DNA of 64,000 nucleotides from a virus (lineage: Duplodnaviria; Heunggongvirae; Uroviricota; Caudoviricetes): positions 1 through 64,000 of the IMG/VR virus record IMGVR_UViG_3300008108_000023; one strand, 5' to 3'. This document shows, piece by piece, positions 1-64,000 of the stretch; within the stretch, counting starts at the first letter, position 1; the number at the start of each line of letters is the position of its first letter. The translations under genes and the position numbers were made by a program. The notes below the pieces were generated by a model. The model was not told where the DNA came from, ran no database searches, and saw only the letters and a program-made list of their open reading frames with translations.

Positions 1-80
1 TTTTTCCATTAAAATGAACCTCGGGCACCGGAACCGGGAATTTTTTCCACTATAACGACGTTTTTTGAAAATATTTTCCA

Positions 81-272
81 CTATCGGTGGTCTTCTATTT
101 GTTTGATGATTGAAAAGTTTATGGGGAAATAGTTCTCATCACCATCCTCGGTCTGTAAAAAATAATGGTTTCTACCTACCTCGAATTTAACCACATCGTA
201 TATTGTGTACTCAGCCCAATACTGTGTGGTTGCCGATTGTAATAAAACTTTTATGTTATAGTGTTTAAGCAT
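81..272 (-). CDS. hypothetical small protein
   Basis: 63-aa ORF in the minus-strand array, tightly abutting the next ORF (274..489). Confidence 0.4.
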   Translation of the reverse strand: MLKHYNIKVLLQSATTQYWAEYTIYDVVKFEVGRNHYFLQTEDGDENYFPINFSIIKQIEDHR

Positions 273-273
273 A

Positions 274-489
274 TTATGATTCGTTTGTATTTTTTTCCCT
301 TACTTCTATGTACCTGTGTAAAATGATAAGACCGAGTAAACTGATAACGAAAGAAATGGTTGGAATATTTGAAATGATAAGTAAACCAAGACATATCCCA
401 TAAAGAAAATCATTCCATCTTCTACGCAATAGGGATACTAAGATATAGAATCCGTACATTATTGATATTAAGATGGTGATGATAGCCAT
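274..489 (-). CDS. hypothetical membrane protein (2 predicted TM helices)
   Basis: 71-aa ORF with two hydrophobic stretches; packed with neighbouring minus-strand ORFs. Confidence 0.4.
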   Translation of the reverse strand: MAIITILISIMYGFYILVSLLRRRWNDFLYGICLGLLIISNIPTISFVISLLGLIILHRYIEVREKNTNES

Positions 490-690
490 GTCCTTTTGTT
501 TTTAACAAAAATAACCAATTAATTTGAATATTCCAAAAAATCTTAATTATTTTCTCGTAAGGTATTGTTTAATTGTTCTAAAGAGTTGTTCAATTGAATC
601 AAACTGTAATTGTAATTCTCCATGACTCTGGCTAAACTTTCTATGGTCATTCTTAAACTTACCAACGGGTCGGCATATCCCCTTAATAAT

Positions 691-912
691 TTAAAATCCT
701 CCATCTTCGTTCTCCATATGTTTGAGATAGTCCTCGATAAAATTATCTACAATTCCCGACGACCTTTTGGTTTCAGGTACTGGTTGGTTGTTCAATCTTG
801 ATTCGTAGTAACGAATGATTTCTGATACACTTACACCAGACCTTACACAACCATCCAACAGATTTGTGAATCGGTTTTTGGTGTCATTTAATGCTTGTTC
901 TTTTTGTGTCAT
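691..912 (-). CDS. hypothetical protein
   Basis: 73-aa ORF; part of a tight minus-strand array. Confidence 0.45.
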   Translation of the reverse strand: MTQKEQALNDTKNRFTNLLDGCVRSGVSVSEIIRYYESRLNNQPVPETKRSSGIVDNFIEDYLKHMENEDGGF

Positions 913-1102
913 GTTCTATTACTTTTGGTTCCTGTATTCCTTTTTCTTTTAAATGTTGGATTGCCATTTCCACCGTTTCGTGTTTTCTGTAAGGAGGATT
1001 TGGTAATAACCCACAACCTTCCTTATATACAAAAACATTTTTCTGACAACCGAATGTAATAATCTTTTCCATATTGATTTTTATCCATTGGTTACACCAC
1101 AC
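884..1102 (-). CDS. hypothetical protein
   Basis: 72-aa ORF with short overlap to both flanking ORFs, as expected for a phage early-gene array. Confidence 0.4.
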   Translation of the reverse strand: MWCNQWIKINMEKIITFGCQKNVFVYKEGCGLLPNPPYRKHETVEMAIQHLKEKGIQEPKVIEHDTKRTSIK

Positions 1103-1302
1103 TTGTGTTTGTGTTCAACATACCACATTATTCTAAAAGTACCCAAAACAAAAAAGTATGTATCAAATTCATTTATCTCATCGGTTGATTTACAAATCCC
1201 CGTGTGATATGCCGGTATTTTGGTCTCGATACTTTTAGCCGACTTAGGAAAAGTATTAAACGCAATACTATATCTCTTTGTTAGTTTGAATGATTTATAC
1301 AT
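1081..1302 (-). CDS. hypothetical protein
   Basis: 73-aa ORF. Confidence 0.4.
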   Translation of the reverse strand: MYKSFKLTKRYSIAFNTFPKSAKSIETKIPAYHTGICKSTDEINEFDTYFFVLGTFRIMWYVEHKHKCGVTNG

Positions 1303-1307
1303 ATTAT

Positions 1308-1483
1308 TCTAATTTACTGTTAAACAATTCTATGGCCTTCTCTTTATCTTTTTCTTGAAAGATGTTATCAATAATAAACTTGGCTTCTTCCATTGTGCAC
1401 TTATCTTCAATGACATCAATGTATGTTTCTACATCAACACCCAATTCCCCCGCCATAAGTTCATCCATCAAATCATGAAACAT
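1308..1483 (-). CDS. small acidic protein (below 60-aa ORF-track cutoff)
   Basis: ATG at 1483..1481 right after the stop of 1485..1673; reads MFHDLMDELMAGELGVDVETYIDVIEDKCTMEEAKFIIDNIFQEKDKEKAIELFNSKLE; fills an otherwise empty 180-bp gap. Confidence 0.3.
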
Positions 1484-1484
1484 A

Positions 1485-1673
1485 TTACTCTGATTTAGTT
1501 TCTATACCGTTTTTCCAATCTTTCCAATTATCAAAATCTTTCAGTTTTTCATAATGGTCATCTTCCATTTTTCTTGCTTCGTTTAGTATATCGTCATAAA
1601 TTCCACTATACCTCGTATCCAATTGAAGTTTGGTGATTAACCAATTTACCGGTGTTAGTTTTTCGTTACTCAT
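1485..1673 (-). CDS. hypothetical protein
   Basis: 62-aa ORF; start overlaps the stop of 1666..2508. Confidence 0.45.
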   Translation of the reverse strand: MSNEKLTPVNWLITKLQLDTRYSGIYDDILNEARKMEDDHYEKLKDFDNWKDWKNGIETKSE

Positions 1674-2508
1674 TTGTATTTTTTAATCTTTTTATTATAT
1701 CGGTCATTCTTGTAAACATTTCCATACCCACAGGGATGGATAAGAGGGAAACCAAAAATTGATTTATATAAGAATACATTGCAATGGCTTCACCTTGTGT
1801 TAGTTTCACATTTTCGTGAGTGAAAATGATTAATGATAAAACCAAGAAGATGGTCTTTACCATATTGAGTGAAGTCCAATTCTTTCCTTGTAGGGTGGAT
1901 GCTGAAATCCAAATCCTTCTTCTCCTTTTAAAGAATGAATCAATCAAACCTCTATCGTTTGTGTTGAGCACATCCATTTTCTTTTCGTGTTGGTTGTGAC
2001 TAATTTTTGTGGACTGAGCAATCTTACCGTAGAACTTCCATACAATAAAACAAATGAACGGAGCACATAACAATACAATAAAACCAGTAACCACGTGGGA
2101 CATGAATATAAAAAACAATGTTCCAATTATGGAAAGTATTGACATTATATAATAGTGTATGTGGTGTTCCAAGAAATCCACAATACTATGTGCTAAATCC
2201 GTTCTACCCAACCTCGTTGAGACATCCGAATCCTCTGAACTATCCAAATAGTTAAACACAATATCATTGTAGATAGATGTGTAAATCTTGGTGTCAAATA
2301 CCATACGTTTATAAATGAAAAAATTGGAGAGAGATTCTATTAAAAGAAAAACCCCAATCCAATAATACTCCTTATTCAATAAACCATCTATTGATTTACC
2401 CAACACATAGGGTTCAACCAAGAAAATGATTTGTGCAATAAAGATGTAGAAGTATATTAATAATAATGACCTCTTATATTTTTCAATAATTTTATAAACG
2501 TACCGCAA
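1666..2508 (-). CDS. polytopic membrane protein
   Basis: 280-aa ORF with at least 6 hydrophobic TM-like segments. Confidence 0.55.
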   Translation of the reverse strand: MRYVYKIIEKYKRSLLLIYFYIFIAQIIFLVEPYVLGKSIDGLLNKEYYWIGVFLLIESLSNFFIYKRMVFDTKIYTSIYNDIVFNYLDSSEDSDVSTRLGRTDLAHSIVDFLEHHIHYYIMSILSIIGTLFFIFMSHVVTGFIVLLCAPFICFIVWKFYGKIAQSTKISHNQHEKKMDVLNTNDRGLIDSFFKRRRRIWISASTLQGKNWTSLNMVKTIFLVLSLIIFTHENVKLTQGEAIAMYSYINQFLVSLLSIPVGMEMFTRMTDIIKRLKNTNE

Positions 2509-2638
2509 AGTGAAATGAGATTTATTTTATTCTTTATCAAAATAAGTTGTGAATAGTGATAACAACGCAATACAAACGCATAAACCGATTACGATTATTC
2601 CAACTACTTGTGCTACTGGATGTAAATTTTCCATAATA

Positions 2639-3334
2639 TTAACAATTAACTCTTACTTTGTAGGTTTTTTCGACATCGTTAGTCATATTACCCATAATCA
2701 AAATATACATTTTTTCATTTGGAATACCAAATAACGATTTAATATCACTATCGGTTGGATAAACTTCCAATTCATCCACACCAATAAACTTGACATTATC
2801 GATGAGTTCTCTCATCTCATATAATGACAAATGAACACCGTGAACAACAATGAAGTGTTTATTGGGATAAGTGTACTCACCATTTTCTTCTTCACCACAT
2901 TCTACCTTACCTTCCCCATCACAGTCATCACATTCGGTTTCGTGTCCACAACAATTACACTCAACAGTCCCGTGTCCATCACATTGATAACATTCCTTAT
3001 ATTTTTTGTCAAACTCAGGAATCATCTTGATGTCTTCATAAACTTTTTCAAGGTCAGATACTTTAATTCTCCCGAATGGTTTTGAATCACCTTCATAAAA
3101 TTTACGAAACTCAAACATGACAGGTTGGGCGTTGACACCATTACCTTTGCTGTGGTCATGTATGTTTTCATTATTAATGTAGTCGACATCATGAAACCAC
3201 AACGCTTTGTATGAGTTGGTTGAAACTACCCACCCATTTTCATAACAAACAGGTTTCATGATTGGGTCTCTCCAATCATCTTTTGACGACCAAGATTCTA
3301 CGAACCTTACGTAATTTGGATTTTCTTTTATCAT
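2639..3334 (-). CDS. protein with DnaJ-type CxxCxGxG zinc-finger cluster
   Basis: CYQCDGHG...CNCCGHE...CDDCDGEG repeats (CxxCxGxG x3) in the middle of a 231-aa ORF. Confidence 0.55.
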   Translation of the reverse strand: MIKENPNYVRFVESWSSKDDWRDPIMKPVCYENGWVVSTNSYKALWFHDVDYINNENIHDHSKGNGVNAQPVMFEFRKFYEGDSKPFGRIKVSDLEKVYEDIKMIPEFDKKYKECYQCDGHGTVECNCCGHETECDDCDGEGKVECGEEENGEYTYPNKHFIVVHGVHLSLYEMRELIDNVKFIGVDELEVYPTDSDIKSLFGIPNEKMYILIMGNMTNDVEKTYKVRVNC

Positions 3335-3335
3335 A

Positions 3336-3983
3336 TTAATCTAATGAATTTGGTAAATAAAGTAGTGTGGGGTTTTTCTTTTGAATATCTAATTCAGGGT
3401 ATCTCTCCTTAAACTTCATCACATCAAATTTTTTGGTAATTAAGTGGTGTCCGTTCTTTGTTGGGATTACAGCCTCAACCTTTGGTCCCACCTTGTAACC
3501 AATTGGAACACCGGCTTCATCAAATTCAACTTCAGTAAATGGTTTACATTCATATTCAATAAATGCAACCATCATTGGACTCATCTCTTTTACATCATCA
3601 ACATCCACTATCCAACGTTTCTCCTGTGTCTTTAACTGACCAACAACGCTATCAAATAATCCTTTCTGATTATGTTGTCCATTCTGAATACGTTGAGCGA
3701 GGTCAACCATCATATTCAATGAAACATCAAAGTGATTTTGTTTTTGAACGTGGATGTATGCCCTCGCCTTAAACATCTCACACAGTTGTTTAATCTCATC
3801 GTACCTACGTTCAAGATGTTCGATACTTTCAATACAGTAAGTCTTAATTGTTCTCACCGATTGGTGATTATCTCTCTCCCCTTCGGGTTGGTCTTTCTTT
3901 CGTTTGAAAATGTAGAGCATATAGAAGTCACCCTCGTTTTCGAAGTTGAGTAATGACTTAACTAATTCTATATTATCTATCAT
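3336..3983 (-). CDS. hypothetical protein
   Basis: 215-aa ORF; start 1 nt after the stop of the downstream gene. Confidence 0.55.
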   Translation of the reverse strand: MIDNIELVKSLLNFENEGDFYMLYIFKRKKDQPEGERDNHQSVRTIKTYCIESIEHLERRYDEIKQLCEMFKARAYIHVQKQNHFDVSLNMMVDLAQRIQNGQHNQKGLFDSVVGQLKTQEKRWIVDVDDVKEMSPMMVAFIEYECKPFTEVEFDEAGVPIGYKVGPKVEAVIPTKNGHHLITKKFDVMKFKERYPELDIQKKNPTLLYLPNSLD

Positions 3984-4252
3984 TACAGAGACTGTACTTT
4001 TTTCATAATCTCTGTAACTTGTTCAGGTTCTAAATAACCAAGGACATCGCTGGTTATTGGTGTTTCGTAGGTGAGGTCACCATTTTTATCTAAGACCGCA
4101 AGTTCATACAAACCATCCTTACCACCGTAGGAGTATGTGTGAGAAACGACAGATACCCCGTATCCATTATCAAATTGTGTACGTACCTTTTTACCAACCA
4201 TAAATGGGGATTCATCGATTTGTTCGAATTCTAAATCGTTAAATGTTTTCAT
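3983..4252 (-). CDS. hypothetical protein
   Basis: 89-aa ORF. Confidence 0.5.
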   Translation of the reverse strand: MKTFNDLEFEQIDESPFMVGKKVRTQFDNGYGVSVVSHTYSYGGKDGLYELAVLDKNGDLTYETPITSDVLGYLEPEQVTEIMKKVQSL

Positions 4253-4267
4253 ATAATTAAATTAGTT

Positions 4268-4546
4268 TTATTCTGCAAGAATTGCTTCGTCAAACATACT
4301 ACCATCCTCTCTTTGTTTTGTAACAATTTGAGCGTTTACTCTTACACCTGAAGAGTAAAATTCCGACATCCATTTAGATTTTGGAATTGATTCCTCATTA
4401 ACAGGTATTTCTGTATATTCATCGTCGAACATTAAGATGTATCTAAAGAACCATCGGTCTTTAAATTTGTAAATTGTACCAGTGCACATAGTTTCTTTCT
4501 CTAAGTTGTTTGATTTGTATATTCTCATAGTTTGGTTTTCCTTCAC
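4268..4546 (-). CDS. hypothetical protein
   Basis: 92-aa ORF. Confidence 0.5.
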   Translation of the reverse strand: MKENQTMRIYKSNNLEKETMCTGTIYKFKDRWFFRYILMFDDEYTEIPVNEESIPKSKWMSEFYSSGVRVNAQIVTKQREDGSMFDEAILAE

Positions 4547-4621
4547 CTATTAAGTATTATCAAAGTCACAATAATTACGATAATACCAATTAATGACCAA
4601 AAAGCCATTTTTTCACTAAAT

Positions 4622-4888
4622 TCAATTTGTTCCTTCCTCTTTCCTTGGTTGTCCATTGTATGTAGTTTTAGGTGTTTCAATCTCCCAATACCCCACGATG
4701 AAGTATTGATTACGACCAACAGGAGAAACTTCATACTTTTTTCCACGAGCAATGGATGCATTAGTCACAACACAGTCCATTTGTTTGTATAAAACCCGTT
4801 GACCTATATAAAATGTGTTCATAGATACATAAAGATTAAAAATCCAAATCCTATACCTGCTAAGAAGTACACCAAGTTGTTCAACCAA
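4622..4888 (-). CDS. hypothetical protein
   Basis: 88-aa ORF. The competing overlapping ORF 4543..4761 more likely contains only a short C-terminal TM peptide. Confidence 0.4.
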   Translation of the reverse strand: MVEQLGVLLSRYRIWIFNLYVSMNTFYIGQRVLYKQMDCVVTNASIARGKKYEVSPVGRNQYFIVGYWEIETPKTTYNGQPRKEEGTN

Positions 4889-5325
4889 AAGGGATATCTT
4901 TCCATAATCACATTTTTCTTCAAATATAAAAATTTTTTTGTGAAATCCAAAAAAATCACAAAAAAAAACACCCTAATTTATCCAACTTTCAGGTGTTATG
5001 GTTGTCCCCGTTGCCGGGTTAGGAATAGACTTACAGGGGCACGTTGTTCTTTATCACCCTTTTGGTATTCCCCGCGGATAGTCAGTCCGAATAAGACGTT
5101 GTCTTATTATCAGTCCTCTACGGTTATCACACCGTTTCTCATCATGTGAGGCACACTATCCGATGATTAATCGGAACGTTTCTTTAGATATTCTTTTCTT
5201 GTTCTATATTCCCCTACTTTGTAACCAGCGAGAAACCAAAGAGAGAATCCTATGTATACTAAAATAACTGTCATAATTAATTTTGATACAAATATAATGT
5301 ATATTTTTTAATATGCAAAAATATT

Positions 5326-5514
5326 TTAATTTTTTTTGAAGTGTCTTTTACTACCTTCACAAATATTGTCTTTGGAAACGTCCCATATGTTTTTTTGAAC
5401 CATATGACAAGCGTGTGATTTACCCATTCGTTTAGAAAAATGGATGATGGTGTCATTATTATTATTTCTGACAACCCATGGACATTCCTTACAAGGTGAA
5501 CTAGTTTTCTTCAA
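5326..5514 (-). CDS. small Cys/His-rich protein
   Basis: 62-aa ORF with CKECPW...CHM...C residues; preferred over overlapping 5277..5474. Confidence 0.35.
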   Translation of the reverse strand: MKKTSSPCKECPWVVRNNNNDTIIHFSKRMGKSHACHMVQKNIWDVSKDNICEGSKRHFKKN

Positions 5515-6085
5515 ATTTAAAAATGTCTACCTGAGAGGATTTACCCCAGTTGTCCAAAAAATCAGAGGGTTCCATGGATTCACCCTTAAAAAATATTCTA
5601 TCGATGTAATCCCAGTCCCCATCAGGAAAGTCGACAGAACCGTGACAGTAGGTAAAATCTTCAATGGTTGGAACCGTTTCAGATTCAATTTCATATTCCC
5701 AAATACCACCTTTGTTTTCGTCAACACTCACATAGATATTTTCACCCTTTTCCATTGGGAATGCTCGGTGTGAAATATAATCATCCCAATCCTCATTCAC
5801 TGAAGAGATTGTTTGAATATCTTCAATACCAAAAGATAGTACGTTGTTACCATTTTCATCTTCAAGTTCAAAGGTCATTGTTTGGTTATCCAATGCTTTG
5901 TTTACGTGAAAGATGTCACCATCGTAAATGTCAATATCTAAACTTTCCAAGTCAAATCTAGTTTCCCAAAGTTCATCGTACTCTTTTTCTTCTTTTAAGA
6001 GTTCAATTTGTTCAACCTGTTCGTCAGTGAGTTTTTTACCGATAAACTCGGCGCTCCATCCATAAGTTTTTAGCGTATACTTCAT
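5501..6085 (-). CDS. acidic hypothetical protein
   Basis: 194-aa, D/E-rich ORF. Confidence 0.55.
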   Translation of the reverse strand: MKYTLKTYGWSAEFIGKKLTDEQVEQIELLKEEKEYDELWETRFDLESLDIDIYDGDIFHVNKALDNQTMTFELEDENGNNVLSFGIEDIQTISSVNEDWDDYISHRAFPMEKGENIYVSVDENKGGIWEYEIESETVPTIEDFTYCHGSVDFPDGDWDYIDRIFFKGESMEPSDFLDNWGKSSQVDIFKFEEN

Positions 6086-6087
6086 GT

Positions 6088-6384
6088 TTATCTTATTAAT
6101 TTTACTGTTGGTATTAAAAAATCATCATAATGTTTATGAGATAAAATATCCCATGAACTTGGATGTCTTTCCTTGAATATTTCTTGTCTTTCCAAAAGTG
6201 ACAGTGGTAAGGTACAATCCTCACCGAACATATACCAAAGTTCATAATCATTGATTATCCTTTGTGCAAATTCAGTAAGACTCTTGATTTTTACTTCTCT
6301 CAGGTATTCCCTATTTATACCTAAGTTATCATACCACTTGATATATTCTTGGTATGCTTCTTTGACTTTTTTGTGTACCACCAT
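6088..6384 (-). CDS. hypothetical protein
   Basis: 98-aa ORF. Confidence 0.5.
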   Translation of the reverse strand: MVVHKKVKEAYQEYIKWYDNLGINREYLREVKIKSLTEFAQRIINDYELWYMFGEDCTLPLSLLERQEIFKERHPSSWDILSHKHYDDFLIPTVKLIR

Positions 6385-6396
6385 ACAAAGATAATA

Positions 6397-6705
6397 TTAA
6401 AATTGTTGTGTTCTACCGATAAATCTTTTCGCCATCTCAACCCTAACTTCACCATTCTCCCTGTCAAATATTGGAGGTTCTACAAATTCACCCGACCTAC
6501 TTTTTAAACGGTAGTATAGATTAGTTTCTTCATATTCATAGAACTGATTTTTGTTTAGGTATTTTTTTAAATCTAATATCTCCTTATCACTACAACCTTT
6601 TGAAATCAACACCATCAACATTCTATCACAGAATGCAATAGATACTAAATTCCACTTGTAGTGTGGTTGTAAATACTCGTATACCTCAATGTTGGTGTGA
6701 AGCAT
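6397..6705 (-). CDS. hypothetical protein
   Basis: 102-aa ORF. Confidence 0.5.
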   Translation of the reverse strand: MLHTNIEVYEYLQPHYKWNLVSIAFCDRMLMVLISKGCSDKEILDLKKYLNKNQFYEYEETNLYYRLKSRSGEFVEPPIFDRENGEVRVEMAKRFIGRTQQF

Positions 6706-6831
6706 AGTGATTTATTTTTTTCGGATGTTTTCATTGATTGCATACAAAAGTATGCAAATGATAAATAATAAAAGTACAATCATGAGTCAATATTAAGAAG
6801 AATATTTTAAATTTCAAAATTTTTTTTGAAA

Positions 6832-7569
6832 TCACCAATAACCAATATCTTTTTTGAAATATTCTTCGTTTTCCCTATTCAAAAAGGACTTAATGATTAG
6901 TTTAATCATTCCCAAATACCCCATTTTCTTGAATCTACGGTCATCTTGACCAACGTAATGTTCGGATATTTTAAACTTTTTTGAATTGTATTTCCTACTT
7001 AAACCATAGTCTTCACTGTGTTGGTATTCCTCATTAAATTTACCTAATTCTCTAAATTTATCAGTTTTTGTCAAGAAAAAGGTACCAACAGCGAATGGAC
7101 TGAATTTACTAATAATATTATTAACGGAATTAAAACAAACGAATACCAATTTGGACTTCCAATTTTTAGATGTTGATTTTATTTTACATGTCATCAAATC
7201 CAAATCTTCCAAAATCATTTCCTCAATACAGTCGTGAATTGTAATTGAATTGAAGAATTGGATGTCAGCATCCACAAATAAAACATATTCAGTATTAACC
7301 AAATCACTCCCTAAATTTCTTGCTTCACCAACTTTACCACCGTCAATCATTTCTATCTTAAGTCTATCAGAGTACATCATAGACATATTATTGATAATCG
7401 CCCTTGTTCGGTCTGTTGAATGGTTATCAGCAATGATTACTCTTGTACCATCAATTAAAACTTGTTTGTGTATTGAGTCGAGAGTCTTCTTAATATACTT
7501 GTCTTCATTGTAACATGGAATTACAATGGTTAGTTTGTTTTTTATTTTTGTTGGTTTATAAAGTGGCAT
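6832..7569 (-). CDS. family-2 glycosyltransferase
   Basis: N-terminal LTIVIPCYNE motif and DxD-like VDAD, typical of the GT2 (GT-A) fold. Confidence 0.7.
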   Translation of the reverse strand: MPLYKPTKIKNKLTIVIPCYNEDKYIKKTLDSIHKQVLIDGTRVIIADNHSTDRTRAIINNMSMMYSDRLKIEMIDGGKVGEARNLGSDLVNTEYVLFVDADIQFFNSITIHDCIEEMILEDLDLMTCKIKSTSKNWKSKLVFVCFNSVNNIISKFSPFAVGTFFLTKTDKFRELGKFNEEYQHSEDYGLSRKYNSKKFKISEHYVGQDDRRFKKMGYLGMIKLIIKSFLNRENEEYFKKDIGYW

Positions 7570-8251
7570 ATCTCTGAAGTTTAAAATCCCCGTTATGATG
7601 TATTATGTAAGTATTGTTTTCTATCCAATCCCCACAATTTAAATACCTCACACCCTCAATAATTTTATCTTCAGGATTGTGTATGTGACCACATATCACA
7701 GTGTCACACTCTCTTTTTTTTGCCTGTCTAACCAGTTCTACCTCAAAACTCGTAATAAATTTAACAGCCTCTTTAACACTGTCCTTTAAAAATTTAGAAA
7801 GGGACCTCTTATGTCCAAATTTTTTTAGAGTCCTATCTATAGAAATCGCAATATCGTAACCAATGGAACCTAAAATACCTAACCATTTTAACTTAACCAC
7901 ACCATCATAAAGGTCTCCATGGGTAATAAATACATTACCATATTTGTATTCATTACAAATTTCAATGTTACCAAAAGATAAGTCCGTATATTGTCTTAAA
8001 AATTCATCATGATTACCAGTAACATAAATTACTTGAGTACCTCTTTTGGAATGTGATAATATTTTTCTTATCACATTGGTGTCGTTTTGTTTCCATCTGA
8101 ACTTCCTCTGTAACATCCAACCATCTATGATATCACCAACTAAAAACAAATAAGTTGGTTCATATTTTTTTAGGACTTCAAGCACCATTTCAGAATTACT
8201 ACCCTTAGTACCAAGGTGAACATCTGAAATAAAAAGTGCATCTATTTTCAT
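7556..8251 (-). CDS. LpxH-like calcineurin-type metallophosphoesterase
   Basis: LFISDVHLG, LVGDIIDGW, GNHDE and GHIHNPE motifs, very similar to the UDP-2,3-diacylglucosamine hydrolase (LpxH) family. Confidence 0.7.
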   Translation of the reverse strand: MKIDALFISDVHLGTKGSNSEMVLEVLKKYEPTYLFLVGDIIDGWMLQRKFRWKQNDTNVIRKILSHSKRGTQVIYVTGNHDEFLRQYTDLSFGNIEICNEYKYGNVFITHGDLYDGVVKLKWLGILGSIGYDIAISIDRTLKKFGHKRSLSKFLKDSVKEAVKFITSFEVELVRQAKKRECDTVICGHIHNPEDKIIEGVRYLNCGDWIENNTYIIHHNGDFKLQRYATL

Positions 8252-8276
8252 ATCTATAATTATCTCAATTAAATGA

Positions 8277-8741
8277 TTACAAATTTATTTCTATGATTTG
8301 TCCTTTATCTCTTTTAAACAAAAATCTATAAATTTTTACAAACAAATGTATAATAGACATTTTAAATGCATATGTGAATCCGCTACTGACATTTGTCAAC
8401 CTATAAACGGTAATTAATAGTGAATCGTCAAAATGTCTTTTTAAAATAAAGTACCTATGATAACCATCAAAAATATAATTTTTGTTTGTTAGATAGATGT
8501 GACCCTTATTATAATCAAACCCTCTTTCTATTATATCTAATTCAATTTGTTTATGTATTGGTTTTAAATGAATTGATTTTACTCTTGTTTTAATTTCGGA
8601 CATTGGTATTGTCTCTACTTTGACTTTAAAGCACCACCATTTATTACAAAAGAAATCACCGTCGTGCCTTTTTAACAATTCGGAATTATATCTTCTATCA
8701 ACAACTACTTTTATTTTTTCTAAAAAAGTCATATCCACCAT
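8277..8741 (-). CDS. possible ParB-like nuclease domain protein
   Basis: IFDGYHRY motif resembles the ParB/Srx DGxHR signature; otherwise unassigned. Confidence 0.4.
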   Translation of the reverse strand: MVDMTFLEKIKVVVDRRYNSELLKRHDGDFFCNKWWCFKVKVETIPMSEIKTRVKSIHLKPIHKQIELDIIERGFDYNKGHIYLTNKNYIFDGYHRYFILKRHFDDSLLITVYRLTNVSSGFTYAFKMSIIHLFVKIYRFLFKRDKGQIIEINL

Positions 8742-8945
8742 TTATTCCCCTAACTCAAGATTATTTTTGCGTTTAGTCATTTCGTTAAAAACCTCAATTG
8801 ACAAATTCGCCCTAAAATCATCTCTAGCACACTCATGGGGACTTAATTTTAAAAGTCTGTTCGCAACCTCATCTCTCCACTCGTGAAAGAATCCTTCATT
8901 AAAAGCCATCCATCCATAAAATTCGTGAGTTTCTGCGTTGTTCAT
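8742..8945 (-). CDS. hypothetical protein
   Basis: 67-aa ORF directly upstream of 8277..8741. Confidence 0.45.
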   Translation of the reverse strand: MNNAETHEFYGWMAFNEGFFHEWRDEVANRLLKLSPHECARDDFRANLSIEVFNEMTKRKNNLELGE

Positions 8946-8956
8946 TTATTGTCGAT

Positions 8957-9136
8957 TTAAAATTTTGAGGCAATCATATACCCCAAACAAAATGATGAGG
9001 TCACAGCAACCCAATAAAATAATGATTTAATTTTAAATGCTGTTCGATTGTGCTCTCCGTTTATGGTTGTTGCAGTTGCAAACAACCAGGTTACAATTAG
9101 AAACAATATACCAAATGTTAATAAAACTATTTTCAT
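8957..9136 (-). CDS. small 2-TM membrane protein (below ORF-track cutoff)
   Basis: 59-aa ORF reading MKIVLLTFGILFLIVTWLFATATT...FYWVAVTSSFCLGYMIASKF in the divergent gap 8946-9174. Confidence 0.3.
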   Translation of the reverse strand: MKIVLLTFGILFLIVTWLFATATTINGEHNRTAFKIKSLFYWVAVTSSFCLGYMIASKF

Positions 9137-9174
9137 ACGTAAAGTATAAATATTTATCTTTATAAATCAAAATT

Positions 9175-9591
9175 ATGATACAAATATCTCAAATCATTCT
9201 TCAAAACCCTGAAGGTAAATACTTGGTGTATTTAAGAGACAACAACCCAGATATCCCCTTTCCAAATCATTGGGACCTTATAGGTGGTCACGTTGAAAAA
9301 AGAGAAACACCATTAGAAGCGTTGAAAAGAGAAATGATAGAAGAAATTGAAACTGACTCGAGCAGTTTAGTTAGATTTTCTTTTTGGAAGAAGTATGTCT
9401 GTATTGAGGGTGATGTGTCCCCAAATATTAAATATATATTTCACGGTGTGATTGACAAACCTATTGAAGAAATTCCACTAAATGAGGGTCAGTATCTTAG
9501 ATTTGTAACTCAAAGTGAGTTATCTGAATTAAATTTTGCAAACATTATGGGTAAGATAATGCAAGATTTCGTGAGAGAAAGATTTGGTTAG
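9175..9591 (+). CDS. Nudix hydrolase
   Basis: Nudix box GGHVEKRETPLEALKREMIEEIE (Gx5Ex7REuxEExGu). Confidence 0.7.
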   Translation: MIQISQIILQNPEGKYLVYLRDNNPDIPFPNHWDLIGGHVEKRETPLEALKREMIEEIETDSSSLVRFSFWKKYVCIEGDVSPNIKYIFHGVIDKPIEEIPLNEGQYLRFVTQSELSELNFANIMGKIMQDFVRERFG

Positions 9592-10127
9592 TATTTTAAA
9601 ACTGTAAAATGAGACTCAAAGTTTTTTCTTGGAATCAAATACATATGTGACCTTTTCTCTTCAGGAATCAATACGTTAGTTCCAGCATAAACCTCGTCAC
9701 CACCTATCTTTACTTTGAAATTATTTTCTGAAATTAATTTTCTTAATTTATTAGTTTTAATCACCCAAATCTCTTTGATGTTCATAAAAACTATTACCCA
9801 CAAATCTGATTTGGTTACCATTATTCCACTGTCCTTACCGTGCATCCTAAATTCAATACATAGGTTACCAGTATCTATACCGGGAAAATAGGCACCGTTT
9901 GGTAATGTTCTACCGGGTTGTACCCATTTGTCTTCTGTCTTGACTTCTGCAACCACATGGGTTTTAGTTGGGAAATTGAATATTAAATCGAACTCTTTTA
10001 AATTACCATTTTCTTTTTCACTCTTCCCAACACAAATAGCATTGTATTCTCTTTCAAATACATCAATGACTACTTGTTCATTAGTTTGACCGATTTTTAT
10101 ATCTTCATGAAAATTCAGATTCCCCAT
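9588..10127 (-). CDS. hypothetical protein, possible PD-(D/E)xK nuclease fold
   Basis: FDLIF...VVAEVKTE resembles a D...ExK motif; weak. Confidence 0.45.
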   Translation of the reverse strand: MGNLNFHEDIKIGQTNEQVVIDVFEREYNAICVGKSEKENGNLKEFDLIFNFPTKTHVVAEVKTEDKWVQPGRTLPNGAYFPGIDTGNLCIEFRMHGKDSGIMVTKSDLWVIVFMNIKEIWVIKTNKLRKLISENNFKVKIGGDEVYAGTNVLIPEEKRSHMYLIPRKNFESHFTVLKY

Positions 10128-10195
10128 CTTCGCTGGTTAAATACATTTTCTCATAGTGTTCCCACCATAAAATCTCTTCTTGTTCAGAAGTAAGT

Positions 10196-10423
10196 TTATT
10201 TTCCACAGGGACAATGTCCTGCGTGTGTGATTCCTGAACCATGACTTCTATCGATTATGAGATAAGTATGTCCCTTATGTTCCCATTCAAAAACTCTGTA
10301 TTCGGATTGATTACTAAGTTTAATAGTTTGGGGGTTATTCCTATCGTTTACAACTTGTTTTGTGTTTGGTTCAGAACATGATGTGACGAGTAAAACAAAT
10401 AAAATAATACTACTTAATCTCAT
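10196..10423 (-). CDS. small secreted lipoprotein
   Basis: Signal peptide with lipobox LVTSC (MRLSSIILFVLLVTSCSE). Confidence 0.45.
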   Translation of the reverse strand: MRLSSIILFVLLVTSCSEPNTKQVVNDRNNPQTIKLSNQSEYRVFEWEHKGHTYLIIDRSHGSGITHAGHCPCGK

Positions 10424-11282
10424 CTAATTGAATTTCAATTTCTTGTTGTCCTTCTTTTACAACTTGACTACCGTCAGCCATTCTATAATACTTAAACAAA
10501 ACGTATTTATCGCCTTCGGTTGTTTTAAAATGTGTATGTTTGGTGTAAGGGTTTAGTTGAAAATCATGGTATAAATTTTTCCAAATTACTCCATCTCCTT
10601 TTACAGGTTTTACACTTCTTTCAATTGAATTAAAAGTTAGATGTCCACCCTCAGTAATGTTATTCAATGATATTTGGACACTCCACAATCTATTACCCAT
10701 GTTTGTAAACAATTTGTCCTCCGATATTTGATTAGGTAGTAGAAAATCGTATTTTTCCTCATAATTGAATTCGGGTGTTATTTTTTGAATAAAAACATCT
10801 TCACCAAATGAATCTCGAATACCAATAACAGAATTGATTCTCTCATTTACTGTTTTATAAATCTCAGACTTTTTATCTAACTTATGAATCATGGGTGATT
10901 GCAAGTCCTTAGATTTTTTCTGTGAGTTTAATTTTTTGTCTGTAATCGATATCAAATCATCACATTCAATTAATGTTAATAATTCAGGGTAATGATAAAT
11001 TTCAACTAAATTATTTTCAACTCTATAAGCTCTTGGGTTATCACATAGAGATTTATTGAACGGATAAAGTTCAACTTCGTAAGGTTGATTAAGGTTTTCC
11101 TGTGAATATTGTCTTTGCCAAATTAACGCGTTAGTTGGTTCAATTTCAAGTTCTCTTTTAATTAAATTGTAATCAAATCCATTATTAAGTAAAACATTAA
11201 AAATGGACTCTCTATCATATCCATTCACAATATTAGACCAAATCCATAGTTTCCATTCAGGAGTAAAAATTCTATTAATCAT
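10410..11282 (-). CDS. possible 2OG-Fe(II) oxygenase (prolyl 4-hydroxylase-like)
   Basis: C-terminal TEGGHLTFN...VKPVKGDGVIWKNL...HTHFKTTEGDKYVL resembles the P4Hc core; the HxD triad is not clearly seen. Confidence 0.45.
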   Translation of the reverse strand: MINRIFTPEWKLWIWSNIVNGYDRESIFNVLLNNGFDYNLIKRELEIEPTNALIWQRQYSQENLNQPYEVELYPFNKSLCDNPRAYRVENNLVEIYHYPELLTLIECDDLISITDKKLNSQKKSKDLQSPMIHKLDKKSEIYKTVNERINSVIGIRDSFGEDVFIQKITPEFNYEEKYDFLLPNQISEDKLFTNMGNRLWSVQISLNNITEGGHLTFNSIERSVKPVKGDGVIWKNLYHDFQLNPYTKHTHFKTTEGDKYVLFKYYRMADGSQVVKEGQQEIEIQLDEIK

Positions 11283-11285
11283 ATT

Positions 11286-11540
11286 TTATTTTTTTATTTT
11301 TCTTTCGATTACATACACAGTATCACCTTTTTCATATGACCTGTACGATGTTATTTTCATTTCGGGGTTTTTTAGATACAATTTCCAATATGGAGTTGTT
11401 TGTAAAGTATTGTCACAACCAATTCCATGATATTCAACAGAATCAACAATACATGGGATTTTAGTGTCAGTATATTGTGTCTTGTACTTGCAAGACATTA
11501 ATATTAGACCCAAAAAAATTACAAATGTTAGATTTTTCAT
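11286..11540 (-). CDS. small secreted lipoprotein
   Basis: MKNLTFVIFLGLILMSCKY: signal peptide plus lipobox. Confidence 0.5.
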   Translation of the reverse strand: MKNLTFVIFLGLILMSCKYKTQYTDTKIPCIVDSVEYHGIGCDNTLQTTPYWKLYLKNPEMKITSYRSYEKGDTVYVIERKIKK

Positions 11541-11576
11541 ATTCTAAATATAAATGATTTTTTTGATAAAACAAAA

Positions 11577-11831
11577 TTAATCTTCACAGAAACAATTGTT
11601 TCTTGAAAGAGCGATTAACTTGATGTGTTTTAAACATTCATTGTCGGCCCTAACTACCGCACCACACAAATCGTTATTCACAACAGATTGAACGAAACTA
11701 CCCCCAATGGGTCCAACCCCATCTCTTGTTCTCATTACCGATACAATGATGTTGATGATGTGTTCACTAACATCATCTTGTCCATACCTCTTTACGAAGT
11801 CTTTTGCTGCACTATATAATTTTTCTTCCAT
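11577..11831 (-). CDS. hypothetical protein
   Basis: 84-aa ORF. Confidence 0.45.
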   Translation of the reverse strand: MEEKLYSAAKDFVKRYGQDDVSEHIINIIVSVMRTRDGVGPIGGSFVQSVVNNDLCGAVVRADNECLKHIKLIALSRNNCFCED

Positions 11832-11834
11832 ATT

Positions 11835-12059
11835 TTAAACATTCCATGATGCCAACATTTGTCCTATATCATCATTCCTGTCCCTACCGTCGGCTTTAAA
11901 ATTATCATCATCCAGTGTAATATTTTTTGTGATTGTAATAATTCCTTTTTTTATCGCATCACATGGTTTTCTGTTACATGGACAAATTCTATATTCGAAT
12001 GAGGTGTTAATACCACATCTCACACATTCATAATAATCTTTTGTGGTTGTTGTTATCAT
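11835..12059 (-). CDS. small zinc-ribbon protein
   Basis: CVRCG...CPCNRKPC Cys pairs. Confidence 0.45.
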   Translation of the reverse strand: MITTTTKDYYECVRCGINTSFEYRICPCNRKPCDAIKKGIITITKNITLDDDNFKADGRDRNDDIGQMLASWNV

Positions 12060-12067
12060 TATTAGAA

Positions 12068-12553
12068 TTAGTTGTCAAACCAAAAGACAACTCTAAAACC
12101 ATTCTCTTTAATCGTATACCTCTTTTGGTCATCATTTGTTATCCAAAATTCTTCTTTAAACCTATTGTCCATAGAGTCAACAAAATATTTTAAGTTCTCA
12201 ACGATTTCTTCATTATCTGAATTATTGTACAGATAATCTTTGAGTTCTTTTAAGGTGTAGTAAGAAGCTGTATGGACCATATCACCTCTTTCATATTCCT
12301 TTCTTGTTGTCTCAGTCACATCCTCAGGTAAACCCCTTGGGTCCGCAATCGGGTCCATTGAACCTCTGACCTCCGCAAGAATTGAGAATAAATCATAATT
12401 TCTTCCCCAATAAAAAGCAACGTGGTCGTACTCCCTTTCGGAATCGTTCATTCCAAAATGTGGATTTATTTGCCAATGGTCAACATTGACCCATTTATTT
12501 TCACCATTTACTGAAGTGTATTTTTCCAAATACACATGAATATCACATCCCAT
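12068..12553 (-). CDS. hypothetical protein
   Basis: 161-aa ORF. Confidence 0.5.
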   Translation of the reverse strand: MGCDIHVYLEKYTSVNGENKWVNVDHWQINPHFGMNDSEREYDHVAFYWGRNYDLFSILAEVRGSMDPIADPRGLPEDVTETTRKEYERGDMVHTASYYTLKELKDYLYNNSDNEEIVENLKYFVDSMDNRFKEEFWITNDDQKRYTIKENGFRVVFWFDN

Positions 12554-12589
12554 GATTCAAATATAATTAATAATTTTTAAAATGTCAAT

Positions 12590-14503
12590 TTAGTACTGAG
12601 ATATCTTACCCAATTTAGTAACCTTGTTTCCCCTAAATTCTGAGTGTTCCTTTATTATGCCGTAAAAAGACACCTTTGAATTAATTGAAACGCTCTTATG
12701 TAAATTAGTTGTTAGGTATTCAGTATTAATTTCACCAAATTTAGAAAATATGTTACCATTTTTGTCAACCAAATCATAGACAGTTGTTGGCCCATAAAGA
12801 CCATTCACGGTTCTAATATCGGTAACAGTTAGTTCAAAATAAATTTTCATACCAGGACTACCGACAAATTTACTCACCTTTAATTTGGATTCGTCAATGT
12901 CCCTTGATTTGTGGTTAACAAATGCATCAAAGTCGGTTACAAATCCTAAAGTGGTTTTGGCTCTTGTGTAAGCAACGTATTCTAAATTTTTTTCTTGTTC
13001 AATTTGCCATGGTAAGGTTGCAAATTTCGATGGAAATAATTCTGGGTGGATAATAAAAACCCTTTCTGATTCAAGACCTTTAGATTTATGTACGTTACTC
13101 AAGCATATTCCACTTTTTTTATCATCTGAAAAGATATCATCGATTTTCTTTACAACAATTGCGGGGTCATCTATCCCGTGGGATAACGCTTCTATTACTT
13201 GTATCTTTTCACCAAATAGAATTACTTGGTTATCCTCTAACGCTTCACTTCTTTTCATTGTGTGATTTGTCATTGTTTTTTCAATCAACTTTTCTTTGTC
13301 CTTAAGAAGACAACATATTACGTTTGTCATGTTATATTCTTCATTCTTCTTGTTGCAAGAAAGTATCATGGTTTTCAAAGACTTACCAATATCAGAACCA
13401 ATTATATAAGATTTTTTACCTTCACTTAATAATTTGATACACAATGAGACAACCGGAAATGTATTTCTACACAAAACCATGTCCCCATCCATAATATCTT
13501 TATAGGAGAAGTTTTCAATTACTCTACCTGACCTATTTTTAGAATGAGCAATGATTGCTGGATTTATGTGTCGAACCAAATTTAAAATCTCAGGCGAGAC
13601 TCTATATGTAAAAGACAATGGTAATTCAACCGTGTTTGGTAGTTCTTTCAATTTTTGATATGACTCATGGTCAGCACCTGCAAAACCATATATCGCTTGT
13701 TTAGGGTCACCTACAGCAATGAATCTACCACCATCAGGTTTCATTGCTTTTTGCATCAATAAACGGTGACAAGAATTCAAATCTTGACATTCGTCTATAA
13801 AAACAAAATCGTAATTATCTCCCGAATGGTTCAAAATGATTGGTAAAGAAATCATGTCGGTATAATCGAGAACCTTTAGATAAGACATACCCAATTTAGA
13901 CAGATACCATGCGGCAGTGGATTCACCATCTTGATTGTTCACAGAATGAAACTCTGCAATTTTATTTATCTCACCAACACCAATTGGTTTGATATCAAAA
14001 TTTACTAAATGTTGTCTCGATAAATTACACAGAGTTACAACATCGGTAACAAATTTATACCTGTCAATATTCTCACCTTGAACAGAATCATGGATGCCTT
14101 GAATGTACTTGTTTTGTTCTTCGTTGAATCCGTATTTGTCTAAACTATCGGGTTTTTCACCACTGTAAAAATTAATGATGTCCCAAAAAAGATTTCGATA
14201 CTTTAAACTTTTTTCGTCAACACCACAATCATAGTTATTCCTCATGATTGTGTAACCGAAACCATGGACCGTTTTGACATCAATGTTCTTATTTTCGGGA
14301 ATCCTTCTTTTTAATTCATCTCGTATACTAACATTGAATGCCAAAAACAATACTGATTTATCATCAGGTATTAAGTCCAAAGCTTTTAATAGTGTCGTCG
14401 TTTTACCACTACCAGCAACAGCAGAAACTACTGCGTTTCGAGTATCTTTTAAAATAAAATTGAAAATATCTTTTTGATATTTGCTGGGTGTAAATTTAGA
14501 CAT
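12590..14503 (-). CDS. UvrD/Rep/PcrA-like superfamily I DNA helicase
   Basis: Walker A VVSAVAGSGKTTTL near the N-terminus, a 637-aa size, DECQD-like Walker B (FIDECQDL), and a C-terminal UvrD_C-like region. Confidence 0.8.
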   Translation of the reverse strand: MSKFTPSKYQKDIFNFILKDTRNAVVSAVAGSGKTTTLLKALDLIPDDKSVLFLAFNVSIRDELKRRIPENKNIDVKTVHGFGYTIMRNNYDCGVDEKSLKYRNLFWDIINFYSGEKPDSLDKYGFNEEQNKYIQGIHDSVQGENIDRYKFVTDVVTLCNLSRQHLVNFDIKPIGVGEINKIAEFHSVNNQDGESTAAWYLSKLGMSYLKVLDYTDMISLPIILNHSGDNYDFVFIDECQDLNSCHRLLMQKAMKPDGGRFIAVGDPKQAIYGFAGADHESYQKLKELPNTVELPLSFTYRVSPEILNLVRHINPAIIAHSKNRSGRVIENFSYKDIMDGDMVLCRNTFPVVSLCIKLLSEGKKSYIIGSDIGKSLKTMILSCNKKNEEYNMTNVICCLLKDKEKLIEKTMTNHTMKRSEALEDNQVILFGEKIQVIEALSHGIDDPAIVVKKIDDIFSDDKKSGICLSNVHKSKGLESERVFIIHPELFPSKFATLPWQIEQEKNLEYVAYTRAKTTLGFVTDFDAFVNHKSRDIDESKLKVSKFVGSPGMKIYFELTVTDIRTVNGLYGPTTVYDLVDKNGNIFSKFGEINTEYLTTNLHKSVSINSKVSFYGIIKEHSEFRGNKVTKLGKISQY

Positions 14504-14504
14504 A

Positions 14505-14723
14505 TTACTTTTCGATAAACATGTTTGTATTTGAAATTGGTACTCTTAAAACAGGAATATTTTTTTCATCTCCATCCAATTTCTTCATGACTTCATAGTA
14601 ACCACTGTCACTTATTCTAACAGTTGGTGCATCTGTAATCATTTCTAATAATTTTGAAGATTCTTTTGGACCTTCGTAAAGCTTAACTTCTTTTGTTGTT
14701 GTGTTAAAAATTAATGTTTGCAT
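14505..14723 (-). CDS. hypothetical protein
   Basis: 72-aa ORF abutting the helicase gene. Confidence 0.45.
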   Translation of the reverse strand: MQTLIFNTTTKEVKLYEGPKESSKLLEMITDAPTVRISDSGYYEVMKKLDGDEKNIPVLRVPISNTNMFIEK

Positions 14724-14729
14724 TTTTAT

Positions 14730-15839
14730 TTATTTTATGTTTAGTAAATATTTTTTAAATAATTCGTGCTCAACTGACACGCAGATTCTAGAATATGATG
14801 ACCATAAGTCCTTATCGTGATAAACAAACTTATCAAGACCAACAGCACCGATTCTATGTTGAAATAAGTAATCTTCCGATTTATTTATAACCGCGAAGAT
14901 ACCTAATGGTTGACCACCTTGGTAAATTTCTTCAACCAGTAGGTTTTTCTCTTTTAGGTAATTTACATTCTTAAAGATATTATTAGTTGTTATATTTTTA
15001 AATTGTTCTAATGAACTTCTTCCTTCGGGTGTGGTTAAAACTTTCTCAATAATCATTTGAGATGGGGAACATACGGCATTGAATTCATAAAGTAAACGAA
15101 TGTTTAATTCTGAATTAAAATCCTTGTCCTTACAAAAAATGAAACCCATTCTTAAACCCGATAAACCTACCCATTTTGAAAAAGATTCGGTGATAATAAC
15201 ATTATCAAGATGGGCAACTTTATCAAAGAAATCATCTTCATAAAATAACTTACGGTATGGTGAATCAAATATTATAATCGCACCTGTCATCGATATCTCA
15301 TAAATCTTTCTGAAAAGAATGTTGTCATCTATTTTTACACCTGTAGGATTATTTGGGTCACAAATAAAAATACAAGATGATTCACTAAAATTGGATGCTT
15401 CTAAAGATTCTAATGATTCATAAAATGAAAAAGACTTTTGTCTAATTGTTGCCATTTTAGAATAAGAACCCCAATAAAATTTTGGGAAATAAATATTTTC
15501 TACATTTAATAATTGGATAACCAAATCTAACGCAGGCATACCACCTGGTGTGATTGCAATATTATTGATGAAATTAGGTGAATTTGCAAATGAAGGAAAA
15601 TATTCTGAAACGATAGAATGTCTAAATGTTTCAATACCCAAGTTAGGTGCATATACTTGAAACTCTTTTGAGTTAAAATCAATTTGTTTCATAACTCCCG
15701 TCAAATCGATTTCCGTAACAGCGTTTACACCTCTATTTAATTCGAGATATGAATTACCTGATTCTTTTGCCGCCCTTTTAACTTTCTGACCAATCCCTAC
15801 TATCGAAGAGAAGGTTGCATTCGATATATTTACTTTCAT
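14730..15839 (-). CDS. PLP-dependent aminotransferase (class I/II)
   Basis: CDPNNPTGV (NPxNPTG-like) and SFSKWVGLSGLRMGF (PLP-lysine SFSKxxGxxGxRxG) motifs. Confidence 0.7.
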   Translation of the reverse strand: MKVNISNATFSSIVGIGQKVKRAAKESGNSYLELNRGVNAVTEIDLTGVMKQIDFNSKEFQVYAPNLGIETFRHSIVSEYFPSFANSPNFINNIAITPGGMPALDLVIQLLNVENIYFPKFYWGSYSKMATIRQKSFSFYESLESLEASNFSESSCIFICDPNNPTGVKIDDNILFRKIYEISMTGAIIIFDSPYRKLFYEDDFFDKVAHLDNVIITESFSKWVGLSGLRMGFIFCKDKDFNSELNIRLLYEFNAVCSPSQMIIEKVLTTPEGRSSLEQFKNITTNNIFKNVNYLKEKNLLVEEIYQGGQPLGIFAVINKSEDYLFQHRIGAVGLDKFVYHDKDLWSSYSRICVSVEHELFKKYLLNIK

Positions 15840-15911
15840 TATATTCTAAGTTAGTCTGTACTTACCACTAACAAAATATAATAAAAAGAAATCGTATTTC
15901 CAAAAATTAAT

Positions 15912-15937
15912 AAAAAAAAATCCCCTTTCGGGGATTA
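15912..15937 (-). terminator. rho-independent terminator (AATCCCC-TTTC-GGGGATT hairpin + U-run)
   Basis: Perfect 7-bp G/C-rich stem immediately after the stop of 15940..16296, followed by an A9 run on the + strand (U-run on the minus transcript). Confidence 0.7.
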
Positions 15938-15939
15938 AA

Positions 15940-16296
15940 TTAATATGGATTTTCAAATGTCAACGAGTCTAAGGACTCATCTATTTTGGAATTATACCAC
16001 CCATTTATCCAACATTTTGTGGTATCACCAATTTTGGCGGGTTTATTGGTTAGTATTGTGACACCATTTTCAAATGTTATATGATATTGATTTTGGAATA
16101 TTTCTTCACAGGATACTACCGGTACAGGATACCACTCTTTTTCGCTCCTTGGTATAACTTCCTCACTTATTTCTTCCTCAACTATATTTTCATCTGTAAT
16201 ATAGTTATGTATCTTTTCTTTATTAAAATGAAGAATACCAGTGAAAATTATGACCGTTATAAACGCCAAAAGAATCCTGACTTGTTTTATATCCAT
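15940..16296 (-). CDS. membrane-anchored protein (N-terminal TM)
   Basis: 118-aa ORF; start overlaps the stop of the glucosaminidase gene (ATGA); N-terminal hydrophobic helix. Confidence 0.5.
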   Translation of the reverse strand: MDIKQVRILLAFITVIIFTGILHFNKEKIHNYITDENIVEEEISEEVIPRSEKEWYPVPVVSCEEIFQNQYHITFENGVTILTNKPAKIGDTTKCWINGWYNSKIDESLDSLTFENPY

Positions 16297-16298
16297 GA

Positions 16299-16865
16299 TT
16301 AAAATTTTTCTTTTAATTTTTCAGTTTGAATTATGTCTTTCAATAATTTAACATACCCTTCACCCGCTTCGGCGTAGGTATTTGATAAATACAAATAGTA
16401 TTCATTTTCAGTATTAATCTGACCAAGGTATCGGCATTGGTAAAACGCATAATCATAAACAGATTGGTACCAGTTATCATAAAACGCGTGACCGTTTTGA
16501 GTTCCTTTGGCGGTGTTGATTCTAACTGTCGCCTGTTTCATACCAAACAGATTATTATTTTCCTTGAAAACTTGACTTTTGTAATGTCCCGTCTCAGCAA
16601 TGGCTTGAGCCATAACAATATGTGGAAATTTAACGTTTAATCTTTTTAGTTCTGATACAAACTTATCCTCTGAAAATTTATTTTTTTCTTTTTCTAATGA
16701 AATTACGATTAATTCTTTTTCGTAACTGTCCAAACTTTTAAACCGTATAAAACGACCTAAAATAAATGAAGAGATTACCAAAACAATTACAACCGACAAC
16801 GCGATTTTTACTTTTTTCCAATCCTTTTTCCAAAGGAGTAGAGAGTTATCATATTTGTAAAACAT
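16299..16865 (-). CDS. mannosyl-glycoprotein endo-beta-N-acetylglucosaminidase-family peptidoglycan hydrolase with N-terminal TM anchor
   Basis: MAQAIAETGHYKS...NNLFGMK matches the glucosaminidase (FlgJ/LytD-like) domain core; N-terminal TM segment. Confidence 0.7.
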   Translation of the reverse strand: MFYKYDNSLLLWKKDWKKVKIALSVVIVLVISSFILGRFIRFKSLDSYEKELIVISLEKEKNKFSEDKFVSELKRLNVKFPHIVMAQAIAETGHYKSQVFKENNNLFGMKQATVRINTAKGTQNGHAFYDNWYQSVYDYAFYQCRYLGQINTENEYYLYLSNTYAEAGEGYVKLLKDIIQTEKLKEKF

Positions 16866-16906
16866 AATTTTAGTGTTTGAGTGTTAGACAATTATTGTTC
16901 CAAAAT

Positions 16907-17287
16907 TTAACTTTTCGTAAAATGGTCCACGACCATTCTTGCACTTGAGTAGTTTGTAGCTAATGCCACTTCGTGCACATCACAAACCCTCATTAACATT
17001 TGTACATCAGGTTCGTGCGGGTGTTTATCCAATGGGTCCCTAAAAAATATAACCGCATCGATTTCTTTTCTCGAGACCATTGCAGCAATTTCCGCGTCTC
17101 CACCCATTGGTCCTGAATTGACTTGTTCAACCTTTGTAACACCAGCAAACATTATTCTTTTACCTGTCGTACCCGTTGCAACAATATCAACATCGGTTCG
17201 ATTAAAAAAATCTAATCGTTTCATTACAAAGGCAACCATGTCCGCCTTCTTACCGTCGTGTGCTATGAGTGCTATTTTCATAATCAA
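16907..17287 (-). CDS. mgsA: methylglyoxal synthase
   Basis: IALIAHDGKK, ATGTTG, GPMGGD, DAVIFFRDPL and HEPDV motifs align along the whole 126-aa length with bacterial MgsA. Confidence 0.85.
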   Translation of the reverse strand: MIMKIALIAHDGKKADMVAFVMKRLDFFNRTDVDIVATGTTGKRIMFAGVTKVEQVNSGPMGGDAEIAAMVSRKEIDAVIFFRDPLDKHPHEPDVQMLMRVCDVHEVALATNYSSARMVVDHFTKS

Positions 17288-17751
17288 AAAATAAACAACC
17301 TACCCCCAATCATAAACTGAGGTTTATCGGTTTGATAAAAACTTAAAGTTAAGTACAAGGGATATGATAATTTCAAATTTGCAGCGGTCTTCAATATAAT
17401 TTGATTACCACCATCAACAGATAAACCCGCCCCACCTGTTAAAATTAACCATTTATAATCTTTATTTGTGTAAACGTAATTTAAAACAACATAAATTTCT
17501 TCAGGTCTACCATTGATTGTTAAAGTATTGGGGTTAAATAAATTTAATTCGGCCATCAATTTACCATAACCAATTCCAATAAAGGCATTTGTTTTTTCTT
17601 TGGAGAATTCGTAACCCGCGGAATAATATGATGAATTACCTCTAGGACCATAAGATAATCCATAATTGAATATTCTTTGGGGTACTCTTAACCCTTGTGC
17701 CCATGTGTTGTTCATCAACAGCATACAAAATATCATTAAGAATTTTTTCAT
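17284..17751 (-). CDS. small outer-membrane beta-barrel-like protein
   Basis: Signal peptide (MKKFLMIFCMLLMNNTWAQ), alternating amphipathic strands, aromatic-rich sequence, C-terminal ...RLFIF ending in Phe. Confidence 0.5.
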   Translation of the reverse strand: MKKFLMIFCMLLMNNTWAQGLRVPQRIFNYGLSYGPRGNSSYYSAGYEFSKEKTNAFIGIGYGKLMAELNLFNPNTLTINGRPEEIYVVLNYVYTNKDYKWLILTGGAGLSVDGGNQIILKTAANLKLSYPLYLTLSFYQTDKPQFMIGGRLFIF

Positions 17752-17809
17752 TTTTTATGATTTACATACAAATATATTACTAGTATTTGAGATATCCAAA
17801 TTTTTTTTC

Positions 17810-17835
17810 AAAAAAAAGAGGGACCGAAATCCCTC
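17810..17835 (-). terminator. rho-independent terminator (GAGGGA-CCGAAA-TCCCTC + U-run)
   Basis: Hairpin just downstream of the stop of 17861..18901, with an A8 run on + (U-run for the minus transcript). Confidence 0.6.
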
Positions 17836-17860
17836 CTTACAAATTTAGATTTGATTGTAA

Positions 17861-18901
17861 TTAAATTCTCCTCAAGGTGGCATTTTCATTGTCATAGGTT
17901 CCTCGTAAGATTTCTCTCGGTCCTTCCGACATCATTCCACTTGTCTCGTACGCCCTTTCTTCCACAACCGCTTCAACATCACGTTCAACTACCCATTCTC
18001 TCTCTTCTCTTATATCCACATTTCTCATATCCATATCAGCTTCACCCATTGGGGATTCCATATCCGTTGGTTCTGGTAGTACCTCCATTTTGGTAAACTC
18101 TTTCAGTAACACATCCTCTTTGATTCTATCTTCTTCAGTCAACAAAGAGTTGTTGGTTACTGGGTTTTCACTAACTTCATTTTTAATGACACCCAATATA
18201 AAATCAGGTAAACCACTTTCTAATGAATCGATACGAGAATCAATTTGATTCCAAAAAGAAAATTCAGGGTCTGAGTCGAGTGATTTAAAGCAACCAACTT
18301 TTAATCCTGTTAATTTATTAATCACATAAATAAGGATACCTCTTTTGGAGTATCTTAGGAAATAATCCGGGTTATTCTCAGACGACGTACACCATTTTGT
18401 TGATGACCCATATTTCTTTGAGGCGTAAAACGTTAAAGGTCTTAAAACAATCCACTCATCTGAAGTGAACAATGTGTGAATTTGTTTTTCCAAATCTTTC
18501 TCGAAAGCTTTAATCTCAGCGAGACTAGTCGCCGTCATTACATCGTCAAAAGATTTAAATTTAGATAAGTCATTATCTTGAATCAATCCTCTTTCATTGT
18601 AATCACAAAATTTTTGGAATGTTTTTAAATCTGAAAAATTAAAACTCTGTTCCAAAAATCTGTAAGAGCTAAAAATTTGAAATGGGGTCATTCCTTTAAA
18701 GTGGTCATCTGTAATTCCAAATTCTCTTTTTAGATTCTCACGAACTTCATTGACGTACATGTCTAAATGTTTCGTGTTTTTTGAAAGTCGAATTAAAAAT
18801 TCGATGTACTTAGATTTACCCTCAGGGCAAAAGATTTGAAAGACATCAACCATATTTATGTTGTTGTCAGGATTTTGTTTTAGTTCTTTGATTCGTGACA
18901 T
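17861..18901 (-). CDS. hypothetical protein
   Basis: 346-aa ORF. Confidence 0.55.
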   Translation of the reverse strand: MSRIKELKQNPDNNINMVDVFQIFCPEGKSKYIEFLIRLSKNTKHLDMYVNEVRENLKREFGITDDHFKGMTPFQIFSSYRFLEQSFNFSDLKTFQKFCDYNERGLIQDNDLSKFKSFDDVMTATSLAEIKAFEKDLEKQIHTLFTSDEWIVLRPLTFYASKKYGSSTKWCTSSENNPDYFLRYSKRGILIYVINKLTGLKVGCFKSLDSDPEFSFWNQIDSRIDSLESGLPDFILGVIKNEVSENPVTNNSLLTEEDRIKEDVLLKEFTKMEVLPEPTDMESPMGEADMDMRNVDIREEREWVVERDVEAVVEERAYETSGMMSEGPREILRGTYDNENATLRRI

Positions 18902-18920
18902 ATTGTTTTAATTTAGTTTA

Positions 18921-19589
18921 TTAATAAAATTTACGTAACATTTGAACCACGTCCCAAGCGTCCTCAAGAGCGGTGTGAGCGACTTCTCCGTCAATTCCAG
19001 CACGTTCTTTACATTTTTTAAGACTTGGAATTGCGTTATCCTCATCCCATATACAATACAAAACGGAAGGGTCAATAATTCTTTGTCTGATTTTTATGAG
19101 TTTTTTCCACCACGGTAATTCTTCCAAGAACAATTTATCAAAGGTTCCAAAATTTTTACCGGCAACATTAATTGTAAGTGATGGTGTGTGATTGTTAAAA
19201 GCCGGTATCATTGTTCCATTGACATTTCTAACATGATTATTTAGAAATGATGAATTTGGGTAGATACCATTTAAGAATAAAAAGTCATAGAATTTTTGTG
19301 CCAGTTCATTTTCTTCCAAAAATACATAATCACTATGATGTTCCAAGTTTGCCCTATCCTCTTCGTTACCTTCTTTATATTCACCAATTAATGATATGAT
19401 TTCTTTGTTCATGGAAATCGCTCTCGGTGAACCGGTAATTTGGTTTTGAAGTACGATGGCGTTAAACTTTGGTAATTTCTCGTATGGTAATTTATTAGTG
19501 GTGTCTTCTATGATAGCACCAAAAGACAACACACTATTGTTTAACGGTTCGAGACCTGAAGTCTCAATGTCTATTGATACATATATCAT
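18921..19589 (-). CDS. DEDDh 3'-5' exonuclease (DnaQ/RNase T-like)
   Basis: Exo I SIDIETSGLEP and exo III HTALEDAWD (H-x4-D) motifs. Confidence 0.7.
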   Translation of the reverse strand: MIYVSIDIETSGLEPLNNSVLSFGAIIEDTTNKLPYEKLPKFNAIVLQNQITGSPRAISMNKEIISLIGEYKEGNEEDRANLEHHSDYVFLEENELAQKFYDFLFLNGIYPNSSFLNNHVRNVNGTMIPAFNNHTPSLTINVAGKNFGTFDKLFLEELPWWKKLIKIRQRIIDPSVLYCIWDEDNAIPSLKKCKERAGIDGEVAHTALEDAWDVVQMLRKFY

Positions 19590-19777
19590 CGGTCAAGTGC
19601 TTTTACAACTACAACAATCATGATGACAATAAAGATGAGGGCAAACCCACCCCATAGTGGTGCGGTCACCCACCACCACGACCAATCAATAACACCAGTA
19701 AGTTTAAGTGTCATAAAAATTAAAAACATCAGACCGAAGAATCCCACTCCTCCTGATGACGAACTATTTTCTGCCAT
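19586..19777 (-). CDS. small 2-TM membrane protein
   Basis: 63-aa ORF, highly hydrophobic, Trp-rich loop. Confidence 0.45.
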   Translation of the reverse strand: MAENSSSSGGVGFFGLMFLIFMTLKLTGVIDWSWWWVTAPLWGGFALIFIVIMIVVVVKALDR

Positions 19778-20256
19778 TAGTGTAAATTATATTTTTCTTT
19801 TAATATTTTGATTGTTTCTTCCGCGGAAGTATGAAGAATACCTTCACCACCGTTTTCATTCCAACCGTCTATAGTATCTTTCCTATCGTCGATTAATATT
19901 GTGTATGGAGCCGCGAAATCTTTTTTATGTTTAGCACTTCTTAATATTAAAGCAACACCGGGTAACTCCCTGTTTACCCATTCCATTTTCCCAATACGGG
20001 ATTCAACTTGTCTTGATGGTGCAGATAAAAGGGTTGGATTATACTTGGAAATGTGTTCCCACAAAATGTGACCGTCAGGTTCAATCCATTTCAAATTGAC
20101 CCAAAAATCATATCCCGCCTTTTCTATTGGTGCCCAAAATTGTGAGTCGTTACGATGTTCGTCTTTGTTCAAATCAATACCAGTAAGGTCTTTATAACCT
20201 TGGTTGAAATCTATTAAGACCCCATCTAAATCACAAAAAATAGTATACTTTGTCAT
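19777..20256 (-). CDS. HAD-superfamily 5'(3')-deoxyribonucleotidase-like phosphatase
   Basis: IFCDLDGVLIDF motif I (DxDGV) at the N-terminus; size and layout like NT5C-type nucleotidases. Confidence 0.6.
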   Translation of the reverse strand: MTKYTIFCDLDGVLIDFNQGYKDLTGIDLNKDEHRNDSQFWAPIEKAGYDFWVNLKWIEPDGHILWEHISKYNPTLLSAPSRQVESRIGKMEWVNRELPGVALILRSAKHKKDFAAPYTILIDDRKDTIDGWNENGGEGILHTSAEETIKILKEKYNLH

Positions 20257-20320
20257 TTGAAATACTTCTATGACAAGTATAAGAATAAATTTTTAAAATA
20301 AAAAATTTTAAAGAGTAATT

Positions 20321-20659
20321 TTAATAATCATCATTGTCAGAATCCTCAACAAAATCATTGTAGTAGGTGTCTTCCTCTTCTTCTGTGAGTTCTTCCCCCT
20401 CGAATTCATCTATCTCCAATTCAGCGTACAAGGCCTCGTAGACCATATCTTCTGTTAACCAAGTTGGTAATTCATCAACTTCGTTGTTTGGTTCATATGA
20501 TTTAATATCAACCTCATTGTTATCCATAAATAAATTATCATCTTCATCTGAATCATCTTTATTTATGTATTCATAGGTTACGAATAATTCAAATTCCTCG
20601 TCAGTGTCTGGATGAAAAACAGTAATTACTCGAGTATTTAATCCTTTTTTGTTTGCCAT
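20321..20659 (-). CDS. highly acidic protein
   Basis: 112-aa ORF with D/E runs (EDTYYNDFVEDSDNDDY). Confidence 0.5.
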   Translation of the reverse strand: MANKKGLNTRVITVFHPDTDEEFELFVTYEYINKDDSDEDDNLFMDNNEVDIKSYEPNNEVDELPTWLTEDMVYEALYAELEIDEFEGEELTEEEEDTYYNDFVEDSDNDDY

Positions 20660-20685
20660 TTTAATTATGAAATATTTATTATTAT

Positions 20686-21186
20686 ATGTTTAAGTATATA
20701 TCTGAAATATTATCAAAATTCACACAGAGACAAAGAATTGTTGCTCTGTCAATTTTGTTATTTTCAATTATAATTATCTCGGTTGGACCCAAAATCACTG
20801 AGTCTTTAACATATAATGACGAAGAACTGAAATTAAGGATAGAATCCCAAAACAATCAGATTGTACAACTAAACAATAGAATTGATGAGTTAAACAACCA
20901 AGTAATAGAAAATCAAAGAGAGTGTACCAATGAAATGGTTAAAAGGGAAAATGAGATATTAACTATTATAAGTGATATTGAAAACTATACCAATAAAATG
21001 AAAAACGAGACAAGAGTAGTAAACTCAATGTCTCGTAAAACCTATAATATTAATGATGATAGTTCCGTAAGAGTGATGGCGATGCTTCCTGAATCATCTA
21101 ACACCACCACTATTATTAATAATAAAAGGGATGAGAAATTAATTGGGATGATAAGGAACTTGAAGAAAAAAGTTAAGGACCAATAA
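20686..21186 (+). CDS. membrane-anchored coiled-coil protein
   Basis: N-terminal TM (IVALSILLFSIIIISV) then heptad-rich Q/N/E sequence; lone plus-strand gene. Confidence 0.5.
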   Translation: MFKYISEILSKFTQRQRIVALSILLFSIIIISVGPKITESLTYNDEELKLRIESQNNQIVQLNNRIDELNNQVIENQRECTNEMVKRENEILTIISDIENYTNKMKNETRVVNSMSRKTYNINDDSSVRVMAMLPESSNTTTIINNKRDEKLIGMIRNLKKKVKDQ

Positions 21187-21187
21187 T

Positions 21188-21421
21188 TTACTTGGTTGCA
21201 ATTATTTCACCGGTTTCAACATCAGTTACGTATATTTTTCCATCGTCACCTTTACCAATAGCCACAGTTCTTTTTAATTCTTGTTCATCTTCGTACTCCT
21301 GAGCACCTGGTAATTCCTCGGGCTGTGCTTGAGTATCGAAATCATCAAACTCAGCTTCGTTGATTGTTCTTTTTACAATATTTTCTAAATCTTTGATTGA
21401 TAATTTAACTACTTTTTTCAT
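21188..21421 (-). CDS. small acidic protein
   Basis: 77-aa ORF. Confidence 0.45.
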   Translation of the reverse strand: MKKVVKLSIKDLENIVKRTINEAEFDDFDTQAQPEELPGAQEYEDEQELKRTVAIGKGDDGKIYVTDVETGEIIATK

Positions 21422-21453
21422 TTTTTCTTTTATCTATAAATATCGTATGTAAA

Positions 21454-21488
21454 CAAAAAACCCCTCTTTCGAGGGGTTCTTTTTATTT
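21454..21488. terminator. bidirectional rho-independent terminator (CCCCTC-TTTC-GAGGGG flanked by A- and T-runs)
   Basis: G/C hairpin immediately after the stop of 21483..22334, with A-run on one side and T-run on the other. Confidence 0.65.
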
Positions 21489-22334
21489 AATACCTATCAT
21501 CGTATTATTTTTGTCACCTAACATGGTTTCGGGTAACTTCCCATTCCATTTATTAATCCATTCAAGTTGTAGGAGTAAAGGTGTAATTGTTTGTTGTTTC
21601 ATCCGATTGGCTTCGGATTCCGCTTTAGCCGCGGTCAACATTGCTTGAGCATTACCATTGGCGGTTGCAATTTTAATCTTGGCTTGAGCTTCCGCAGTTT
21701 TTACCTCATTTTCCGCCCTTAACGCTGCTTGGACCGCATTGTTCTTGGCTTCAATGGACTTCTTAAATGTCTCAGGGTAAATCAAATTTGAGGTGAATTG
21801 GTTTATCACAAACCCTTCTTTTAAAAGTTGACTTTCCAATAGTTTACGAACCTCAACTTCAAACACCGCCCTATTCGAGATTAGTTCATCAGCAGTGTAC
21901 TTATTTGTTGCTAAACGAAACGCGTCATATACTGCGGTCTTTAAAAATCCCTCCTCAATTTCAGGTAATGACCTACGATACTTTGAAAATATTGTGGGTA
22001 CTTTTTCTCTTTGAACCGAATAGTTCATAATTGGGGATACTTGAAACTCAGAACCGTCTTTTGAGTTTACAACAAATGAATTATCAGATTCCTCAGTTTT
22101 CTTATACTCTTTGTGTTGAATATAGGTTGGGAATTCATAAATCTTTGTTGTGAAGGGGTTGTAGAATACCATACCTGTACATTCGGTGACATCATCAACA
22201 CCCTTTCCATCACCATATAGATTTACTTTTACACCGACGTGACCGGCGTCAATTCTCTCACAAGAGAAAAACAATAAGGTTAGGATAATGAATCCTAAAA
22301 TTCCGAAAATTAATCGTTTCAAAAATGGTTCCAT
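21483..22334 (-). CDS. SPFH/band-7 (stomatin/prohibitin/HflC-like) domain membrane protein
   Basis: N-terminal TM then AGHVGVKV... SPFH-like core and C-terminal coiled-coil Ala/Gln-rich region. Confidence 0.65.
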   Translation of the reverse strand: MEPFLKRLIFGILGFIILTLLFFSCERIDAGHVGVKVNLYGDGKGVDDVTECTGMVFYNPFTTKIYEFPTYIQHKEYKKTEESDNSFVVNSKDGSEFQVSPIMNYSVQREKVPTIFSKYRRSLPEIEEGFLKTAVYDAFRLATNKYTADELISNRAVFEVEVRKLLESQLLKEGFVINQFTSNLIYPETFKKSIEAKNNAVQAALRAENEVKTAEAQAKIKIATANGNAQAMLTAAKAESEANRMKQQTITPLLLQLEWINKWNGKLPETMLGDKNNTMIGIK

Positions 22335-22337
22335 AAT

Positions 22338-22682
22338 TTATTTAGTTTGTTTTTTAATTTTAATTGTTGTTTTAGATTTTCTTTCTTTTTTGGTAACTTT
22401 CTTTGGATTATAATCCAATTCCGTCTCAGGTGTTTTATTTGGGTCCGGTGTGAAGAGTTCAAAAGGTTCATCATTAAAGTACATAAACCTAATATAAAAA
22501 ACCGCAAACATTGCCGTACCCACCGAAAAAATCGCTGAGATTATGTTGATTATCGTATTTGCAACGGTTAATCCAGGAAAGATTAAAAATTGATAAGAAA
22601 TTCCAATGAAGAAAAATACCAAAAAGGTAATCGTTGTTTTGGATTTTATAATATTGGTGAAGATTTTGTTTAACATGTTCAT
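22338..22682 (-). CDS. membrane protein with basic C-terminal tail
   Basis: 114-aa ORF, 3 hydrophobic segments, K-rich C-terminus. Confidence 0.45.
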   Translation of the reverse strand: MNMLNKIFTNIIKSKTTITFLVFFFIGISYQFLIFPGLTVANTIINIISAIFSVGTAMFAVFYIRFMYFNDEPFELFTPDPNKTPETELDYNPKKVTKKERKSKTTIKIKKQTK

Positions 22683-22720
22683 TAATTAAATTATATGAAA
22701 TATTTTTTAAAGTAAAAAAT

Positions 22721-23392
22721 TTAACCTACAACATTTTTCATGTCGTCATTGTGATGGTCTATATCCCCCAATTCAGAACCAATCGGAACCTTCAACATTG
22801 GATTTAAAACCTCATGTACAAAGTCATATGGTCTGAACTCAGGGTGTCCATCCATACCAACATCCATTCTTCTCCCACCACTAACTTTTAAGTGGTTAGG
22901 TAAATGACAGTGTCCGTGTAAATGGATTCTACCCTTTCTCAGATTGTTCCACGAACTGATAGGATAATGTAACATCTCGAATGAATGCCCTTGGTATTCA
23001 AGTCTATTGTAATGACTTACACTGGTAAATAAACTCTGACAATTCTCACGGTTTCTTTCAATGTGATGGTCATGGTTACCCAATAGGATGTGAATCTCTT
23101 GACAAACGATTCTATGTCTGAATTCCGCTATATTATCAAACCCACCGAATGACCAATCACCCAAGTGAATCAAAACATCATCCTGTCCAACAACCTCATT
23201 GATGTTGTTTACAATCGCGGCGTTCATCTTATCAAGAGTTGCGAAGTCTCTCGTTTGATTAACGGGAATACTACCGTCAGGCATTCTCCAATTAGTAATT
23301 CCTCTACATATATTAGTATGTGAGTAATGCGTGTCAGACGTTATCCAAACTTTTCTATTGTTATCTATTCTTAACATATTAACTAAAATCAA
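22721..23392 (-). CDS. calcineurin-like metallophosphoesterase
   Basis: SDTHYSH, GDWSFGG, LLGNHDHH and HGHCH motifs (MPP fold metal ligands). Confidence 0.7.
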   Translation of the reverse strand: MILVNMLRIDNNRKVWITSDTHYSHTNICRGITNWRMPDGSIPVNQTRDFATLDKMNAAIVNNINEVVGQDDVLIHLGDWSFGGFDNIAEFRHRIVCQEIHILLGNHDHHIERNRENCQSLFTSVSHYNRLEYQGHSFEMLHYPISSWNNLRKGRIHLHGHCHLPNHLKVSGGRRMDVGMDGHPEFRPYDFVHEVLNPMLKVPIGSELGDIDHHNDDMKNVVG

Positions 23393-23906
23393 CTGATGTA
23401 CTCACACGAAGTCCATCGATTATTAAATCATCATATTTTTCGTTGTCCATCCAAAACATTCCGTGGCCTTTCGACCTTTGGTCTCTCCTGTATTCTTCAT
23501 TTACAACCCAACCATCTGGTTGACCCCACTCAAGAGCCATGGTGATAAACTCTTCAACATTCCATTCTTCACCATATTCATCCACAATTCTTCCTGAACG
23601 AATAAATGAAAGTAGTTCTTCTTTATTTGAATAATGTTTATTATTATGAAAATTCCAACAAAACTTCCACCCACCACTTCTTTTACCTAAATGAATTGAT
23701 GTACCATCTCTGAATATGTCCCAAGGGCTAACTATCTCCCAAGATTCTTTAAATGGGTCAATAAAGGGAAATCCACGTTCAATATCACTAGGTGACATTG
23801 TCATCTTTTCTATATCTCTTTGGAGACGTGATTTACGTGACTCCATTTCCTCTGCGGTCGGTATACGATAATAATTTGTACCCATTTTAAAATTAATATG
23901 GGCCAA
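23379..23906 (-). CDS. hypothetical protein
   Basis: 175-aa ORF overlapping the start of the MPP gene. Confidence 0.5.
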   Translation of the reverse strand: MAHINFKMGTNYYRIPTAEEMESRKSRLQRDIEKMTMSPSDIERGFPFIDPFKESWEIVSPWDIFRDGTSIHLGKRSGGWKFCWNFHNNKHYSNKEELLSFIRSGRIVDEYGEEWNVEEFITMALEWGQPDGWVVNEEYRRDQRSKGHGMFWMDNEKYDDLIIDGLRVSTSVDFS

Positions 23907-23942
23907 ATATATGAAATAATTTTGGATATACCAAAATATTGC

Positions 23943-23969
23943 AAAAAAAAATCCCGATTTCTCGGGATT
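23943..23969 (-). terminator. rho-independent terminator (AATCCCGA-TTTC-TCGGGATT + U-run)
   Basis: 8-bp hairpin 15 nt after the stop of 23985..25178, with an A9 run on +. Confidence 0.7.
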
Positions 23970-23984
23970 TAATTTGGTTTTAAT

Positions 23985-25178
23985 TTATTTGACCACTTTT
24001 TGAACTATTCGACTCACCAATTTATTTTTTATTGATTCGTTAAGTTCATTTTGGTTTGGACCCCCAACTTGGTATCTTTTTACTGTTGCGCTTTTAAGAT
24101 TGTCTTTTGGATTTAATGATAAAATCTGTGTTTTTAAATCATTAATAACTTCCATTAACGCATCCACAACTTGTTTATCGTTCATTACCGTATAATTATC
24201 ATTGAATGTTGTTCCAGGTCTAAGTTGTGCGGTTGCAGATGATTGAATTAATTTATCATCGAGAAACCCACCTTTTAATCCACTTTCGCTTTCAAGTTTT
24301 TTACCTAACTTGGTTTGAGCTCTAGCGGTCCACGCAAAACTATTTTCACCAATTAATTCTCCTTTAAGTTCAAAATCCATTCTAACTGTAACGTCTATGT
24401 TTTTTTCCTCAAGACCATATGCGTCTAACATATATTTTGGTGTTTTACCAGCATATTGTTTCAACATTTTTTTGTCTGCTCTCCAGTTATTGTAATTTTT
24501 ATTGTACTGACGAGCCATATAAAATGTTTTCATTTCATCAGTATCTTTACCCTGAACTCGAGCCACTGCCGATAATAAAAAATCCCTTACTGTTGGGTAA
24601 GCATTATAGTTATGTGTTGAGTATTCAATTAATTGATTTGTAAATTTACCATATTGGTCGACATTCTTTCTATCTCTAGCAACCACAGCAGGAATACTTC
24701 TTTTGTTAAGTTCTTGAACAAACGATTCGTCTTCAAAAGTATTTGCAATGATTGTGAATAGTCTTCTCTTAATTGTTTCTTGTTCTTTATATGTGTCACC
24801 TGTGGGTTTATATCCACCCTCAACATATTTTTCAATAGGTCTATGGTACTTTCCTCTCTTACAAGCGGCTAATTGTGGTTCTAAATTGTGGAGTTCTTTG
24901 ATTTTTTCTAAGAATTCTTTGTTTGCATTTTTAAACGCTTCAAGTTCCTGACAATCTAATGGTACCACTAATATCTCACCACCCTCTTGTAAGGTGGGGT
25001 TTGCAATCCAATAATCAGGGATATCTGTGTCATTATCTTCTTTGAAGAAAGGTTTATATTTTACTAGTTTACCTTTGTCATCCCTGACACCCTTTTGTTT
25101 GTATGCCATTTCCTCCACATCAGAGATATAAGATTCAGAAATGATACGTCTTAAATATTTTTCGGTTAATTTATCCAT
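23985..25178 (-). CDS. hypothetical protein
   Basis: 397-aa ORF. Confidence 0.55.
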   Translation of the reverse strand: MDKLTEKYLRRIISESYISDVEEMAYKQKGVRDDKGKLVKYKPFFKEDNDTDIPDYWIANPTLQEGGEILVVPLDCQELEAFKNANKEFLEKIKELHNLEPQLAACKRGKYHRPIEKYVEGGYKPTGDTYKEQETIKRRLFTIIANTFEDESFVQELNKRSIPAVVARDRKNVDQYGKFTNQLIEYSTHNYNAYPTVRDFLLSAVARVQGKDTDEMKTFYMARQYNKNYNNWRADKKMLKQYAGKTPKYMLDAYGLEEKNIDVTVRMDFELKGELIGENSFAWTARAQTKLGKKLESESGLKGGFLDDKLIQSSATAQLRPGTTFNDNYTVMNDKQVVDALMEVINDLKTQILSLNPKDNLKSATVKRYQVGGPNQNELNESIKNKLVSRIVQKVVK

Positions 25179-25221
25179 AGAAATAATTCTTTACATATAA
25201 ATACAACCAAAAACAGAATTG

Positions 25222-25446
25222 TTAATACTTATCGGACAATCTTCTGACTTTTTCACCCAATTCCATATCGTTTGGTGTATCCCTAATTAAATCAATTGGA
25301 ACACATAAGTTTTTAGTCTCATCGGAACGATTACATTTCTCACACAATTGACCTAATCCCTCAACGTAACCGTATCTCAAATCAATATGAGTTTCAAATT
25401 CATATGGTGTCTCAACACCACAAATTACACAGGTATCTTTTGCCAT
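25222..25446 (-). CDS. small zinc-ribbon protein
   Basis: CVICG...CEKCN Cys pairs. Confidence 0.45.
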   Translation of the reverse strand: MAKDTCVICGVETPYEFETHIDLRYGYVEGLGQLCEKCNRSDETKNLCVPIDLIRDTPNDMELGEKVRRLSDKY

Positions 25447-25501
25447 AACTTTTTGTTTTATGAAAAGATATGAAAGAAAAAGAAAAAGTAAAATTAATTT
25501 T

Positions 25502-26830
25502 TTACGCTAAAGATTTGATTTTTGGACTGGCACCTCTTTCGTAACCATCTACAACTTTGGCAACCAAAGTACCAGTACCCCAAGTCTTAAGTGATTCACA
25601 CTTAGCAATTTCCGCAGCACCAATATCATTTACCAAACCATCAACAATACAAGTATAAAGACCATTTCTCAATGTTTTGATGGTTGCTTTCATACCGTCT
25701 TCTAAAGATTTGTAATTTTTAACACCAACACTATTTGCGTTAGTGGAACCCGGTAAATCCCATGTGGTATTAAATGGATTATATTTTCCACCCGAACCTT
25801 CTGACTGTCTCCAAGCGTATAAGAATTTTAAGTTTTCCTCACTTTCGGGTGCACCTAAATTTTCAAGTAGTTTTTTATAAAAATTGATGTCCGTTAAACC
25901 GTCAACATTGATTTGTGAATTTTTAGCCGCTTGGTCAAGGTATTGTTTTAACTCTTCGGATTTAACACCTTTAGCTTTTAATAATTCCAATAACTTATTT
26001 AACATTTCAGGTGTGGCATTTTCAGAAGTACCACTACTAGAAGATGATTTACCACCATATTGTAAATGAAAATGACCACCAGTTGCGGCTTTGGTTGGAT
26101 TGGTGTATTCATCTATGTATGAAAAATTACCATCACTACTTTTTGTTGAGTTGAGTAATTTTATAAAATCGGAAGCGTTTTTTGAATTATATGGATTTAA
26201 AACCAAATCAATTGCATTTCCTTTGGTGTGTTGACTTACGTAATTTAAATTATGGTGGAATTTATCGTTACCTGCGGTTATGGTAACCTCAACATCAGGA
26301 TTACTTTGACTGTACTTGTCAAGAATTTGACTAACAATATCTGTGAGTTTGTCATTAATAGAACCACCACTGGTTAACTCATTACCTTTTTCGGTGTAAC
26401 CTAAATCATCTAATTTATCTCTTAATGAATCGGCACTTTCTTTGATTACAGAATTATCTGATTTGAATTTTCTAACAGCACTTGCGGTTTCAGGACCAAA
26501 TAAACCATCAACACCAAATTTAGGTAACTCATAACCCAAGAGTATTAAACCAATTTGCATAGTTTCGACACCTTTTTGATATTCCATAGAACCTCTTGGT
26601 TGTTCTGATAACCCACCCTGAGCTGCGGTATCTTCTAATGTCTTATAAAATTCTGCAACGTCAGGTGAAACTAAGTCCGCCTTTTTGGGGTCGTCTATTT
26701 TTTTTTCGTCTTTTTTACCTAACCCAATTTTACCCAATAAATCATCGATAAAATTTTCATTTACCATTGATTTACCGTAGGTAATTTCATGGATTCGTTG
26801 TAATTCTTCTTGTAGTGTGGGTTTTTTCAT
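25502..26830 (-). CDS. peptidoglycan-binding protein with M15-family (VanY/L-Ala-D-Glu peptidase-like) domain; candidate lysin
   Basis: PG_binding_1-like LILLGYELPKFGVDGLFGPETASAVRKF; downstream SQHTKGNAIDL (SxHxxGxAxD) and GGHFHLQY motifs typical of peptidase M15. Confidence 0.6.
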   Translation of the reverse strand: MKKPTLQEELQRIHEITYGKSMVNENFIDDLLGKIGLGKKDEKKIDDPKKADLVSPDVAEFYKTLEDTAAQGGLSEQPRGSMEYQKGVETMQIGLILLGYELPKFGVDGLFGPETASAVRKFKSDNSVIKESADSLRDKLDDLGYTEKGNELTSGGSINDKLTDIVSQILDKYSQSNPDVEVTITAGNDKFHHNLNYVSQHTKGNAIDLVLNPYNSKNASDFIKLLNSTKSSDGNFSYIDEYTNPTKAATGGHFHLQYGGKSSSSSGTSENATPEMLNKLLELLKAKGVKSEELKQYLDQAAKNSQINVDGLTDINFYKKLLENLGAPESEENLKFLYAWRQSEGSGGKYNPFNTTWDLPGSTNANSVGVKNYKSLEDGMKATIKTLRNGLYTCIVDGLVNDIGAAEIAKCESLKTWGTGTLVAKVVDGYERGASPKIKSLA

Positions 26831-26881
26831 TAAAACAATTCTATACTTAAATAAATATCCCTACGTTTAGAAACGGTGTAA

Positions 26882-27454
26882 TTAAGTAAGGTAATCGATA
26901 ATCTTTTGTTTTATACCAGATTGTTTGATACCTAAAGTAGATGATGGAGTTAATACAAAATTATCTAAACCCCAATCTTTCCAGTCCTCTCCATTTTTAC
27001 CCATATCCAAATCATCAACAGAAACCCAATGAGTAACTTCAGGGTGGTCGTGTAAAAATTGTTTAATCTCGATAACGCGAGTCATCTCCAAATCCCATCT
27101 CGGTGACCAAACCCATACTTTATCATTATACCAATTACACTGACCTAAATTAGGTGTGAGAGCGATTGGTTTTTTAGAGATACCTTTTGATTCGTAGTAT
27201 TCACCCATTTCTTCGAGATTTGCCCACCTCTTCCAATCAGATGACGTTACAATTTCCGCACCTGTTTTTTCGATGATTTGGTTTAATACCTTAACCGCTT
27301 TTTGATTGAAATTATCAAATCGGTATTCTAGTGGCATTTCTGATGTTGTCATAGATAATTTACGACCACCCCATTTTTCTTGTTTCTTGAATCGACCACC
27401 CCATTCTGACGACAAACAAATTACACCGTCGTGGTCTAAAAATATAACTTTCAT
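26882..27454 (-). CDS. HAD-like hydrolase
   Basis: MKVIFLDHDGVI motif I (DxDGV). Confidence 0.5.
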   Translation of the reverse strand: MKVIFLDHDGVICLSSEWGGRFKKQEKWGGRKLSMTTSEMPLEYRFDNFNQKAVKVLNQIIEKTGAEIVTSSDWKRWANLEEMGEYYESKGISKKPIALTPNLGQCNWYNDKVWVWSPRWDLEMTRVIEIKQFLHDHPEVTHWVSVDDLDMGKNGEDWKDWGLDNFVLTPSSTLGIKQSGIKQKIIDYLT

Positions 27455-28137
27455 TTATTGAATCTTTTAAATATTTTAATAAAGTCTGACGAATATTTTT
27501 CATAGACAGAATCTTTCCATTCATGATGTTTACCTGTTGACATGTATGCTTGAATCTCGTCATCAATAATCGTTTTGTCGTCAGAATATCCACCTTTAAT
27601 TAAAACTTTTTTCAAATGTTCATAATCTCTATGATTAATATCTCCAATTAAATAATCGACCTCAACTTTGTATTGTGGGTTTGTATAATAAAATCCGTGA
27701 GCTATTTCATGATTCATTACACCACTTTTTACTTTATCAGCGCCGATAAGATACCAAGAATGTTGTTCACCACGATTCTTTATTCTACACTCTCTTTCAC
27801 AGTATTCAATAATTTCATACATAGTATAATCATATTGGGTTCGAGGTAAACCAAACGTATTTTTTGCCTCTAAAAGAACTTTCGAGGGTATATTATAACC
27901 AGTCCAATCGCTTGGATACGTAAAATGAGGTTTTTTATTTGTATCAATGTACAACTTCATGTATTGTTCTAAAGTGAAAAACTTACCTCTAATCTGTGGG
28001 TATGGAGATTCGTAAAATTCTTGGTATCTACAAAACAAGCTAGACCTATCATATTGGTTTTTAACGATAACAGCAAATATGAAAGGTTTTATTTCTCTCA
28101 CTTCACCTTCAATTAATGAATTTGAAATACGCATCAT
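27451..28137 (-). CDS. putative zinc metallopeptidase (HExxH)
   Basis: VMNHEIAHGFYY contains HEIAH (HExxH). Confidence 0.45.
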   Translation of the reverse strand: MMRISNSLIEGEVREIKPFIFAVIVKNQYDRSSLFCRYQEFYESPYPQIRGKFFTLEQYMKLYIDTNKKPHFTYPSDWTGYNIPSKVLLEAKNTFGLPRTQYDYTMYEIIEYCERECRIKNRGEQHSWYLIGADKVKSGVMNHEIAHGFYYTNPQYKVEVDYLIGDINHRDYEHLKKVLIKGGYSDDKTIIDDEIQAYMSTGKHHEWKDSVYEKYSSDFIKIFKRFNK

Positions 28138-28195
28138 TTTAAGATTTTTTAGTAAATATAACTATTTTTTTTCAAATTATCACTATATTTGACTT

Positions 28196-28663
28196 GTGAA
28201 TATATTCTTTCTTGATAAAGATGTAAAAAAATGTGCCGAATATCATTGCGACAAACACGTTGTGAAAATGATATTGGAAACTGCACAACTTTTGTGTGGG
28301 GCTCATCACATGACCGAACAAGTAACCGGTCAAGTACCGTACAAGTTGTCACATAAAAATCACCCGTGTTCAATATGGGTAAGAGAATCCTTGACAAACT
28401 ATCTAATACTCTGTGAATTGGGTTTAGAACTTTGTAAAGAGTACACTTACCGTTATGGTAAACGTCATAAATCTCAAGAAGTTATTGAGTGGTGTGTCAC
28501 AAATAAATTAAAAATTTGTGACAAAGGTTTGACTACACCACCAAAAGCAATGCCAATAGAGTATAAAACAGATTGTGTGATTGAATCTTACAGAAACTAC
28601 TACAGGGGTGCAAAATCAAAATTCACAACATGGAAAAATAGAGATGTACCTCCTTGGTTTTAG
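28196..28663 (+). CDS. hypothetical protein (GTG start as given; true start uncertain)
   Basis: 155-aa ORF diverging from the minus-strand block; a TATATTTG motif lies just upstream. Confidence 0.45.
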   Translation: MNIFFLDKDVKKCAEYHCDKHVVKMILETAQLLCGAHHMTEQVTGQVPYKLSHKNHPCSIWVRESLTNYLILCELGLELCKEYTYRYGKRHKSQEVIEWCVTNKLKICDKGLTTPPKAMPIEYKTDCVIESYRNYYRGAKSKFTTWKNRDVPPWF

Positions 28664-28817
28664 TAGAAATTTTGTTCGGTATGTTGTTTATTATCGTCCC
28701 AAGTATAATCATTATCTGATTCATAATTCTCCTGAATTATTTCATCATTTACAATTGGGTTATCTTCTTTAATGACCTGATTATTAATTTCTTTTGGACT
28801 TTTCATGAAAATAAATA

Positions 28818-29285
28818 TTAAGGTCCGACAAAATATTTTGACCTCCAAAATTGATACCATTTTCTCTTTTGGATTGGTTTACATTTTGAGAACGGATTGT
28901 CCCCAAAATTTACTCTTCCTTGATATCTTGAAGATAAAACATTTAAAAATATTTCATGGTATTCAGGTGGTATAGTATTAAAGTCTGCCTTTATTTCAAC
29001 TCGTAAAGAAACTGGTCCCTCATCGTGTTGAACTACCAAATAATCATTTAGGGTGATTATTGTTGATTTTCTAATATTAATCCATTCACCACTAATACCA
29101 ATATCCTGATTGTTTTCATTTGATGGGTCAACAACTATCATCTCTTCTTCTTTTTGTGGTTCGACTTTTTGTTTTGTCTTATTCTGTCTCATTTGATAAT
29201 ATGTGGTCAAATTCTTCGGCAGCTTTTGGGTTTCTTTCATAGAACATATCATACGCCATCGCGAACCTATTATATTCAGTTTCAA
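28818..29285 (-). CDS. hypothetical protein
   Basis: 155-aa ORF; overlaps 29179..29451 out of frame. Confidence 0.4.
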   Translation of the reverse strand: MKLNIIGSRWRMICSMKETQKLPKNLTTYYQMRQNKTKQKVEPQKEEEMIVVDPSNENNQDIGISGEWINIRKSTIITLNDYLVVQHDEGPVSLRVEIKADFNTIPPEYHEIFLNVLSSRYQGRVNFGDNPFSKCKPIQKRKWYQFWRSKYFVGP

Positions 29286-29451
29286 ATAAAAATAGATAGG
29301 TTTGTAAACTATCCATTTCCTGTTTGGTTCTTGATAGTTCCGTTTTTAATTTATTTTCTCTATGTATGGATTTTTGGAGAAGAATACCCATAGAGATGGC
29401 AAACAACATGGTGAGTACCAAATAAAATTTGATATCTTGAATGAATTTCAT
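29179..29451 (-). CDS. type-II membrane coiled-coil protein
   Basis: N-terminal TM (FYLVLTMLFAISMGILL) followed by a heptad-rich segment. Confidence 0.4.
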   Translation of the reverse strand: MKFIQDIKFYLVLTMLFAISMGILLQKSIHRENKLKTELSRTKQEMDSLQTYLFLFETEYNRFAMAYDMFYERNPKAAEEFDHILSNETE

Positions 29452-29692
29452 GGTTAATACAATTTAAAAGATTTCTTCCGCGATACCGAGTATCTCCGCC
29501 ACAAAAAATAAAATTGCCGCAGTTTCTAAATTGGTAAAAAATAAGAAATAACAAGCCACGATTCTCAAACCTGACTTGGCCAAACTTATATTGAAGTGAG
29601 AATTAGATTTTGATTCTTTTGGTTCCATGATTAAGGGGTTTTACCAACCAAATATAGAAAAGAAAAATTTGATTTCCAAAAAAATCCTAAAA

Positions 29693-31096
29693 TTATTTTG
29701 AAATATATTCATATTTTTCTTTAGTCCATGTCATATTGGAATATTTCATCATTTTTTTTGATATTTCATTTATTGCGGGATTGAAATAAGACTCAACAGG
29801 ACTATTGGCCTTACCAAAAGACATTATCAAACTACCTTTTTTATATTCTAAATTAATCTTTGTTCGATTACATTTCATGGAAAGATAGATATAGACCACA
29901 CCTTTGCTGAATTGTTTAGACATACAATTTTTCATCATAAATCCTTCAGTGAAAAAATCCTCTTCGGTTTTGAGTATTTTGGTTTGAAAAACTTTATTGT
30001 CAATTATAATGTCAGATTCTATTTCATTTATGAACTCCTCATTAAATGAATATCTTGTTTTGTAACCCCTTTTAAAATGATTTTTTATGTTTTCAAATTT
30101 ATTTAAAAGTAATTCTACAGAGTCGGAATCGCTCGCATTAAATTTACAGGGGATATTTTTGGATTCTATGAATTCTCGAAGATTCATTAATTTGTTCACC
30201 AACTCAACAAAATTATCTTTATATAGGTTTGTGGTTTCCCAATCATTAATAACCTTGACCATCATGGATTTTTCTTTATCATTTTTCAAAGTGTGGAATT
30301 TTCTGAAATTAGAATTACGTTTTACAATGTCGTGCCACTTAGTTTGTCTTAAATAATCAACGTAACCATCACCAAAAAGTTTACATAGAAAGCTTAGACT
30401 TTTAATATTCACATCAAAGTTTTGTGGTTTATTTAATTCAGCAATCAAGTACTTTGATTTAATTCCATACGAATCTAAAATAGAAGGTAAAAATTTATTA
30501 TCATTTAATTTTAACCATTTTTTCTGTGGATACTCTTGTTGAATTGTGGTGTAAACAGTATCATGGTATTTTATATTTTTCTTTGATAAATGAAAATCAA
30601 CTAACAAATCATATAGTGGATTAATATAGCATTTCTCTTGATAATTCTTTTCAATATTAAAATTTGACTCAGATTGTATTTTGGATATTAAAATATTAAT
30701 AATGTCCTGAATTGATTTATTATACCTTTTACCCCAATAATCTTTTCTCTTTTCACCCTTGTACATGCCGTTTTCTATTAGTGCAAGTATTGAATCAAAA
30801 TTATTCTTCTTTCTATTATTTTTACTTCTACCTTTATCACCTTCACTCACTGAATAGTTTGATAATTGGTAGTAAGTATTTATGTCCCCGTTTTTTAAAT
30901 TAACCGTGAACCCGTGATGGATGGTAAGGATGTTTTTTATTCCGTATCGTAAATAATCGAAAGAAAAATCCGCGATATAGTGTATCAAACTATCATATTG
31001 ATACAACTGTAATTCACAAATCGAAACCGAATTGTTCGTTTTGGATTTTTTGTTTTGATAATGTCTAAGTAACAAATCCATGTATAAAATATACAT
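29693..31096 (-). CDS. large K/N-rich protein, paralog A of a tandem pair
   Basis: Shares LPSILDSYGIKSKYLIAELNKPQNF... and C-terminal EEDFFTEGFMMKNCMSKQF blocks with 31120..32955. Confidence 0.55.
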   Translation of the reverse strand: MYILYMDLLLRHYQNKKSKTNNSVSICELQLYQYDSLIHYIADFSFDYLRYGIKNILTIHHGFTVNLKNGDINTYYQLSNYSVSEGDKGRSKNNRKKNNFDSILALIENGMYKGEKRKDYWGKRYNKSIQDIINILISKIQSESNFNIEKNYQEKCYINPLYDLLVDFHLSKKNIKYHDTVYTTIQQEYPQKKWLKLNDNKFLPSILDSYGIKSKYLIAELNKPQNFDVNIKSLSFLCKLFGDGYVDYLRQTKWHDIVKRNSNFRKFHTLKNDKEKSMMVKVINDWETTNLYKDNFVELVNKLMNLREFIESKNIPCKFNASDSDSVELLLNKFENIKNHFKRGYKTRYSFNEEFINEIESDIIIDNKVFQTKILKTEEDFFTEGFMMKNCMSKQFSKGVVYIYLSMKCNRTKINLEYKKGSLIMSFGKANSPVESYFNPAINEISKKMMKYSNMTWTKEKYEYISK

Positions 31097-31119
31097 GGAC
31101 TAAATTTAATTATGTAGTA

Positions 31120-32955
31120 TTAAAACTCTATGTCACCATTCATCAGTTGTTCAAATAAATCAGGTTCTCTTTGGTTGACTTCCTTCCCATTTATTTTAAC
31201 TTTCACCTTTTTAATATCAATGTGGTTCAATAATCTTTGTGACGCAAATTTTCTAACTCTTTGTTTTAATATTTCTAATGATTCACCAAAATACTCAGGT
31301 GGTAACTTATTACAAAAATGTCTCTCCTGAATACAGTCACCTGTTTTTTTGTTAAACTCACATGTTACTCTATCTGAACCACCGTTGGTCCTCAATGAAA
31401 TTATCATTGATGATTCTTTGTTTGCGTAACTGGCAACACAGTGGTGCATAAATGTACCCTCTTCCGAATATTCTTCTTCTCTCTTTAATATCACAGGAGA
31501 AAAAATATGATTGTCGTTCTCAAATCGAGTCTTTATTTGTTCCTCCACTAATCTCACCATTCTGTTGTCATATTGATATTCGATTGACCAACCCTTTTTG
31601 ATTAATGAACATGTCTTGGATAGTTCAATGTGCTCTGTATGAAAGTCCGTGTAATTTGTTGCCCTCATTTTTATGTTAGGGTCAAATTCACGAATCTTTT
31701 CAATCATATCGAAGTGGTCTTTTATCAAAGTGTATATACCTCGAGTAACCGACGATACTGAATGGTCTCCTGCCGGTTTGGGAATCAGGGAATTTAAAAT
31801 TTTAATGATATTTTCCCTATCAACATTATCAATAAACAGGTGTCGGTGGTGATTTTTAGCACCTCTCAATTCAAGCGGTACCATAGAATGTGCATTACCA
31901 TTATCTACCATAAAAAGATTAAAACATTCACTTTTCAAAGAACCGAGGTATTTTGGATAATCCTTTCCAAGTAAATCACACATACATGAAAACTCTTGTA
32001 AATTTAATTTTGGATTTTCATGGAAAAGTTTCAAGGTAAATTTTGAATTTATTCCGTAACTATCCAAAATAGATTGCATTAATTTTCTCTGATTCTTTTT
32101 AAGGTATTTTTCAGTTGGGTAATGTATTTTAATAAGTGGTACAAAGTCGTTTGGTGTTTTTATTTTTTTCTTTTCCGCAAAGAATTCAATAAAACTAGTT
32201 ATAAAAAAATGTTTATCAAATAAGTTTCCAACGTTAGTAGGTAAGTTTGGAATGTGATTTTTAATAACATTTACAAATTCGTGTTCATTAAATGTGTCAT
32301 CAAATTCCTTAGCGATTTTAAGATTGTTACTAAACTCTTTTTTTAAATTGAAAAGACTGTTTGAACCCAACAAGATTTCTAACGTAGTAAATGAATTTTT
32401 TCTAAATCTTTTGGATTTTATCTTTCCAAAATTCATATCCCCAATCGTAAAATCTCCCTTCTGTAAATCAATTGTTAACGTCATTACCTTGGAAGATTTA
32501 CGGAAATATTTCCAATTAAAATCACGATATCTGGTATTCTTGTAACACCTTATGTAAAGTTTACCTTCTCTAAGTTCTATTGTTCTTTCAAATGTTACAA
32601 TTTGTATTGATGAGAAAGGATTCCCATAATGTCTTTTTAAATGTTTTTCACTTGTTGTGTAACAAGGTTCTTTTGTCAATTTTATGAAAGAAACGTATTC
32701 TTTTTCTTTTTCACCATAAAAATATTTTGTCCTCGCACCCTTTGATGGTCTTGGTTCCAATTTTATGGTTTCAAATTTGGTATCCCTATTTACAACGGGC
32801 TCAAGTGTCTTAACCTGTTCAGTAAATAAAAAATCATCATCCAGTTCTTTACCATCAGATACAACAATTGGTATTGGTCTATCTTCAGACAACATACAAT
32901 TATCCCTAACTAAATCTATTCTGAAATAAGAAAATCTTTGTTTGATGAGTTGCAT
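31120..32955 (-). CDS. large K/N-rich protein, paralog B of a tandem pair (PcfJ-like HCV motif?)
   Basis: MQSILDSYGINSKFTLKLFHENPKLN... and EEGTFMHHCVASYANKESSMI blocks collinear with paralog A. Confidence 0.6.
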   Translation of the reverse strand: MQLIKQRFSYFRIDLVRDNCMLSEDRPIPIVVSDGKELDDDFLFTEQVKTLEPVVNRDTKFETIKLEPRPSKGARTKYFYGEKEKEYVSFIKLTKEPCYTTSEKHLKRHYGNPFSSIQIVTFERTIELREGKLYIRCYKNTRYRDFNWKYFRKSSKVMTLTIDLQKGDFTIGDMNFGKIKSKRFRKNSFTTLEILLGSNSLFNLKKEFSNNLKIAKEFDDTFNEHEFVNVIKNHIPNLPTNVGNLFDKHFFITSFIEFFAEKKKIKTPNDFVPLIKIHYPTEKYLKKNQRKLMQSILDSYGINSKFTLKLFHENPKLNLQEFSCMCDLLGKDYPKYLGSLKSECFNLFMVDNGNAHSMVPLELRGAKNHHRHLFIDNVDRENIIKILNSLIPKPAGDHSVSSVTRGIYTLIKDHFDMIEKIREFDPNIKMRATNYTDFHTEHIELSKTCSLIKKGWSIEYQYDNRMVRLVEEQIKTRFENDNHIFSPVILKREEEYSEEGTFMHHCVASYANKESSMIISLRTNGGSDRVTCEFNKKTGDCIQERHFCNKLPPEYFGESLEILKQRVRKFASQRLLNHIDIKKVKVKINGKEVNQREPDLFEQLMNGDIEF

Positions 32956-33173
32956 TTTTGATATTTTTTACAAATATACCACTTTTTTAATGATATCCAT
33001 ATTTATTTTTATAAAATTATTAACATGGCAGCAGGAAAAAGTTCAAAAGGTAAATCATCAAACGCATCTATAAAGGTGAATTTTGGTAAAAGAAGATTAG
33101 GTAAAGCTAAAAAATCTTTTAATAAACACGATAAAAGTGAGAAAAACTACCGTGGACAGGGTAGGAGAACTAA

Positions 33174-33485
33174 TTAAAAAATACTCCCCAATAACCCAAT
33201 TAAAGTATAAGATAACTTATACCCTGTGAACGCACCCAATGCCGAAGGGATTGGGAAAACTATCAACTTACCTAAATCTGTAACGTACTTTGGTCGATTA
33301 ACTATCCGACCCATGTAATAATAGTAGACAATATAACCGATAAGAACAGCAAAGTCGGTTCTTGTTGCAATAAAAACAACAAGTGTCGCTCCGATGAAAC
33401 CGAAAGTAAAATTGTCTCTAATTCCTTCCCATATCTCATAAGTTGTAGCATTTTTATATTCTTTTACGATTTTACGGAGCTTCAC
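33174..33485 (-). CDS. small polytopic membrane protein
   Basis: 103-aa ORF, 3 hydrophobic helices. Confidence 0.45.
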   Translation of the reverse strand: MKLRKIVKEYKNATTYEIWEGIRDNFTFGFIGATLVVFIATRTDFAVLIGYIVYYYYMGRIVNRPKYVTDLGKLIVFPIPSALGAFTGYKLSYTLIGLLGSIF

Positions 33486-33504
33486 TTGTTGTTATTTTAT
33501 GTTA

Positions 33505-34881
33505 TTACTTATCAGAATTCAAGTTACCTTGAATTGACCATGTGAAATCTAATTTAACATCATTCTTAAATAACGATGTGTCCATCATATCAATGTATTG
33601 ATTTGTGGTGTATCCATTCTTACCCGTCATAGTCGACAATGCGTGACATGACATACAGTTTGTTTGCATTCCATACACAAAATCAGGTCTGAATTTGTTT
33701 TGTAAACTGAAAACTTTTGGACCAAATCCACCCTCTAAATAAGGATTGAAAGCAAGTATCGGTCTAGCGTTGTTGTCAGAACCGCCACTCACAGGTTGAT
33801 TCGGCCAAACCATTGCGTATGCTGTACTAACTGCGTAGTGTGAAGCGGCGCCTTTAAGTTCTTTAGGTCTAAGACCTGCTTCAAATTTAGAACTTGGTGA
33901 AGGAGGGTTAGACGGGTCAGGGCACCAAAAATAAGTTTGCCATGTCCAATTTTTAAATTCTTTTGTTGTTACGTGCATGGCTACCAACAACACATAGTCA
34001 CCTTCGATAAATTGTCTACTTGGTGTAGTTCCAACGTCTTGGTGACTATTGAGATAGTCCGCACCTACTCTATCAATTTTATAATTAATAAAATCATTTA
34101 CGTTACAGGTCGCATCTTTAATTTGTTCCTCTGTGGGATTTGATGTTGTTACAGGTACTAACTTTTTATTCGGTTCCTGTTTATTATTAACATCGGCGTA
34201 AACCCATTGTTGCCATTCATTATATCTATACGCTTTGGCCGGATTTGGTGATACCCAAACAGGTACTCTAATCAAACCGTTTTTACTTGGTACACCAGCA
34301 TAATATGTTGGTTTGGTGGTGATTGAAGTATTAGGAAATTCAGGTACCGCACCAATTCCATCTTTTACCAAATATTTGTTCAATGACGATTGATTAAATA
34401 ATTTGTTTGATGTTGCAAAATGTGCCGCAGATGGGTCATAAGAAACTGTTTCCAACACAGTGAAGTTTGTGTCAATCTTTTGTCCCGCGAAAAGTTTACC
34501 ATGTACAAATTGTTTCGGGATGTTAAGTTCAGTTCTGTTTGATTTTTCCATTGAACTTGAAACTTGACCCTGTGCAGACATTGCAGATAGTTCTTGAACA
34601 CCCATCCAAGTTTCAAAAACCAACAATGTTTGACCATTGTATTTTTGTTTTGTTGGTTGAGTAAGTCCAGCCCAAATACCCCACGCGTGATTTACAATAC
34701 TGGTTGTATCTTGATTCTCTAACCATCCGTAAATTTTCGTAGAGTCTTCAGGAAAATTGAATCCCGAAATACCTAAGTCCGTTGGGAACTCTTGTGGTTT
34801 AATTGTTTTACTCGTGTCAGAACATGAGTATACGATTGTAAACAATCCTAAAATTAATAATAGTGTTTTTGTAATTTTCAT
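33505..34881 (-). CDS. secreted lipoprotein with single CXXCH (c-type haem-binding-like) motif
   Basis: Signal peptide plus lipobox (LFTIVYSCSDTS); NCMSCHALSTM near the C-terminus. Confidence 0.6.
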   Translation of the reverse strand: MKITKTLLLILGLFTIVYSCSDTSKTIKPQEFPTDLGISGFNFPEDSTKIYGWLENQDTTSIVNHAWGIWAGLTQPTKQKYNGQTLLVFETWMGVQELSAMSAQGQVSSSMEKSNRTELNIPKQFVHGKLFAGQKIDTNFTVLETVSYDPSAAHFATSNKLFNQSSLNKYLVKDGIGAVPEFPNTSITTKPTYYAGVPSKNGLIRVPVWVSPNPAKAYRYNEWQQWVYADVNNKQEPNKKLVPVTTSNPTEEQIKDATCNVNDFINYKIDRVGADYLNSHQDVGTTPSRQFIEGDYVLLVAMHVTTKEFKNWTWQTYFWCPDPSNPPSPSSKFEAGLRPKELKGAASHYAVSTAYAMVWPNQPVSGGSDNNARPILAFNPYLEGGFGPKVFSLQNKFRPDFVYGMQTNCMSCHALSTMTGKNGYTTNQYIDMMDTSLFKNDVKLDFTWSIQGNLNSDK

Positions 34882-34885
34882 TTTT

Positions 34886-35134
34886 TTATTTGTTTTTATT
34901 TTTATTTTCTATAACTATGAACTTATTTATTTCGTGAAGAACTTCGGCAGTATCATATCTTACACTATAAACCACGTCCCATATTGTTCTATCATTATAA
35001 GAAGGGTGTAATCTTGATTGGGCCCATTTTTTGGCTTTATTAAAATCCTCTACTGACCATTTTACTGGTTCAACTATTGTTGGGGAATTTAAACGCCTAA
35101 GTTTCATCAATAGCAGTTTTAAAAATTTAATCAT
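34886..35134 (-). CDS. hypothetical protein
   Basis: 82-aa ORF. Confidence 0.4.
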   Translation of the reverse strand: MIKFLKLLLMKLRRLNSPTIVEPVKWSVEDFNKAKKWAQSRLHPSYNDRTIWDVVYSVRYDTAEVLHEINKFIVIENKNKNK

Positions 35135-35306
35135 CTATATTTTTCAATTATCTGTTATGTTTTGGTGTATAACCAATAACCAATTGATAACTAAACCAAC
35201 CAATTATTAATTCATAATCACCATTTAACCAACTGTTATATGTTATTTTAACATATGGTAAAATATAAGATTGATATACAACTTTGTCAATACTTATTTT
35301 CATAGT

Positions 35307-36632
35307 TTAATTACTTAAGGGTGCTTTAATCGATGGGTGTGATTGATAATTTTCGATTTGAAAATCCTTATTTTCCAAATGAGTTATTAAAGATGAGTCT
35401 TCAGATAATGATTTATAAAATTCATCGGTCTTCATATGTTTTAGTTTGGGTAATTTATAAGGTTCTCTTGTGTATCGTGGTATTTTATATATCTCATAAT
35501 ATTCAGACATACCTCCACCAAATGGTGCTAAGTCTTTCAACGCACTTTTATAACCATTAGGACCCATCGCCTCTTTTAACATACCTTCTCTCTCTTCATG
35601 TGTATACTTTCTACCGATTTGTTCTCTTGCTTGTTCAACATGGTTACTATACAAATGAGTATCACCTAAATTACCAATCAACTCATCAGGTACCATATTT
35701 ACTTCTTTAGCAATAATCTCAAGTAACAAACCGTAAGAAGCAATATTGAATGGTAGACCTAAGAATGTGTCTACTGAGCGTTGATTCCACATTAAAGAGA
35801 TTGCTCGTTTAGGAACTCTTAAACTATCCATGTGAACATCGTGATAATCACTACTTTGATTTAAAGGGTCTTTTGTTGAGTTATAATAATTAATCCTTTC
35901 ATCTAAACTCAACTCTCTCGTATAAACTTGAAATCCATAATGACAAGGTGGAAGAACCATTTGGTCCAGCTCTCCAACATTCCAAGCATTGACCATTAAT
36001 CGTCTTGAGTCTGGATTTGTTTTAAGGTCGTTGATTAGGTTTGTGATTTGGTCTATTGAATTGTTTTGGTATTCTATTTTGACACCATACTTGGTAACAT
36101 CTTCACCGATTTCAATTGCTTTTAGTACTCTGTGTTGGTCAGAACCTTTTACATCCTTTAAGTCGTAATTAGTCACATTCTTTCTACCCCATCTTCTCCA
36201 TTGCTTACCATACACAGGTCCGAGGTCACCCCACTTCTTAGCAAACTCATCATCGGTTTTTATTTTGTTGATGAATTCTTCTTTTGTTAATCGAAATCCT
36301 AACTCTAACATTTTTTCTTTTGACATATTAGGTAAGATTTTGGCATCTTCAATTAGATAGTTCTTATACGCATCACCATCCCAAATATGACAATTGTTAT
36401 CAACAAGGAACTTGATGTTTGTATCACCACGAAGGAACCATAACAATTCGGTTACCATCGTCTTCCACGCCATTTTCTTGGTTGTAAGTAATGGAAACCC
36501 ATCGGACATTTTATGACGGATTGTATAACCAAAAATAGATTTGGTTCCTGTACCTGTACGGTCTTTCTTTTCTACCCCATAATCTATAATAGTTTGGAGT
36601 AAGTCTGTGTATTGTTTATCTAATTTGTTCAT
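35307..36632 (-). CDS. thyA: thymidylate synthase (ThyA-type) with large insertions
   Basis: DRTGTGT, DLGPVYGKQWRRWG, NAWNVGELDQMVLPPCH, QRSVDTFLGLPFNIASY (the substrate-specificity Asn is retained) and DTHLYSNH motifs; 441 aa versus about 265-320 for typical ThyA. Confidence 0.85.
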   Translation of the reverse strand: MNKLDKQYTDLLQTIIDYGVEKKDRTGTGTKSIFGYTIRHKMSDGFPLLTTKKMAWKTMVTELLWFLRGDTNIKFLVDNNCHIWDGDAYKNYLIEDAKILPNMSKEKMLELGFRLTKEEFINKIKTDDEFAKKWGDLGPVYGKQWRRWGRKNVTNYDLKDVKGSDQHRVLKAIEIGEDVTKYGVKIEYQNNSIDQITNLINDLKTNPDSRRLMVNAWNVGELDQMVLPPCHYGFQVYTRELSLDERINYYNSTKDPLNQSSDYHDVHMDSLRVPKRAISLMWNQRSVDTFLGLPFNIASYGLLLEIIAKEVNMVPDELIGNLGDTHLYSNHVEQAREQIGRKYTHEEREGMLKEAMGPNGYKSALKDLAPFGGGMSEYYEIYKIPRYTREPYKLPKLKHMKTDEFYKSLSEDSSLITHLENKDFQIENYQSHPSIKAPLSN

Positions 36633-37246
36633 TACTCAAATGTTTGAATTTTTGCGTCTACTTCTTTTAATTCAGACCACGTTCCAAGATACGTAATCGC
36701 TCTGACTTTTCTATTATCAATCCACACATATTCTTGGTCATCTTTGATTCTTGGTTTGTCCATAACCAATCCGTGATATTTAAAACCTTTTTCTTTTAAC
36801 CATGTTTCGGTTACTTCACGGTCTTTACTTTCACGAGCGGTAAAAAATGTAATTACATTTCCCTCATCGTACCATTTGTTGATGATACCCAACGCGTTTG
36901 GGTAATGGTTAGCTGTCGGATAAAGATGTGAATCTTCATTTTTAATGTCGTCACAAATTGTCCCATCAATATCAATCAGAAAAACCCGACTAACCATTTT
37001 TTGCGTTATTATGATGTCAGCAATTGTACTATGAAAAATATCATCGTACATTACTTGACAATTTGTTTTTAAAACATACTCGACTTCATCACCGTCTTTT
37101 ACATCATATTTTCCGCTTTTTATTTTTTCTAAAGTTTCTTTTGATGCTTCAAAATTCTTTGATGAATCTTCAGAAACAATAAACCATCCTTCGACACTGT
37201 TAATAAGTTCGTCAGATTTTTTTTGATATATTAATTTACCTTTCAT
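36632..37246 (-). CDS. HAD-superfamily phosphatase
   Basis: FLIDIDGTICDD motif I; start overlaps the thyA stop. Confidence 0.55.
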   Translation of the reverse strand: MKGKLIYQKKSDELINSVEGWFIVSEDSSKNFEASKETLEKIKSGKYDVKDGDEVEYVLKTNCQVMYDDIFHSTIADIIITQKMVSRVFLIDIDGTICDDIKNEDSHLYPTANHYPNALGIINKWYDEGNVITFFTARESKDREVTETWLKEKGFKYHGLVMDKPRIKDDQEYVWIDNRKVRAITYLGTWSELKEVDAKIQTFE

Positions 37247-37640
37247 TTCTAACCCATTTTCTATCTGAATTTAATGTAAAAGCACCAATAAAATCGTCAC
37301 CCCGATTCCAATCTTTTGGTGATAATAATGATAATGTATTTACACCATTAAAATTATATAAGTAATATGTTTCACCAACAATTGGGTCAAAAGAAATTTT
37401 TGATTCCCAAACCATTATTGAATCCACATACTCTCTTTGAAGTTTTTCTATTGATTGAATGATTTCTTCTCTTTGACGATTAAAGACATCAATCATTTTT
37501 TTTGAGGACTCTTTTTTTACGAGACCCACATTAGGTAATTCAAATTTTGGCGAACCGATACTGGTAGGATAATGCTTTCTATTAGCGTCGTACCCATTTG
37601 TTTCATCCCAAACAACAATATCAGGTTTCTTTTTATTCAT
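37236..37640 (-). CDS. hypothetical protein
   Basis: 134-aa ORF. Confidence 0.5.
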   Translation of the reverse strand: MNKKKPDIVVWDETNGYDANRKHYPTSIGSPKFELPNVGLVKKESSKKMIDVFNRQREEIIQSIEKLQREYVDSIMVWESKISFDPIVGETYYLYNFNGVNTLSLLSPKDWNRGDDFIGAFTLNSDRKWVRNER

Positions 37641-37792
37641 CCTCCAAACCGTCCATTAAAGTTACGTCCCAATCTGAAAAATCGTCACCTAATTCCATAC
37701 CCAATTTCAAATTTTCCAAAAAATTTTTTTCCCATTCCTCATAAGAAAGATTTGAGTTGGGATTTTGTTTAATGTAAATTTTATATTGTCTT

Positions 37793-38221
37793 TTAAGGGT
37801 TGACATCGTTTTGTTCAGAATCTCTTATGTCAATTAATTTTTGAATTCTACTCCTACCTTTTTCACCAATTGGTACCGGATTACCTTCTTCATCAATCCT
37901 AACAAACCTTATGTTTGTTTTCAAGATGACAATTTGGTTACCTGTGTAAACATTATGTGCTCTTGCTTCCATATACAAGGTAACTGAAGTATTCCCTAAT
38001 TTACTTGGTGACCCGTAAATTTTAATCAACTGACCCTCTTTGGCTGGTTTTTCAAAAAAACATTTATCAATTGATACGGTAACTAATCTTGGTGAATCAC
38101 ACAATTGCATGGAGTATCCCGCAGCCGCCGCGTCAATCCACGCTAAAAGTTTTCCACCGAATAAATTTCCGTGGAATCCTAAATCCGACTTTTTTATGGG
38201 GTGTGAATTCAAAAATTCCAT
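37793..38221 (-). CDS. hotdog-fold acyl-CoA thioesterase (YciA/4HBT-like)
   Basis: GNLFGGKLLAWIDAAAAGY... region typical of acyl-CoA thioester hydrolases. Confidence 0.7.
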   Translation of the reverse strand: MEFLNSHPIKKSDLGFHGNLFGGKLLAWIDAAAAGYSMQLCDSPRLVTVSIDKCFFEKPAKEGQLIKIYGSPSKLGNTSVTLYMEARAHNVYTGNQIVILKTNIRFVRIDEEGNPVPIGEKGRSRIQKLIDIRDSEQNDVNP

Positions 38222-38391
38222 TACTCAAAAGTTATTTGTTCTCTAATAATGTATTCTTTTAATGCGTTTTCCGCTTCTATTTTAGTTGCAAAAACCCCAA
38301 TAGTTTGGTCAAATTCTGTTGGGTCGGACACACCAAATTGTCCGTTTAATGTTTCATAAATGAACGTATCTAAAATTTGTTGACTTACCAT
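38222..38391 (-). CDS. small protein (below ORF-track cutoff)
   Basis: ATG at 38391; reads MVSQQILDTFIYETLNGQFGVSDPTEFDQTIGVFATKIEAENALKEY...; stop abuts the thioesterase start. Confidence 0.3.
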
Positions 38392-38398
38392 AATTAAT

Positions 38399-38563
38399 TT
38401 ATATTTCTTGATTTTTATTTGATTCCGATTCTTGATTTATTGATTCAGAATTTTTAGTCTCTTGCATTTTCTTAAATAAATTCATCAATGTGGACTCTTC
38501 TCTCTTTAATCTTTGATTACGAGCTTGAACTTTTTTTCTATGTTCTTTGTCTTTTTTTCCCAT
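38399..38563 (-). CDS. small basic protein (below ORF-track cutoff)
   Basis: MGKKDKEHRKKVQARNQRLKREESTLMNLFKKMQETKNSES...; starts 7 nt after the glnA stop. Confidence 0.3.
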   Translation of the reverse strand: MGKKDKEHRKKVQARNQRLKREESTLMNLFKKMQETKNSESINQESESNKNQEI

Positions 38564-38569
38564 GGTATT

Positions 38570-39694
38570 TTATTCTTCTTCATCTTTTCGATAACTTTCC
38601 AAGAGTTCCTCCCCTGAAAGTGTACCGTATTTATTTACAATTTTTTCGGTGTCTATTTCAACATTCATCATGTGATGAACATTATTTAATTCTTCGGCTA
38701 ATGATAAACTATCACTAATCACTTTAACGATTTTATATGGGTCCGCGTGTGATGCTGGTCTCCTGTCTTCAAGATAACCCTTCCATGTCTCACCAACGGA
38801 TTTTGGTACACGGATAGATGCACCTCTGTCTGAGACACCCCAACTAAATTTATCAATAGATTGTGTCTCAAAATGACCTGTTAATCTCAAATGGTTATCA
38901 GAACCATAAGAGTCAATATGTTCTTGTGTTCTTGATTCAAAAGACCTAAAAATTGCATTGAAGTATTGTTCACCACCCTCTTCTCTCATTTTTTGATTTG
39001 AGAAATTTGTATGTAAACCTGAACCGTTCCATTCTCCGTGGGTCATCGGTTTGGGATGTAACTCAATAGAACGACCATATTTCTCAGCAATTTTATGTAA
39101 AAAATATCTACTCATCCATAAATCATCAGAAGCGGCAATTTTACCTGTTGCAAAAATTTGGTATTCCCATTGACCTAATGCAACCTCTGAATTGGTTCCC
39201 TCCACATTGATGTCATATTTTAAACACATGTTCAAATGTTCATCAGAAATATTTCGACCAACAATATGTCCACCTACACCACAATAATAAATTCCTTGAC
39301 CGTCAATGATACCATTTCTTTCAAATCCAAGAATTGGATTATTATGTGAAGAACGAATAAAATATTCCTGTTCAAATCCAACCCAAAAATTTACATCTTC
39401 CTCACCTACTTTTGCTCTATGATTTGATGGATGAATTTCATTATTACCATCTAAAACCTCACATAATACATATACTGTATCAAGTGAACTATTTGTATGA
39501 TATAATTTTACTGGCTTAAGATAACAATCTGAAAAGTTACCTTCCGCTTGTTTAGTTGAGCTTCCGTCAAACCCCCAATTGGGGATGTGTTTCAATTCAA
39601 ATGGTGCCGGTAGGTCCACAATTTTTATTTTACTTCTGAGATTTGGCTCAGGGGAATACCCATCAAGCCATACGTATTCTACTTTTGTTTTCAT
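38570..39694 (-). CDS. glnA: glutamine synthetase, type II (eukaryote-like GS)
   Basis: GS signature WGFDGSSTKQAEGNFSDCYL and ATP-site KPMTHGEWNGSGLHTNFS, plus RGASIRVP; the 374-aa length fits GSII rather than GSI/GSIII. Confidence 0.85.
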   Translation of the reverse strand: MKTKVEYVWLDGYSPEPNLRSKIKIVDLPAPFELKHIPNWGFDGSSTKQAEGNFSDCYLKPVKLYHTNSSLDTVYVLCEVLDGNNEIHPSNHRAKVGEEDVNFWVGFEQEYFIRSSHNNPILGFERNGIIDGQGIYYCGVGGHIVGRNISDEHLNMCLKYDINVEGTNSEVALGQWEYQIFATGKIAASDDLWMSRYFLHKIAEKYGRSIELHPKPMTHGEWNGSGLHTNFSNQKMREEGGEQYFNAIFRSFESRTQEHIDSYGSDNHLRLTGHFETQSIDKFSWGVSDRGASIRVPKSVGETWKGYLEDRRPASHADPYKIVKVISDSLSLAEELNNVHHMMNVEIDTEKIVNKYGTLSGEELLESYRKDEEE

Positions 39695-39900
39695 TTTTTA
39701 TAATATATGTTTTTCTGTATCTGAATACCGACCATAAAAATTAAGAATCTCAAAGCCAAACCCCAGCTTGGTGAGGTTGCACCGGTTTCAAAAAACGTGT
39801 CTTTACGGTAGTAAAATATGGGAGTTGGTAAAAGAAACCAATGGTATTTCTTTCTTATTACAAAAAAATCCGTGATGTATTTCTTTTCTTTATTTGACAT
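39691..39900 (-). CDS. small membrane protein
   Basis: 69-aa ORF; start overlaps the glnA stop. Confidence 0.4.
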   Translation of the reverse strand: MSNKEKKYITDFFVIRKKYHWFLLPTPIFYYRKDTFFETGATSPSWGLALRFLIFMVGIQIQKNIYYKK

Positions 39901-40010
39901 TTTTTTTCTTTTTTAAATAATCTAAAACTATATTGAATGAACCAAGAGAAATTATACCAAATCCAAAATATTTTTCAATCTCGGGATTACTGGTGTTCAT
40001 TCCGTATTTT

Positions 40011-40256
40011 TCAATTATGATTCCCGTCAGAATCATCAGTACGTAAATTATTGTCCTTATATTCATATGTTTTTAAGTATTGAATTGTTTTATATAACGT
40101 GTGTGTTTCCCTCATGTTAAAAACACCGGAATAATGACCATGTTGTAAACCCATTTCAATAATTTGAATTGCCATCTGTGGGTTTAAATTATCTAAAACC
40201 ATTTCCAATTCATCATTATTGTCAAAATTTAATTGGTCGTTGAATAGTCCTTTCAT
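40011..40256 (-). CDS. hypothetical protein
   Basis: 81-aa ORF. Confidence 0.45.
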   Translation of the reverse strand: MKGLFNDQLNFDNNDELEMVLDNLNPQMAIQIIEMGLQHGHYSGVFNMRETHTLYKTIQYLKTYEYKDNNLRTDDSDGNHN

Positions 40257-40280
40257 GATATTAAAATATAGTAAACAAAT

Positions 40281-40676
40281 ATGATAAAGTCAAATATTTA
40301 TAAAAATATGTCAGTGATTATTAATAATACAAAGTTCCCTGCGGAATACCTATCCGAACCTGAAGAAATTAGTCAAGGTATGATGGGTAGAGATAATTTA
40401 AATGGTTGTATGGTTTTTAATATGGGTGGTGTTGGTCACCATTCTTTTTGGATGAAAAACTGTTTAATACCTTTGGATATTGTTTTTGTATTGAAAAATA
40501 GAATCAGTAAAATACATAGAAATTGTGAACCCGCTGGTCAAAATGAATTGAACCCAAAAAGATACACCGGCATAGGTGACCATGTTATTGAGTTTCCCGC
40601 CGGTGTTACTGATAAATTTAAAGAAGGTGACCGAGTTAATATGTATTTGGGAACACCTATGAATCCTGTCCGTTAA
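40281..40676 (+). CDS. DUF192 (COG1430)-family protein
   Basis: ISQGMMGR...GMVF...HSFWMKNCLIPLDIVFV...GDRV pattern matches the DUF192 consensus. Confidence 0.6.
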   Translation: MIKSNIYKNMSVIINNTKFPAEYLSEPEEISQGMMGRDNLNGCMVFNMGGVGHHSFWMKNCLIPLDIVFVLKNRISKIHRNCEPAGQNELNPKRYTGIGDHVIEFPAGVTDKFKEGDRVNMYLGTPMNPVR

Positions 40677-40678
40677 TT

Positions 40679-41533
40679 TTATTCTTCAAACATTACCAGT
40701 TGTTTCTTTTGGTTATCATAATCAATCAATCTCTGTTGAGATATCTTTGTGTAAGATTCTGATAACTCAAAACCAATATAATTTCTATTCAGCTTCTTAG
40801 CTGACAAAGCGGTGGTTCCACTTCCTGAAAAACAATCAACAATCAGGTCATTTTGATAGGAAAGTATTTTTATTGCTTTCATTGGGATGTCCATGGAGAA
40901 TGTGGCTTTAGTTAAAGATTTTGTGTCGTTGAAGTATTTCCATTGACCAAAGACTAATTCCATGAATTCGTTTTTGTCTTTATCTGAATAAACCCTTTTG
41001 TTTTTAAAATTACCTTCCTCGTTTTCGACCTCAATCTGATTATAAGACCATTGAGATATACCTTTTTCTTTCTTTTTGTAATCTTTCTTATATGCAAGAA
41101 TTACACATTCTTTTGGATTGTATATGTATGGTGATGATGGTGACATCCAAGAACCCCAAGCGGTTGTTTTAGAACGGTGTGGAGAATCCTCCTCTAAGTC
41201 CACAACACCAAAGAATCCAAAACCAATCTCTTTCATCATCTGCCAATATTCAGATACTAAGAAAATTCTCCCACCTCTTTCTCTAACGTTTATTTCATAT
41301 GGTATATTCAAGGCAATTCTACCATCATCTTTTAATGTACGGTAAACTTCGGATAACCATTTCTTACACCACTCAAAATACTCATCCATCGGAGCATCGT
41401 CTTTGTGCACATCATAACTAATACCGACATTGTACGGTGGACTCGTAACAAAGAGGTCTACAGTACCGTCATTTAACTCCTTAAACAGTTCTAAGCAGTC
41501 ACCCTGATAAATTTTATTCATTTCCATTGACAA
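40679..41533 (-). CDS. beta-class DNA methyltransferase (N4-cytosine/N6-adenine; SPPY)
   Basis: Motif IV DLFVTSPPYNVG N-terminal and motif I DCFSGSGTT C-terminal (PF01555-like order). Confidence 0.8.
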   Translation of the reverse strand: MSMEMNKIYQGDCLELFKELNDGTVDLFVTSPPYNVGISYDVHKDDAPMDEYFEWCKKWLSEVYRTLKDDGRIALNIPYEINVRERGGRIFLVSEYWQMMKEIGFGFFGVVDLEEDSPHRSKTTAWGSWMSPSSPYIYNPKECVILAYKKDYKKKEKGISQWSYNQIEVENEEGNFKNKRVYSDKDKNEFMELVFGQWKYFNDTKSLTKATFSMDIPMKAIKILSYQNDLIVDCFSGSGTTALSAKKLNRNYIGFELSESYTKISQQRLIDYDNQKKQLVMFEE

Positions 41534-41614
41534 ATTGTTTTCTATTTATTATTATTACAAAAGATAACGAATAAAAAACAATAAACCAAAATATTTATAA
41601 AAAAACTTAAAATC

Positions 41615-41800
41615 ATGGGATGCGGATGTAAAAAAAGAAACCAACCTGTTAGTAATCAAACGGTAAACATTCAACTAACCGAAGGTGGTTCAACACCTCC
41701 ACAGGAGATTACAATTATGGAACAACAACTTGACCAAATCATAAAAAAGGTTGAGGAGATTAACAATCAAACTAACGAAGAAAACACAGAAGGACAATAA
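41615..41800 (+). CDS. small protein with MGCGC N-terminus
   Basis: 61-aa ORF followed by a clear terminator hairpin. Confidence 0.4.
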   Translation: MGCGCKKRNQPVSNQTVNIQLTEGGSTPPQEITIMEQQLDQIIKKVEEINNQTNEENTEGQ

Positions 41801-41804
41801 ATTG

Positions 41805-41840
41805 TATCGGACAGTCTAATAAATTGTCCGATATTTTTTG
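41805..41840 (+). terminator. rho-independent terminator (TATCGGACA / TGTCCGATA stem + T-run)
   Basis: 9-bp stem with 11-nt loop immediately after the stop of 41615..41800, followed by TTTTTTG. Confidence 0.6.
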
Positions 41841-42077
41841 TCTTTTATAATATATATAAATTTATATACTTATATTATGCCTAAACAACAAACAAAACTA
41901 ACCAGCGTTAACATCATAGATGATGTTTATAAAAGATTTAAGATAAAAAGTGTAGATGGTTCAATCAATCTACAAAAATTAGTAAACCGAGCTCTTGACC
42001 TATATAACACTAGAGAAGATTTTAGAAAACAAATTGATAATCACAACGGTCTTGCACCAAACGGTTCCAAATTTTAA
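41838..42077 (+). CDS. hypothetical protein
   Basis: 79-aa ORF immediately upstream of the glycan operon. Confidence 0.4.
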   Translation: MSFIIYINLYTYIMPKQQTKLTSVNIIDDVYKRFKIKSVDGSINLQKLVNRALDLYNTREDFRKQIDNHNGLAPNGSKF

Positions 42078-42126
42078 GTTGTGAATTTTATTTCTTATAT
42101 TATCATCAATATTTTAAAACAAAAAA

Positions 42127-43584
42127 ATGATTACAATAGGTTACAGTACAAGAGAGTCCAACCCAAAATTTCAAGAATATTTAAAAAAAACTTGTGGACA
42201 CCCCAAAGTTCAAGTTATTGAAAAAGTAAACAATGGTGAAAAAAGTCTTTCACAAACTTACAATGAAATTATTCAAGAGTCGATTCATGATATTGTCGTA
42301 CTTTGTCATGATGACATTTACTTTAATACGACTTCGTGGGGTAGAAAATTAGTCAAACATTTTGAAGAATCTGACTACGGGATTCTCGGTGTTGCCGGTA
42401 CAACCAATATTCATGAGAGTGGTAGGTGGTGGACAGATAATACCAAAATGGTTGGTATTGTTAATCATGAAAATGAGGGTAAAAAATGGGAATCGAGATA
42501 TGCAAATGGAATCCCAAATTCAATTCACGAAGTTTGTTTAGTGGATGGTTTATTCATTGGAATCCACAAAAACAGAATAAAACACACTTTTGATGAGTCA
42601 GTACCGGGTTTTCATTTTTATGATATGGTATTCTGTACTAGCAATCACTTAAGTGAGGTAAACATCGGTGTTATATACAACATAAGAATCACTCACAAAT
42701 CAATCGGAATGACCAATGATTCTTGGGAAAAGAATAGGGAATTTTACATTGAAAAATTTAAAGAGAACCTACCAATTAATATAACACCAAAAATTGATTA
42801 TGACATAACCAAACCAAAACAGTTTAAAGATAAATTTAATTTAATAGTTCAAACATCAAACGATAATGAAAATTTAATTCAGTTTTTTGAAAACATAAAA
42901 AAATTACCAGTGTTTGATAGTTTACAGATTTCACTCATCTCGACGGATACCAATATAGACAATATTAGAGAATTTGAATCTGAAAATATTAAAATTTACG
43001 AGGGTTTTTTTGATACATTAAATAAAAACTTATCAGTACTGAAATGGGATGAATCGTTTATGGAATCAAAAACAGATTTGTTATTTTTCAGTAATGATAC
43101 TGTTACCGTATTGAACGACGTTTTCTCAAGTATGTATTCAATATTTAAGAGTGAAAAAAATACTTTTGGGTGCGTCTTTCCTACAGTATTAGAAAACGAC
43201 CGAACAATTTTTTCAAATGGATTGGATATAGTTCAAAACAACGAACAGTTCAATTTAATTTTTAAAAACAAATCATCTTTTTTCAATATTTTACACGGAC
43301 ACTTTCCAAACAATTTTGGTAGTATTAGTGACTTTTTTGCCACTACATCTACAAATTTAAAAATGATTGATTGGTTTGATATTAATTTAGAAACATCAAT
43401 TTATAACTTAGATTTTGCGTTGAAAACTTTACTTAAAAAACGTAAAACATTCATTGACACAAACAGTGTGGTAATGATTGATATGGCATCAAAATTTGAA
43501 AAGGTTGATGTTGAATTAAAACAAGTCTTAGGTCAGTACATAAACTCACCTGAAATTAGAAAAAATATCAAACAATTAAGATGA
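42127..43584 (+). CDS. glycan-operon protein 1 (possible glycosyltransferase)
   Basis: 485-aa first ORF of the plus-strand operon; VLCHDDIYF DxD-like motif; weak. Confidence 0.55.
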   Translation: MITIGYSTRESNPKFQEYLKKTCGHPKVQVIEKVNNGEKSLSQTYNEIIQESIHDIVVLCHDDIYFNTTSWGRKLVKHFEESDYGILGVAGTTNIHESGRWWTDNTKMVGIVNHENEGKKWESRYANGIPNSIHEVCLVDGLFIGIHKNRIKHTFDESVPGFHFYDMVFCTSNHLSEVNIGVIYNIRITHKSIGMTNDSWEKNREFYIEKFKENLPINITPKIDYDITKPKQFKDKFNLIVQTSNDNENLIQFFENIKKLPVFDSLQISLISTDTNIDNIREFESENIKIYEGFFDTLNKNLSVLKWDESFMESKTDLLFFSNDTVTVLNDVFSSMYSIFKSEKNTFGCVFPTVLENDRTIFSNGLDIVQNNEQFNLIFKNKSSFFNILHGHFPNNFGSISDFFATTSTNLKMIDWFDINLETSIYNLDFALKTLLKKRKTFIDTNSVVMIDMASKFEKVDVELKQVLGQYINSPEIRKNIKQLR

Positions 43585-44360
43585 TAAAAATTGTATCGGG
43601 ATTTACAGAAAAAGGTGGTTCTACCACTTTTTTTATAAACTTAACAAATTTCTTAAATGAAAATGGTATTGATTGCACATTTTACGGTAATCAGAATTAC
43701 CATTTAGACAAATGTAAATCAGGGAACATTGAAAAAGATTTAAAGTATGAATCTGATGATATTGTAATTACCCATTTTTTACAACTACAGGAAAGACCAC
43801 CTGTTAAAAAAGTTATTTTGTCTTGTCATGAAAAATGGTGGTTCCCTGTTGGTAAAATTAAACAGTATTGGGACCTGTGCGTGTTTTTACATGAAGAGCA
43901 TCGAAAATATCACTCGGATTACAGGGGTGATTATGTAATAATACCAAACATCAAAGAAAATTTAATTATTTCAAATAAAGAGCTGGTAAGAAATATTGCA
44001 GGAATTATTGGTACAATTGAAGACAGAAAACAGACCCATGTGTCAATACAAAGAGCATTAAAAGACAGGTGTGAAAAAATCTATTTGTTCGGTCACATCG
44101 GTGACCAAAACTATTTTGACAAATTGGTAAAACCTTTAATGAATCCAAGAGTAATTCATTACGGTCACACCACCAATAAACAAGAAATGTACGATATGAT
44201 TGGTAAGGTATATCACTCATCAAAGGGTGAGGTTGCTTGTTTGGTTAAAGATGAATGTTATTTAACCGGTACAGAGTTTTATGGTAATGAAGAGACTATG
44301 AATGAAGTTTCTAAATTAAGTAACGAAGAGATATTAACACTTTGGAAAAACATATTTTAA
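43581..44360 (+). CDS. glycan-operon protein 2
   Basis: 259-aa ORF, ATGA overlap with upstream gene. Confidence 0.5.
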   Translation: MIKIVSGFTEKGGSTTFFINLTNFLNENGIDCTFYGNQNYHLDKCKSGNIEKDLKYESDDIVITHFLQLQERPPVKKVILSCHEKWWFPVGKIKQYWDLCVFLHEEHRKYHSDYRGDYVIIPNIKENLIISNKELVRNIAGIIGTIEDRKQTHVSIQRALKDRCEKIYLFGHIGDQNYFDKLVKPLMNPRVIHYGHTTNKQEMYDMIGKVYHSSKGEVACLVKDECYLTGTEFYGNEETMNEVSKLSNEEILTLWKNIF

Positions 44361-44361
44361 A

Positions 44362-45084
44362 ATGAAGATACACGCACATATACTGTCATGGAATGAAGAA
44401 AAAATATTACCATTCACATTGGATTACTATAGTACAATCTGTGAAAAAATATTCATATACGATAATATGTCAACGGACTCCTCTGATGAGATTTATAAGA
44501 GGTACCCAAAAGTTGAGGTTATTAAATGGGATAGTGGTAATGAAATAAATGAAATTAATTACGTAAACATTAAATCCGAAGAGTATAAAAAAAGAAGTAG
44601 AGGTCAGGGTGTTGATTGGGTTATAGTTTGTGACTGTGATGAGTTTATATACCATGAAAATCTTATGGATAAACTTCAAGAGTACAAAGAAATGGGTATA
44701 ACCGTCCCAAGAATAGACGGTCACGACATGGTTAGTACTGAATTTCCAATATACGACGGTGAATTCATTACAACAAAAATTAAAACAGGTTCACAAACGT
44801 ATGAACCAATGTGTAAAAATATAATTTTTCATCCTGATTTAGATATAAAATACGGCATTGGTGGTCACAGTTTTAATTCTGTTGATGGTAAATTTTCGGA
44901 TGAGCGGGAAATAAAACTTCTTCACTATAAATTCTTGGGTAAAGACTACGTGAAGAACATTTACATTTCAAGAGCAAAGAGATTGTCATCGTTCAATAAA
45001 CAACATAAATTCGGTGAACATTATTTTAATTTACCATTCAATTACATGGACAGCATGTTAAAAGAAAATTATCAAGTTATATGA
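44362..45084 (+). CDS. glycosyltransferase-like (GT-A, DxD)
   Basis: ILSWNEEKILPF...IYDNMSTD...VCDCDEFIYHE resembles Glyco_tranf_2_4-type GT-A proteins. Confidence 0.55.
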   Translation: MKIHAHILSWNEEKILPFTLDYYSTICEKIFIYDNMSTDSSDEIYKRYPKVEVIKWDSGNEINEINYVNIKSEEYKKRSRGQGVDWVIVCDCDEFIYHENLMDKLQEYKEMGITVPRIDGHDMVSTEFPIYDGEFITTKIKTGSQTYEPMCKNIIFHPDLDIKYGIGGHSFNSVDGKFSDEREIKLLHYKFLGKDYVKNIYISRAKRLSSFNKQHKFGEHYFNLPFNYMDSMLKENYQVI

Positions 45085-45902
45085 GGAAAATACTTATATC
45101 GGATTTTACCATTAAAGAAGTACCTCACGGTGGTTCTGAATGGGTGAATCAAGTTTTAATTGATAGATTTAATCTTGAGTTTGAATATTCAAACCAAGTC
45201 AAGTCATTTGATTACAACGCCCTGTATATTATATCAAATATTTCTTTGATGAACCCAAACTTGGTTAATCAAATACAAAATTTGAACTACGTCATTATTG
45301 AAAACGATTATAAAATATGTGCAAGTAGACACCCATGGAGATATACCGACAACATAATTCCGATTGAGGAAAGAACCAACTATTCTCTTTACCGGAATGC
45401 AAAAGCGGTATTTGTTCAAACAACCGACCACATGAACGTTTATCTTAAAAACGATGTTGTTGCTAATTTTATAAATCTGAATAGTTCGATATGGTCAAAT
45501 GAGGACTTAGAATTATTGAGGAATTTAAATAAATCCAACAATGTTAAAAACGACAAATATTCTGTTTACTATACAAATAATTGGATAAAGAACACCCAAG
45601 GTAGTCTGAAGTATTGTTCTGAAAATAAATTACCGGTCCATATTCTTAAAGAATCTAAAGACAGAGTTGAATTTTTAAGTAATATGGCCAAATGTAAAGG
45701 TATTGTGTTTTTCCCGATAGCAAGAGAAACTTTTTGTAGACTGGTTGTTGAGGCAAAATGTTTAGGTTTGGAAGTAATAACGACACAAAATTATGGTGCA
45801 AGTTTAGAAGAATGGTTTAATAGGTTATCAGGTGATGAATTAATTGATTTCTTAGAAACTAACACTTTAAAAAATTTAGAAATCATTTCAACTTATATAT
45901 GA
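45081..45902 (+). CDS. glycan-operon protein 4
   Basis: 273-aa ORF, ATGA overlap at both ends. Confidence 0.5.
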   Translation: MRKILISDFTIKEVPHGGSEWVNQVLIDRFNLEFEYSNQVKSFDYNALYIISNISLMNPNLVNQIQNLNYVIIENDYKICASRHPWRYTDNIIPIEERTNYSLYRNAKAVFVQTTDHMNVYLKNDVVANFINLNSSIWSNEDLELLRNLNKSNNVKNDKYSVYYTNNWIKNTQGSLKYCSENKLPVHILKESKDRVEFLSNMAKCKGIVFFPIARETFCRLVVEAKCLGLEVITTQNYGASLEEWFNRLSGDELIDFLETNTLKNLEIISTYI

Positions 45903-46891
45903 TATTATTTTGTTACGGCACAAGACCTGAGTATATTAAAATAAAAAAATTAATAGAAATGTGTGGGGAAAGTATTCCCCATAAAATTTTATATGTTACC
46001 CAACACAAAGATATTGTATTGGGTGATTTTGATTATAAATTATCCATTGATGATACGTGTGAAAATAGATTGGATAGTATTATGTCATCCGTATTTTTAA
46101 ATTTTAAAAAAGAATTTTTGGAAGGGGTTACACATATACTTATCCAAGGGGACACCGCAACCGCTCTTTCATTATCCCTAATAGGATTACACCATAAAAA
46201 AGAAGTGATTCATTTAGAAGCGGGATTACGGACATATGACTACAATCACCCTTACCCCGAAGAAATGTATCGGCAGTTAATTAGTAGAATTTCAAACTAT
46301 AATCTTTGCCCAACAGAAAGTAACAAGATGAACTTAGAAAATGAAAAAGTTCAGGGTAAAAATTTTGTAGTTGGCAATACCGTATTAGATAATCTTAATA
46401 AAGAAAATATTACATACGAAAATAAAGTCTTAATCACTTTACATAGAAGAGAGAATCATGAGATGATGTCGGAGTGGTTTGATGTTATCAATCGATTAGC
46501 AAAGAATAATCCTGAATTAAAATTCATTCTTCCAATACACCCAAACCCAAACGTCATAAAACACAAACATATATTGACACATGTTGATGTTATTGAACCA
46601 TTAACCCATGATAAATTTATTGAGGAATTCAAATCCTGTAAATTACTAATTTCAGATAGTGGGGGTGTTCAAGAAGAGGCGTCGTTCCTAAATAAGAAAG
46701 TTATTGTATGTAGAGAAAAAACTGAGAGACCTGAGTCCTTGGGTAAAACGTCTTTTATATGTAAAAAACCCATTGACTTAGAAGGTATTTTTTACGATAT
46801 TATTAACGATTTCCAAACAGAATATGATTGTCCTTTTGGTGATGGTAATTCTTGTGAAAGAATCATTGAAATATTTAGAAAAATTGTATGA
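45899..46891 (+). CDS. UDP-N-acetylglucosamine 2-epimerase (WecB/NeuC family)
   Basis: FCYGTRPEYIKI, HLEAGLRTYD, DSGGVQEEA, ERPE and FGDGNSCERI motifs collinear with E. coli WecB. Confidence 0.85.
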   Translation: MILFCYGTRPEYIKIKKLIEMCGESIPHKILYVTQHKDIVLGDFDYKLSIDDTCENRLDSIMSSVFLNFKKEFLEGVTHILIQGDTATALSLSLIGLHHKKEVIHLEAGLRTYDYNHPYPEEMYRQLISRISNYNLCPTESNKMNLENEKVQGKNFVVGNTVLDNLNKENITYENKVLITLHRRENHEMMSEWFDVINRLAKNNPELKFILPIHPNPNVIKHKHILTHVDVIEPLTHDKFIEEFKSCKLLISDSGGVQEEASFLNKKVIVCREKTERPESLGKTSFICKKPIDLEGIFYDIINDFQTEYDCPFGDGNSCERIIEIFRKIV

Positions 46892-47616
46892 GTATAACGG
46901 TAATATTAAATGGGTATAAAAGACCACATGTTCTCCAAAAACAATTGGAATCAATTAGAAATCAAAGTGTCCAACCCGAATCAATTTTATTTTGGCAAAA
47001 TTCTGGTTCTCAATTTGATGAGGGACTAACCAAAGATTTAATTCACGCATCTTGTAATAGTAATTTAGGTGTGTGGGCAAGATTTGCATTTGCTTTAAAT
47101 GCCAACACAGAATATATTTGTGTTTTTGATGATGACACAATACCGGGTAAACTATGGTTAGAAAACTGTCTAAACACCATGAAAATTCAAGAAGGTTTAT
47201 TAGGAACTATCGGTGTAAAATTTCACACAAAAAACTCTTATTGGCCAGCAACAAGAGTCGGTTGGGACCAACCTAACGAAGAAATTGAAAAGGTCGACAT
47301 TGTTGGTCACTCGTGGTTCTTTAAAAGAGAATGGTTATCGATATTTTGGAGAGAATTACCTGAAATCAATCAGAGTAAATTAGTTGGTGAGGATATGCAC
47401 TTTTCATATACATTACAGAAATACGCAAATATCGGAACTTACGTTCCTCCCCATCCTAAAGAAAATAGAGAAATGTGGGGTAGTATACCAGAATATGCAT
47501 GGGAACATGGAACTGATTCCAACGCAATTTCCGTAAATCATTCAAATATGAATTTAATGGGTGAAGTTTACCGTGGGTATGTAAATAAAGGATTTAAGAC
47601 AATATTAAATGATTGA
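46888..47616 (+). CDS. glycosyltransferase-like (DxD)
   Basis: ITVILNGYKRP...IRNQS and FDDDTIPG motifs. Confidence 0.55.
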   Translation: MSITVILNGYKRPHVLQKQLESIRNQSVQPESILFWQNSGSQFDEGLTKDLIHASCNSNLGVWARFAFALNANTEYICVFDDDTIPGKLWLENCLNTMKIQEGLLGTIGVKFHTKNSYWPATRVGWDQPNEEIEKVDIVGHSWFFKREWLSIFWRELPEINQSKLVGEDMHFSYTLQKYANIGTYVPPHPKENREMWGSIPEYAWEHGTDSNAISVNHSNMNLMGEVYRGYVNKGFKTILND

Positions 47617-48328
47617 AAAGTATATTGAAGATTTTAATTCGTTTTGGGAAAAGATAGATAGTCGAACTAACTTTTCTTTTGTTAGATATGCCGATGGTGA
47701 AGTGATGTTAATGAATAATTCACCGATAGAAAAGAATACACAAGCGTATCAAAACGATAAATGGTTTTCGAGTGGGGGACAAACCAAATTAGGTGTGGAT
47801 TTAAATGAATGTATAGGGTTGAACGACCCAAATTTTTATTTTGCAATATCCTCCAAAACTGATAGTATTAGAGACTATAATTTTTTATATGATAGAATAC
47901 AAAATAAATCAAACATTACATTTGCTAACCTATGGATTAACGCAAATTACAAAGAAAATATATCAAGAATAAGAAATATAAATCGAGATGTTGTTTTAAT
48001 TTGTAATGAAAATTGTGATTTAAAAAACATACCATTTAGTGTATCAGAATTTGTACCGTTCCCTAATGATTGTGTAAACTATTGGGAAGAACATAGAGAT
48101 TCGTTTTTAGAAAAAATATACAATGTTTCTTCAAAATATAAAGATACTTTATTTATCGTATGTTGTGGACCAACATCTGCTGTTATCATAAAACATATGT
48201 TTACAAATAATAGTAATAACACTTATATTGATTTTGGTTCCGCATTAGATGTATTCATACATAATAAAATAACTAGACCATACATGTATGAAGGGTCACA
48301 ATATCATAATCACATATCAAAATTTTAA
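47609..48328 (+). CDS. glycan-operon protein 7
   Basis: 239-aa ORF. Confidence 0.5.
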   Translation: MIEKYIEDFNSFWEKIDSRTNFSFVRYADGEVMLMNNSPIEKNTQAYQNDKWFSSGGQTKLGVDLNECIGLNDPNFYFAISSKTDSIRDYNFLYDRIQNKSNITFANLWINANYKENISRIRNINRDVVLICNENCDLKNIPFSVSEFVPFPNDCVNYWEEHRDSFLEKIYNVSSKYKDTLFIVCCGPTSAVIIKHMFTNNSNNTYIDFGSALDVFIHNKITRPYMYEGSQYHNHISKF

Positions 48329-48334
48329 TTCAGT

Positions 48335-48925
48335 ATGAATAATGATTTTTGTGTCATAGTACAAGGACCTTCAGACTACGTTAAAGAATTAAAAAACGCT
48401 TGGACTGGTTATGATTTGATTTGGTCAACATGGCAAGGTGAAGAATCAAAATACGATACTAATGATGTTGTCTTATTCAACAGTATTCCACACGATAGGG
48501 GTGTACAAAATATAGCACTACAAAAAATATCAACTTTGAATGGAATAATGAAAGCCAAAGAAATAGGTTACAACAGAGTCCTTAAATGGAGAAGTGATTT
48601 ACTACCATCTAATGCAAATAGATTAGTTTCCACATTTAAAAAAGAGTGTGTAAATTTTTTGACTTGGCATAATGAAGGAAAATATTTTGTTGATTATTTT
48701 GTGGAGGGTGAAATAGATACGGTGTTTGATATTTGGAATGTATCTACCATACACGATGAGTATTCGGAAAAAATAATCACGGAAAATATAATATCACTTA
48801 ACTATAAAAATATAAACTTTATGGGTGGCGAATTAAGTAATGATAATGAAATTTTTTGGTTAAAACGAAATATTAATTTGTCCACATATAAAGACGCACC
48901 ATGTTATAGTATGGTGGTGATTTAA
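48335..48925 (+). CDS. glycan-operon protein 8
   Basis: 196-aa ORF. Confidence 0.5.
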   Translation: MNNDFCVIVQGPSDYVKELKNAWTGYDLIWSTWQGEESKYDTNDVVLFNSIPHDRGVQNIALQKISTLNGIMKAKEIGYNRVLKWRSDLLPSNANRLVSTFKKECVNFLTWHNEGKYFVDYFVEGEIDTVFDIWNVSTIHDEYSEKIITENIISLNYKNINFMGGELSNDNEIFWLKRNINLSTYKDAPCYSMVVI

Positions 48926-48936
48926 AAATTATAAAA

Positions 48937-49671
48937 ATGATAGATAATTCAAAATTTATTGACGACGCATTTACTCAAGATGAATTAAATAGGGGTGCCT
49001 TTACCGATTTGAATGGTAGATGTCCATTATGGACAACAAAAATGATTAATGTTATAAAAGATAAAATTGACTTTAATGATGTCAACACAATATTAGATAT
49101 TGGGTCAAGAGATGGTTGCCAAAGTTTAGAGTTAAATAGATGGTTTCCACATGCTAAAATATATGCGTTTGAACCAGTAAAAGAAAACTACGAATTTACA
49201 GTTAAGAACGTTGAGAAAATTAATAACATAAAAGTTTACCAATACGCAATAAACAATTACAACGGTAAAACTAAATTTTACGAAGTTTATAATGGAAATG
49301 TGGGTGCCAGTTCTTTATTACAGACAACAAACCACTGGCGTTCATCTCAGTGGGCCCAAAAGGAAACTGAGGTTGACTGTATTGTTCTTAGTGATTGGTT
49401 AAAAGAAAATGATATTAAAAGTGTTGATTTGATTTGGATGGATGTTCAAGGTGCAGAAAATATCGTATTAGACTCTCTAAAAGAATATTTAAATGATGTA
49501 AAAATAATAACCACCGAAGTAGGGTTACAGGAATTATATCGTGGTTCTACAAGTAAATCTGAACTAGATGAAAAACTAAATAGGTTTATACCAATAGACG
49601 AGTCGCCAGAATCTTCAAACACAGAAATGGATGTGGTTTATATCAACAAAAATTTAACACCTTATGGATAA
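48937..49671 (+). CDS. FkbM-family SAM-dependent methyltransferase
   Basis: LDIGSRDGCQSLEL...IYAFEPVKENYEF...NGNVGASSL matches the FkbM domain. Confidence 0.7.
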   Translation: MIDNSKFIDDAFTQDELNRGAFTDLNGRCPLWTTKMINVIKDKIDFNDVNTILDIGSRDGCQSLELNRWFPHAKIYAFEPVKENYEFTVKNVEKINNIKVYQYAINNYNGKTKFYEVYNGNVGASSLLQTTNHWRSSQWAQKETEVDCIVLSDWLKENDIKSVDLIWMDVQGAENIVLDSLKEYLNDVKIITTEVGLQELYRGSTSKSELDEKLNRFIPIDESPESSNTEMDVVYINKNLTPYG

Positions 49672-50365
49672 TAAAATTTGTTACGTTACTTATACAAATT
49701 CAAAATGTTCAGATATTTTGGATATGTTCTTGTTAGAACAAAAAAAGTACACAAACTTACCGATGTATTTTATTACAGATGTAATGATACCCGAGCAAAT
49801 TTGTTTTTTATATGAAAATCAAGAACCTTATTATGAATCATGGTTAAAGTGTTTATCTTCAATACCATATGACTATTTTATATACTTACAAGAAGACTTT
49901 ATTCTTTATAACAATGTCAGTCATGATAAAATTTTTAATTACCTCGATTTTTTACATGATAACCAAGAATATTCGTTCATTAGATTGTTAAAATCGGGGT
50001 CTGTTAAAGATAAAAAAATTTATGAGACCTTATATGAAATAGAATCCGACAATAAAGATATATTTTCTATGCAACCAACTATTTGGAAAAAAGATGATTA
50101 CATTAAAATCATGAAAGGTACCAAAAATAATATGTGGTTAGAGAATGAAACATATAGAAATTTTATGATAGAAAACAACATCAAAGGTTTATATCATTAC
50201 GATGGTGAAAACAAAAGGGGGTTGAATCATTTTGATAGTTCTGTTTATCCATATATAGCAACGGCTTTAGTTAGAGGTAAATGGAATTTATCTGAATACC
50301 CTAATGAACTCTCTCCATTAATAAATGAATATGAAATAAACGTAAATGTTCGGGGGATACATTAA
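49664..50365 (+). CDS. glycan-operon protein 10
   Basis: 233-aa ORF. Confidence 0.5.
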   Translation: MDNKICYVTYTNSKCSDILDMFLLEQKKYTNLPMYFITDVMIPEQICFLYENQEPYYESWLKCLSSIPYDYFIYLQEDFILYNNVSHDKIFNYLDFLHDNQEYSFIRLLKSGSVKDKKIYETLYEIESDNKDIFSMQPTIWKKDDYIKIMKGTKNNMWLENETYRNFMIENNIKGLYHYDGENKRGLNHFDSSVYPYIATALVRGKWNLSEYPNELSPLINEYEINVNVRGIH

Positions 50366-50367
50366 TA

Positions 50368-51042
50368 ATGAAAATTGTTCTATCTTTTTACACCAACAAT
50401 AAATTTAGTAACACCGTTCAAAAATTAATCGGATATTATAATTCACGTGGTTTCAATGATATCCGAGGATTTAAATCTGAAGATGTTAAGAAAGGTATTT
50501 TTTATGAAAACCATAAAGAAATATTAGATTGTGAAACGGGTGATGGATTTTGGTTGTGGAAACCAAAAATTATTTTAGATATTTTGAATGAATTAGAAGA
50601 TGGGGATGCATTAATTTATACCGATGCCGGTGATTTAGTTGATGTTGATTATAATACGATTGCAAATTATTTGAAAGATAATGATTATTATTTTACAAAT
50701 TGGAATGGAAATCGTTGGCCTCAAAAAATATGTACAAAAAGAGACTGTTTTATCTTGATGGATTGTGATGAAGAAAAGTTTCATGAAACACCACAGATGG
50801 AAGCAGGATTTATCATCATTAAAAAAACCAAACAAATGATGGAATTTGTTCACGATTATTTTAAGTATTGTAGTATTAAACAGATAGTTGACAATGAACC
50901 AAATCAAATTGGTGAGAATTTTCCAAATTGGCAATTCCATAGAAATGACCAAAGTATATTAACTAACTTGGTTGTGAAACATAATTTAAAATTTGATTAT
51001 TGTCTCGATTATAGAATAAAATACAACGTATATATACCATGA
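50368..51042 (+). CDS. glycan-operon protein 11 (possible glycosyltransferase)
   Basis: 224-aa ORF; DGFWLWKP and YTDAGD motifs; weak. Confidence 0.5.
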   Translation: MKIVLSFYTNNKFSNTVQKLIGYYNSRGFNDIRGFKSEDVKKGIFYENHKEILDCETGDGFWLWKPKIILDILNELEDGDALIYTDAGDLVDVDYNTIANYLKDNDYYFTNWNGNRWPQKICTKRDCFILMDCDEEKFHETPQMEAGFIIIKKTKQMMEFVHDYFKYCSIKQIVDNEPNQIGENFPNWQFHRNDQSILTNLVVKHNLKFDYCLDYRIKYNVYIP

Positions 51043-51800
51043 AATTTATTGCATTAAATTATAATTATGACTTAAATAAAATGTCCCAAATCGGTCGGAA
51101 ATGGGCGTTTGATGTCTACAAAAATAAAGAGTTTATATCTGATTATTCATCAGCATCTTATGCTTCATTTATTGATAAGAATAGAAAAAGTATTTTACAT
51201 CTTTATACTGATGATGTTGAGGGTATGAAAGAAAAAATGAACAAGTATAACATTGACCAAGACAGAATTATTTATATTGATTACACGGAACAACTTACCA
51301 AATACAATGAAAGTCTTAATTATAGTTTTACAGTTTTAAATGATTTTATTAATTATGCAAAATCAGAAACTGAGTACACTGTAAAAATCGATAATGATTT
51401 ATTTTTTCATTCGGAATTACCACAAATTGATGATAATTCTATTATGGTTTGGAAGTATGAAAGAATCGTTAGGAATGGTGACCCGAGATGGGGTGAAATA
51501 AAAATATGTAAACAGGTTACAAATGATTTAGATTTTAAAATTTATAATTTAGGTATTTTTGGGTTGCCCGCGGATTACAATATTCACCAAGCAAAAAAAA
51601 TTATGGAAGATATGATATCGGTAGACATTTCAGATGTGACTGATACAGACTCGAAGATTTATCATTGTTGTGAGCAAACGGCAAATAATTGGATTTTTCA
51701 CAAAGAAAATTATAACGTGATTGAAACGTATAATTATGTTGACCACCTGTTTGATAGAAAAGGTGATTGTATAGAATTATCAAAATATCTTTTAAAATGA
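51039..51800 (+). CDS. glycan-operon protein 12
   Basis: 253-aa ORF. Confidence 0.5.
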   Translation: MKFIALNYNYDLNKMSQIGRKWAFDVYKNKEFISDYSSASYASFIDKNRKSILHLYTDDVEGMKEKMNKYNIDQDRIIYIDYTEQLTKYNESLNYSFTVLNDFINYAKSETEYTVKIDNDLFFHSELPQIDDNSIMVWKYERIVRNGDPRWGEIKICKQVTNDLDFKIYNLGIFGLPADYNIHQAKKIMEDMISVDISDVTDTDSKIYHCCEQTANNWIFHKENYNVIETYNYVDHLFDRKGDCIELSKYLLK

Positions 51801-52564
51801 AAACATCAGTAGTATTGACAATTCACAACAAGGAATTCTTAATGAACCAAGTGGTGAGTAACTTGGTAAATAATTTATCAGAACTGAATGACCAGATTGT
51901 AATAGTTTTTGATGGTTGTACAGATAATAGTGAAGGTATTGTTCGTGACAATTTAAAGAGAGTTAGTAATAAAAAAATTGATTACCTGTATGCCGACAAT
52001 GTTTTTGAAACCAAAGCAAATAATATTGGTCTAAAGTCTGTTATAAATGATTATGTGGTCTTAATCCAAGATGATATGGTTGTCACAGAAAAAGATTTTG
52101 ATAAGAGGATGTTGGAACCGTTCATAAAATATAGTGATGTGTTCGCTGTAACATCTTTTGTTGCTCACAATAACATCTATAATGAACAAACAAAACAAAT
52201 AAATTACATCGATATTGCACATAAAGATAACTCATCAAGAGATATTTTTTATGCTAGAGAATATGGTAACAGAGGTCCACTAATGTACAACTATAATGAC
52301 GTGGTCAAATTAAATTTTTTAGACGAATATTTTTCACCCCAAAATTATGATGATATGGATATGTCCATGAGAGCATTCAAAGAACTCGGAAAAGTGTCAG
52401 GTTTATATACGATAGATTATATTTCCGAACCTGGATGGGGGACCACTAGACAAAAAAATCAATCATTACATAATAATTTAGTTTACGTAAACGCAGCAAA
52501 AATACTTGAAAAACACAGGGATTTATTGTATAATAAAGACAAATATAAAGAGGATAGAGAATGA
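51797..52564 (+). CDS. family-2 glycosyltransferase
   Basis: MKTSVVLTIHNKE... GT2 N-terminus and LIQDDMV DxD; start chosen at the ATGA overlap (51797) rather than ORF-track 51767. Confidence 0.65.
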   Translation: MKTSVVLTIHNKEFLMNQVVSNLVNNLSELNDQIVIVFDGCTDNSEGIVRDNLKRVSNKKIDYLYADNVFETKANNIGLKSVINDYVVLIQDDMVVTEKDFDKRMLEPFIKYSDVFAVTSFVAHNNIYNEQTKQINYIDIAHKDNSSRDIFYAREYGNRGPLMYNYNDVVKLNFLDEYFSPQNYDDMDMSMRAFKELGKVSGLYTIDYISEPGWGTTRQKNQSLHNNLVYVNAAKILEKHRDLLYNKDKYKEDRE

Positions 52565-53178
52565 ATAATATAGAGCTAAAGACATTTATGATTAATCATA
52601 ATGTTAATATCCATGGTGTGATTCACGTTGGTGCACATTTTGGTCAAGAAGATGAAGTTTATAAGGAATTGGGTATTTCAAACAGAATATACTTTGAACC
52701 TCTATCGTCTAATTTTGAGACCTTAAAAGAAAAAATAGATGATGACGCAATTTTAGTTAAACTGGCGTTAGGTAATGAAAAGAGAAAAGTTTCTATGTTT
52801 GTAGAATCCTTTAATAAAGGTATGTCATCCTCAATATTAGAACCGAAATTACATTCTGTTCAATTTCCTCATATCGTTTTTGATTCTGTAGAAGAAGTTG
52901 AAATGGATAGATTGGATGATTTAAATTACGATTTTTCAAAATACAACATGATGAATATCGATGTTCAAGGTTTTGAATTAGAGGTTCTCAAAGGTTCCGT
53001 GAATACATTAATCAACATTGACTACGTTATTGTAGAAATAAACAGAGCCGAATTATATAAAGGTTGTCCACACTTTGATGAAATAAACAATTGGATGACA
53101 CATCATGGGTTTACCTGTGTTGAACAATTTTGGTGGGGTAATAATTTTGGTGAGGGATTTTTTAAAAAAATAAAATGA
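52561..53178 (+). CDS. FkbM-family SAM-dependent methyltransferase
   Basis: IHVGAHFGQEDEVY...IYFEPLSSNFETL...GMSSSI matches the FkbM domain. Confidence 0.65.
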   Translation: MNNIELKTFMINHNVNIHGVIHVGAHFGQEDEVYKELGISNRIYFEPLSSNFETLKEKIDDDAILVKLALGNEKRKVSMFVESFNKGMSSSILEPKLHSVQFPHIVFDSVEEVEMDRLDDLNYDFSKYNMMNIDVQGFELEVLKGSVNTLINIDYVIVEINRAELYKGCPHFDEINNWMTHHGFTCVEQFWWGNNFGEGFFKKIK

Positions 53179-54236
53179 AACGAGTATTAGTATTGGGTGG
53201 TGGCGGATTTATTGGTGGTCACCTAGCAAAAAGATTAAAAAATGAAGGAAACTACGTAAGAGTAGTTGATATAAAAAGACACGAATATTTTGATGAGAAA
53301 GACTTTTGTGACGAATTCTTAATATATGACCTTACGGACCCAAAAAACGTATCATCAGTAATGAGATTAGAAGAATTAAATGGTACGATATTACCGTTTA
53401 ATTATTACAAACAACCATATTCAACTGAGGTCCCATTTGATGAGGTTTATCAATTAGCTGCCGATATGGGTGGTGCTGGTTACATCTTCACTGGTGAAAA
53501 TGACGCGAATGTTATGCACAATTCTGCAATGATAAATTTAAATGTTGTAAATGAATCAGTGAAGACAAAAGTTAAGAAGATTTTTTATTCATCATCGGCA
53601 TGTATGTATCCTGAACACAATCAATTAGACCCTAACAACCCAAATTGTGAAGAATCATCAGCATATCCCGCGAATCCTGATTCAGAATATGGTTGGGAAA
53701 AACTTTTTTCGGAAAGGTTGTACTTGGCTTTTCACAGAAATCACGGTTTGGATGTTCGAATTGCTAGATTTCATAACATATTTGGTCCATATGGTACGTG
53801 GAAAGGTGGTAAAGAAAAAGCACCAGCAGCTATGTGTAGAAAAGTTGCCGAAATGTTAGACGGTGGAGAAATTGAAGTTTGGGGTGATGGTCAACAGACT
53901 CGTTCATTCTTATATGTGGATGAATGTGTTGAAGCGGTTTTAAGACTAATGAGACAAGACTCTTTTTTGGGTCCTGTAAACATTGGTTCTGAAGAGAAAG
54001 TAACAATTAATGATTTGGCTCAAATGGCTATAGATATTTCAGGTAAAGAAATTTATATCAGAAATATTGGTGGGGAAGAATTTAAACAGAAGTATGGATA
54101 TAAATGTCCTGTTGGTGTGAGGGGAAGAAATTCAGACAATAAATTATACCACGAAAAAATAGGTTGGGTTGTTAGTGAACCTCTGTTCTATGGAATGGAA
54201 AAAACCTATAAATGGATTAATAGTTTAGTTAAATAA
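53175..54236 (+). CDS. GDP-mannose 3,5-epimerase-like NAD-dependent epimerase (SDR)
   Basis: GGGGFIGGHL Rossmann motif; SSSACMYPE, RFHNIFGPYGTWKGGKEKAPAAMCRK, WGDGQQTRSF, VDECVEAVLRL, PVNIGSEEKV and GVRGRNSDN blocks closely parallel plant GME (as recalled). Confidence 0.8.
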   Translation: MKRVLVLGGGGFIGGHLAKRLKNEGNYVRVVDIKRHEYFDEKDFCDEFLIYDLTDPKNVSSVMRLEELNGTILPFNYYKQPYSTEVPFDEVYQLAADMGGAGYIFTGENDANVMHNSAMINLNVVNESVKTKVKKIFYSSSACMYPEHNQLDPNNPNCEESSAYPANPDSEYGWEKLFSERLYLAFHRNHGLDVRIARFHNIFGPYGTWKGGKEKAPAAMCRKVAEMLDGGEIEVWGDGQQTRSFLYVDECVEAVLRLMRQDSFLGPVNIGSEEKVTINDLAQMAIDISGKEIYIRNIGGEEFKQKYGYKCPVGVRGRNSDNKLYHEKIGWVVSEPLFYGMEKTYKWINSLVK

Positions 54237-54268
54237 AAAAGGGGGTTATTGACCCCCTTCTTTTTTTT
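54235..54268. terminator. strong bidirectional terminator (AAGGGGGT-TATTG-ACCCCCTT + T9)
   Basis: Perfect 8-bp G/C stem between the converging epimerase gene and the minus-strand glutaredoxin-like gene, flanked by A6 and T9. Confidence 0.75.
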
Positions 54269-54539
54269 CAATGTATTTTAATATAATTGCTAACGCCTCG
54301 TCGTCCCCATTAAAATCTTTTTCGGGACAAAAAAAGGGTCCTTTACCAGTGTCGTCTTTTTTAATGTAAAAGGCGGGTAAATATTCATTACCCGTTTGTT
54401 CAATTACTTTATTCCAAATCTCTTTATTCTTACCAACTTCAACTTCTCGGTAAGGTAATGATTCTTTTTGGAGTCTCTCTTTTAATCTTTTACAACCTCC
54501 ACAACCCTCAAGTGTAAATAGAAGTAATTCATTCGCCAT
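54246..54539 (-). CDS. glutaredoxin/NrdH-like redoxin (CGGC)
   Basis: LFTLEGCGGCKRLKERL: CxxC in thioredoxin-fold context, 97 aa. Confidence 0.5.
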   Translation of the reverse strand: MANELLLFTLEGCGGCKRLKERLQKESLPYREVEVGKNKEIWNKVIEQTGNEYLPAFYIKKDDTGKGPFFCPEKDFNGDDEALAIILKYIEKKEGGQ

Positions 54540-54540
54540 A

Positions 54541-54846
54541 TTATAAAGTGTTTAATATTTCTTTGTAAAAAGAATCGGGTCTAACACCTGATGTTCTTGA
54601 TACTTCGTTATTACCATTAAATATCATTACCGTTGGTACTGAACGTACCCCATATTCTTGAGAACCTGACATTTCAGAATCAACATTAACCTTGACGAAT
54701 TTAACATCAGGGTATTCGTGTTGTAGTAAATCTAATTTTGGTAATAACATTTTACATGGTCCACACCATTCAGCGTAAAAGTCGGCAAGAACTTTCTCAC
54801 CGTTTTGTTTCATTTCATTTAGTTTTTCAACTGTTACTAATTCCAT
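54541..54846 (-). CDS. trxA: thioredoxin
   Basis: Canonical WCGPC active site (FYAEWCGPCKM); 101 aa. Confidence 0.8.
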   Translation of the reverse strand: MELVTVEKLNEMKQNGEKVLADFYAEWCGPCKMLLPKLDLLQHEYPDVKFVKVNVDSEMSGSQEYGVRSVPTVMIFNGNNEVSRTSGVRPDSFYKEILNTL

Positions 54847-54858
54847 TTTTCTTTAATT

Positions 54859-55926
54859 TTAAAATCCTATTTGTTTTTTATTTTCAACTCGAACCACGTC
54901 TTCATCGATATTATAAATATCCGCAAGTGTAGTTGGTTTATCAACTGTTTTTTTCTTACCTAAGTGTTTTAATAATTTGTTAGATTCTTCAACACTTAGA
55001 GGTTCAAATTTATGTTCACAAATTAATCTACCCTTTCTCAGTAGGGCTTGGTCAATTTTTTCTTTTTTCATATTGAAGGTAGCAACGATTTGAATATTCA
55101 AACAATCCCCAAGAATACCATCTGTTATGTTTAATATATTAGAAACACCAACAGAAGAACCGTTTAATTCTCTATCTGAAATTACTTTCTCGGCATCTTC
55201 AATAATCAGAATAGAGTTTTTATGTTCCATCAAGAATGGAATAATTGAGGGTTCTGAAAGAGATTCGGCCATAGATGGTGGAATAAATAGTATCTCTTTA
55301 TCGACAATCAATCTTGTAAGGTACTTTATATACGAAGTTTTGCCCGTGCCGGGGTCTCCATGAAATAACACAATACCTTTATCATTTTTCTTGTTCAGTC
55401 GAGTGACAATAGTATCGTGTAGTTTTACAAACTTATCACCGTAATTTAATTTTATGTCAACATCAGGTACATTTAATTCATATTCCTCGGTGTCCATATG
55501 ACCATGTTCAGATTTTACTAAACTAATACCACTCTTTTTTAATTCAAACTCAAATCCTGATATTTTTTTCAAATCAAAATTTGTATCAAATATACCATGA
55601 GATAATGTGTAATAAAATTCTAACTCAAATAATAATTCTTCTTTTTCATATTTTGATTTTAATAATATTGCAGTTTTATTATTATCATTAAGAAGAAAAA
55701 TTTCTGTATTTGGTTTATGTACTCTTCTTTTAGAGGTTGAATTTAATTCACATATAGGTCTATATCCATCTGATATGAAATAATCCATTACATCTGATGT
55801 ATACACCTTCTCCGTCTTATAAACAGATGGTATTTCATCAAAGGTGTGAAGATACAATTGATTCGTTGGTACGTCGGTACCATACGATGTTTCATAAATA
55901 AAATATTGGTCTGGTGTTTTTCTCAT
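54859..55926 (-). CDS. AAA+ ATPase
   Basis: Walker A GDPGTGKT, Walker B ILIIEDAEK; C-terminal ATPase module after a roughly 170-aa N-domain. Confidence 0.75.
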   Translation of the reverse strand: MRKTPDQYFIYETSYGTDVPTNQLYLHTFDEIPSVYKTEKVYTSDVMDYFISDGYRPICELNSTSKRRVHKPNTEIFLLNDNNKTAILLKSKYEKEELLFELEFYYTLSHGIFDTNFDLKKISGFEFELKKSGISLVKSEHGHMDTEEYELNVPDVDIKLNYGDKFVKLHDTIVTRLNKKNDKGIVLFHGDPGTGKTSYIKYLTRLIVDKEILFIPPSMAESLSEPSIIPFLMEHKNSILIIEDAEKVISDRELNGSSVGVSNILNITDGILGDCLNIQIVATFNMKKEKIDQALLRKGRLICEHKFEPLSVEESNKLLKHLGKKKTVDKPTTLADIYNIDEDVVRVENKKQIGF

Positions 55927-55927
55927 T

Positions 55928-56218
55928 CTATTTGTAATAAAATTTTAAATCCGTTGATTCATAAAAGTAAATTCCATTAAATTCACTATCTTCTACTTTT
56001 TTAAAAATCATCAAAGATACTCTTAGAAATTCAAGTTGTTCCTGTGTTAATTGAGGTTCACCTGTTTTTCTAAAATTATTTTCAGCGACTTTTAAAATAC
56101 TATTATAAAACTCATCTTCGTTCAAGTTTGATAAAAAATATTTTCTCGCTTCCTCATTACTTTCAAAGTAATTTTTAATTGTTTGCAAATATATCAAACT
56201 TTCAGGAGAAAAATCCAT
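55928..56218 (-). CDS. hypothetical protein
   Basis: 96-aa ORF between the AAA ATPase and Dam. Confidence 0.45.
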   Translation of the reverse strand: MDFSPESLIYLQTIKNYFESNEEARKYFLSNLNEDEFYNSILKVAENNFRKTGEPQLTQEQLEFLRVSLMIFKKVEDSEFNGIYFYESTDLKFYYK

Positions 56219-56220
56219 TT

Positions 56221-57111
56221 TTAATAATTCATAATCAGTAATTCAATACCTTCGTTTTGTGTTCCGTCTTTTTTAGCGGCAGCCGCCTTTTTGAAAGTTT
56301 CTTTAGCCCATTTGTAACCAGTTGGTTGAAACATCAAAAGTTGTCCATTTTTACCAATACCAACACCATTTTCGGGGAACCAATCATGAAGTTGTTTAAA
56401 CTCATAATAAGATAAACTAAATTTACCTTGTATACCCTTTAATGTGTTTGCCAACCTTTCATGGTCATTACTATCAAAATCATGATTTGAATAATAATTT
56501 TCTGTTTTCCAATAAGGGGGGTCCATGTAAAAATATGTTTTTGGCGAATCATACTTTTCAACAACTTTTTGGAAATCCATGTTTTCGACAAACGTGATTC
56601 TATCTAAATGTGCTCTATATTCAGGATGTTTGAGTTTGTCCATAAAGATTAACACCTTACATCTGTACTTACCCTTGTAATCAGTATAACTAGAAGTTTC
56701 GGGTTTGGAACCTGAGAAAACTTGAGTTAATACGTAAACGTATTTTGCGGCAACATCAAAATTGGGCTCATCCCCAATGACTAATTCTTCGTTGAATACT
56801 TCTTTTTGGTATGTACGGAACATTTGTTCATATTCAGGTGGGGTGTTTTCCACACCTAATTGTTGACATGGGTATTTCGCGAGTTCATCCCATAACCTAT
56901 CGTAATGTTTAGCACATTTAAAAAGGTTTGCGTTCAATCGATTAAAGTCATTGTAAACGACTGTTTTGAGATTGGGGTATTTCTTTAGGTCCATATTAAA
57001 AAAGACCCAAAACATACCCGAAAACCCCTCCACGTAGGTTTCAATATCATTAGGTATGAACGGAACAATCCACTTACCTATTCTAGCTTTTCCTCCAATG
57101 TAAGATATCAT
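56221..57111 (-). CDS. Dam-like N6-adenine DNA methyltransferase (D12 class, DPPY)
   Basis: N-terminal YIGGKARIGKWI (AdoMet motif) and MDPPYW catalytic motif. Confidence 0.8.
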   Translation of the reverse strand: MISYIGGKARIGKWIVPFIPNDIETYVEGFSGMFWVFFNMDLKKYPNLKTVVYNDFNRLNANLFKCAKHYDRLWDELAKYPCQQLGVENTPPEYEQMFRTYQKEVFNEELVIGDEPNFDVAAKYVYVLTQVFSGSKPETSSYTDYKGKYRCKVLIFMDKLKHPEYRAHLDRITFVENMDFQKVVEKYDSPKTYFYMDPPYWKTENYYSNHDFDSNDHERLANTLKGIQGKFSLSYYEFKQLHDWFPENGVGIGKNGQLLMFQPTGYKWAKETFKKAAAAKKDGTQNEGIELLIMNY

Positions 57112-57284
57112 TTATAATTTTATATTTTGCGTTATTAGTCCTCTAACTATAAAAATATAAGAAACTTTTTTCAAAAATGGAAATCAGTGCGCACTTTTAT
57201 TTTACCGGCTGAGATTTGGTCTTTCCACCTTTCTGTCTTTTTCTTCTCGCGGCGCAGTGGGCTTTTTGAGAAAAACCTTTTGGA

Positions 57285-57566
57285 TTGCTACAATCTATGG
57301 TCTTTTTATATTTCATTGACCATTTTTCAACCACCATGTCTTCCAACAATTCAATCAATTTCATATTGATAAATACTTATTTATTACTTATTTTTTGTAT
57401 TATGGGATGTTCTAATTGTAAACAGAAGAAAGAAATGGCTCCTCCAACAAAGGAGTCATTGGAAAGATTAGCACAAAAGACAGAAAAGGTGATGTATGGT
57501 GCTTTTATTATTTGGAGTGTTTTCGCGGTTTACGGAATCTACTCCTTTGTTAAAAACTTTCTATGA
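57285..57566 (+). CDS. small membrane protein
   Basis: 93-aa ORF with two hydrophobic segments. Confidence 0.4.
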   Translation: MLQSMVFLYFIDHFSTTMSSNNSINFILINTYLLLIFCIMGCSNCKQKKEMAPPTKESLERLAQKTEKVMYGAFIIWSVFAVYGIYSFVKNFL

Positions 57567-58201
57567 AAAATGGAAAATACTTTGTAGTTCTCTTTTGTAA
57601 CAAGAAAAGAGTTAAAATTCTATACAGGTGTCAAAAAAGGACAACTGTGTACGAGTATTGGCATGAATATAAGACAGAGAAAAAACCAAGATTTGTAAAA
57701 ACACAAAACAGAAAAAGAAACAACGAAGTAGTTTATGAACTTGCGTTAATTTTTCCTAACAATAGGTGGGCGACTAAAACATTTGTCAAGGATAGTTTGG
57801 GGAGATTGATTGAGGCTAAGTACGAAGATGATAAATTCAGAATCAAAGAGATAATTCCTTATTGGAAAGAAGAACTAATATACGATTTTCAAAAGAAGGA
57901 AAGAATTAGATATCATGAATTGTTAGAACAAATAACATCTATAAATGAAATAGGTCAAATATTCACATTGAATAATAAACTATTTGTTCAAAACGATGAT
58001 AATATACTGTTGTTTGGAAATAAGAACATCCGTGACGCTAAAAGGTTGTTTGAATTGATAAGAGAGGACGTTCTAAAAAAGAAGAAAGGTAATTTCATAT
58101 TCATAAAAGACGTGTCAACCGCACAAAGAAAATTGTTATATCAACTACTTGAATCCAAAGGATTTAAAAAATCAGAATTATTTAGACACTACTCTTATTA
58201 A
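57563..58201 (+). CDS. hypothetical basic protein
   Basis: 212-aa K/R-rich ORF, ATGA overlap with upstream ORF. Confidence 0.5.
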   Translation: MKNGKYFVVLFCNKKRVKILYRCQKRTTVYEYWHEYKTEKKPRFVKTQNRKRNNEVVYELALIFPNNRWATKTFVKDSLGRLIEAKYEDDKFRIKEIIPYWKEELIYDFQKKERIRYHELLEQITSINEIGQIFTLNNKLFVQNDDNILLFGNKNIRDAKRLFELIREDVLKKKKGNFIFIKDVSTAQRKLLYQLLESKGFKKSELFRHYSY

Positions 58202-58421
58202 AGATGATATCCACCTGACCAATTTTAATTGTAAAAGTTTTGTCGGGTTTAACCATTCGACTATTTTGTTTTTTTGAGATATAATCAAAAGTTTGTAGAA
58301 ACTTTTCGTTTTCTAACTCAATAACCAATGTGCACGATTTAGTATCCAAATTAATTTTTTCAATTAAATCTGATATTATTGCCAATTGATTTATCAAGTC
58401 ACCTTTTTTTTCCATATCCAA
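58182..58421 (-). CDS. hypothetical protein
   Basis: 79-aa ORF converging on 57563..58201 with a 20-nt overlap. Confidence 0.35.
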   Translation of the reverse strand: MDMEKKGDLINQLAIISDLIEKINLDTKSCTLVIELENEKFLQTFDYISKKQNSRMVKPDKTFTIKIGQVDIIFNKSSV

Positions 58422-58611
58422 AAATTATAGAAAGTCTTTTAAAAAAAGAAAGTTTTTCTTTTTTAGGGGTCTCAAACATTTTGGTTTTATCCAATTTTTT
58501 GATTTCCTCAATCATTTGATTCTTGTGGGATTGTATCTCCTTGGAGTCCCTCTCCACTTCCCGATTCAACCAATTTAATCCCTGTTGTATTCTCTTGTCT
58601 TGCATCCTCAA
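58399..58611 (-). CDS. coiled-coil protein fragment/ORF (overlaps 58508..58963)
   Basis: 70-aa ORF in a different frame from 58508..58963 over 104 nt. Confidence 0.35.
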   Translation of the reverse strand: MRMQDKRIQQGLNWLNREVERDSKEIQSHKNQMIEEIKKLDKTKMFETPKKEKLSFFKRLSIIFGYGKKR

Positions 58612-58963
58612 TAAATGATATTTCTTTTAACTTATCAAGTGTCTGGTGTTGAAACAAAACTTCTAACTCTTTAATCTTTTGTTGTAAGAGTCTTTGTTTC
58701 TCTTCCATTTCTTTATTCATGGTTATTATTTCTTTTGCACAAGAAAAAACAACATCATAACCATCAGCGGTTGCATTACTGATTAATGAAACCAAAGTAA
58801 ATTTCTCATTTTTATCTTGTATCTTATATTTGATAGATTTGTATTGAGAAATTATTGATTCGATTTTCCAAGTAACAGGAAGTTTAATGTCTAAACTTAC
58901 GTTATTGTCTATTTCTCTCAAAGAGAAAAAATATGGTCTTAAATGTCTTATATTGTCAAACAC
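58508..58963 (-). CDS. coiled-coil protein
   Basis: 151-aa ORF with heptad-rich EEKQRLLQQKIKELEVLF. Confidence 0.45.
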   Translation of the reverse strand: MFDNIRHLRPYFFSLREIDNNVSLDIKLPVTWKIESIISQYKSIKYKIQDKNEKFTLVSLISNATADGYDVVFSCAKEIITMNKEMEEKQRLLQQKIKELEVLFQHQTLDKLKEISFIEDARQENTTGIKLVESGSGEGLQGDTIPQESND

Positions 58964-58967
58964 TAAA

Positions 58968-59150
58968 TTATATTATTAAAAATGTTATTATGTAAGAAAC
59001 CGCAAGATAAAACAAAACAGATTCTATTTTGGTCAACTTTAATATTGAGGGTTGTTCTGAGAAGAATTTTATCAAAAATTCAACACAGAACCTTAGTACG
59101 TAAATGGTACTCAATACCATCAAAAAAATAAAGATATAATTAATCATCAT
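58968..59150 (-). CDS. small 2-TM membrane protein
   Basis: 60-aa hydrophobic ORF. Confidence 0.4.
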   Translation of the reverse strand: MMINYIFIFLMVLSTIYVLRFCVEFLIKFFSEQPSILKLTKIESVLFYLAVSYIITFLII

Positions 59151-59322
59151 GTTTTTTTATTTCTTGTAATAGTTCTTTTCTATAAAGAGGAATTAACTCT
59201 TTTATTTCTTGAGCATATTTTCTAGCTCGAATAGATGCACTTCTATTACCCTTTTCGAATACCTTGGTGGTATCAACAGACATTTTTTCCACCAAGTCTT
59301 TGATTTGTTTAAGTGTGTCCAT
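59140..59322 (-). CDS. histone H1-like (Hc1-type) DNA-binding protein
   Basis: FEKGNRSASIRARKYAQEIKEL matches the KGNKAAGxRxRK core of Bacteroidota-type histone H1-like proteins. Confidence 0.55.
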   Translation of the reverse strand: MDTLKQIKDLVEKMSVDTTKVFEKGNRSASIRARKYAQEIKELIPLYRKELLQEIKKHDD

Positions 59323-59357
59323 TTTTCCGTTTTTATATATAGTATACGGAAAATAAA

Positions 59358-59822
59358 CTACTTTTTCAAGTTTTGTTCGAATAATTTATAAATTTCTGTG
59401 AGAATGTCCAACTCGGACCTTGACTTTTGATATCTAAAATCAAATAACTTGTAAAAGTATTCAGATATTCTATTTTCTTTTTCTTCCAATTTAACAAAAT
59501 AGTACGCCTCATAGAAAAAATTCCACATATATTCATAGTGGGTTCCTTTCTCCTTGAAGAATATTTTTTCTTTATCAAAATTGGTGATTATTTTATTCCA
59601 ACACCAATTAAAATGGTTTCGTTGGTCTATTTCGTCATAAAGTACATCAGAACCTAAAAAGGTTTCGTCTACTAAATCATATAAAGAAGATAGGAAATCA
59701 TAAAATAATATTATTTTATCCCTATTAATGTTGTAGGTTCTATACCAAATGTCTATTTGATGTTTGTATTTTTCAGAAATATCTGACTCAATATACTCTT
59801 CTCTATTTTCCATAATCCTCAT
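59358..59822 (-). CDS. hypothetical protein
   Basis: 154-aa ORF. Confidence 0.5.
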   Translation of the reverse strand: MRIMENREEYIESDISEKYKHQIDIWYRTYNINRDKIILFYDFLSSLYDLVDETFLGSDVLYDEIDQRNHFNWCWNKIITNFDKEKIFFKEKGTHYEYMWNFFYEAYYFVKLEEKENRISEYFYKLFDFRYQKSRSELDILTEIYKLFEQNLKK

Positions 59823-59863
59823 CTGTTAAAATATAAGGATAAAAGAAAACAAAAAAAAGAAGA

Positions 59864-61189
59864 TTACTGAGTACTTTCGTTGTATCCGATGATTTTTTTC
59901 ATTCTCGAGATTTCCTCATTCACAATTGAAGTCATTGTAGTTTTAGATTCATTCACACTCTTTACTTTTAAAGGTTGAACTCCTCTTGCTCCATGGAATG
60001 CTTCAGGTGCGTCTTTCTCTTTTTCTTTTTTTCTTTCAGCCGATTTACTTAATCTCTCTCCTGTTTTTGTTTTTATAACGTTAGCAGCATTTTGTGAGTT
60101 ACCCATTTTTGAGTCACCTTCTAATGCCATTTTTAATCTTTTTTTGAATGATTCTGATGGTTCAAAATCATAATTTAAATCTAAAAGGGTACCACCCTTC
60201 ATATTATCATCAATATACTCTTCTTGTTTCTCAGTTGGGTTTACCGCCATTTTTTCACCTTTACCAACTTGTTTTGGAAACTCAGGATTATCATTACCAT
60301 CAAATGTTGATGCTTTTTTCAGTTTTTTCTGAACATCTTTAATTGCGTCGTCATTTTCTTTTTTAGAACCACTCTGAGCTTTCTTAGTTACCGCAATACC
60401 GGGTACCGCCTCACTTAGATTTTTTTTTGAATCAATTACCATTTTTTTAATCAAAGAAACCATTTCACTTTCAGTAAGTCTAAGAACCGATTTCTTAGAT
60501 TCATACATACCAGTACCACACTCTGAACACATTCCTTCCTCATTCATGGGTGAACCACACTCACTACACGTACCCATTTCACCTTCATTTGTATCAATAT
60601 CTTTAGTGATTGTTACTTTATGCATTTTACCACTTCCTTTAGGGAATTCGAATTCTTTTTTACCAGCATCTCTCGCTTTATCAGCAGCCAAAACAAACGC
60701 GCTTGATTCCTCCACATTTGTTTCTTCTTCCATATAACCTTGTCCACACTCATCACAAACACCTTCCTCTTCTTCAAGTTGTTTCCATGATTCTTCAACA
60801 TTATGTACTTTTCCGTTAAATTTAATTTCTTTTAGACCTTTTTCTTTAGCGGATAAAATGGCTTCTGCCATGCTCGATACTTTAATTTTTTTCATTTTTG
60901 TGGTTTCTTTATTTTCTTCTAATTCTTCTCCCATCTGGTCTAATTTATCAATCATTTCAGTTGGTGAATTATATTTTACTTTTTCGATTATGAACTCCTT
61001 TTTAGGATGTTTCTTTTTATAAATATCCAAATGTTGCATTGCAATTTCTTCGGATTCAAATGTTTCAACGGGTTCTCCCTCGCAAGTAATTTGAAACATA
61101 TCTTGAGATTTTTTATTTTCTTTTAATATGGTTCTTTTTACTTCGTCAAATAATGACTCCGAAATGATATTTGATATATTCTTTTTCAT
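59864..61189 (-). CDS. K/E-rich protein with zinc ribbons
   Basis: CDECGQG and CSECGSP...CSECGTG Cys pairs; long charged low-complexity stretches. Confidence 0.55.
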   Translation of the reverse strand: MKKNISNIISESLFDEVKRTILKENKKSQDMFQITCEGEPVETFESEEIAMQHLDIYKKKHPKKEFIIEKVKYNSPTEMIDKLDQMGEELEENKETTKMKKIKVSSMAEAILSAKEKGLKEIKFNGKVHNVEESWKQLEEEEGVCDECGQGYMEEETNVEESSAFVLAADKARDAGKKEFEFPKGSGKMHKVTITKDIDTNEGEMGTCSECGSPMNEEGMCSECGTGMYESKKSVLRLTESEMVSLIKKMVIDSKKNLSEAVPGIAVTKKAQSGSKKENDDAIKDVQKKLKKASTFDGNDNPEFPKQVGKGEKMAVNPTEKQEEYIDDNMKGGTLLDLNYDFEPSESFKKRLKMALEGDSKMGNSQNAANVIKTKTGERLSKSAERKKEKEKDAPEAFHGARGVQPLKVKSVNESKTTMTSIVNEEISRMKKIIGYNESTQ

Positions 61190-61693
61190 TTACTTAATAA
61201 ATATCTTATTTATTTCATTTATTACAATTTTCTCGACCTGAGAATACGGTAATCCTAATTTTTTTGATACATTATAAACGGATTCTTTCAATTCTTGGTC
61301 TTCAAAAAAATCTAAACTTTTGATATCACCCTGATTACAGTAAGGATATTTTTTACATCTTTCTTTTACCTTTACATAAACACCACCAGGACCTCCCCAT
61401 TTTGGGAAATTTTTATCTTTTACCGCTCGACTGTTCATGATACTATTGGGACCATTGATTTTTAATGGGTTCGACCTACCAGCACTATAAGAAGTGTCAT
61501 ATTGTCCTGAAGAAGAAGAGTCTGTAACTTCACTTAATTCTTCTTCAAAATTATGAATCTTTTTTATTTTCCTTTTAACTAATGGACCGCTCAGAGCTCC
61601 CTCAAATGAACCTGAGGAATCTGCAGAAGTTTCATTTGTATCTTTTGGGGAAGATTTTTTCCCTCTCAATATTTTCTCGAAATTATATGACAT
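61190..61693 (-). CDS. hypothetical protein
   Basis: 167-aa ORF. Confidence 0.5.
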   Translation of the reverse strand: MSYNFEKILRGKKSSPKDTNETSADSSGSFEGALSGPLVKRKIKKIHNFEEELSEVTDSSSSGQYDTSYSAGRSNPLKINGPNSIMNSRAVKDKNFPKWGGPGGVYVKVKERCKKYPYCNQGDIKSLDFFEDQELKESVYNVSKKLGLPYSQVEKIVINEINKIFIK

Positions 61694-61932
61694 TATCTAA
61701 CACTTTTTAAGGGTTGTTCCCAAAAAGACTTACGTTGCCATAGTGTTTTGAAAAGTTCCACAACAACTTTAGATGATAGGTCAACGATTCTTTCATCAAC
61801 TGACCTAGCACCTATCTCTTTTTGTATTATTTTCATTACAATGGTATGTGCTTGAGTGGTCTCAAGAAAATCTTTCATTTCTTTTCTTGCAATCTTTTCA
61901 ATTTCTTTAACATCGGTGTTTGTAAGTGCCAT
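61693..61932 (-). CDS. hypothetical protein
   Basis: 79-aa ORF. Confidence 0.45.
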   Translation of the reverse strand: MALTNTDVKEIEKIARKEMKDFLETTQAHTIVMKIIQKEIGARSVDERIVDLSSKVVVELFKTLWQRKSFWEQPLKSVR

Positions 61933-62477
61933 TATGCGTTCATTCTATCTCTAATTAATGGCTCCATAGCCGATGTGAAAGTTGGTTCAAATTTTCTCAA
62001 TTTTTCTAACATGTCCATTGTTTCGTCGTCTAATAATAACATGTCGCCATTTATGTATAACCCACTACCTTCACCCGAAATCATAACAAAATTAATTTCT
62101 AAGTCTGTAATTTCACCATCAAGTCTGATTTCAGTCTCGGTTATGGTAATTCCAGGTTCTAAACTTGCAATTTGTGAAACTTGTTGTCTAAATGAATCAA
62201 TTATTTGTGATAAGGCGGTTTTTTCTTCAGGTTTAAGTTTTATATCCTCTTGGTCAGAAGACAATAATTTAACATCCACATCATTAACAACCTCCACGTT
62301 ATCGTACTGTTTTTTGTTTAACTCGTTATCGGTATTTTGTGTATTGGTATTAGGTTGTTGAGTTTCATCCTCTTCCTTAATCAAATTCTTGTTGGTGTAC
62401 ACGGTTTCATTAAGAGACCTTAACGTCTTTAACATACCTTTTATCTCGTCGTACCCCGATGTTTTTCTATTGTTCAT
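61932..62477 (-). CDS. hypothetical protein
   Basis: 181-aa ORF. Confidence 0.5.
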   Translation of the reverse strand: MNNRKTSGYDEIKGMLKTLRSLNETVYTNKNLIKEEDETQQPNTNTQNTDNELNKKQYDNVEVVNDVDVKLLSSDQEDIKLKPEEKTALSQIIDSFRQQVSQIASLEPGITITETEIRLDGEITDLEINFVMISGEGSGLYINGDMLLLDDETMDMLEKLRKFEPTFTSAMEPLIRDRMNA

Positions 62478-63072
62478 TTTTAAAAATTAGTCTAAAATTA
62501 AATGATGGGTTTATATCTGTATAAATATTTGAGAAATTAGATTTACACACTACACCATTAAATTTAATAGCGCTTTCAAGATATCCCTGAGAAGGTACTA
62601 TATTTTTTGGTATACCGTGGGATTCACATATATGTTCACACAATGATGAAATTGATAATACTTGGTCATCATTATACCTATCCCAAAAATAATGGTTTCT
62701 CCAATTTCTAACGAAAGGTTCACATCTGTAAGGGTCTCCAATCCAATTATGCATGAAACCTGTTACGGTATTTTTACTTAACCATCCTAAATTTTCAACC
62801 GCAATTTTAATAAATTGTTTGTCAATATAAGGTTCGTCAAATGTATTTGAATAATAGTTGGTATCGAAAAGTTGGTAGATTGTACCTAATTTAGTGACAA
62901 TAAAGTGTGGTATTTCGTCGTATTTACCACACTTCCTGTACTTTAATTTATTAATGAAATCGTCCGCACGTCTATTAGTGTCGTACAGTAATATTTGGGT
63001 TTTTTTCGTTCTGCGACGAACAACATTTAAAGTTTTATCATCTAAACCTTCTACGTTGTGTATTTCCAACAT
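62467..63072 (-). CDS. possible N-acetylmuramoyl-L-alanine amidase (amidase_2/PGRP-like)
   Basis: IPHFIVTKLGTIYQLFD and IKIAVENLGW resemble the T7-lysozyme-type GYHFIIKRDGTV / SIGV blocks; weak. Confidence 0.35.
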   Translation of the reverse strand: MLEIHNVEGLDDKTLNVVRRRTKKTQILLYDTNRRADDFINKLKYRKCGKYDEIPHFIVTKLGTIYQLFDTNYYSNTFDEPYIDKQFIKIAVENLGWLSKNTVTGFMHNWIGDPYRCEPFVRNWRNHYFWDRYNDDQVLSISSLCEHICESHGIPKNIVPSQGYLESAIKFNGVVCKSNFSNIYTDINPSFNFRLIFKNEQ

Positions 63073-63186
63073 TTCTAGTTAACCTTTTACTGATAACAGA
63101 AGAAATGTCGTTGTCTTCTGTATTATTTATTTCCCCATTGTCCAAACCAAAGTTTTCCAACGATTCCTCCTGTTGTGGGGACTCTT

Positions 63187-63933
63187 CTAATTTTTTTTTT
63201 CTTCCTCAATGGGAAGTTGTTCATCTTGTATTGGTTCCTCAACAATCGGTTCAGGTGTTTCAATTATTTCCTCAACAATCGGTTCAGGTGTAACAATTGG
63301 TTCTTCAATTACTATCGGTTGTTCTTCAACTATTACAGGTTGTTCTTCAACAATTGGTTCTTCAATTACTATCGGTTGTTCTTCAACTATTACAGGTTGT
63401 TCTTCAACAATTGGTTCAGGAGTAATAGTTGTTTCTTCAATTACTATCGGTTGTTCTTCAACAATTGGTTCAGGTGCAATAGTTGGTTCAGGTGTGACAA
63501 TTGGTTCTTCAACTATTACAGGTTGTTCTTCAACAATTGGTTCAGGAGTAATAGTTGTTTCTTTAACAACCACCGGTTCTTCTTTAATTAAATGGTCCTC
63601 AATTAAAAAAACATCTGATGAGTCATTATCCTCTTCTTCCTCAGGAGTTTCAACATCTTTTGGTTGGGGGGTTTTGTTAAGTAATTTTTCTAAAATATCT
63701 AAATCTTCTTGAGAGATTCTAACTCGAGAGACTTCACCAACAATGTCTTTAGCATCTACCACCGGTGTTTCTTCACCAACGGGTTCAGGAGCGTCTTTTA
63801 CCACTGGTTGTTCAACCTCTACAGTATTTTTCTCACTCTGAGTAAACTTAACTAACATATGTAGAAAAGAAAGTGAAATGATTGGTAACATACCTCCAGC
63901 GAAAAACGCTAAAAATCTTTTGTGACCAATCAT
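63187..63933 (-). CDS. C-terminally membrane-anchored acidic tandem-repeat protein (EPIVEEQPVIVE repeats)
   Basis: The C-terminal ~30 aa (start of the listed string, MIGHKRFLAFFAGGMLPIISLSFLHMLVKF) form a hydrophobic anchor; the body is repeats of (T)PEPIVEEQPVIVEE encoded by the 63230-63590 tandem DNA repeats. Confidence 0.55.
   Translation of the reverse strand: MIGHKRFLAFFAGGMLPIISLSFLHMLVKFTQSEKNTVEVEQPVVKDAPEPVGEETPVVDAKDIVGEVSRVRISQEDLDILEKLLNKTPQPKDVETPEEEEDNDSSDVFLIEDHLIKEEPVVVKETTITPEPIVEEQPVIVEEPIVTPEPTIAPEPIVEEQPIVIEETTITPEPIVEEQPVIVEEQPIVIEEPIVEEQPVIVEEQPIVIEEPIVTPEPIVEEIIETPEPIVEEPIQDEQLPIEEEKKN
63230..63590. repeat. in-frame tandem DNA repeats (units of about 57-63 nt: caacaattggttcttcaattactatcggttgttcttcaactattacaggttgttcttcaa)
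   Basis: Near-identical units repeat at least 5 times within ORF 63187..63933. Confidence 0.7.
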
Positions 63934-64000
63934 GTCTGTAGGGTCAACACCAATATATTCTAAAAGTGGTGAAACTAACTCAACCCAAGAAATAAATGCT

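Follow-up and report, generated by a model that had tools for sequence, protein, structure and literature searches.

A candidate multi-pseudoknotted RNA gene in a GC-rich island of an uncultivated phage, with relatives in tRNA arrays

The window, i.e. the whole stretch of virus DNA analysed here (IMGVR_UViG_3300008108_000023:1-64000; 64,000 nucleotides), contains near position 5,000 an island reported as G+C-rich and hairpin-dense, which raises the question of what this island encodes. A preliminary description took it for a structured non-coding RNA, e.g. an sRNA or a riboswitch-like leader, or alternatively for a replication origin or a pac/cos-type site, and named folding on both strands, comparison with Rfam and covariation in related phages as ways to check it. 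On comparative sequence evidence, the island is a minus-strand gene, predicted to specify a heavily pseudoknotted non-coding RNA of ~215 nt, which appears to belong to a large, apparently undescribed RNA family of uncultivated phages, many of them jumbo phages.

The island, its strand and its expression signals

The compositional island is real, as the G+C content in 100-nt windows reaches its maximum of 0.51 at 5000-5099, compared with 0.15-0.30 in the flanks and a mean of ~0.32 for the 64-kb window. The RNA gene and the features around it are as follows.

About 5183..4960, minus strand: whole RNA gene, ~215 nt
5274..5167, minus strand: 35-aa ORF for a predicted membrane peptide (MTVILVYIGFSLWFLAGYKVGEYRTRKEYLKKRSD), read from the sequence
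4905..4819, minus strand: 28-aa ORF, joined via an ATGA overlap to the 66-aa ORF
4822..4622, minus strand: 66-aa ORF, downstream of the 28-aa ORF
5319-5289, minus strand: putative Bacteroidota-type promoter, with -33 TTTG (5319-5316), a 19-nt spacer and -7 TATATTTG (5296-5289)
4951-4921, minus strand: second putative Bacteroidota-type promoter, with TTTG (4951-4948), a 19-nt spacer and TATATTTG (4928-4921)
4968-4960, minus strand: run of nine U, directly 3' of the terminal hairpin Pb, read from the sequence

The RNA itself is encoded by about 5181..4960. Conservation of the family sets in at A5179-C5178-G5177, while the 3' end of the RNA falls within the U-run (4968-4960). The covarying helices of the 5' domain contain 72 G-U cells among 1134 (a tally of per-pair counts), which fixes the minus strand, as these cells would be A-C mismatches on the opposite one. 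Nearly all genes of the first 42 kb of the window, including both neighbours of the RNA, lie on the same strand. The preliminary description gave neither the strand of the element nor its limits or context.

The intergenic gap, put at ~390 bp (4889-5276) in that description, is smaller because three small ORFs (35, 28 and 66 aa) had been overlooked, leaving ~4906-5166 as the non-coding stretch. The stop codon (5169-5167) and last codons of the 35-aa ORF overlap the start of the RNA and the loop of its first helix, H1; this ORF is kept in L160, a syntenic locus, where it differs by synonymous and conservative substitutions, and it has a weak match to phrog_1874 (E = 0.0028). The only longer frame across the island, the plus-strand ORF 4799..5149, had been judged implausible, rightly so: it has no Pfam match at E <= 1, and in most homologues of the element all frames are interrupted by stop codons on both strands (in 5 of 35, a single frame of the plus strand is free of stops). 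A protein-coding reading of the element is rejected on these grounds.

Single-sequence folding exceeds that of shuffled sequences modestly on both strands (z = -2.4 for minus, z = -1.6 for plus), and an excess of this size is insufficient to settle the presence of a structured RNA from the sequence alone. The decisive evidence is comparative, namely a covariance-model match of 89.7 bits (E about 6e-19) together with strong covariation.

Promoters of Bacteroides and Flavobacterium follow the consensus -33 TTTG and -7 TAnnTTTG with ~19 nt in between, and both sites match this Bacteroidota sigma-A promoter consensus exactly. The window contains 8 instances of TTTG-N18-20-TAnnTTTG versus 3.05 expected, and only 1 of 100 shuffles reaches 8. 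The upstream site (5319-5289), which is near-identical in L160 and also listed by the consensus scan, is predicted to drive the 35-aa ORF and the RNA. The downstream site (4951-4921), a 45-nt direct repeat of the upstream promoter with 71% identity (repeat family D1) and likewise kept in L160, is predicted to serve the 28-aa and 66-aa ORFs. The A-tracts described beside the island are thus accounted for on the minus strand, as the U9 tail and this second promoter.

Pb, a 6-bp stem (4996-4991 with 4973-4968), and the nine U that follow form an intrinsic-terminator-like end, which is missing from the terminator-scan list because its 17-nt loop exceeds the scan's loop limit of 8. Three stand-alone relatives (L160, L164 and L168) likewise have a U-run, and relatives in which a tRNA comes next do not. 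The placement of the promoter and the terminator-like end suggests a unit in the order promoter, 35-aa ORF, RNA, Pb with U9 and next promoter; L160 and the window share near-identical stretches before the 35-aa ORF and after the U-run. A host among the Bacteroidota is probable, in agreement with distant protein similarity to phages of Cellulophaga, Tenacibaculum and Prevotella.

Secondary structure and pseudoknots

The 5' domain is the universal part of the RNA and comprises the following features.

5183..5108, minus strand: universal 5' domain, 76 nt, matched by covariance model R1 at 89.7 bits
C5178-G5177, minus strand: invariant, 5' of H1
5175-5171 with 5163-5159, minus strand: H1, its loop holding the stop codon of the 35-aa ORF
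5158-5155, minus strand: invariant UAGU
5156-5153 with 5147-5144, minus strand: pseudoknot stem S1
5151-5148 with 5118-5115, minus strand: pseudoknot stem S2, in which the S1 hairpin loop pairs downstream (H-type pseudoknot)
5143-5136, minus strand: invariant single strand GAUGAGAA
5135-5131 with 5124-5120, minus strand: H2, with UGAU in its loop

Covariation in related phages bears out the structured RNA of the preliminary description, with abundant compensatory changes. Pair counting over 63 distinct sequences of the 5' domain gives 97.2% of cells paired, compared with 76.5% in shuffles, and compensatory changes at 16 of 18 pairs; the observed values are reached by 0 of 500 shuffles and slid registers also stay far below the observed pairing, while the pair-counting alignments are fitted to the structure, with the S2 register set per sequence, and so lean toward the model. 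An independent mutual-information ranking returns exactly the 5'-domain helices as its top pairs. About 25 nucleotides of the domain are invariant or nearly so, clustered in the junctions, and upstream of A-CG the sequence varies freely across the family.

Kissing between the loops of H1 and H2 (AUCA x UGAU) is plausible; the two strings are invariant in the main group, and the interaction is supported solely by covariation at one loop position and by a single divergent copy (L128 6516-6592). Two other pairings were rejected: that of the 5' ACGU with the ACGU of the H5 loop, as position 8 varies uncompensated and most members lack H5, and a tRNA-like cloverleaf with the closing stem GGAUAGUG/ACUAUCC, which appears in the minimum-free-energy fold and in place of which covariation gives H1 and the S1/S2 pseudoknot.

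The middle modules and the 3' domain are made up as follows.

5108-5090, minus strand: H3, 8-bp hairpin AAUAAGAC-AAC-GUCUUAUU
5089-5075, minus strand: H4, CGGA/UCCG with the 7-nt loop CUGACUA
G5083-U5080 with 5031-5028, minus strand: long-range pseudoknot of the H4 loop (GACU) with AGUC, immediately 5' of UAUUCC
5060-5035, minus strand: H5, optional module, AGGG/CCCU stem and conserved loop with AAAGAACAACGU (5052-5041)
5027-4968, minus strand: 3' domain, with AGUC-UAUUCCUAAC, Pa, GACAACC and Pb in order
5027-5022, minus strand: UAUUCC
5018-5007, minus strand: Pa hairpin of the 3' domain, with a GCAA tetraloop
4996-4991 with 4973-4968, minus strand: Pb terminal hairpin, its 17-nt loop holding GGAUA (4983-4979)

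The inverted repeats named in the preliminary description fit this structure in part. The repeat GAATAAGAC-GTT-GTCTTATT is the covarying H3, which is kept in relatives with wholly different sequences, e.g. GAUAGGG..CUCUAUC and GAUAUAA..UUAUAUC. The runs of GTCCCC...GGGGCAC belong to two different helices, Pa and H5, and CCGCGG is the H4/H5 junction and forms no helix. The stem of H4 covaries, e.g. CGG to UGG together with CCG to CCA, and that of H5 does so in five relatives (L113, L133, L155, L119 and L121); the H5 loop is nearly invariant.

The long-range pseudoknot, as counted in 28 sequences of a hand-curated alignment that leans toward the model, has 98.2% of cells paired versus 77.1% in shuffles, a score reached by 0 of 500 shuffles. 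All four of its pairs show compensatory changes, as in GACU/AGUC, GUCA/UGAC, GUUC/GAAC, GACC/GGUC, AACC/GGUU and GACG/CGUC. The 3' domain can be aligned with 30 relatives; Pa and Pb show compensatory changes with 99% of cells paired, and the loops of Pa in relatives are of the GNRA type (GCAA, GAAA, GUGA, GUAA). Pairing of UAUUCC with the GGAUA of the Pb loop is tentative because it hardly varies, the exceptions being one compensatory and two wobble cases.

Full-length relatives measure 182-258 nt and share only the 5' domain universally. Many of them have no H5, and H3-H5 may give way to other inserts; in one subgroup the RNA stops right after the AGUC strand, without a 3' domain, and a GC-rich subgroup carries a different 3' part.

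Distribution of the family and its tRNA-array context

Synteny was followed with the neighbouring gene at 3336-3983 (215 aa, phrog_14949), which has 279 IMG/VR relatives on contigs up to 310 kb. Their flanks are mosaic, and only L073 carries the element, as a 75% identical copy in a different place, between two tRNA-like sequences. Two DNA patterns drawn from the alignment of the window with L073 were run on IMG/VR: GATGAGAA-N70-100-AGAACAACGTG gives 17 true loci and RTAGT-N11-GATGAGAA-N6-TGAT at least 108. R1, the covariance model of the 76-nt 5' domain, has one match in the window (5183..5108, minus strand, 89.7 bits), and in IMG/VR at least 101 matches at 67-95 bits and one divergent second copy at 46 bits. 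In all, the family occupies at least about 100 phage loci of IMG/VR, whose contigs reach 322 kb, and some contigs (L196 and L128) carry two copies.

No known RNA family is found by Rfam 15 (4227 covariance models) in the whole window at gathering thresholds, and a search of 4700-5500 at E <= 10 returns chance-level matches to unrelated families only. In seven relatives (L073, L135, L084, L190, L116, L175 and L201), Rfam recognizes the flanking tRNAs only. Megablast and blastn of the region with its flanks against 50,697 GenBank phage records yield nothing, and blastn of family members against the GenBank phage records yields no match either, T-even phages included; the family consensus at E <= 10 has two chance matches in these records, both in Streptococcus phages. 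The core DNA pattern has 71 matches in 185,579 bacterial and archaeal species genomes, within a rough chance estimate, of which R1 accepts one weakly, in a Polyangiaceae MAG (27.7 bits, lacking H1), and this match is taken as chance. As no credible bacterial or archaeal match emerges from this exact-pattern pre-screen, the family looks phage-specific. Text searches of the literature returned no description of such an RNA.

The loci of the relatives are dense or large tRNA arrays, some with a tmRNA gene. Among the matches listed, a tRNA T-arm lies at most 34 nt upstream of the element in 57 of 80 non-redundant copies, and 37 of these 57 follow an unusual tRNA-like gene, in which a hypervariable insert of 50-110 nt separates an initial 5' part, AGUCAGGUGGCGGAAUUGGUAGACGC, from a final 3' part, ACAGGUUCGAAUCCUGUCCUGACUA. 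In the GC-rich group, an encoded CCA is followed by 1-2 nt and then AACG, where the element starts, and in other groups the junction reads ..CUGACUACA-CG. The next gene 3' of the element in arrayed relatives is usually a tRNA, and the terminal hairpin there has no U-run. No constant protein neighbour is found, the commonest neighbouring family occurring in 18 of 110 regions.

ARAGORN predicts no tRNA or tmRNA gene in the window, RF00005 matches the element neither in the window nor in relatives, and the motifs GGTTCGANTCC and AGTCAGGTGGCG are not above chance in the window. The window having no tRNA gene, the link to tRNA biology comes from the relatives.

Possible function and alternative explanations

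The most likely reading is a stable RNA that would be released together with tRNAs and act in trans. For a multi-pseudoknotted RNA of ~215 nt, so released in most relatives and acting in trans, the probability is put at roughly 0.6; both its processing and its trans action are deduced from gene order alone. In the window, the Bacteroidota-type promoter would start a short transcript with the 35-aa ORF first and the RNA second, which would stop at the terminal hairpin of the RNA and its U9. In most relatives, the RNA would be part of a tRNA-operon transcript, beginning 2-6 nt past the 3' end of a tRNA or tRNA-like sequence, and may be excised by the enzymes that mature tRNAs, with RNase P cutting at the 5' end of the next tRNA and RNase Z, RNase E or exonucleases cutting at the 3' end of the upstream tRNA. 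The mature RNA would act in trans as a folded molecule, through its tertiary fold and the invariant unpaired CG, UAGU, GAUGAGAA and UGAU, and its partner may be a component of the tRNA or translation machinery, either a protein or an RNA. A role as an antisense RNA or cis-regulator is unlikely; the complement of the best conserved loop, that of H5, is not enriched in the window (18 matches versus 13.7 expected).

The main rival, rather unlikely in itself, holds that the universal 5' domain is a self-cleaving or processing ribozyme that cuts near its own 5' edge, around A-CG, the rest being accessory; such a cut would liberate the upstream tRNA's 3' end or, in the window, that of the 35-aa ORF mRNA. 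A length of ~76 nt, a pseudoknot and ~25 near-invariant junction nucleotides are typical of small ribozymes in size and style, and a universal 5' domain followed by a modular middle is also compatible with a small, autonomous aptamer or ribozyme bearing variable additions. In tRNA-associated copies, moreover, the domain always begins a few nucleotides past a tRNA 3' end, the sequence upstream of A-CG is unconstrained, and all parts 3' of the domain are modular, to the point that one subgroup dispenses with the 3' domain. However, Rfam 15 gives no match to hammerhead, HDV-like, hatchet, pistol, twister, twister-sister, hairpin, VS or glmS ribozymes, and the topology is unlike the HDV, pistol and hammerhead folds. 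A 2',3'-cyclic phosphate left on the tRNA would require repair before charging. The 3' domain and the long-range pseudoknot are conserved and covarying, which speaks for the entire RNA as the functional unit. A hammerhead was also rejected on motif grounds, as GAUGAGAA lacks the hammerhead U4 and no GAAA follows H2.

A new RNA class that is catalytic or directed at tRNA is unlikely as well, whether as a ribozyme maturing the 3' ends of phage tRNA-array transcripts or as a partner RNA of the flanking hypervariable tRNA-like genes; if true, jumbo phages would have an RNA-based system of their own for processing or targeting.

That phage tRNA clusters contain stable RNAs other than tRNAs has been known in general since T4. 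The closest known systems in position are rnaD (species 2) and rnaC (species 1) of T4, stable RNAs of 119 and 139 nt, which lie inside the phage tRNA cluster directly after a tRNA and are released with the tRNAs. Their biological roles are still unknown (PMC3014915). The element might be a distant, enlarged relative of rnaD, and both would then descend from an old stable-RNA lineage travelling with phage tRNA clusters, a kinship that is judged improbable. The gene order supports it, with tRNA-Arg, rnaD and the tRNA-like rnaC in T4 and a tRNA or tRNA-like gene, the element and a tRNA-like gene in the relatives, and so does a local resemblance (..UGAGAAAC, hairpin, then GGACUGAU in rnaD), where AAUGAGAAAC, a hairpin (5 bp, 7-nt loop) and ..GGACUGAUGG of T4 correspond to GAUGAGAAAC, H2 and ..GGACUGAUAA of the window. 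On the other hand, R1 with filters off on the T4 tRNA region covers model positions 42-65 only, at chance level (8.8 bits, E = 0.55), and rnaD has no H1, no S1/S2 pseudoknot, no H4 and no 3' domain. In 3 of 5 sequences of T-even rnaD relatives UGAGAA reads AAGAA, and by blastn rnaD occurs almost only in enterobacterial phages closely related to T4, while members of the new family are longer (182-258 nt) and occur much more widely in uncultivated phages. As the R1 match is at chance level and the T-even rnaD sequences, with a hairpin that never varies, offer no covariation, rnaD is regarded as a positional analogue and not as a family member.

GOLLD and ROOL are complex pseudoknotted RNAs of unknown function, ~600-800 nt in length, which are found in phage or prophage DNA, often beside tRNA arrays. 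The Rfam models of these two families do not match the element, which is ~200 nt long and has an unrelated consensus. The expression 'tRNA array' also occurs in a cryo-EM paper (PMC12286853).

A cis-acting leader, attenuator or riboswitch, in which a ligand or a tRNA would decide termination at the terminal hairpin and U9, is a very improbable explanation. Its appeal lies in the terminator-like hairpin at which the window RNA ends, upstream of more minus-strand ORFs, and in superficial string resemblances to the TPP riboswitch and T-box consensuses. The strings shared with TPP are UGAGA near a 5' junction and CACCUGA..UGGAUAAU..UAGGG (UGGAUAA.U) in a 3' hairpin, and those shared with the T-box are CGAUGAGAAG at the 5' end and, close to the 3' end, AAUUAGGGUG, all in the same 5'-to-3' order as in the element. 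However, RF00059 (TPP) and RF00230 (T-box) have no match at E <= 10 on 4700-5500 or at E <= 1 on five relatives, and the helix topology differs from both, that around GAUGAGAA being unlike the P2-P3 arrangement of TPP. The 3' strand of TPP P5 is absent; in the element, GGAUA appears to pair with UAUUCC instead. No regulated ORF follows the element; a separate conserved putative promoter lies past the terminator-like end in the window, and the next gene in most relatives is a tRNA, reached through a hairpin without a U-run; a conserved alternative anti-terminator pairing is absent. The sRNA or riboswitch-like leader of the preliminary description is therefore not upheld, the element having its own terminator-like end with a new putative promoter next to it and its relatives lying mostly between tRNA genes.

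A DNA-level site (replication origin or pac/cos), suggested by the A/T-rich tract adjoining the island, or a protein gene in the 116-codon plus-strand frame 4799..5149 can practically be dismissed, as iterons are absent and the only sizeable direct repeat is the duplicated promoter, cumulative GC skew has no inflection at the element, the covariation with its G-U pairs is strand-specific and RNA-like, the homologues sit inside tRNA arrays, and the frame fails as described above.

Several known motifs were also tried and rejected. A C/D-box k-turn has no required GA in its 3' strand, and Rfam support is absent and the topology mismatched for the k-turn, the TPP riboswitch, the T-box leader, hammerhead and the tRNA-like cloverleaf, as well as for HDV, pistol, RNase P RNA, SRP RNA, Y RNA, the group I intron and the 11-nt tetraloop receptor.

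Large multi-pseudoknot RNAs with many invariant unpaired nucleotides are rare, and historically have been ribozymes, riboswitches or the cores of RNPs. The RNA described here is abundant in uncultivated jumbo phages (at least 108 loci by exact pattern) and tied to tRNA arrays, and its novelty lies in the RNA family, which is matched neither in Rfam nor among sequenced phage isolates. The window is a convenient entry point to this family, since the RNA here has its own predicted promoter and terminator. For the non-tRNA RNAs of the T4 tRNA cluster, a puzzle for 60 years, the family would provide a much larger comparative data set, and for large phages it offers a concrete, testable candidate for how they may manage their own translation-related RNAs.

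Small ORFs, promoter-type sites and other features of the window

Three small minus-strand ORFs lie around the pseudoknotted RNA gene:
5167-5274 (-), 35-aa ORF, hydrophobic, kept in L160 (the locus syntenic with the window around the RNA)
4819-4905 (-), 28-aa ORF
4622-4822 (-), 66-aa ORF

The 35-aa ORF overlaps the first hairpin of the RNA, and the 28-aa and 66-aa ORFs overlap each other in ATGA. The Bacteroidota-type promoter pattern TTTG-N18-20-TAnnTTTG has 8 matches in the window versus 3.05 expected, 6 of them on the minus strand, and its presence points to a Bacteroidota host for the phage. Sites of this pattern are as follows:
506-537, 4921-4951, 5289-5319, 17769-17800, 23904-23935 and 29649-29680, all (-)

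Further features were observed elsewhere in the window:
35307-36632 (-), thymidylate-synthase-like ORF of 441 aa
42127-54236 (+), about 13 ORFs back to back, in an otherwise minus-strand region
63337-63348, 63394-63405 and 63520-63531 (+), the 12-mer AGGTTGTTCTTC, three times in less than 200 bp

The Pfam match of the 441-aa ORF aligns residues 6-344 with only profile positions 1-227 of 266, indicating large insertions, and the ORF may encode a modified-base or dCMP/dUMP hydroxymethylase-type enzyme. The plus-strand block begins with a family-2-like glycosyltransferase, and over its length the GC and AT skews both change sign.

Second copies of the RNA and resemblance to T4 rnaD

The RNA is present twice on some phage contigs (L196, 1606-1681 and 3350-3426; L128, 7130-7205 and 6516-6592). 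One of the L128 copies is divergent and has, in its 5' domain, GUAC instead of AUCA in the H1 loop and UUAC instead of UGAU in the H2 loop, a joint change that fits a loop-loop kissing interaction. T4 rnaD, the species 2 RNA of the T4 tRNA cluster (NC_000866, 71053-71171), begins with AAUGAGAAAC, followed by a 5-bp hairpin with a 7-nt loop and then ..GGACUGAUGG, while the window RNA similarly reads GAUGAGAAAC-H2-..GGACUGAUAA; this likeness is without statistical significance.

tRNA-like genes flanking the RNA

The RNA is flanked by unusual tRNA-like genes in 37 of the 80 non-redundant loci, for example:
L135, 12886-13006, 13190-13269 and 14630-14750, unusual tRNA-like genes
L083, L093, L163, L168 and L194, among many further loci, the same type

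These genes contain a 5' part (acceptor and D-arm) resembling tRNA-Leu (AGUCAGGUGGCGGAAUUGGUAGACGC); their T-arm and 3' acceptor strand are normal (ACAGGUUCGAAUCCUGUCCUGACUA), and the anticodon and variable arms are replaced by a hypervariable insert of 50-110 nt. Most are missed by ARAGORN, and the Rfam tRNA model aligns one of them by placing an insertion of 59 nt. Such genes may represent natural RNAs built on a tRNA scaffold.

Follow-up and report, generated by a model that had tools for sequence, protein, structure and literature searches.

Methylglyoxal synthase (MGS; EC 4.2.3.3) is an odd enzyme for a virus to keep, as it forms a toxic product in a pathway that makes no ATP. What, then, is a gene for this enzyme doing in phage DNA, and does it still encode a working enzyme? 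The gene, mgsA, occupies positions 16907 to 17281 on the minus strand of the window, the whole 64-kb stretch of DNA analysed here, and specifies a protein of 124 aa that is assigned to MGS by family, fold and residue evidence. The maximal ORF in the ORF listing (16907..17287, minus strand) is slightly longer, with 126 aa read from a TTG at 17287. Translation very probably begins instead at the ATG at 17281, giving a protein that starts MKIALIAHD, because most close homologues also have 124 residues and because the same start was chosen in the public annotation of a contig that encodes an identical protein. This ATG lies 2 nt past the TGA stop codon (17286-17284) of the upstream ORF. With a G+C content of 40.7%, mgsA ranks highest among the window ORFs of at least 100 aa (mean 32.5%, sd 3.0), a value compatible with a foreign origin or with amino-acid constraints.

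The assignment to MGS rests on several profile and structure comparisons. The protein scores 155.3 bits against the NCBIfam methylglyoxal synthase model NF003559, 71 bits over the cutoff of 84, and 53 bits against the Pfam MGS family PF02142, a family that also takes in domains that are not MGS. With TIGR00160 it scores 145.6 bits, 1.3 below the cutoff of 146.9, and this marginal shortfall is explained by the protein being a short form without the C-terminal part of the profile. All 11 matches obtained in a sequence search of the PDB are methylglyoxal synthases, with a Thermus enzyme giving the best match (E 3.9e-33) and the Escherichia coli enzyme (1b93) recognized at E 4.7e-22. A monomer model was built with AlphaFold2 from 35 sequences (pLDDT 86.6) and, when compared with the PDB by Foldseek, its top 26 matches are all MGS structures (TM 0.77-0.83, E-values down to 4e-12). 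The best true MGS, at 50% identity, has an E-value of 4e-12 whereas CPS (CarB) domains follow at ~4e-4 with 15-18% identity, and PurH is absent from the top 50 PDB matches. With true MGS structures ahead by 8 orders in E-value, identity as a CarB or PurH MGS-like domain is ruled out.

The residues expected of an active enzyme are also in place. In an alignment with E. coli MgsA, for which a reference sequence identical to PDB 1b93 was used, H19, D20, K23, T45, T47, T48, S65, G66, D71, D91, P92, H98, D101 and R107 (E. coli numbering) are all kept. We take Asp71, acting as the base, together with His98, Asp101 and His19 to be catalytic in the E. coli enzyme, for which there are H98N and H98Q mutant structures (PDB 1s89 and 1s8a), and Lys23, Thr45, Thr47, Thr48, Ser65 and Gly66 to form its phosphate-binding site. 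In the 124-aa numbering, the catalytic residues D71, H98, D101 and H19 become D62, H89, D92 and H8, which are invariant in 80 of 80 viral homologues (the best 80 of at least 165 IMG/VR contigs), and the phosphate-site residues, all present, become K12, T36, T38, T39, S56 and G57. Across the same 80 sequences, the active-site and phosphate-site residues are constant with T47S, in two homologues, the sole exception. The original prediction had claimed a full-length MgsA with the conserved motifs, had proposed the E. coli alignment as a check and had named CarB and PurH domains as the families that might match better. On each count the claim holds, as every E. coli active-site and phosphate-site residue checked was found, no catalytic residue is lost and the CarB domains match the model far more poorly than do true MGS structures.

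Comparison of mgsA with its syntenic relatives on other IMG/VR contigs gives dN/dS ratios of 0.018 (L001), 0.054 (L002), 0.069 (L003) and 0.12 (L005), values that are rough because dS, at 1.1-1.4, is near saturation. MgsA is 83-96% identical between relatives whereas the adjacent beta-barrel protein, described below, is only 37-76% identical. The pattern of substitutions thus indicates that mgsA is under strong purifying selection in these phages. It might be argued that the fold has been retained for some other job, as a CarB/PurH-like regulatory or binding module, as an enzyme for a different phosphorylated substrate, or as a passenger gene in decay, and the breadth of PF02142, the TIGR00160 score just under cutoff and a weak PADLOC match to PbeC (16.5 bits) could be cited in favour of this. 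We consider such alternatives very unlikely given the constancy of the catalytic and phosphate-binding residues in the 80 viral copies (apart from T47S in two), dN/dS ratios of 0.02-0.12, the excess of 71 bits over the NF003559 cutoff, and the lead of 8 orders in E-value of true MGS structures over CPS domains. The PADLOC match itself was dismissed as a reflection of shared fold. We are therefore confident in predicting that the ORF encodes a catalytically competent MGS on a phage.

As an enzyme, the window MgsA conforms to the short-form MGS exemplified by those of Thermus sp. GH5 and T. thermophilus (2xw6, 2x8w, 1wo8), Bacillus subtilis (6f2c) and Borrelia (8u2v), with which it has 48-55% identity, TM scores of 0.80-0.83, a common length class (~124-137 aa) and the same catalytic and phosphate-site residues. 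It differs from them in being phage-encoded and in having operon partners that are envelope proteins rather than metabolic enzymes. B. subtilis MgsA has Crh as a partner, but no such partner is implied for the window MgsA. Chromosomally encoded MgsA proteins of Bacteroidota have the same short architecture, but their genes are in wholly different genomic neighbourhoods. E. coli MgsA (PDB 1b93, 1egh, 1ik4) is 38-39% identical to the window MgsA and has the same fold but, in addition, has an 11-residue N-terminal extension and a C-terminal tail of ~25 residues, containing Arg150, neither of which is present in the window MgsA. The Arg150 tail is also absent from the short-form enzymes listed above, from all 80 viral homologues and from all 79 bacterial relatives aligned. 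In E. coli MGS, Arg150 forms a salt bridge with Asp20 of the neighbouring subunit that serves phosphate cooperativity, and Pro92 and Arg107 are allosteric pathway residues (PMC4133812). The Thermus and Bacillus enzymes similarly have no such tail, which is therefore not a defining feature of MGS, and the Hill coefficient of the Thermus enzyme is 1.5 (PMC4133812). Phosphate cooperativity weaker than that of the E. coli enzyme is therefore expected for the window MgsA, as in Thermus MGS.

Is the DNA that carries this gene viral? The window contains 112 densely packed ORFs, many with <100 codons, has a G+C content of ~32%, and scanning the window revealed no tRNA, rRNA, ribosomal protein or other cellular housekeeping genes. 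There are ~30 matches to PHROG families, located on both sides of mgsA, that include a DNA helicase (phrog_1967, 3.6e-86), thymidylate synthase, 5'-3' deoxyribonucleotidase, an exonuclease and DNA methyltransferases, together with phrog_200, 547, 624 and 56, and several phage-only families without known function. The helicase is most closely related to those of Bacteroides phages DAC16-23 (36% identity), a Chryseobacterium phage and 29 Flavobacterium phage records. In the 10-kb flanks beyond the window there are primase and SbcCD-like genes, a phage sigma factor (phrog_351, 1.7e-52) and a ClpP-type protease that matches head-maturation-protease PHROGs. Five IMG/VR contigs of 46-311 kb, designated L001 to L005, share 14-32 genes with the window. 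The exact 124-aa MgsA sequence was found in 110 blocks of public assemblies, with contigs of 0.2-1 Mb in 14 and of >1 Mb in none, and two further window proteins have the same size pattern, often being encoded on contigs of 0.2-1 Mb and never on contigs >1 Mb. Members of the 90% cluster of the window MgsA are on contigs of 240-321 kb. Phage-family matches flank mgsA, IMG/VR contigs are syntenic with the window and contig sizes stop short of 1 Mb, all of which upholds the original prediction that the gene is phage-encoded.

Neither the 64-kb window nor its 10-kb flanks were found to contain a gene for a capsid, portal or terminase protein, and many window genes have metabolic or glycan-related functions, including a glutamine synthetase, glycosyltransferases and epimerases. 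Both features would fit a contig of cellular origin, from a bacterial chromosome, a plasmid or another such element, with an ordinary bacterial mgsA, as would the results of a tblastn search of INPHARED with MgsA. This gave 22 matches, all with <50% identity, to unannotated and fragmentary 'Listeria/Enterococcus phage' and human-faecal records that look like contaminating host DNA rather than relatives of the window mgsA. A cellular origin for the contig is, nevertheless, extremely unlikely. The window has packed, mostly small, ORFs with no genes for tRNA, rRNA or ribosomal proteins, its PHROG matches number ~30, its helicase has its nearest relatives in cultured phages of Bacteroides, Chryseobacterium and Flavobacterium, and three of its proteins are never encoded on contigs >1 Mb. 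When all ORFs from 80 viral and 80 bacterial mgsA loci were clustered, mgsA alone was common to both sets, so that none of the bacterial loci shares a neighbour gene. In other IMG/VR contigs (L064-L080), a related mgsA adjoins genes for a major head protein (phrog_138, 4.2e-66) and a head protease (phrog_207). We conclude that the replicon is an uncultivated 'jumbo' phage with a genome of >200 kb, the viral assignment being indirect for the lineage of the window mgsA itself. The host is most likely a member of the Bacteroidota.

A promoter-like element and bracketing hairpins predict a transcription unit of four genes, in which mgsA is second. The 5' boundary of this cassette is marked by a terminator-like hairpin, with a 10-bp stem followed by a T-run (17815..17838, minus strand), that closes the upstream unit, a 346-aa ORF at 17861-18901. 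L001, L002 and L005 have an equivalent hairpin ahead of their homologous beta-barrel genes, and the stem differences are compensatory (GAGGGA/TCCCTC versus GGGGGT/ACCCCC). Between the hairpin and the first ATG of the cassette, at 17751, is the promoter-like element TTTGGATATCTCAAATACTAGTAATATATTTG (17769..17800, minus strand), which stops 17 nt ahead of the ATG. It has the form TTTG-N20-TAnnTTTG, which we take to be that of a -33/-7 promoter of the Bacteroidota sigma-A type, and the same three contigs (L001, L002 and L005) have it too, again ahead of the beta-barrel gene. An extended version of the motif, TTTGGn6CAAAn9TATATTTG, occurs five times in the window versus 0.12 occurrences expected, a comparison that is partly circular as the motif was derived from the same sites. 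All five copies are on the minus strand, most positioned just upstream of genes. A scan of the window for sigma-70 promoters identified 18 versus 14.4 expected, not over the shuffled background.

The first gene of the cassette (17284..17751, minus strand) encodes a 155-aa protein with a signal peptide and the C-terminal sequence LFIF, and this protein probably forms a beta-barrel of eight strands in the outer membrane. It has no family matches in four libraries and only 18 homologues among 5.8 billion proteins, all 63-100% identical. Downstream of mgsA, starting after a gap of 41 nt, is a gene (16299..16865, minus strand) that encodes a 188-aa glucosaminidase-family peptidoglycan hydrolase (Pfam PF01832, E 1.2e-13) for which hydropathy predicts a single N-terminal transmembrane or signal-anchor helix at residues 19-37. 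This protein matches PHROG endolysin families, the best being phrog_21890 at 1.1e-11, and its gene is kept downstream of mgsA in L001-L005. The last gene (15940..16296, minus strand) encodes a 118-aa protein with an N-terminal transmembrane helix at residues 6-24 and has no tblastn match in L001-L005. Just past it, the terminator-like hairpin AATCCCCGAAAGGGGATT, followed by a T-run (15919..15936, minus strand), provides the 3' boundary of the cassette. A position for mgsA between an OMP-like gene and that of a membrane-anchored glucosaminidase had also been predicted originally, and this is the arrangement found, with a signal peptide-bearing, probable beta-barrel protein on one side and a PF01832 hydrolase with an N-terminal helix on the other. 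The trio of beta-barrel, mgsA and glucosaminidase genes is shared by all five contigs, L001-L005. With envelope proteins as operon partners, a late or lysis-linked function for mgsA is no less fitting than a metabolic function. Other lysin candidates are encoded elsewhere in the window, one (25502-26830) having a peptidoglycan-binding domain and another (62467-63072) matching Amidase_2 weakly.

Close relatives of the window MgsA are encoded by at least 165 IMG/VR contigs, as identified in a pattern-seeded scan, and the best 80 are 60-97% identical. The contexts of these viral mgsA genes vary widely. At ~10 loci, mgsA is followed by genes for a 4HBT thioesterase and then a thymidylate synthase, and these are the sole recurrent neighbours; neither a glyoxalase nor a pho gene was found adjoining a viral mgsA. 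When cellular relatives were sought in one genome for each of 185,579 species, the best from cultured organisms were from Bacteroidota (Algoriphagus, Odoribacter, Butyricimonas and Saprospiraceae), with 58-66% identity. More similar sequences are present on seven MAG contigs (L081-L087), with 66-72% identity, or 76% over a partial match for L085, and the MAG relatives include uncultured Flavobacteriales. The possibility that the seven contigs are mis-binned phage DNA was rejected, as the neighbouring genes scanned are cellular. L081, L083, L086 and L087 have mgsA near genes that encode a T9SS-sorted protein, a TonB receptor, LpxC-FabZ and 2-oxoglutarate dehydrogenase, and L082 and L084 have neighbour-gene clusters in common with the cellular MAG loci scanned. 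The G+C contents of L081-83 are 62-65%. In a neighbour-joining tree, all of the viral MgsA sequences group with the seven MAG sequences in one clade, apart from ~70 Bacteroidota sequences, with bootstrap values of 32-48%. These values do not allow a strong claim for a single acquisition, or for a particular number or direction of transfers. Taken together, the relationships point to viral mgsA being host-derived, with a cellular origin.

What might a phage gain from this enzyme during infection? The original prediction had offered three hypothetical roles, namely a rewiring of glycolytic overflow, a shift in the phosphate/DHAP balance and a timed toxic burst. MGS converts DHAP to methylglyoxal and inorganic phosphate, and a possible role, which we put forward tentatively, is that of an overflow valve that senses phosphate. 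In a cell short of free phosphate, with triose phosphates accumulating, MgsA would take the phosphate off DHAP, and the phosphate so freed would enter the pool available for nucleotide and DNA synthesis, serving the heavy demand of a >200 kb genome. By draining DHAP, MgsA would also ease sugar-phosphate stress, and the methylglyoxal formed would be detoxified by the host or merely be tolerated through the latent period. This proposal fits with the many other phosphate-liberating enzymes encoded in the window, which include three metallophosphoesterases, HAD phosphatases, a deoxyribonucleotidase and a NUDIX hydrolase, and with the retention in MgsA of the phosphate-site residues and the Pro92 and Arg107 pathway residues. 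It is also suggested by the properties of MGS, which frees phosphate and is allosterically inhibited by phosphate, and for which a role in phosphate deficiency has been proposed in bacteria (PMC4133812). Pho-regulon genes (phoH, pstS) were not seen near mgsA. The complete reading, in which a competent MGS is a host-derived auxiliary metabolic gene (AMG) of a jumbo phage of Bacteroidota and functions as such a valve, is one that we consider, on balance, reasonably probable.

The main rival to a phosphate valve is a timed toxic burst, or host shut-off, in which methylglyoxal is made deliberately as an electrophile. As part of a late or lysis-associated cassette, mgsA would then be expressed alongside its envelope-acting operon partners, and the methylglyoxal would stop the host from growing and from making macromolecules, or aid the collapse of host physiology near lysis. 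The location of mgsA in a hairpin-bounded unit, 2 nt past the gene for a secreted beta-barrel protein and 41 nt ahead of the gene for an endolysin-like hydrolase, and the preservation of this trio in L001-L005, are as such a role would predict. The parts of the window that were scanned yielded neither a glyoxalase gene nor any other gene for methylglyoxal detoxification. The phage thus does not obviously counter methylglyoxal toxicity, which also favours a burst, as does a short form of the enzyme without the Arg150 tail, by which phosphate cooperativity is made sharper in E. coli MGS (PMC4133812). Weighing against this, most other phage lineages have mgsA adjacent to thymidylate synthase and thioesterase genes or to head genes, so that the link to envelope proteins is specific to this lineage, and the presence of other lysin candidates in the window means that the cassette need not be a lysis module. 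Neither a holin nor a spanin family match was identified for the cassette and, with its phosphate-binding residues kept, MgsA should still be restrained by phosphate. On this evidence we regard a deliberate burst as unlikely. In a stronger version, which we consider improbable, mgsA would be, not a metabolic helper, but a working part of a conserved envelope- or lysis-associated operon, that of the beta-barrel, mgsA and glucosaminidase genes, that has a programmed pulse of methylglyoxal as its effector. Such a pulse could trigger ion efflux and acidification, halt host synthesis or time lysis, and the methylglyoxal could modify or cross-link the operon partners or the envelope. If true, this would constitute a virus-encoded weapon in the form of a small-molecule electrophile. 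Viral mgsA bears on phage phosphate economy, on sugar-phosphate stress or on deliberate poisoning of the host, and it offers a concrete enzyme together with a defined operon that can be tracked in metatranscriptomes.

Several phage genes of central carbon and phosphate metabolism are established as AMGs, with talC, zwf, gnd, cp12, pstS and phoH of cyanophages as examples. Like these, mgsA is a host-derived gene for a metabolic enzyme that is maintained under purifying selection on phage genomes, and so it joins this known class of host-derived AMGs. It is nevertheless absent from curated phage resources. PHROGs contains no family for the window MgsA, BFVD has no viral structure that matches it at E <=1e-3, and a megablast search of INPHARED with the 14-22 kb region of the window returned zero matches. 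Viral mgsA does appear among the AMGs listed in virome surveys (PMC8066274; bioRxiv 10.1101/2024.01.25.577265; PMC12397222). In a survey of Lake Baikal, mgsA was reported on a 120-kb viral scaffold and with up to 8.8% of reads, and in studies of a brine-pool virome and a plastisphere virome the gene was placed in methane metabolism. Surveys that assign mgsA to 'methane' or 'propanoate' metabolism misread the gene. The three virome surveys give a KEGG match only, and a full-text literature search returned viral mgsA solely as an entry in AMG lists, with no functional or comparative study and no analysis of its sequence, context or distribution. The original description of mgsA as a viral AMG that is rarely described is therefore accurate, given three passing mentions in AMG lists and no PHROG, BFVD structure or credible INPHARED genome. 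Phage mgsA is common in metagenomic phages although the earlier literature has only these list entries, and an intact, widespread and strongly conserved mgsA in large phages makes for a real and testable case. Rarely described, the gene is not rare in nature, as the count of at least 165 IMG/VR contigs with close relatives attests.

The methylglyoxal synthase gene mgsA (16907-17281, minus strand) has a G+C content of 40.7%, the highest among all window ORFs with 100 aa or more, for which the mean is 32.5% (z = 2.7), and its GC3 is 35% versus 28%. Bacterial contigs with 62-65% G+C, L081 to L083 (the MAG contigs CAJXRZ010000124.1, JBLHMA010000002.1 and CAJQPC010000081.1, respectively), encode MgsA proteins with 70-72% identity to the phage protein, values that exceed those of every cultured Bacteroidota. 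One of these three contigs is labelled Cognaticolwellia, a label that is probably the result of mis-binning.

In ~10 other viral loci with mgsA relatives (L003/L004, L027, L054 and L056-L061), the first gene 3′ of mgsA encodes a thioesterase of the 4HBT superfamily, often followed by a thymidylate synthase gene. The window also encodes a 4HBT thioesterase (37793-38221, minus strand; Pfam 1.1e-15), located 20 kb away from mgsA. It is purely speculative that this thioesterase and MgsA are functionally linked, for example in that the former hydrolyses a lactoyl-thioester. The thymidylate synthase of the window (35307-36632, minus strand) has 441 aa versus ~300-350 aa in its relatives and, because its match to PHROG 160 is broken into two stretches, the sequence suggests that it carries one or more insertions.

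A promoter-like motif, TTTGGn6CAAAn9TATATTTG, recurs on the minus strand at 506-537, 5289-5320, 11545-11576, 17769-17800 and 23904-23935, mostly directly upstream of genes, and is present also in the related viral loci L001-L005. The five matches in the window compare with 0.12 expected, a test that is partly circular as the motif was derived from the same sites. The motif includes TAnnTTTG, which we take to be the Bacteroidota form of promoter, and probably marks one temporal class of promoters in this phage.

The gene at 38570-39694 (minus strand) encodes a 374-aa glutamine synthetase-like protein that contains both a Gln-synt_N and a Gln-synt_C domain, and homologues with 52-56% identity are encoded in two of the viral loci, L051 and L075. 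This gene is a candidate for a further auxiliary metabolic gene. On the plus strand, ~14 co-oriented genes form a glycan synthesis block (42127-54236) that encodes a UDP-GlcNAc 2-epimerase (45899-46891; Pfam 4e-60), an NAD-dependent epimerase/dehydratase (53175-54236), several GT2-type glycosyltransferases and two FkbM-type methyltransferases. The sign of the G+C skew changes across this block.

A 248-aa ORF (63187-63933, minus strand), with long tandem repeats of PEPIVEE(Q)P(V/I) and a hydrophobic segment at its N-terminus, has no family match. Two large adjoining ORFs are also located on the minus strand, one of 467 aa (29693-31096) and one of 611 aa (31120-32955), the latter with a C-terminal PcfJ-like domain (Pfam 2.7e-11). 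Inspected by eye, their C-terminal regions appear to be related to each other.

Follow-up and report, generated by a model that had tools for sequence, protein, structure and literature searches.

A 64-kb window of viral DNA (64,000 nucleotides, the whole stretch that was analysed) carries a minus-strand gene whose sequence identifies its product as a type II glutamine synthetase (GS) with a two-domain architecture. This enzyme, of the GlnII type, is probably catalytically competent and serves as an auxiliary metabolic gene of a tailed, moraphage-like jumbo phage of about 290 kb, most likely infecting a member of the Bacteroidota. The evidence comes from family and fold searches, the state of the active site, the phylogeny of viral and cellular GS, and the gene content of the genome that carries it.

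Class, active site and C-terminal tail of the enzyme

The GS gene and its parts are located as follows (window coordinates).

38570..39694, minus strand: GS gene, GlnII type; the sole ORF there, with an ATG start, 374 aa and a stop codon
39449..39685, minus strand: N-terminal beta-grasp domain, GS residues 4-82 (Pfam PF03951), holding D43 and S46
38696..39412, minus strand: catalytic domain, GS residues 95-333 (Pfam PF00120 and mapping onto human GS)
38573..38695, minus strand: C-terminal tail, GS residues 334-374, specific to the viral clade (alignment ends and clade conservation)

The preliminary description had placed a type II GS at this ORF, and the ORF list and the Pfam, PDB and NCBIfam searches all agree with it. 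Both GS domains are recognized by Pfam, Gln-synt_N (PF03951) over residues 4-82 with 36.4 bits against a cutoff of 33.4 and Gln-synt_C (PF00120) over residues 95-320 with 62.9 bits against a cutoff of 24. A phmmer search of the PDB returned Streptomyces coelicolor GlnII (4BAX) at the top with an E-value of 6.4e-82 and yeast Gln1 at 2e-80; sixteen GSII chains lay below 1e-70, in a range of 6e-82 to 4e-71, and GSI reached 6e-08 at best. E-values this low rule out a chance match to the family. Among NCBIfam families GlnII was the best (2e-96), followed by GSI GlnA (1e-12) and type III (4.5e-7), and the models of the latter two fell far short of their cutoffs (TIGR00653, 47.5 bits against 429; TIGR03105, 28.7 bits against 470). 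GSI enzymes are dodecamers of about 440-470 aa bearing an adenylylation loop, GSIII enzymes have about 730 aa, and GSII forms decamers of two stacked pentamers; at 374 aa the phage protein has the length of neither GSI nor GSIII. The GlnII equivalog NF041605 scored 323 bits, under its 500-bit cutoff, and eight other GlnII-type sequences, drawn from a set comprising Saprospiraceae, Flavobacteriaceae, Pirellula, Rhizobium, Granulicella, others and two huge phages, were also below it at 369-413 bits. Since all tested bacterial GlnII fall short as well, this cutoff is not diagnostic of the GlnII class. An AF2 monomer model, for which a shallow alignment of 40 sequences was used, reached only moderate quality (pLDDT 69.5), the active-site loops and the tail being of low confidence; a Foldseek search with this model gave 4BAX as the best match (3.6e-30), and all top matches were GSII.

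Missing Asp, Glu or His metal ligands had been named in advance as the mark of a pseudo-enzyme, and the active site is instead complete. All six metal ligands are kept (E108, E110, E170, E177, H228 and E309), as are the substrate and ATP residues Y137, N230, S232, R270, E276, R290, R295 and R311, together with W104. The ammonium-site residues D43, S46, Y137 and E276 correspond to human D63, S66, Y162 and E305; residues of the D43 and S46 type serve the active site of the adjoining subunit. All 16 mapped catalytic, substrate and ATP residues are identical to those of human GS (positions 63-340) and invariant in 40 viral homologues. Both PROSITE signatures of GS had been reported present, and this appears half correct: PS00181, the ATP-site signature, matches strictly at GS residues 215-232 (KPMTHGEWNGSGLHTNFS), whereas PS00180, the other GS signature, is missed by one residue in FDGSSTKQAEGNFSDCYL, where F54 stands in place of a polar residue. 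An unusual F or Y at position 54, in the first signature region, is a property of the viral clade. The ORF is full length in 80 of 80 related loci, and the median dN/dS is 0.12 for the GS core and 0.16 for the tail. These values indicate strong purifying selection on GS in the viral clade, and the enzyme is apparently functional and catalytically competent.

The 41 residues that follow the catalytic domain set the phage enzyme apart. Nearly all cellular GlnII lack this tail, and alignments to them mostly stop at query residues 322-335. The 374-aa length, cited earlier as fitting GSII, is the sum of a bacterial-type core of about 333 aa and a 41-aa clade-specific tail, and its agreement with GSII length is coincidental. 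The tail is acidic (12 D/E against 4 K/R), is kept across 40 viral-clade sequences with invariant L336, M343, L364 and Y368, and is longer in many relatives. AF2 places helices, at low confidence, at residues 319-344, 349-356 and 361-373, and a search of the PDB with the tail sequence gave no match, even at E=10. The tail is probably a phage-specific addition that affects assembly, stability or regulation. A stronger version, in which the tail would be a phage-invented module that alters GSII and makes the viral clade a functionally distinct, virus-specific subclass, we consider unlikely. Such a module could lock the pentamer rings, confer insensitivity to feedback or host control, or dock onto a phage or host partner; ring locking has a precedent in the C-terminal "helical thong" of GSI. 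The tail would be an obvious target for a first biochemical study.

The same features bear on two other readings of the protein. It could be a gamma-glutamyl ligase acting on another amine acceptor, such as a polyamine, ethylamine, methylamine or another amine-bearing metabolite, in the manner of GS-like paralogues of altered amine specificity, among them the gamma-glutamylpolyamine synthetases and plant theanine synthetase. The divergence of the clade (at most 57% identity to cellular GlnII, and the lowest GlnII HMM score of the sequences tested), the F/Y at position 54, the clade-specific tail, the known change of amine specificity in other enzymes of this fold and a weak NCBIfam match to gamma-glutamylputrescine synthetase would fit this activity. 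However, that match is negligible, with 24.8 bits where the cutoff is 650, and the four ammonium-site residues are all kept and invariant in the clade, which makes a changed acceptor improbable. A mainly regulatory or moonlighting protein, one that titrates nitrogen-signalling proteins or interferes with host GS and uses the tail as an interaction module, is very improbable. The tail is indeed conserved, acidic, helical, virus-specific and under purifying selection, and regulators bind GS enzymes elsewhere (GlnR/TnrA with GSI, GlnK with archaeal GS). However, a complete, conserved active site at a dN/dS of 0.12 would be unexpected were catalysis dispensable, nothing in the PDB resembles the tail, and the only co-varying partner genes are those for a DNA methyltransferase and DUF192.

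Phylogeny and the carrier phage

The phage GS belongs to a large family of viral proteins. GS relatives are encoded on 142 IMG/VR stretches, the best 80 loci of which are 63-89% identical to it; at least 120 clusters formed at 90% lie at 68% identity or more, and the identical protein occurs on 36 contigs, the largest of 288,260 bp. The closest cellular GS, the best among 185,579 GTDB species genomes, reaches no more than 50-57% identity. The viral-clade GS are monophyletic with exclusively viral members (bootstrap 95/100), and the viral sequences together with bacterial GlnII are split from eukaryotic GSII (99/100). A phylogeny had been called for as a check on recent transfer from a host, and the position in a monophyletic viral clade, at no more than 57% identity to cellular proteins, speaks against such a transfer. 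Measured on the trimmed columns of the alignment, identity is 54-58% to each of Bacteroidota, Planctomycetota, Verrucomicrobiota, SAR86 and MGII archaea, and in an NJ tree the viral clade lies outside the entire sampled bacterial group; these near-equal identities and this placement pick out no single donor lineage. The viral clade is an old, monophyletic, virus-only group of bacterial-type GlnII. Of three GS from huge phages, that of LR756501 nests inside the Saprospiraceae/Chitinophagales GlnII, while the remaining pair branches as a clade of its own, so that large-phage GS occupy three separate placements, which implies at least three independent acquisitions of GSII by large phages of Bacteroidota. 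GSII is itself widespread in species genomes of Bacteroidota, Planctomycetota and Verrucomicrobiota, and GlnII is encoded by Saprospiraceae, Cyclobacteriaceae, Chitinophagaceae and Flavobacteriaceae genomes; GSII, set against a GSIII of the Bacteroidota in the preliminary description, is not foreign to that phylum.

Hallmark genes of the genome that carries GS bear out the phage context proposed for it. The flank beyond the window encodes a head-maturation protease (phrog_94, 3.6e-35), a sigma factor (phrog_351, 1.7e-52) and an SbcC-like nuclease, and further flank genes encode a DnaG-like primase, glutaredoxin, thioredoxin and Hc1. The window itself holds Amidase_2 and endolysin-like genes and, at 42-54 kb, a glycosyltransferase cluster, and in one relative a tail-fibre gene lies at 7 kb from GS. 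When about 50 ORFs were scanned with PHROGs and Pfam, no hallmark structural gene emerged within the 64-kb window, which has no capsid, terminase, TerL, MCP or PolB gene; a walk upstream of the window start, on the other flank, yielded ORFans only. An origin in a giant virus (NCLDV), prompted by the "eukaryote-like" GSII and contigs of about 300 kb, was rejected on account of genes for peptidoglycan-directed lysis, Dam and N6/N4 methyltransferases, a sigma-70-family factor and a ClpP-type head protease, and also on account of the prokaryotic phylogeny of GS. What carries the gene is a tailed jumbo phage rather than a cell or a giant virus.

The helicase and thyA of this phage have their best cultured-phage matches in phages of Bacteroides, Chryseobacterium, Flavobacterium and Cellulophaga, and a stretch of 150 bp shares 92% identity with a Flavobacterium phage. 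A Shine-Dalgarno-like motif precedes 3 of 78 genes, which is the background level, and TAnnTTTG is two-fold enriched upstream of genes. On this indirect evidence, with phages of Bacteroidota supplying the closest phage homologues and Shine-Dalgarno sites lacking, the host is likely a Flavobacteriia-like member of the Bacteroidota.

That the gene is a recently captured host passenger, or the contig cellular or giant-virus DNA misread as phage, is scarcely credible: the wide occurrence of GSII in Bacteroidota, Planctomycetota and Verrucomicrobiota, the seemingly recent capture of the LR756501 gene and a window free of capsid and terminase genes are outweighed by the lack of any homologue above 57% among the 185,579 species genomes, by more than 140 viral contigs with relatives (the best 80 at 63-89%) in conserved synteny, by the 95/100 support for the viral clade, by a GC content of the gene (0.335) in line with the rest of the window, by the head protease, sigma factor, endolysins and Shine-Dalgarno-less bacterial-type gene organization of the same genome, and by the grouping of giant-virus glnA, unlike the phage GS, with eukaryotes.

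Gene neighbourhood and proposed role

GS lies within a long co-directional run of minus-strand genes, and the following features surround it.

39691..39900, minus strand: small ORF of 69 aa upstream of GS, its TGA overlapping the GS ATG (ATGA)
39951..39978, minus strand: sigma-70-like promoter candidate (TTGAAA, 16 nt, TG-extended TATAAT; 11/12 matches)
40281..40676, plus strand: DUF192 gene (Pfam DUF192, 2.8e-18)
40679..41533, minus strand: N6/N4 adenine-type DNA methyltransferase (Pfam N6_N4_Mtase, 3e-36; NCBIfam adenine-specific methyltransferase)
35307-36632: thyA, neighbour of GS
36632-37246: HAD-type phosphatase, neighbour of GS
37793-38221: 4HBT/YciA-like thioesterase, neighbour of GS

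The 69-aa ORF is called as a gene on public contigs and has homologues in 9 of 80 related loci, and it matches no Pfam or NCBIfam model; co-transcription and translational coupling with GS are probable. A consensus scan placed the promoter candidate in the gap upstream of this pair; sigma-70-like sites are in total as numerous in the region as expected from shuffling, and the candidate amounts to no more than a consensus match. Among the neighbours of GS in the viral clade, the one conserved best is the DNA methyltransferase, which adjoins it in 72 of 80 loci, followed by DUF192, found nearby in 45 of 80. A metabolic cluster of GS with thyA, a HAD phosphatase and a thioesterase had been proposed, and these genes are indeed present, although the grouping is kept only in the closest 4-8 of 80 loci. 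No glutamine amidotransferase was found beside GS. Scanning the entire window with Rfam at gathering thresholds gave no RNA element, a glutamine riboswitch included, and there were no tRNAs. A DNA-hypermodification pathway, with thyA as dUMP hydroxymethylase and GS as amide ligase, was considered and rejected, as thyA scores 305 bits with the equivalog model for thymidylate synthase, whose cutoff is 108 bits. The PPCH cysteine, the D...N dUMP motif and the closure at the C-terminus are all retained in it, and the extra length of this oversized protein consists of three insertions.

During infection, the phage GS would use ATP and ammonium to amidate glutamate. Purines, pyrimidines and amino sugars receive nitrogen from glutamine, and the enzyme may maintain a large glutamine pool for the amidotransferase reactions in their synthesis; hundreds of kilobases of DNA per virion, together with phage glycans, would create the need, and ammonium could be recaptured by the same enzyme. 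As a GSII, it is without the adenylylation loop of GSI. Nitrogen control in Bacteroidota governs mainly GSIII or GSI, and the phage enzyme presumably stands outside the transcriptional and post-translational nitrogen control of its host. We infer a GS-driven manipulation of host nitrogen assimilation, as the literature has done. An unregulated GS of its own could decouple virion production from the nitrogen status of the host, which is of relevance to nutrient cycling in nitrogen-poor waters, where GS phages are apparently widespread (36 contigs, hundreds of relatives).

Comparison with known systems

Bacterial GlnII (4BAX and the enzymes of Bacteroidota, Planctomycetota and Verrucomicrobiota) shares with the phage GS the two-domain fold, the catalytic residues and an N-terminus without the eukaryotic extension, but is only 43-57% identical to it, and the all-viral clade, the tail and the phage-encoded gene are found on the phage side alone. 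Eukaryotic GSII (human GLUL, yeast Gln1, plant GS1/GS2) and giant-virus glnA have the GSII class and active site in common with the phage enzyme, at 36-41% identity in fold-search alignments. The eukaryotic proteins, however, begin with an N-terminal extension of about 20 residues that the phage GS lacks: the counterparts of its residues 2-5 are residues 21-32 in most eukaryotic chains, residue 71 in a chain of 423 residues, and residue 4 in Streptomyces GlnII. With this N-terminus and its grouping with bacterial GlnII (99/100), the enzyme does not deserve the label "eukaryote-like" that it had been given. A published glnA phylogeny likewise places giant-virus glnA with eukaryotes and large-phage glnA with prokaryotes.

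The presence of GS in jumbo and huge phages has already been published, and its occurrence here is real and not new. A preprint counts 248 GS genes across 247 huge phages, most of them from freshwater or the sea, and suggests a role in nitrogen metabolism (HPGC, 10.1101/2025.02.27.640493). The GS of Mahaphage-size phages (LR756501/3, LR745206, LR756502) are also of the GSII type and are carried by very large phages, but they are only 43-54% identical to the phage GS and lie elsewhere in the tree. Moraphages, freshwater jumbo phages of Bacteroidota with genomes of 200-307 kb, are among the closest known systems; their description reports GS in 9 of 25 members, predicts Bacteroidota/Flavobacteriia hosts and lists as core functions a sigma factor, prohead protease, exonuclease subunit, primase, glutaredoxin, many glycosyltransferases and an Hc1-like histone-like protein (Perez-Hernandez et al., Arch Virol 2025, PMC12619734). 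All of these core functions occur in or beside the window, a comparison made by published description; with the jumbo size (288,260-bp contig) and the GS, they make the phage moraphage-like as judged from gene content. The reported 9 of 25 implies that GS is dispensable for the lineage, and the available part of PMC12619734 does not state the GS type, phylogeny, active-site status or C-terminal tail. The present analysis adds to these accounts a GS of bacterial GlnII type, an old, monophyletic, virus-only clade under strong purifying selection, at least three separate acquisitions by large phages of Bacteroidota and a conserved extra tail.

Identity of the glutamine synthetase and its catalytic site

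A single open reading frame in the ORF listing of the window (38570-39694, minus strand; ATG start) encodes a 374-residue glutamine synthetase (GS). Its Pfam GS beta-grasp (residues 4-82) and catalytic (residues 95-320) domains both score above their gathering thresholds, confirming the identification far beyond chance, and an identical protein has already been annotated as glutamine synthetase by JGI. The top 16 matches in a PDB sequence search are all type II (GSII) enzymes; the closest is GlnII, the bacterial type II GS, of S. coelicolor (4BAX, 6.4e-82), with yeast Gln1 at 2e-80, fly, plant and mammalian enzymes at about 1e-73, and GSI at 6e-08 at best. Among NCBIfam models, GlnII (2e-96, 323 bits) is far ahead of GlnA/GSI (1e-12) and type III (4.5e-7). 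A moderate AF2 model (pLDDT 69.5, pTM 0.74) likewise retrieves 4BAX first in Foldseek (3.6e-30), and then GSII structures only. The core of the preliminary description, a type II GS in a phage, is borne out by the Pfam, PDB and NCBIfam matches and by the phage genes on the same genome. Of the two PROSITE signatures that it reported, the ATP-site pattern is matched strictly, but the protein deviates at one residue, F54, from what we take to be the first GS pattern.

Catalytic residues were mapped one by one through a HMMER alignment to human GS.

Active-site residues of the phage GS and their human counterparts
Metal ligands: E108, E110, E170, E177, H228, E309 (human E134, E136, E196, E203, H253, E338)
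Ammonium site: D43, S46, Y137, E276 (same as human GS)
Glutamate and phosphate arginines: R270, R290, R295, R311 (same as human GS)
ATP site: W104, N230, S232 (same as human GS)

Missing ligands had been proposed as the mark of a pseudo-enzyme; every mapped ligand is present, and none of the residues in the four sets varies among 40 aligned viral homologues. The ORF is full-length in 80 of 80 related viral loci, and dN/dS among relatives has a median of 0.12 (pairwise NG86, 150 pairs). These comparisons show that the GSII active site is intact and under selection in the phage lineage. An altered amine substrate is a less likely reading than glutamine synthesis from ammonium, the ammonium site being that of human GS.

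Origin of the viral clade and its C-terminal tail

The gene had been called eukaryote-like, a label that proves misleading because the phylogeny unites the viral proteins with bacterial GlnII, apart from eukaryotes. A neighbour-joining tree was built from 242 sequences, namely viral proteins, named bacterial and archaeal ones, representatives at 50% identity drawn from a search of 1.84 billion proteins, and five references from PDB; in it the window protein lies inside an exclusively viral clade. On a 96-taxon subset, 95 of 100 bootstraps recover this clade as monophyletic, and 99 of 100 split it, together with named bacterial GlnII, from all four eukaryotic references. A published tree, which places large-phage glnA with prokaryotic and giant-virus glnA with eukaryotic homologues, agrees with this result. 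The N-terminus is also that of bacterial GlnII, query residue 3 aligning with residue 4 of 4BAX; the first query residues align with residues 21-32 of most eukaryotic chains, and the protein thus lacks the extension that eukaryotic enzymes have at the N-terminus.

GlnII is widespread in GTDB (one genome per species, 185,579 species), including Saprospiraceae, Cyclobacteriaceae, Chitinophagaceae, Flavobacteriaceae, Pirellulaceae, Verrucomicrobiota, SAR86 and MGII archaea, and none of the homologues in these genomes exceeds 57% identity to the query. By comparison, 142 IMG/VR stretches encode relatives, the best 80 loci retained being 63-89% identical, and at least 120 90%-clusters in a metagenome protein database reach 68% identity or more. 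Since every bacterial phylum stands at 54-58% identity over trimmed alignment columns, no donor lineage is singled out. The GC content of the gene (0.335) equals that of the remaining window. The even identities and matching GC indicate that the gene has probably long been resident in phages, and the alternative of a passenger gene or non-phage DNA is less likely.

The GS proteins of the GenBank huge phages (635-735 kb) are only 43-54% identical to the window protein and fall elsewhere in the tree. That of LR756501 (LR756501.1, 149789-150775) is nested among Saprospiraceae/Chitinophagales GlnII, a position suggestive of recent capture from a host, and those of LR745206 and LR756502 form a separate clade of their own. 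These differing positions imply that GSII has been captured at least three times by large phages. LR745206 and LR756502 also share a thyA related to that of the window (45-57% identity).

The length of 374 residues had been taken as typical of GSII; it is in fact the sum of a GlnII core of about 333 residues and a clade-specific tail. Cellular GlnII alignments in the GTDB scan mostly end at query residues 322-335, as do most 50%-identity representatives, and the extra segment (residues 334-374) occurs in the viral clade only. Among the 40 aligned viral homologues L336, M343, L364 and Y368 do not vary, T339, H341, K355, S360, L365 and D371 are almost constant, and many relatives continue for about 25 residues more. 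The tail is acidic (12 D/E against 4 K/R), is under purifying selection (dN/dS about 0.16), and is predicted with low confidence by AF2 to form helices; a PDB search with it returned nothing similar. A regulatory role exerted through this conserved segment is less likely than a contribution of the enzyme to glutamine supply. The tail is the sole part of the finding for which we found no description in the literature; should it confer a virus-specific property, the interest of the GS would increase, and otherwise it is modest.

Gene neighbourhood and proposed role

The GS gene lies inside a long co-directional run of minus-strand genes, and its ATG overlaps the TGA of an upstream 69-residue ORF (ATGA).

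Features near the GS gene
35307-36632, minus: thymidylate synthase (thyA), 441 aa
39691-39900, minus: 69-residue ORF, no family match
40281-40676, plus: DUF192 gene
40679-41533, minus: N6_N4/CcrM-like adenine-type DNA methyltransferase
42127-54236, plus: glycan-biosynthesis cluster (Glyco_tranf_2_5, GT2s, two Methyltransf_21)
45899-46891, plus: WecB-like UDP-GlcNAc 2-epimerase (209.9 bits against a cutoff of 210.15)
53175-54236, plus: NAD-dependent epimerase/dehydratase

The 69-residue ORF has a hydrophobic C-terminal half and is kept in the nearest nine relatives only. The gap upstream of it contains a sigma-70-like candidate site (TTGAAA, 16 nt, TG-extended TATAAT), a kind of site whose region-wide frequency equals that of shuffled sequence. 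No element was found in an Rfam scan of the window, and hence no glutamine riboswitch. The methyltransferase adjoins GS in 72 of 80 related loci and DUF192 is near it in 45; thyA, HAD, DUF2452 and thioesterase genes are near it in just 4-8, so the "metabolic cluster" of thyA, HAD phosphatase and thioesterase is a local arrangement rather than a conserved module. The DUF192 gene stands alone among minus-strand genes, 24 bp from the divergent orf81, and its position beside the methyltransferase is kept in the same 45 of 80 loci.

Although oversized, the thyA product is a genuine ThyA by its TIGR03284 match (305 bits), its sequence being interrupted by three insertions (at about residues 153-190, 244-278 and 343-409), and a base-hypermodification pathway was rejected on these grounds. 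A 150-bp stretch over the catalytic PPCH region (about 35909-36061) is 92% identical in nucleotides to Flavobacterium phage vB_FspM_immuto, the proteins being 54% identical overall; recombination or shared codon usage may account for this patch. The glycan cluster comprises about 14 tightly packed, often overlapping genes over about 12 kb, and a change in the sign of GC skew coincides exactly with it.

During infection the phage GS would convert glutamate, ammonium and ATP to glutamine, which would supply the amidotransferases that act in making purines, pyrimidines and amino sugars; demand would arise from the roughly 290 kb of DNA that each virion needs and from the 12-kb glycan cluster with its WecB-like epimerase. 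Because the adenylylation loop of GSI-type enzymes is missing from a GSII and host promoters do not drive the gene, the enzyme probably escapes host nitrogen control. Published accounts (10.1101/2025.02.27.640493; PMC12619734) propose the same nitrogen role, without experiments.

The phage genome, its probable host and its relatives

Public contigs with identical genes were used to read 10 kb past the window end.

Features of the wider genome
In window: UvrD-type helicase (phrog_1967)
In window: endolysin-like and peptidoglycan-binding proteins; Amidase_2
In window: 5'-3' deoxyribonucleotidase; phosphoesterase; PcfJ-like protein
56221-57111, minus: D12/Dam-class adenine-type DNA methyltransferase
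59140-59322, minus: Hc1-like (chlamydial histone H1-like) gene, 60 aa, PF07432
Within 10 kb past window end: ClpP-type head-maturation protease (phrog_94, 3.6e-35)
Within 10 kb past window end: phage sigma factor (phrog_351, 1.7e-52)
Within 10 kb past window end: SbcC-like nuclease, exonuclease, DnaG-like primase

PHROGs and Pfam scans of about 50 ORFs found no capsid or terminase gene within the 64-kb window; judged by its gene content, the genome carrying GS is clearly that of a tailed phage. The identical GS occurs on 36 contigs of up to 288,260 bp and its relatives on contigs of 213-322 kb. In a relative with a 70%-identical GS, a gene for a collagen-like tail fibre lies 7 kb upstream of the GS gene. 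Two separate adenine-type methyltransferases suggest extensive self-methylation of the phage genome. A lysine- and glutamate-rich 441-residue protein (59864-61189, minus) with repeated CxxCG (CDECGQG, CSECGS, CSECGTG) matches nothing in Pfam or PHROGs and is conserved on every contig seen. Host-like genes encode a class I/II PLP aminotransferase (14730-15839, minus; CobD/HisC-like, weak), an SPFH/Band 7 protein (21483-22334, minus), an ABC_membrane_3 protein (1666-2508, minus), and a thioredoxin adjoining a glutaredoxin (54246-54846, minus).

Several indirect observations are consistent with a Bacteroidota host. The closest cultured-phage matches of the helicase are Bacteroides, Chryseobacterium and Flavobacterium phages, and those of thyA are Flavobacterium phage immuto (54%), then Chryseobacterium and Cellulophaga phages. 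Shine-Dalgarno use is low in Bacteroidota; across the whole window such motifs precede 3 of 78 predicted genes, the background rate, and A makes up 47% of the 15 nt preceding starts. Ahead of genes there is a two-fold enrichment of TAnnTTTG, the -7 motif of Bacteroidota. No tRNA genes were found in the 64 kb.

Published work has already documented GS both in jumbo phages of Bacteroidota from freshwater (PMC12619734) and in huge phages (10.1101/2025.02.27.640493). Added here are the placement of the protein on the GlnII branch of bacteria, the monophyletic clade made up of viruses only, evidence that GSII was captured independently at least three times, and the tail conserved at the C-terminus. 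The moraphages (Perez-Hernandez et al., Arch Virol 2025, PMC12619734) comprise 25 jumbo phages with genomes of 200-307 kb, mostly freshwater and with predicted Flavobacteriia hosts. Sigma factor, prohead protease, exonuclease, primase and glutaredoxin are among their core functions; they are rich in glycosyltransferases and in Hc1-like proteins, which that paper also highlights, and 9 of the 25 carry GS. Likened to this published description, the window genome fits the moraphages in size, gene content and host clues.
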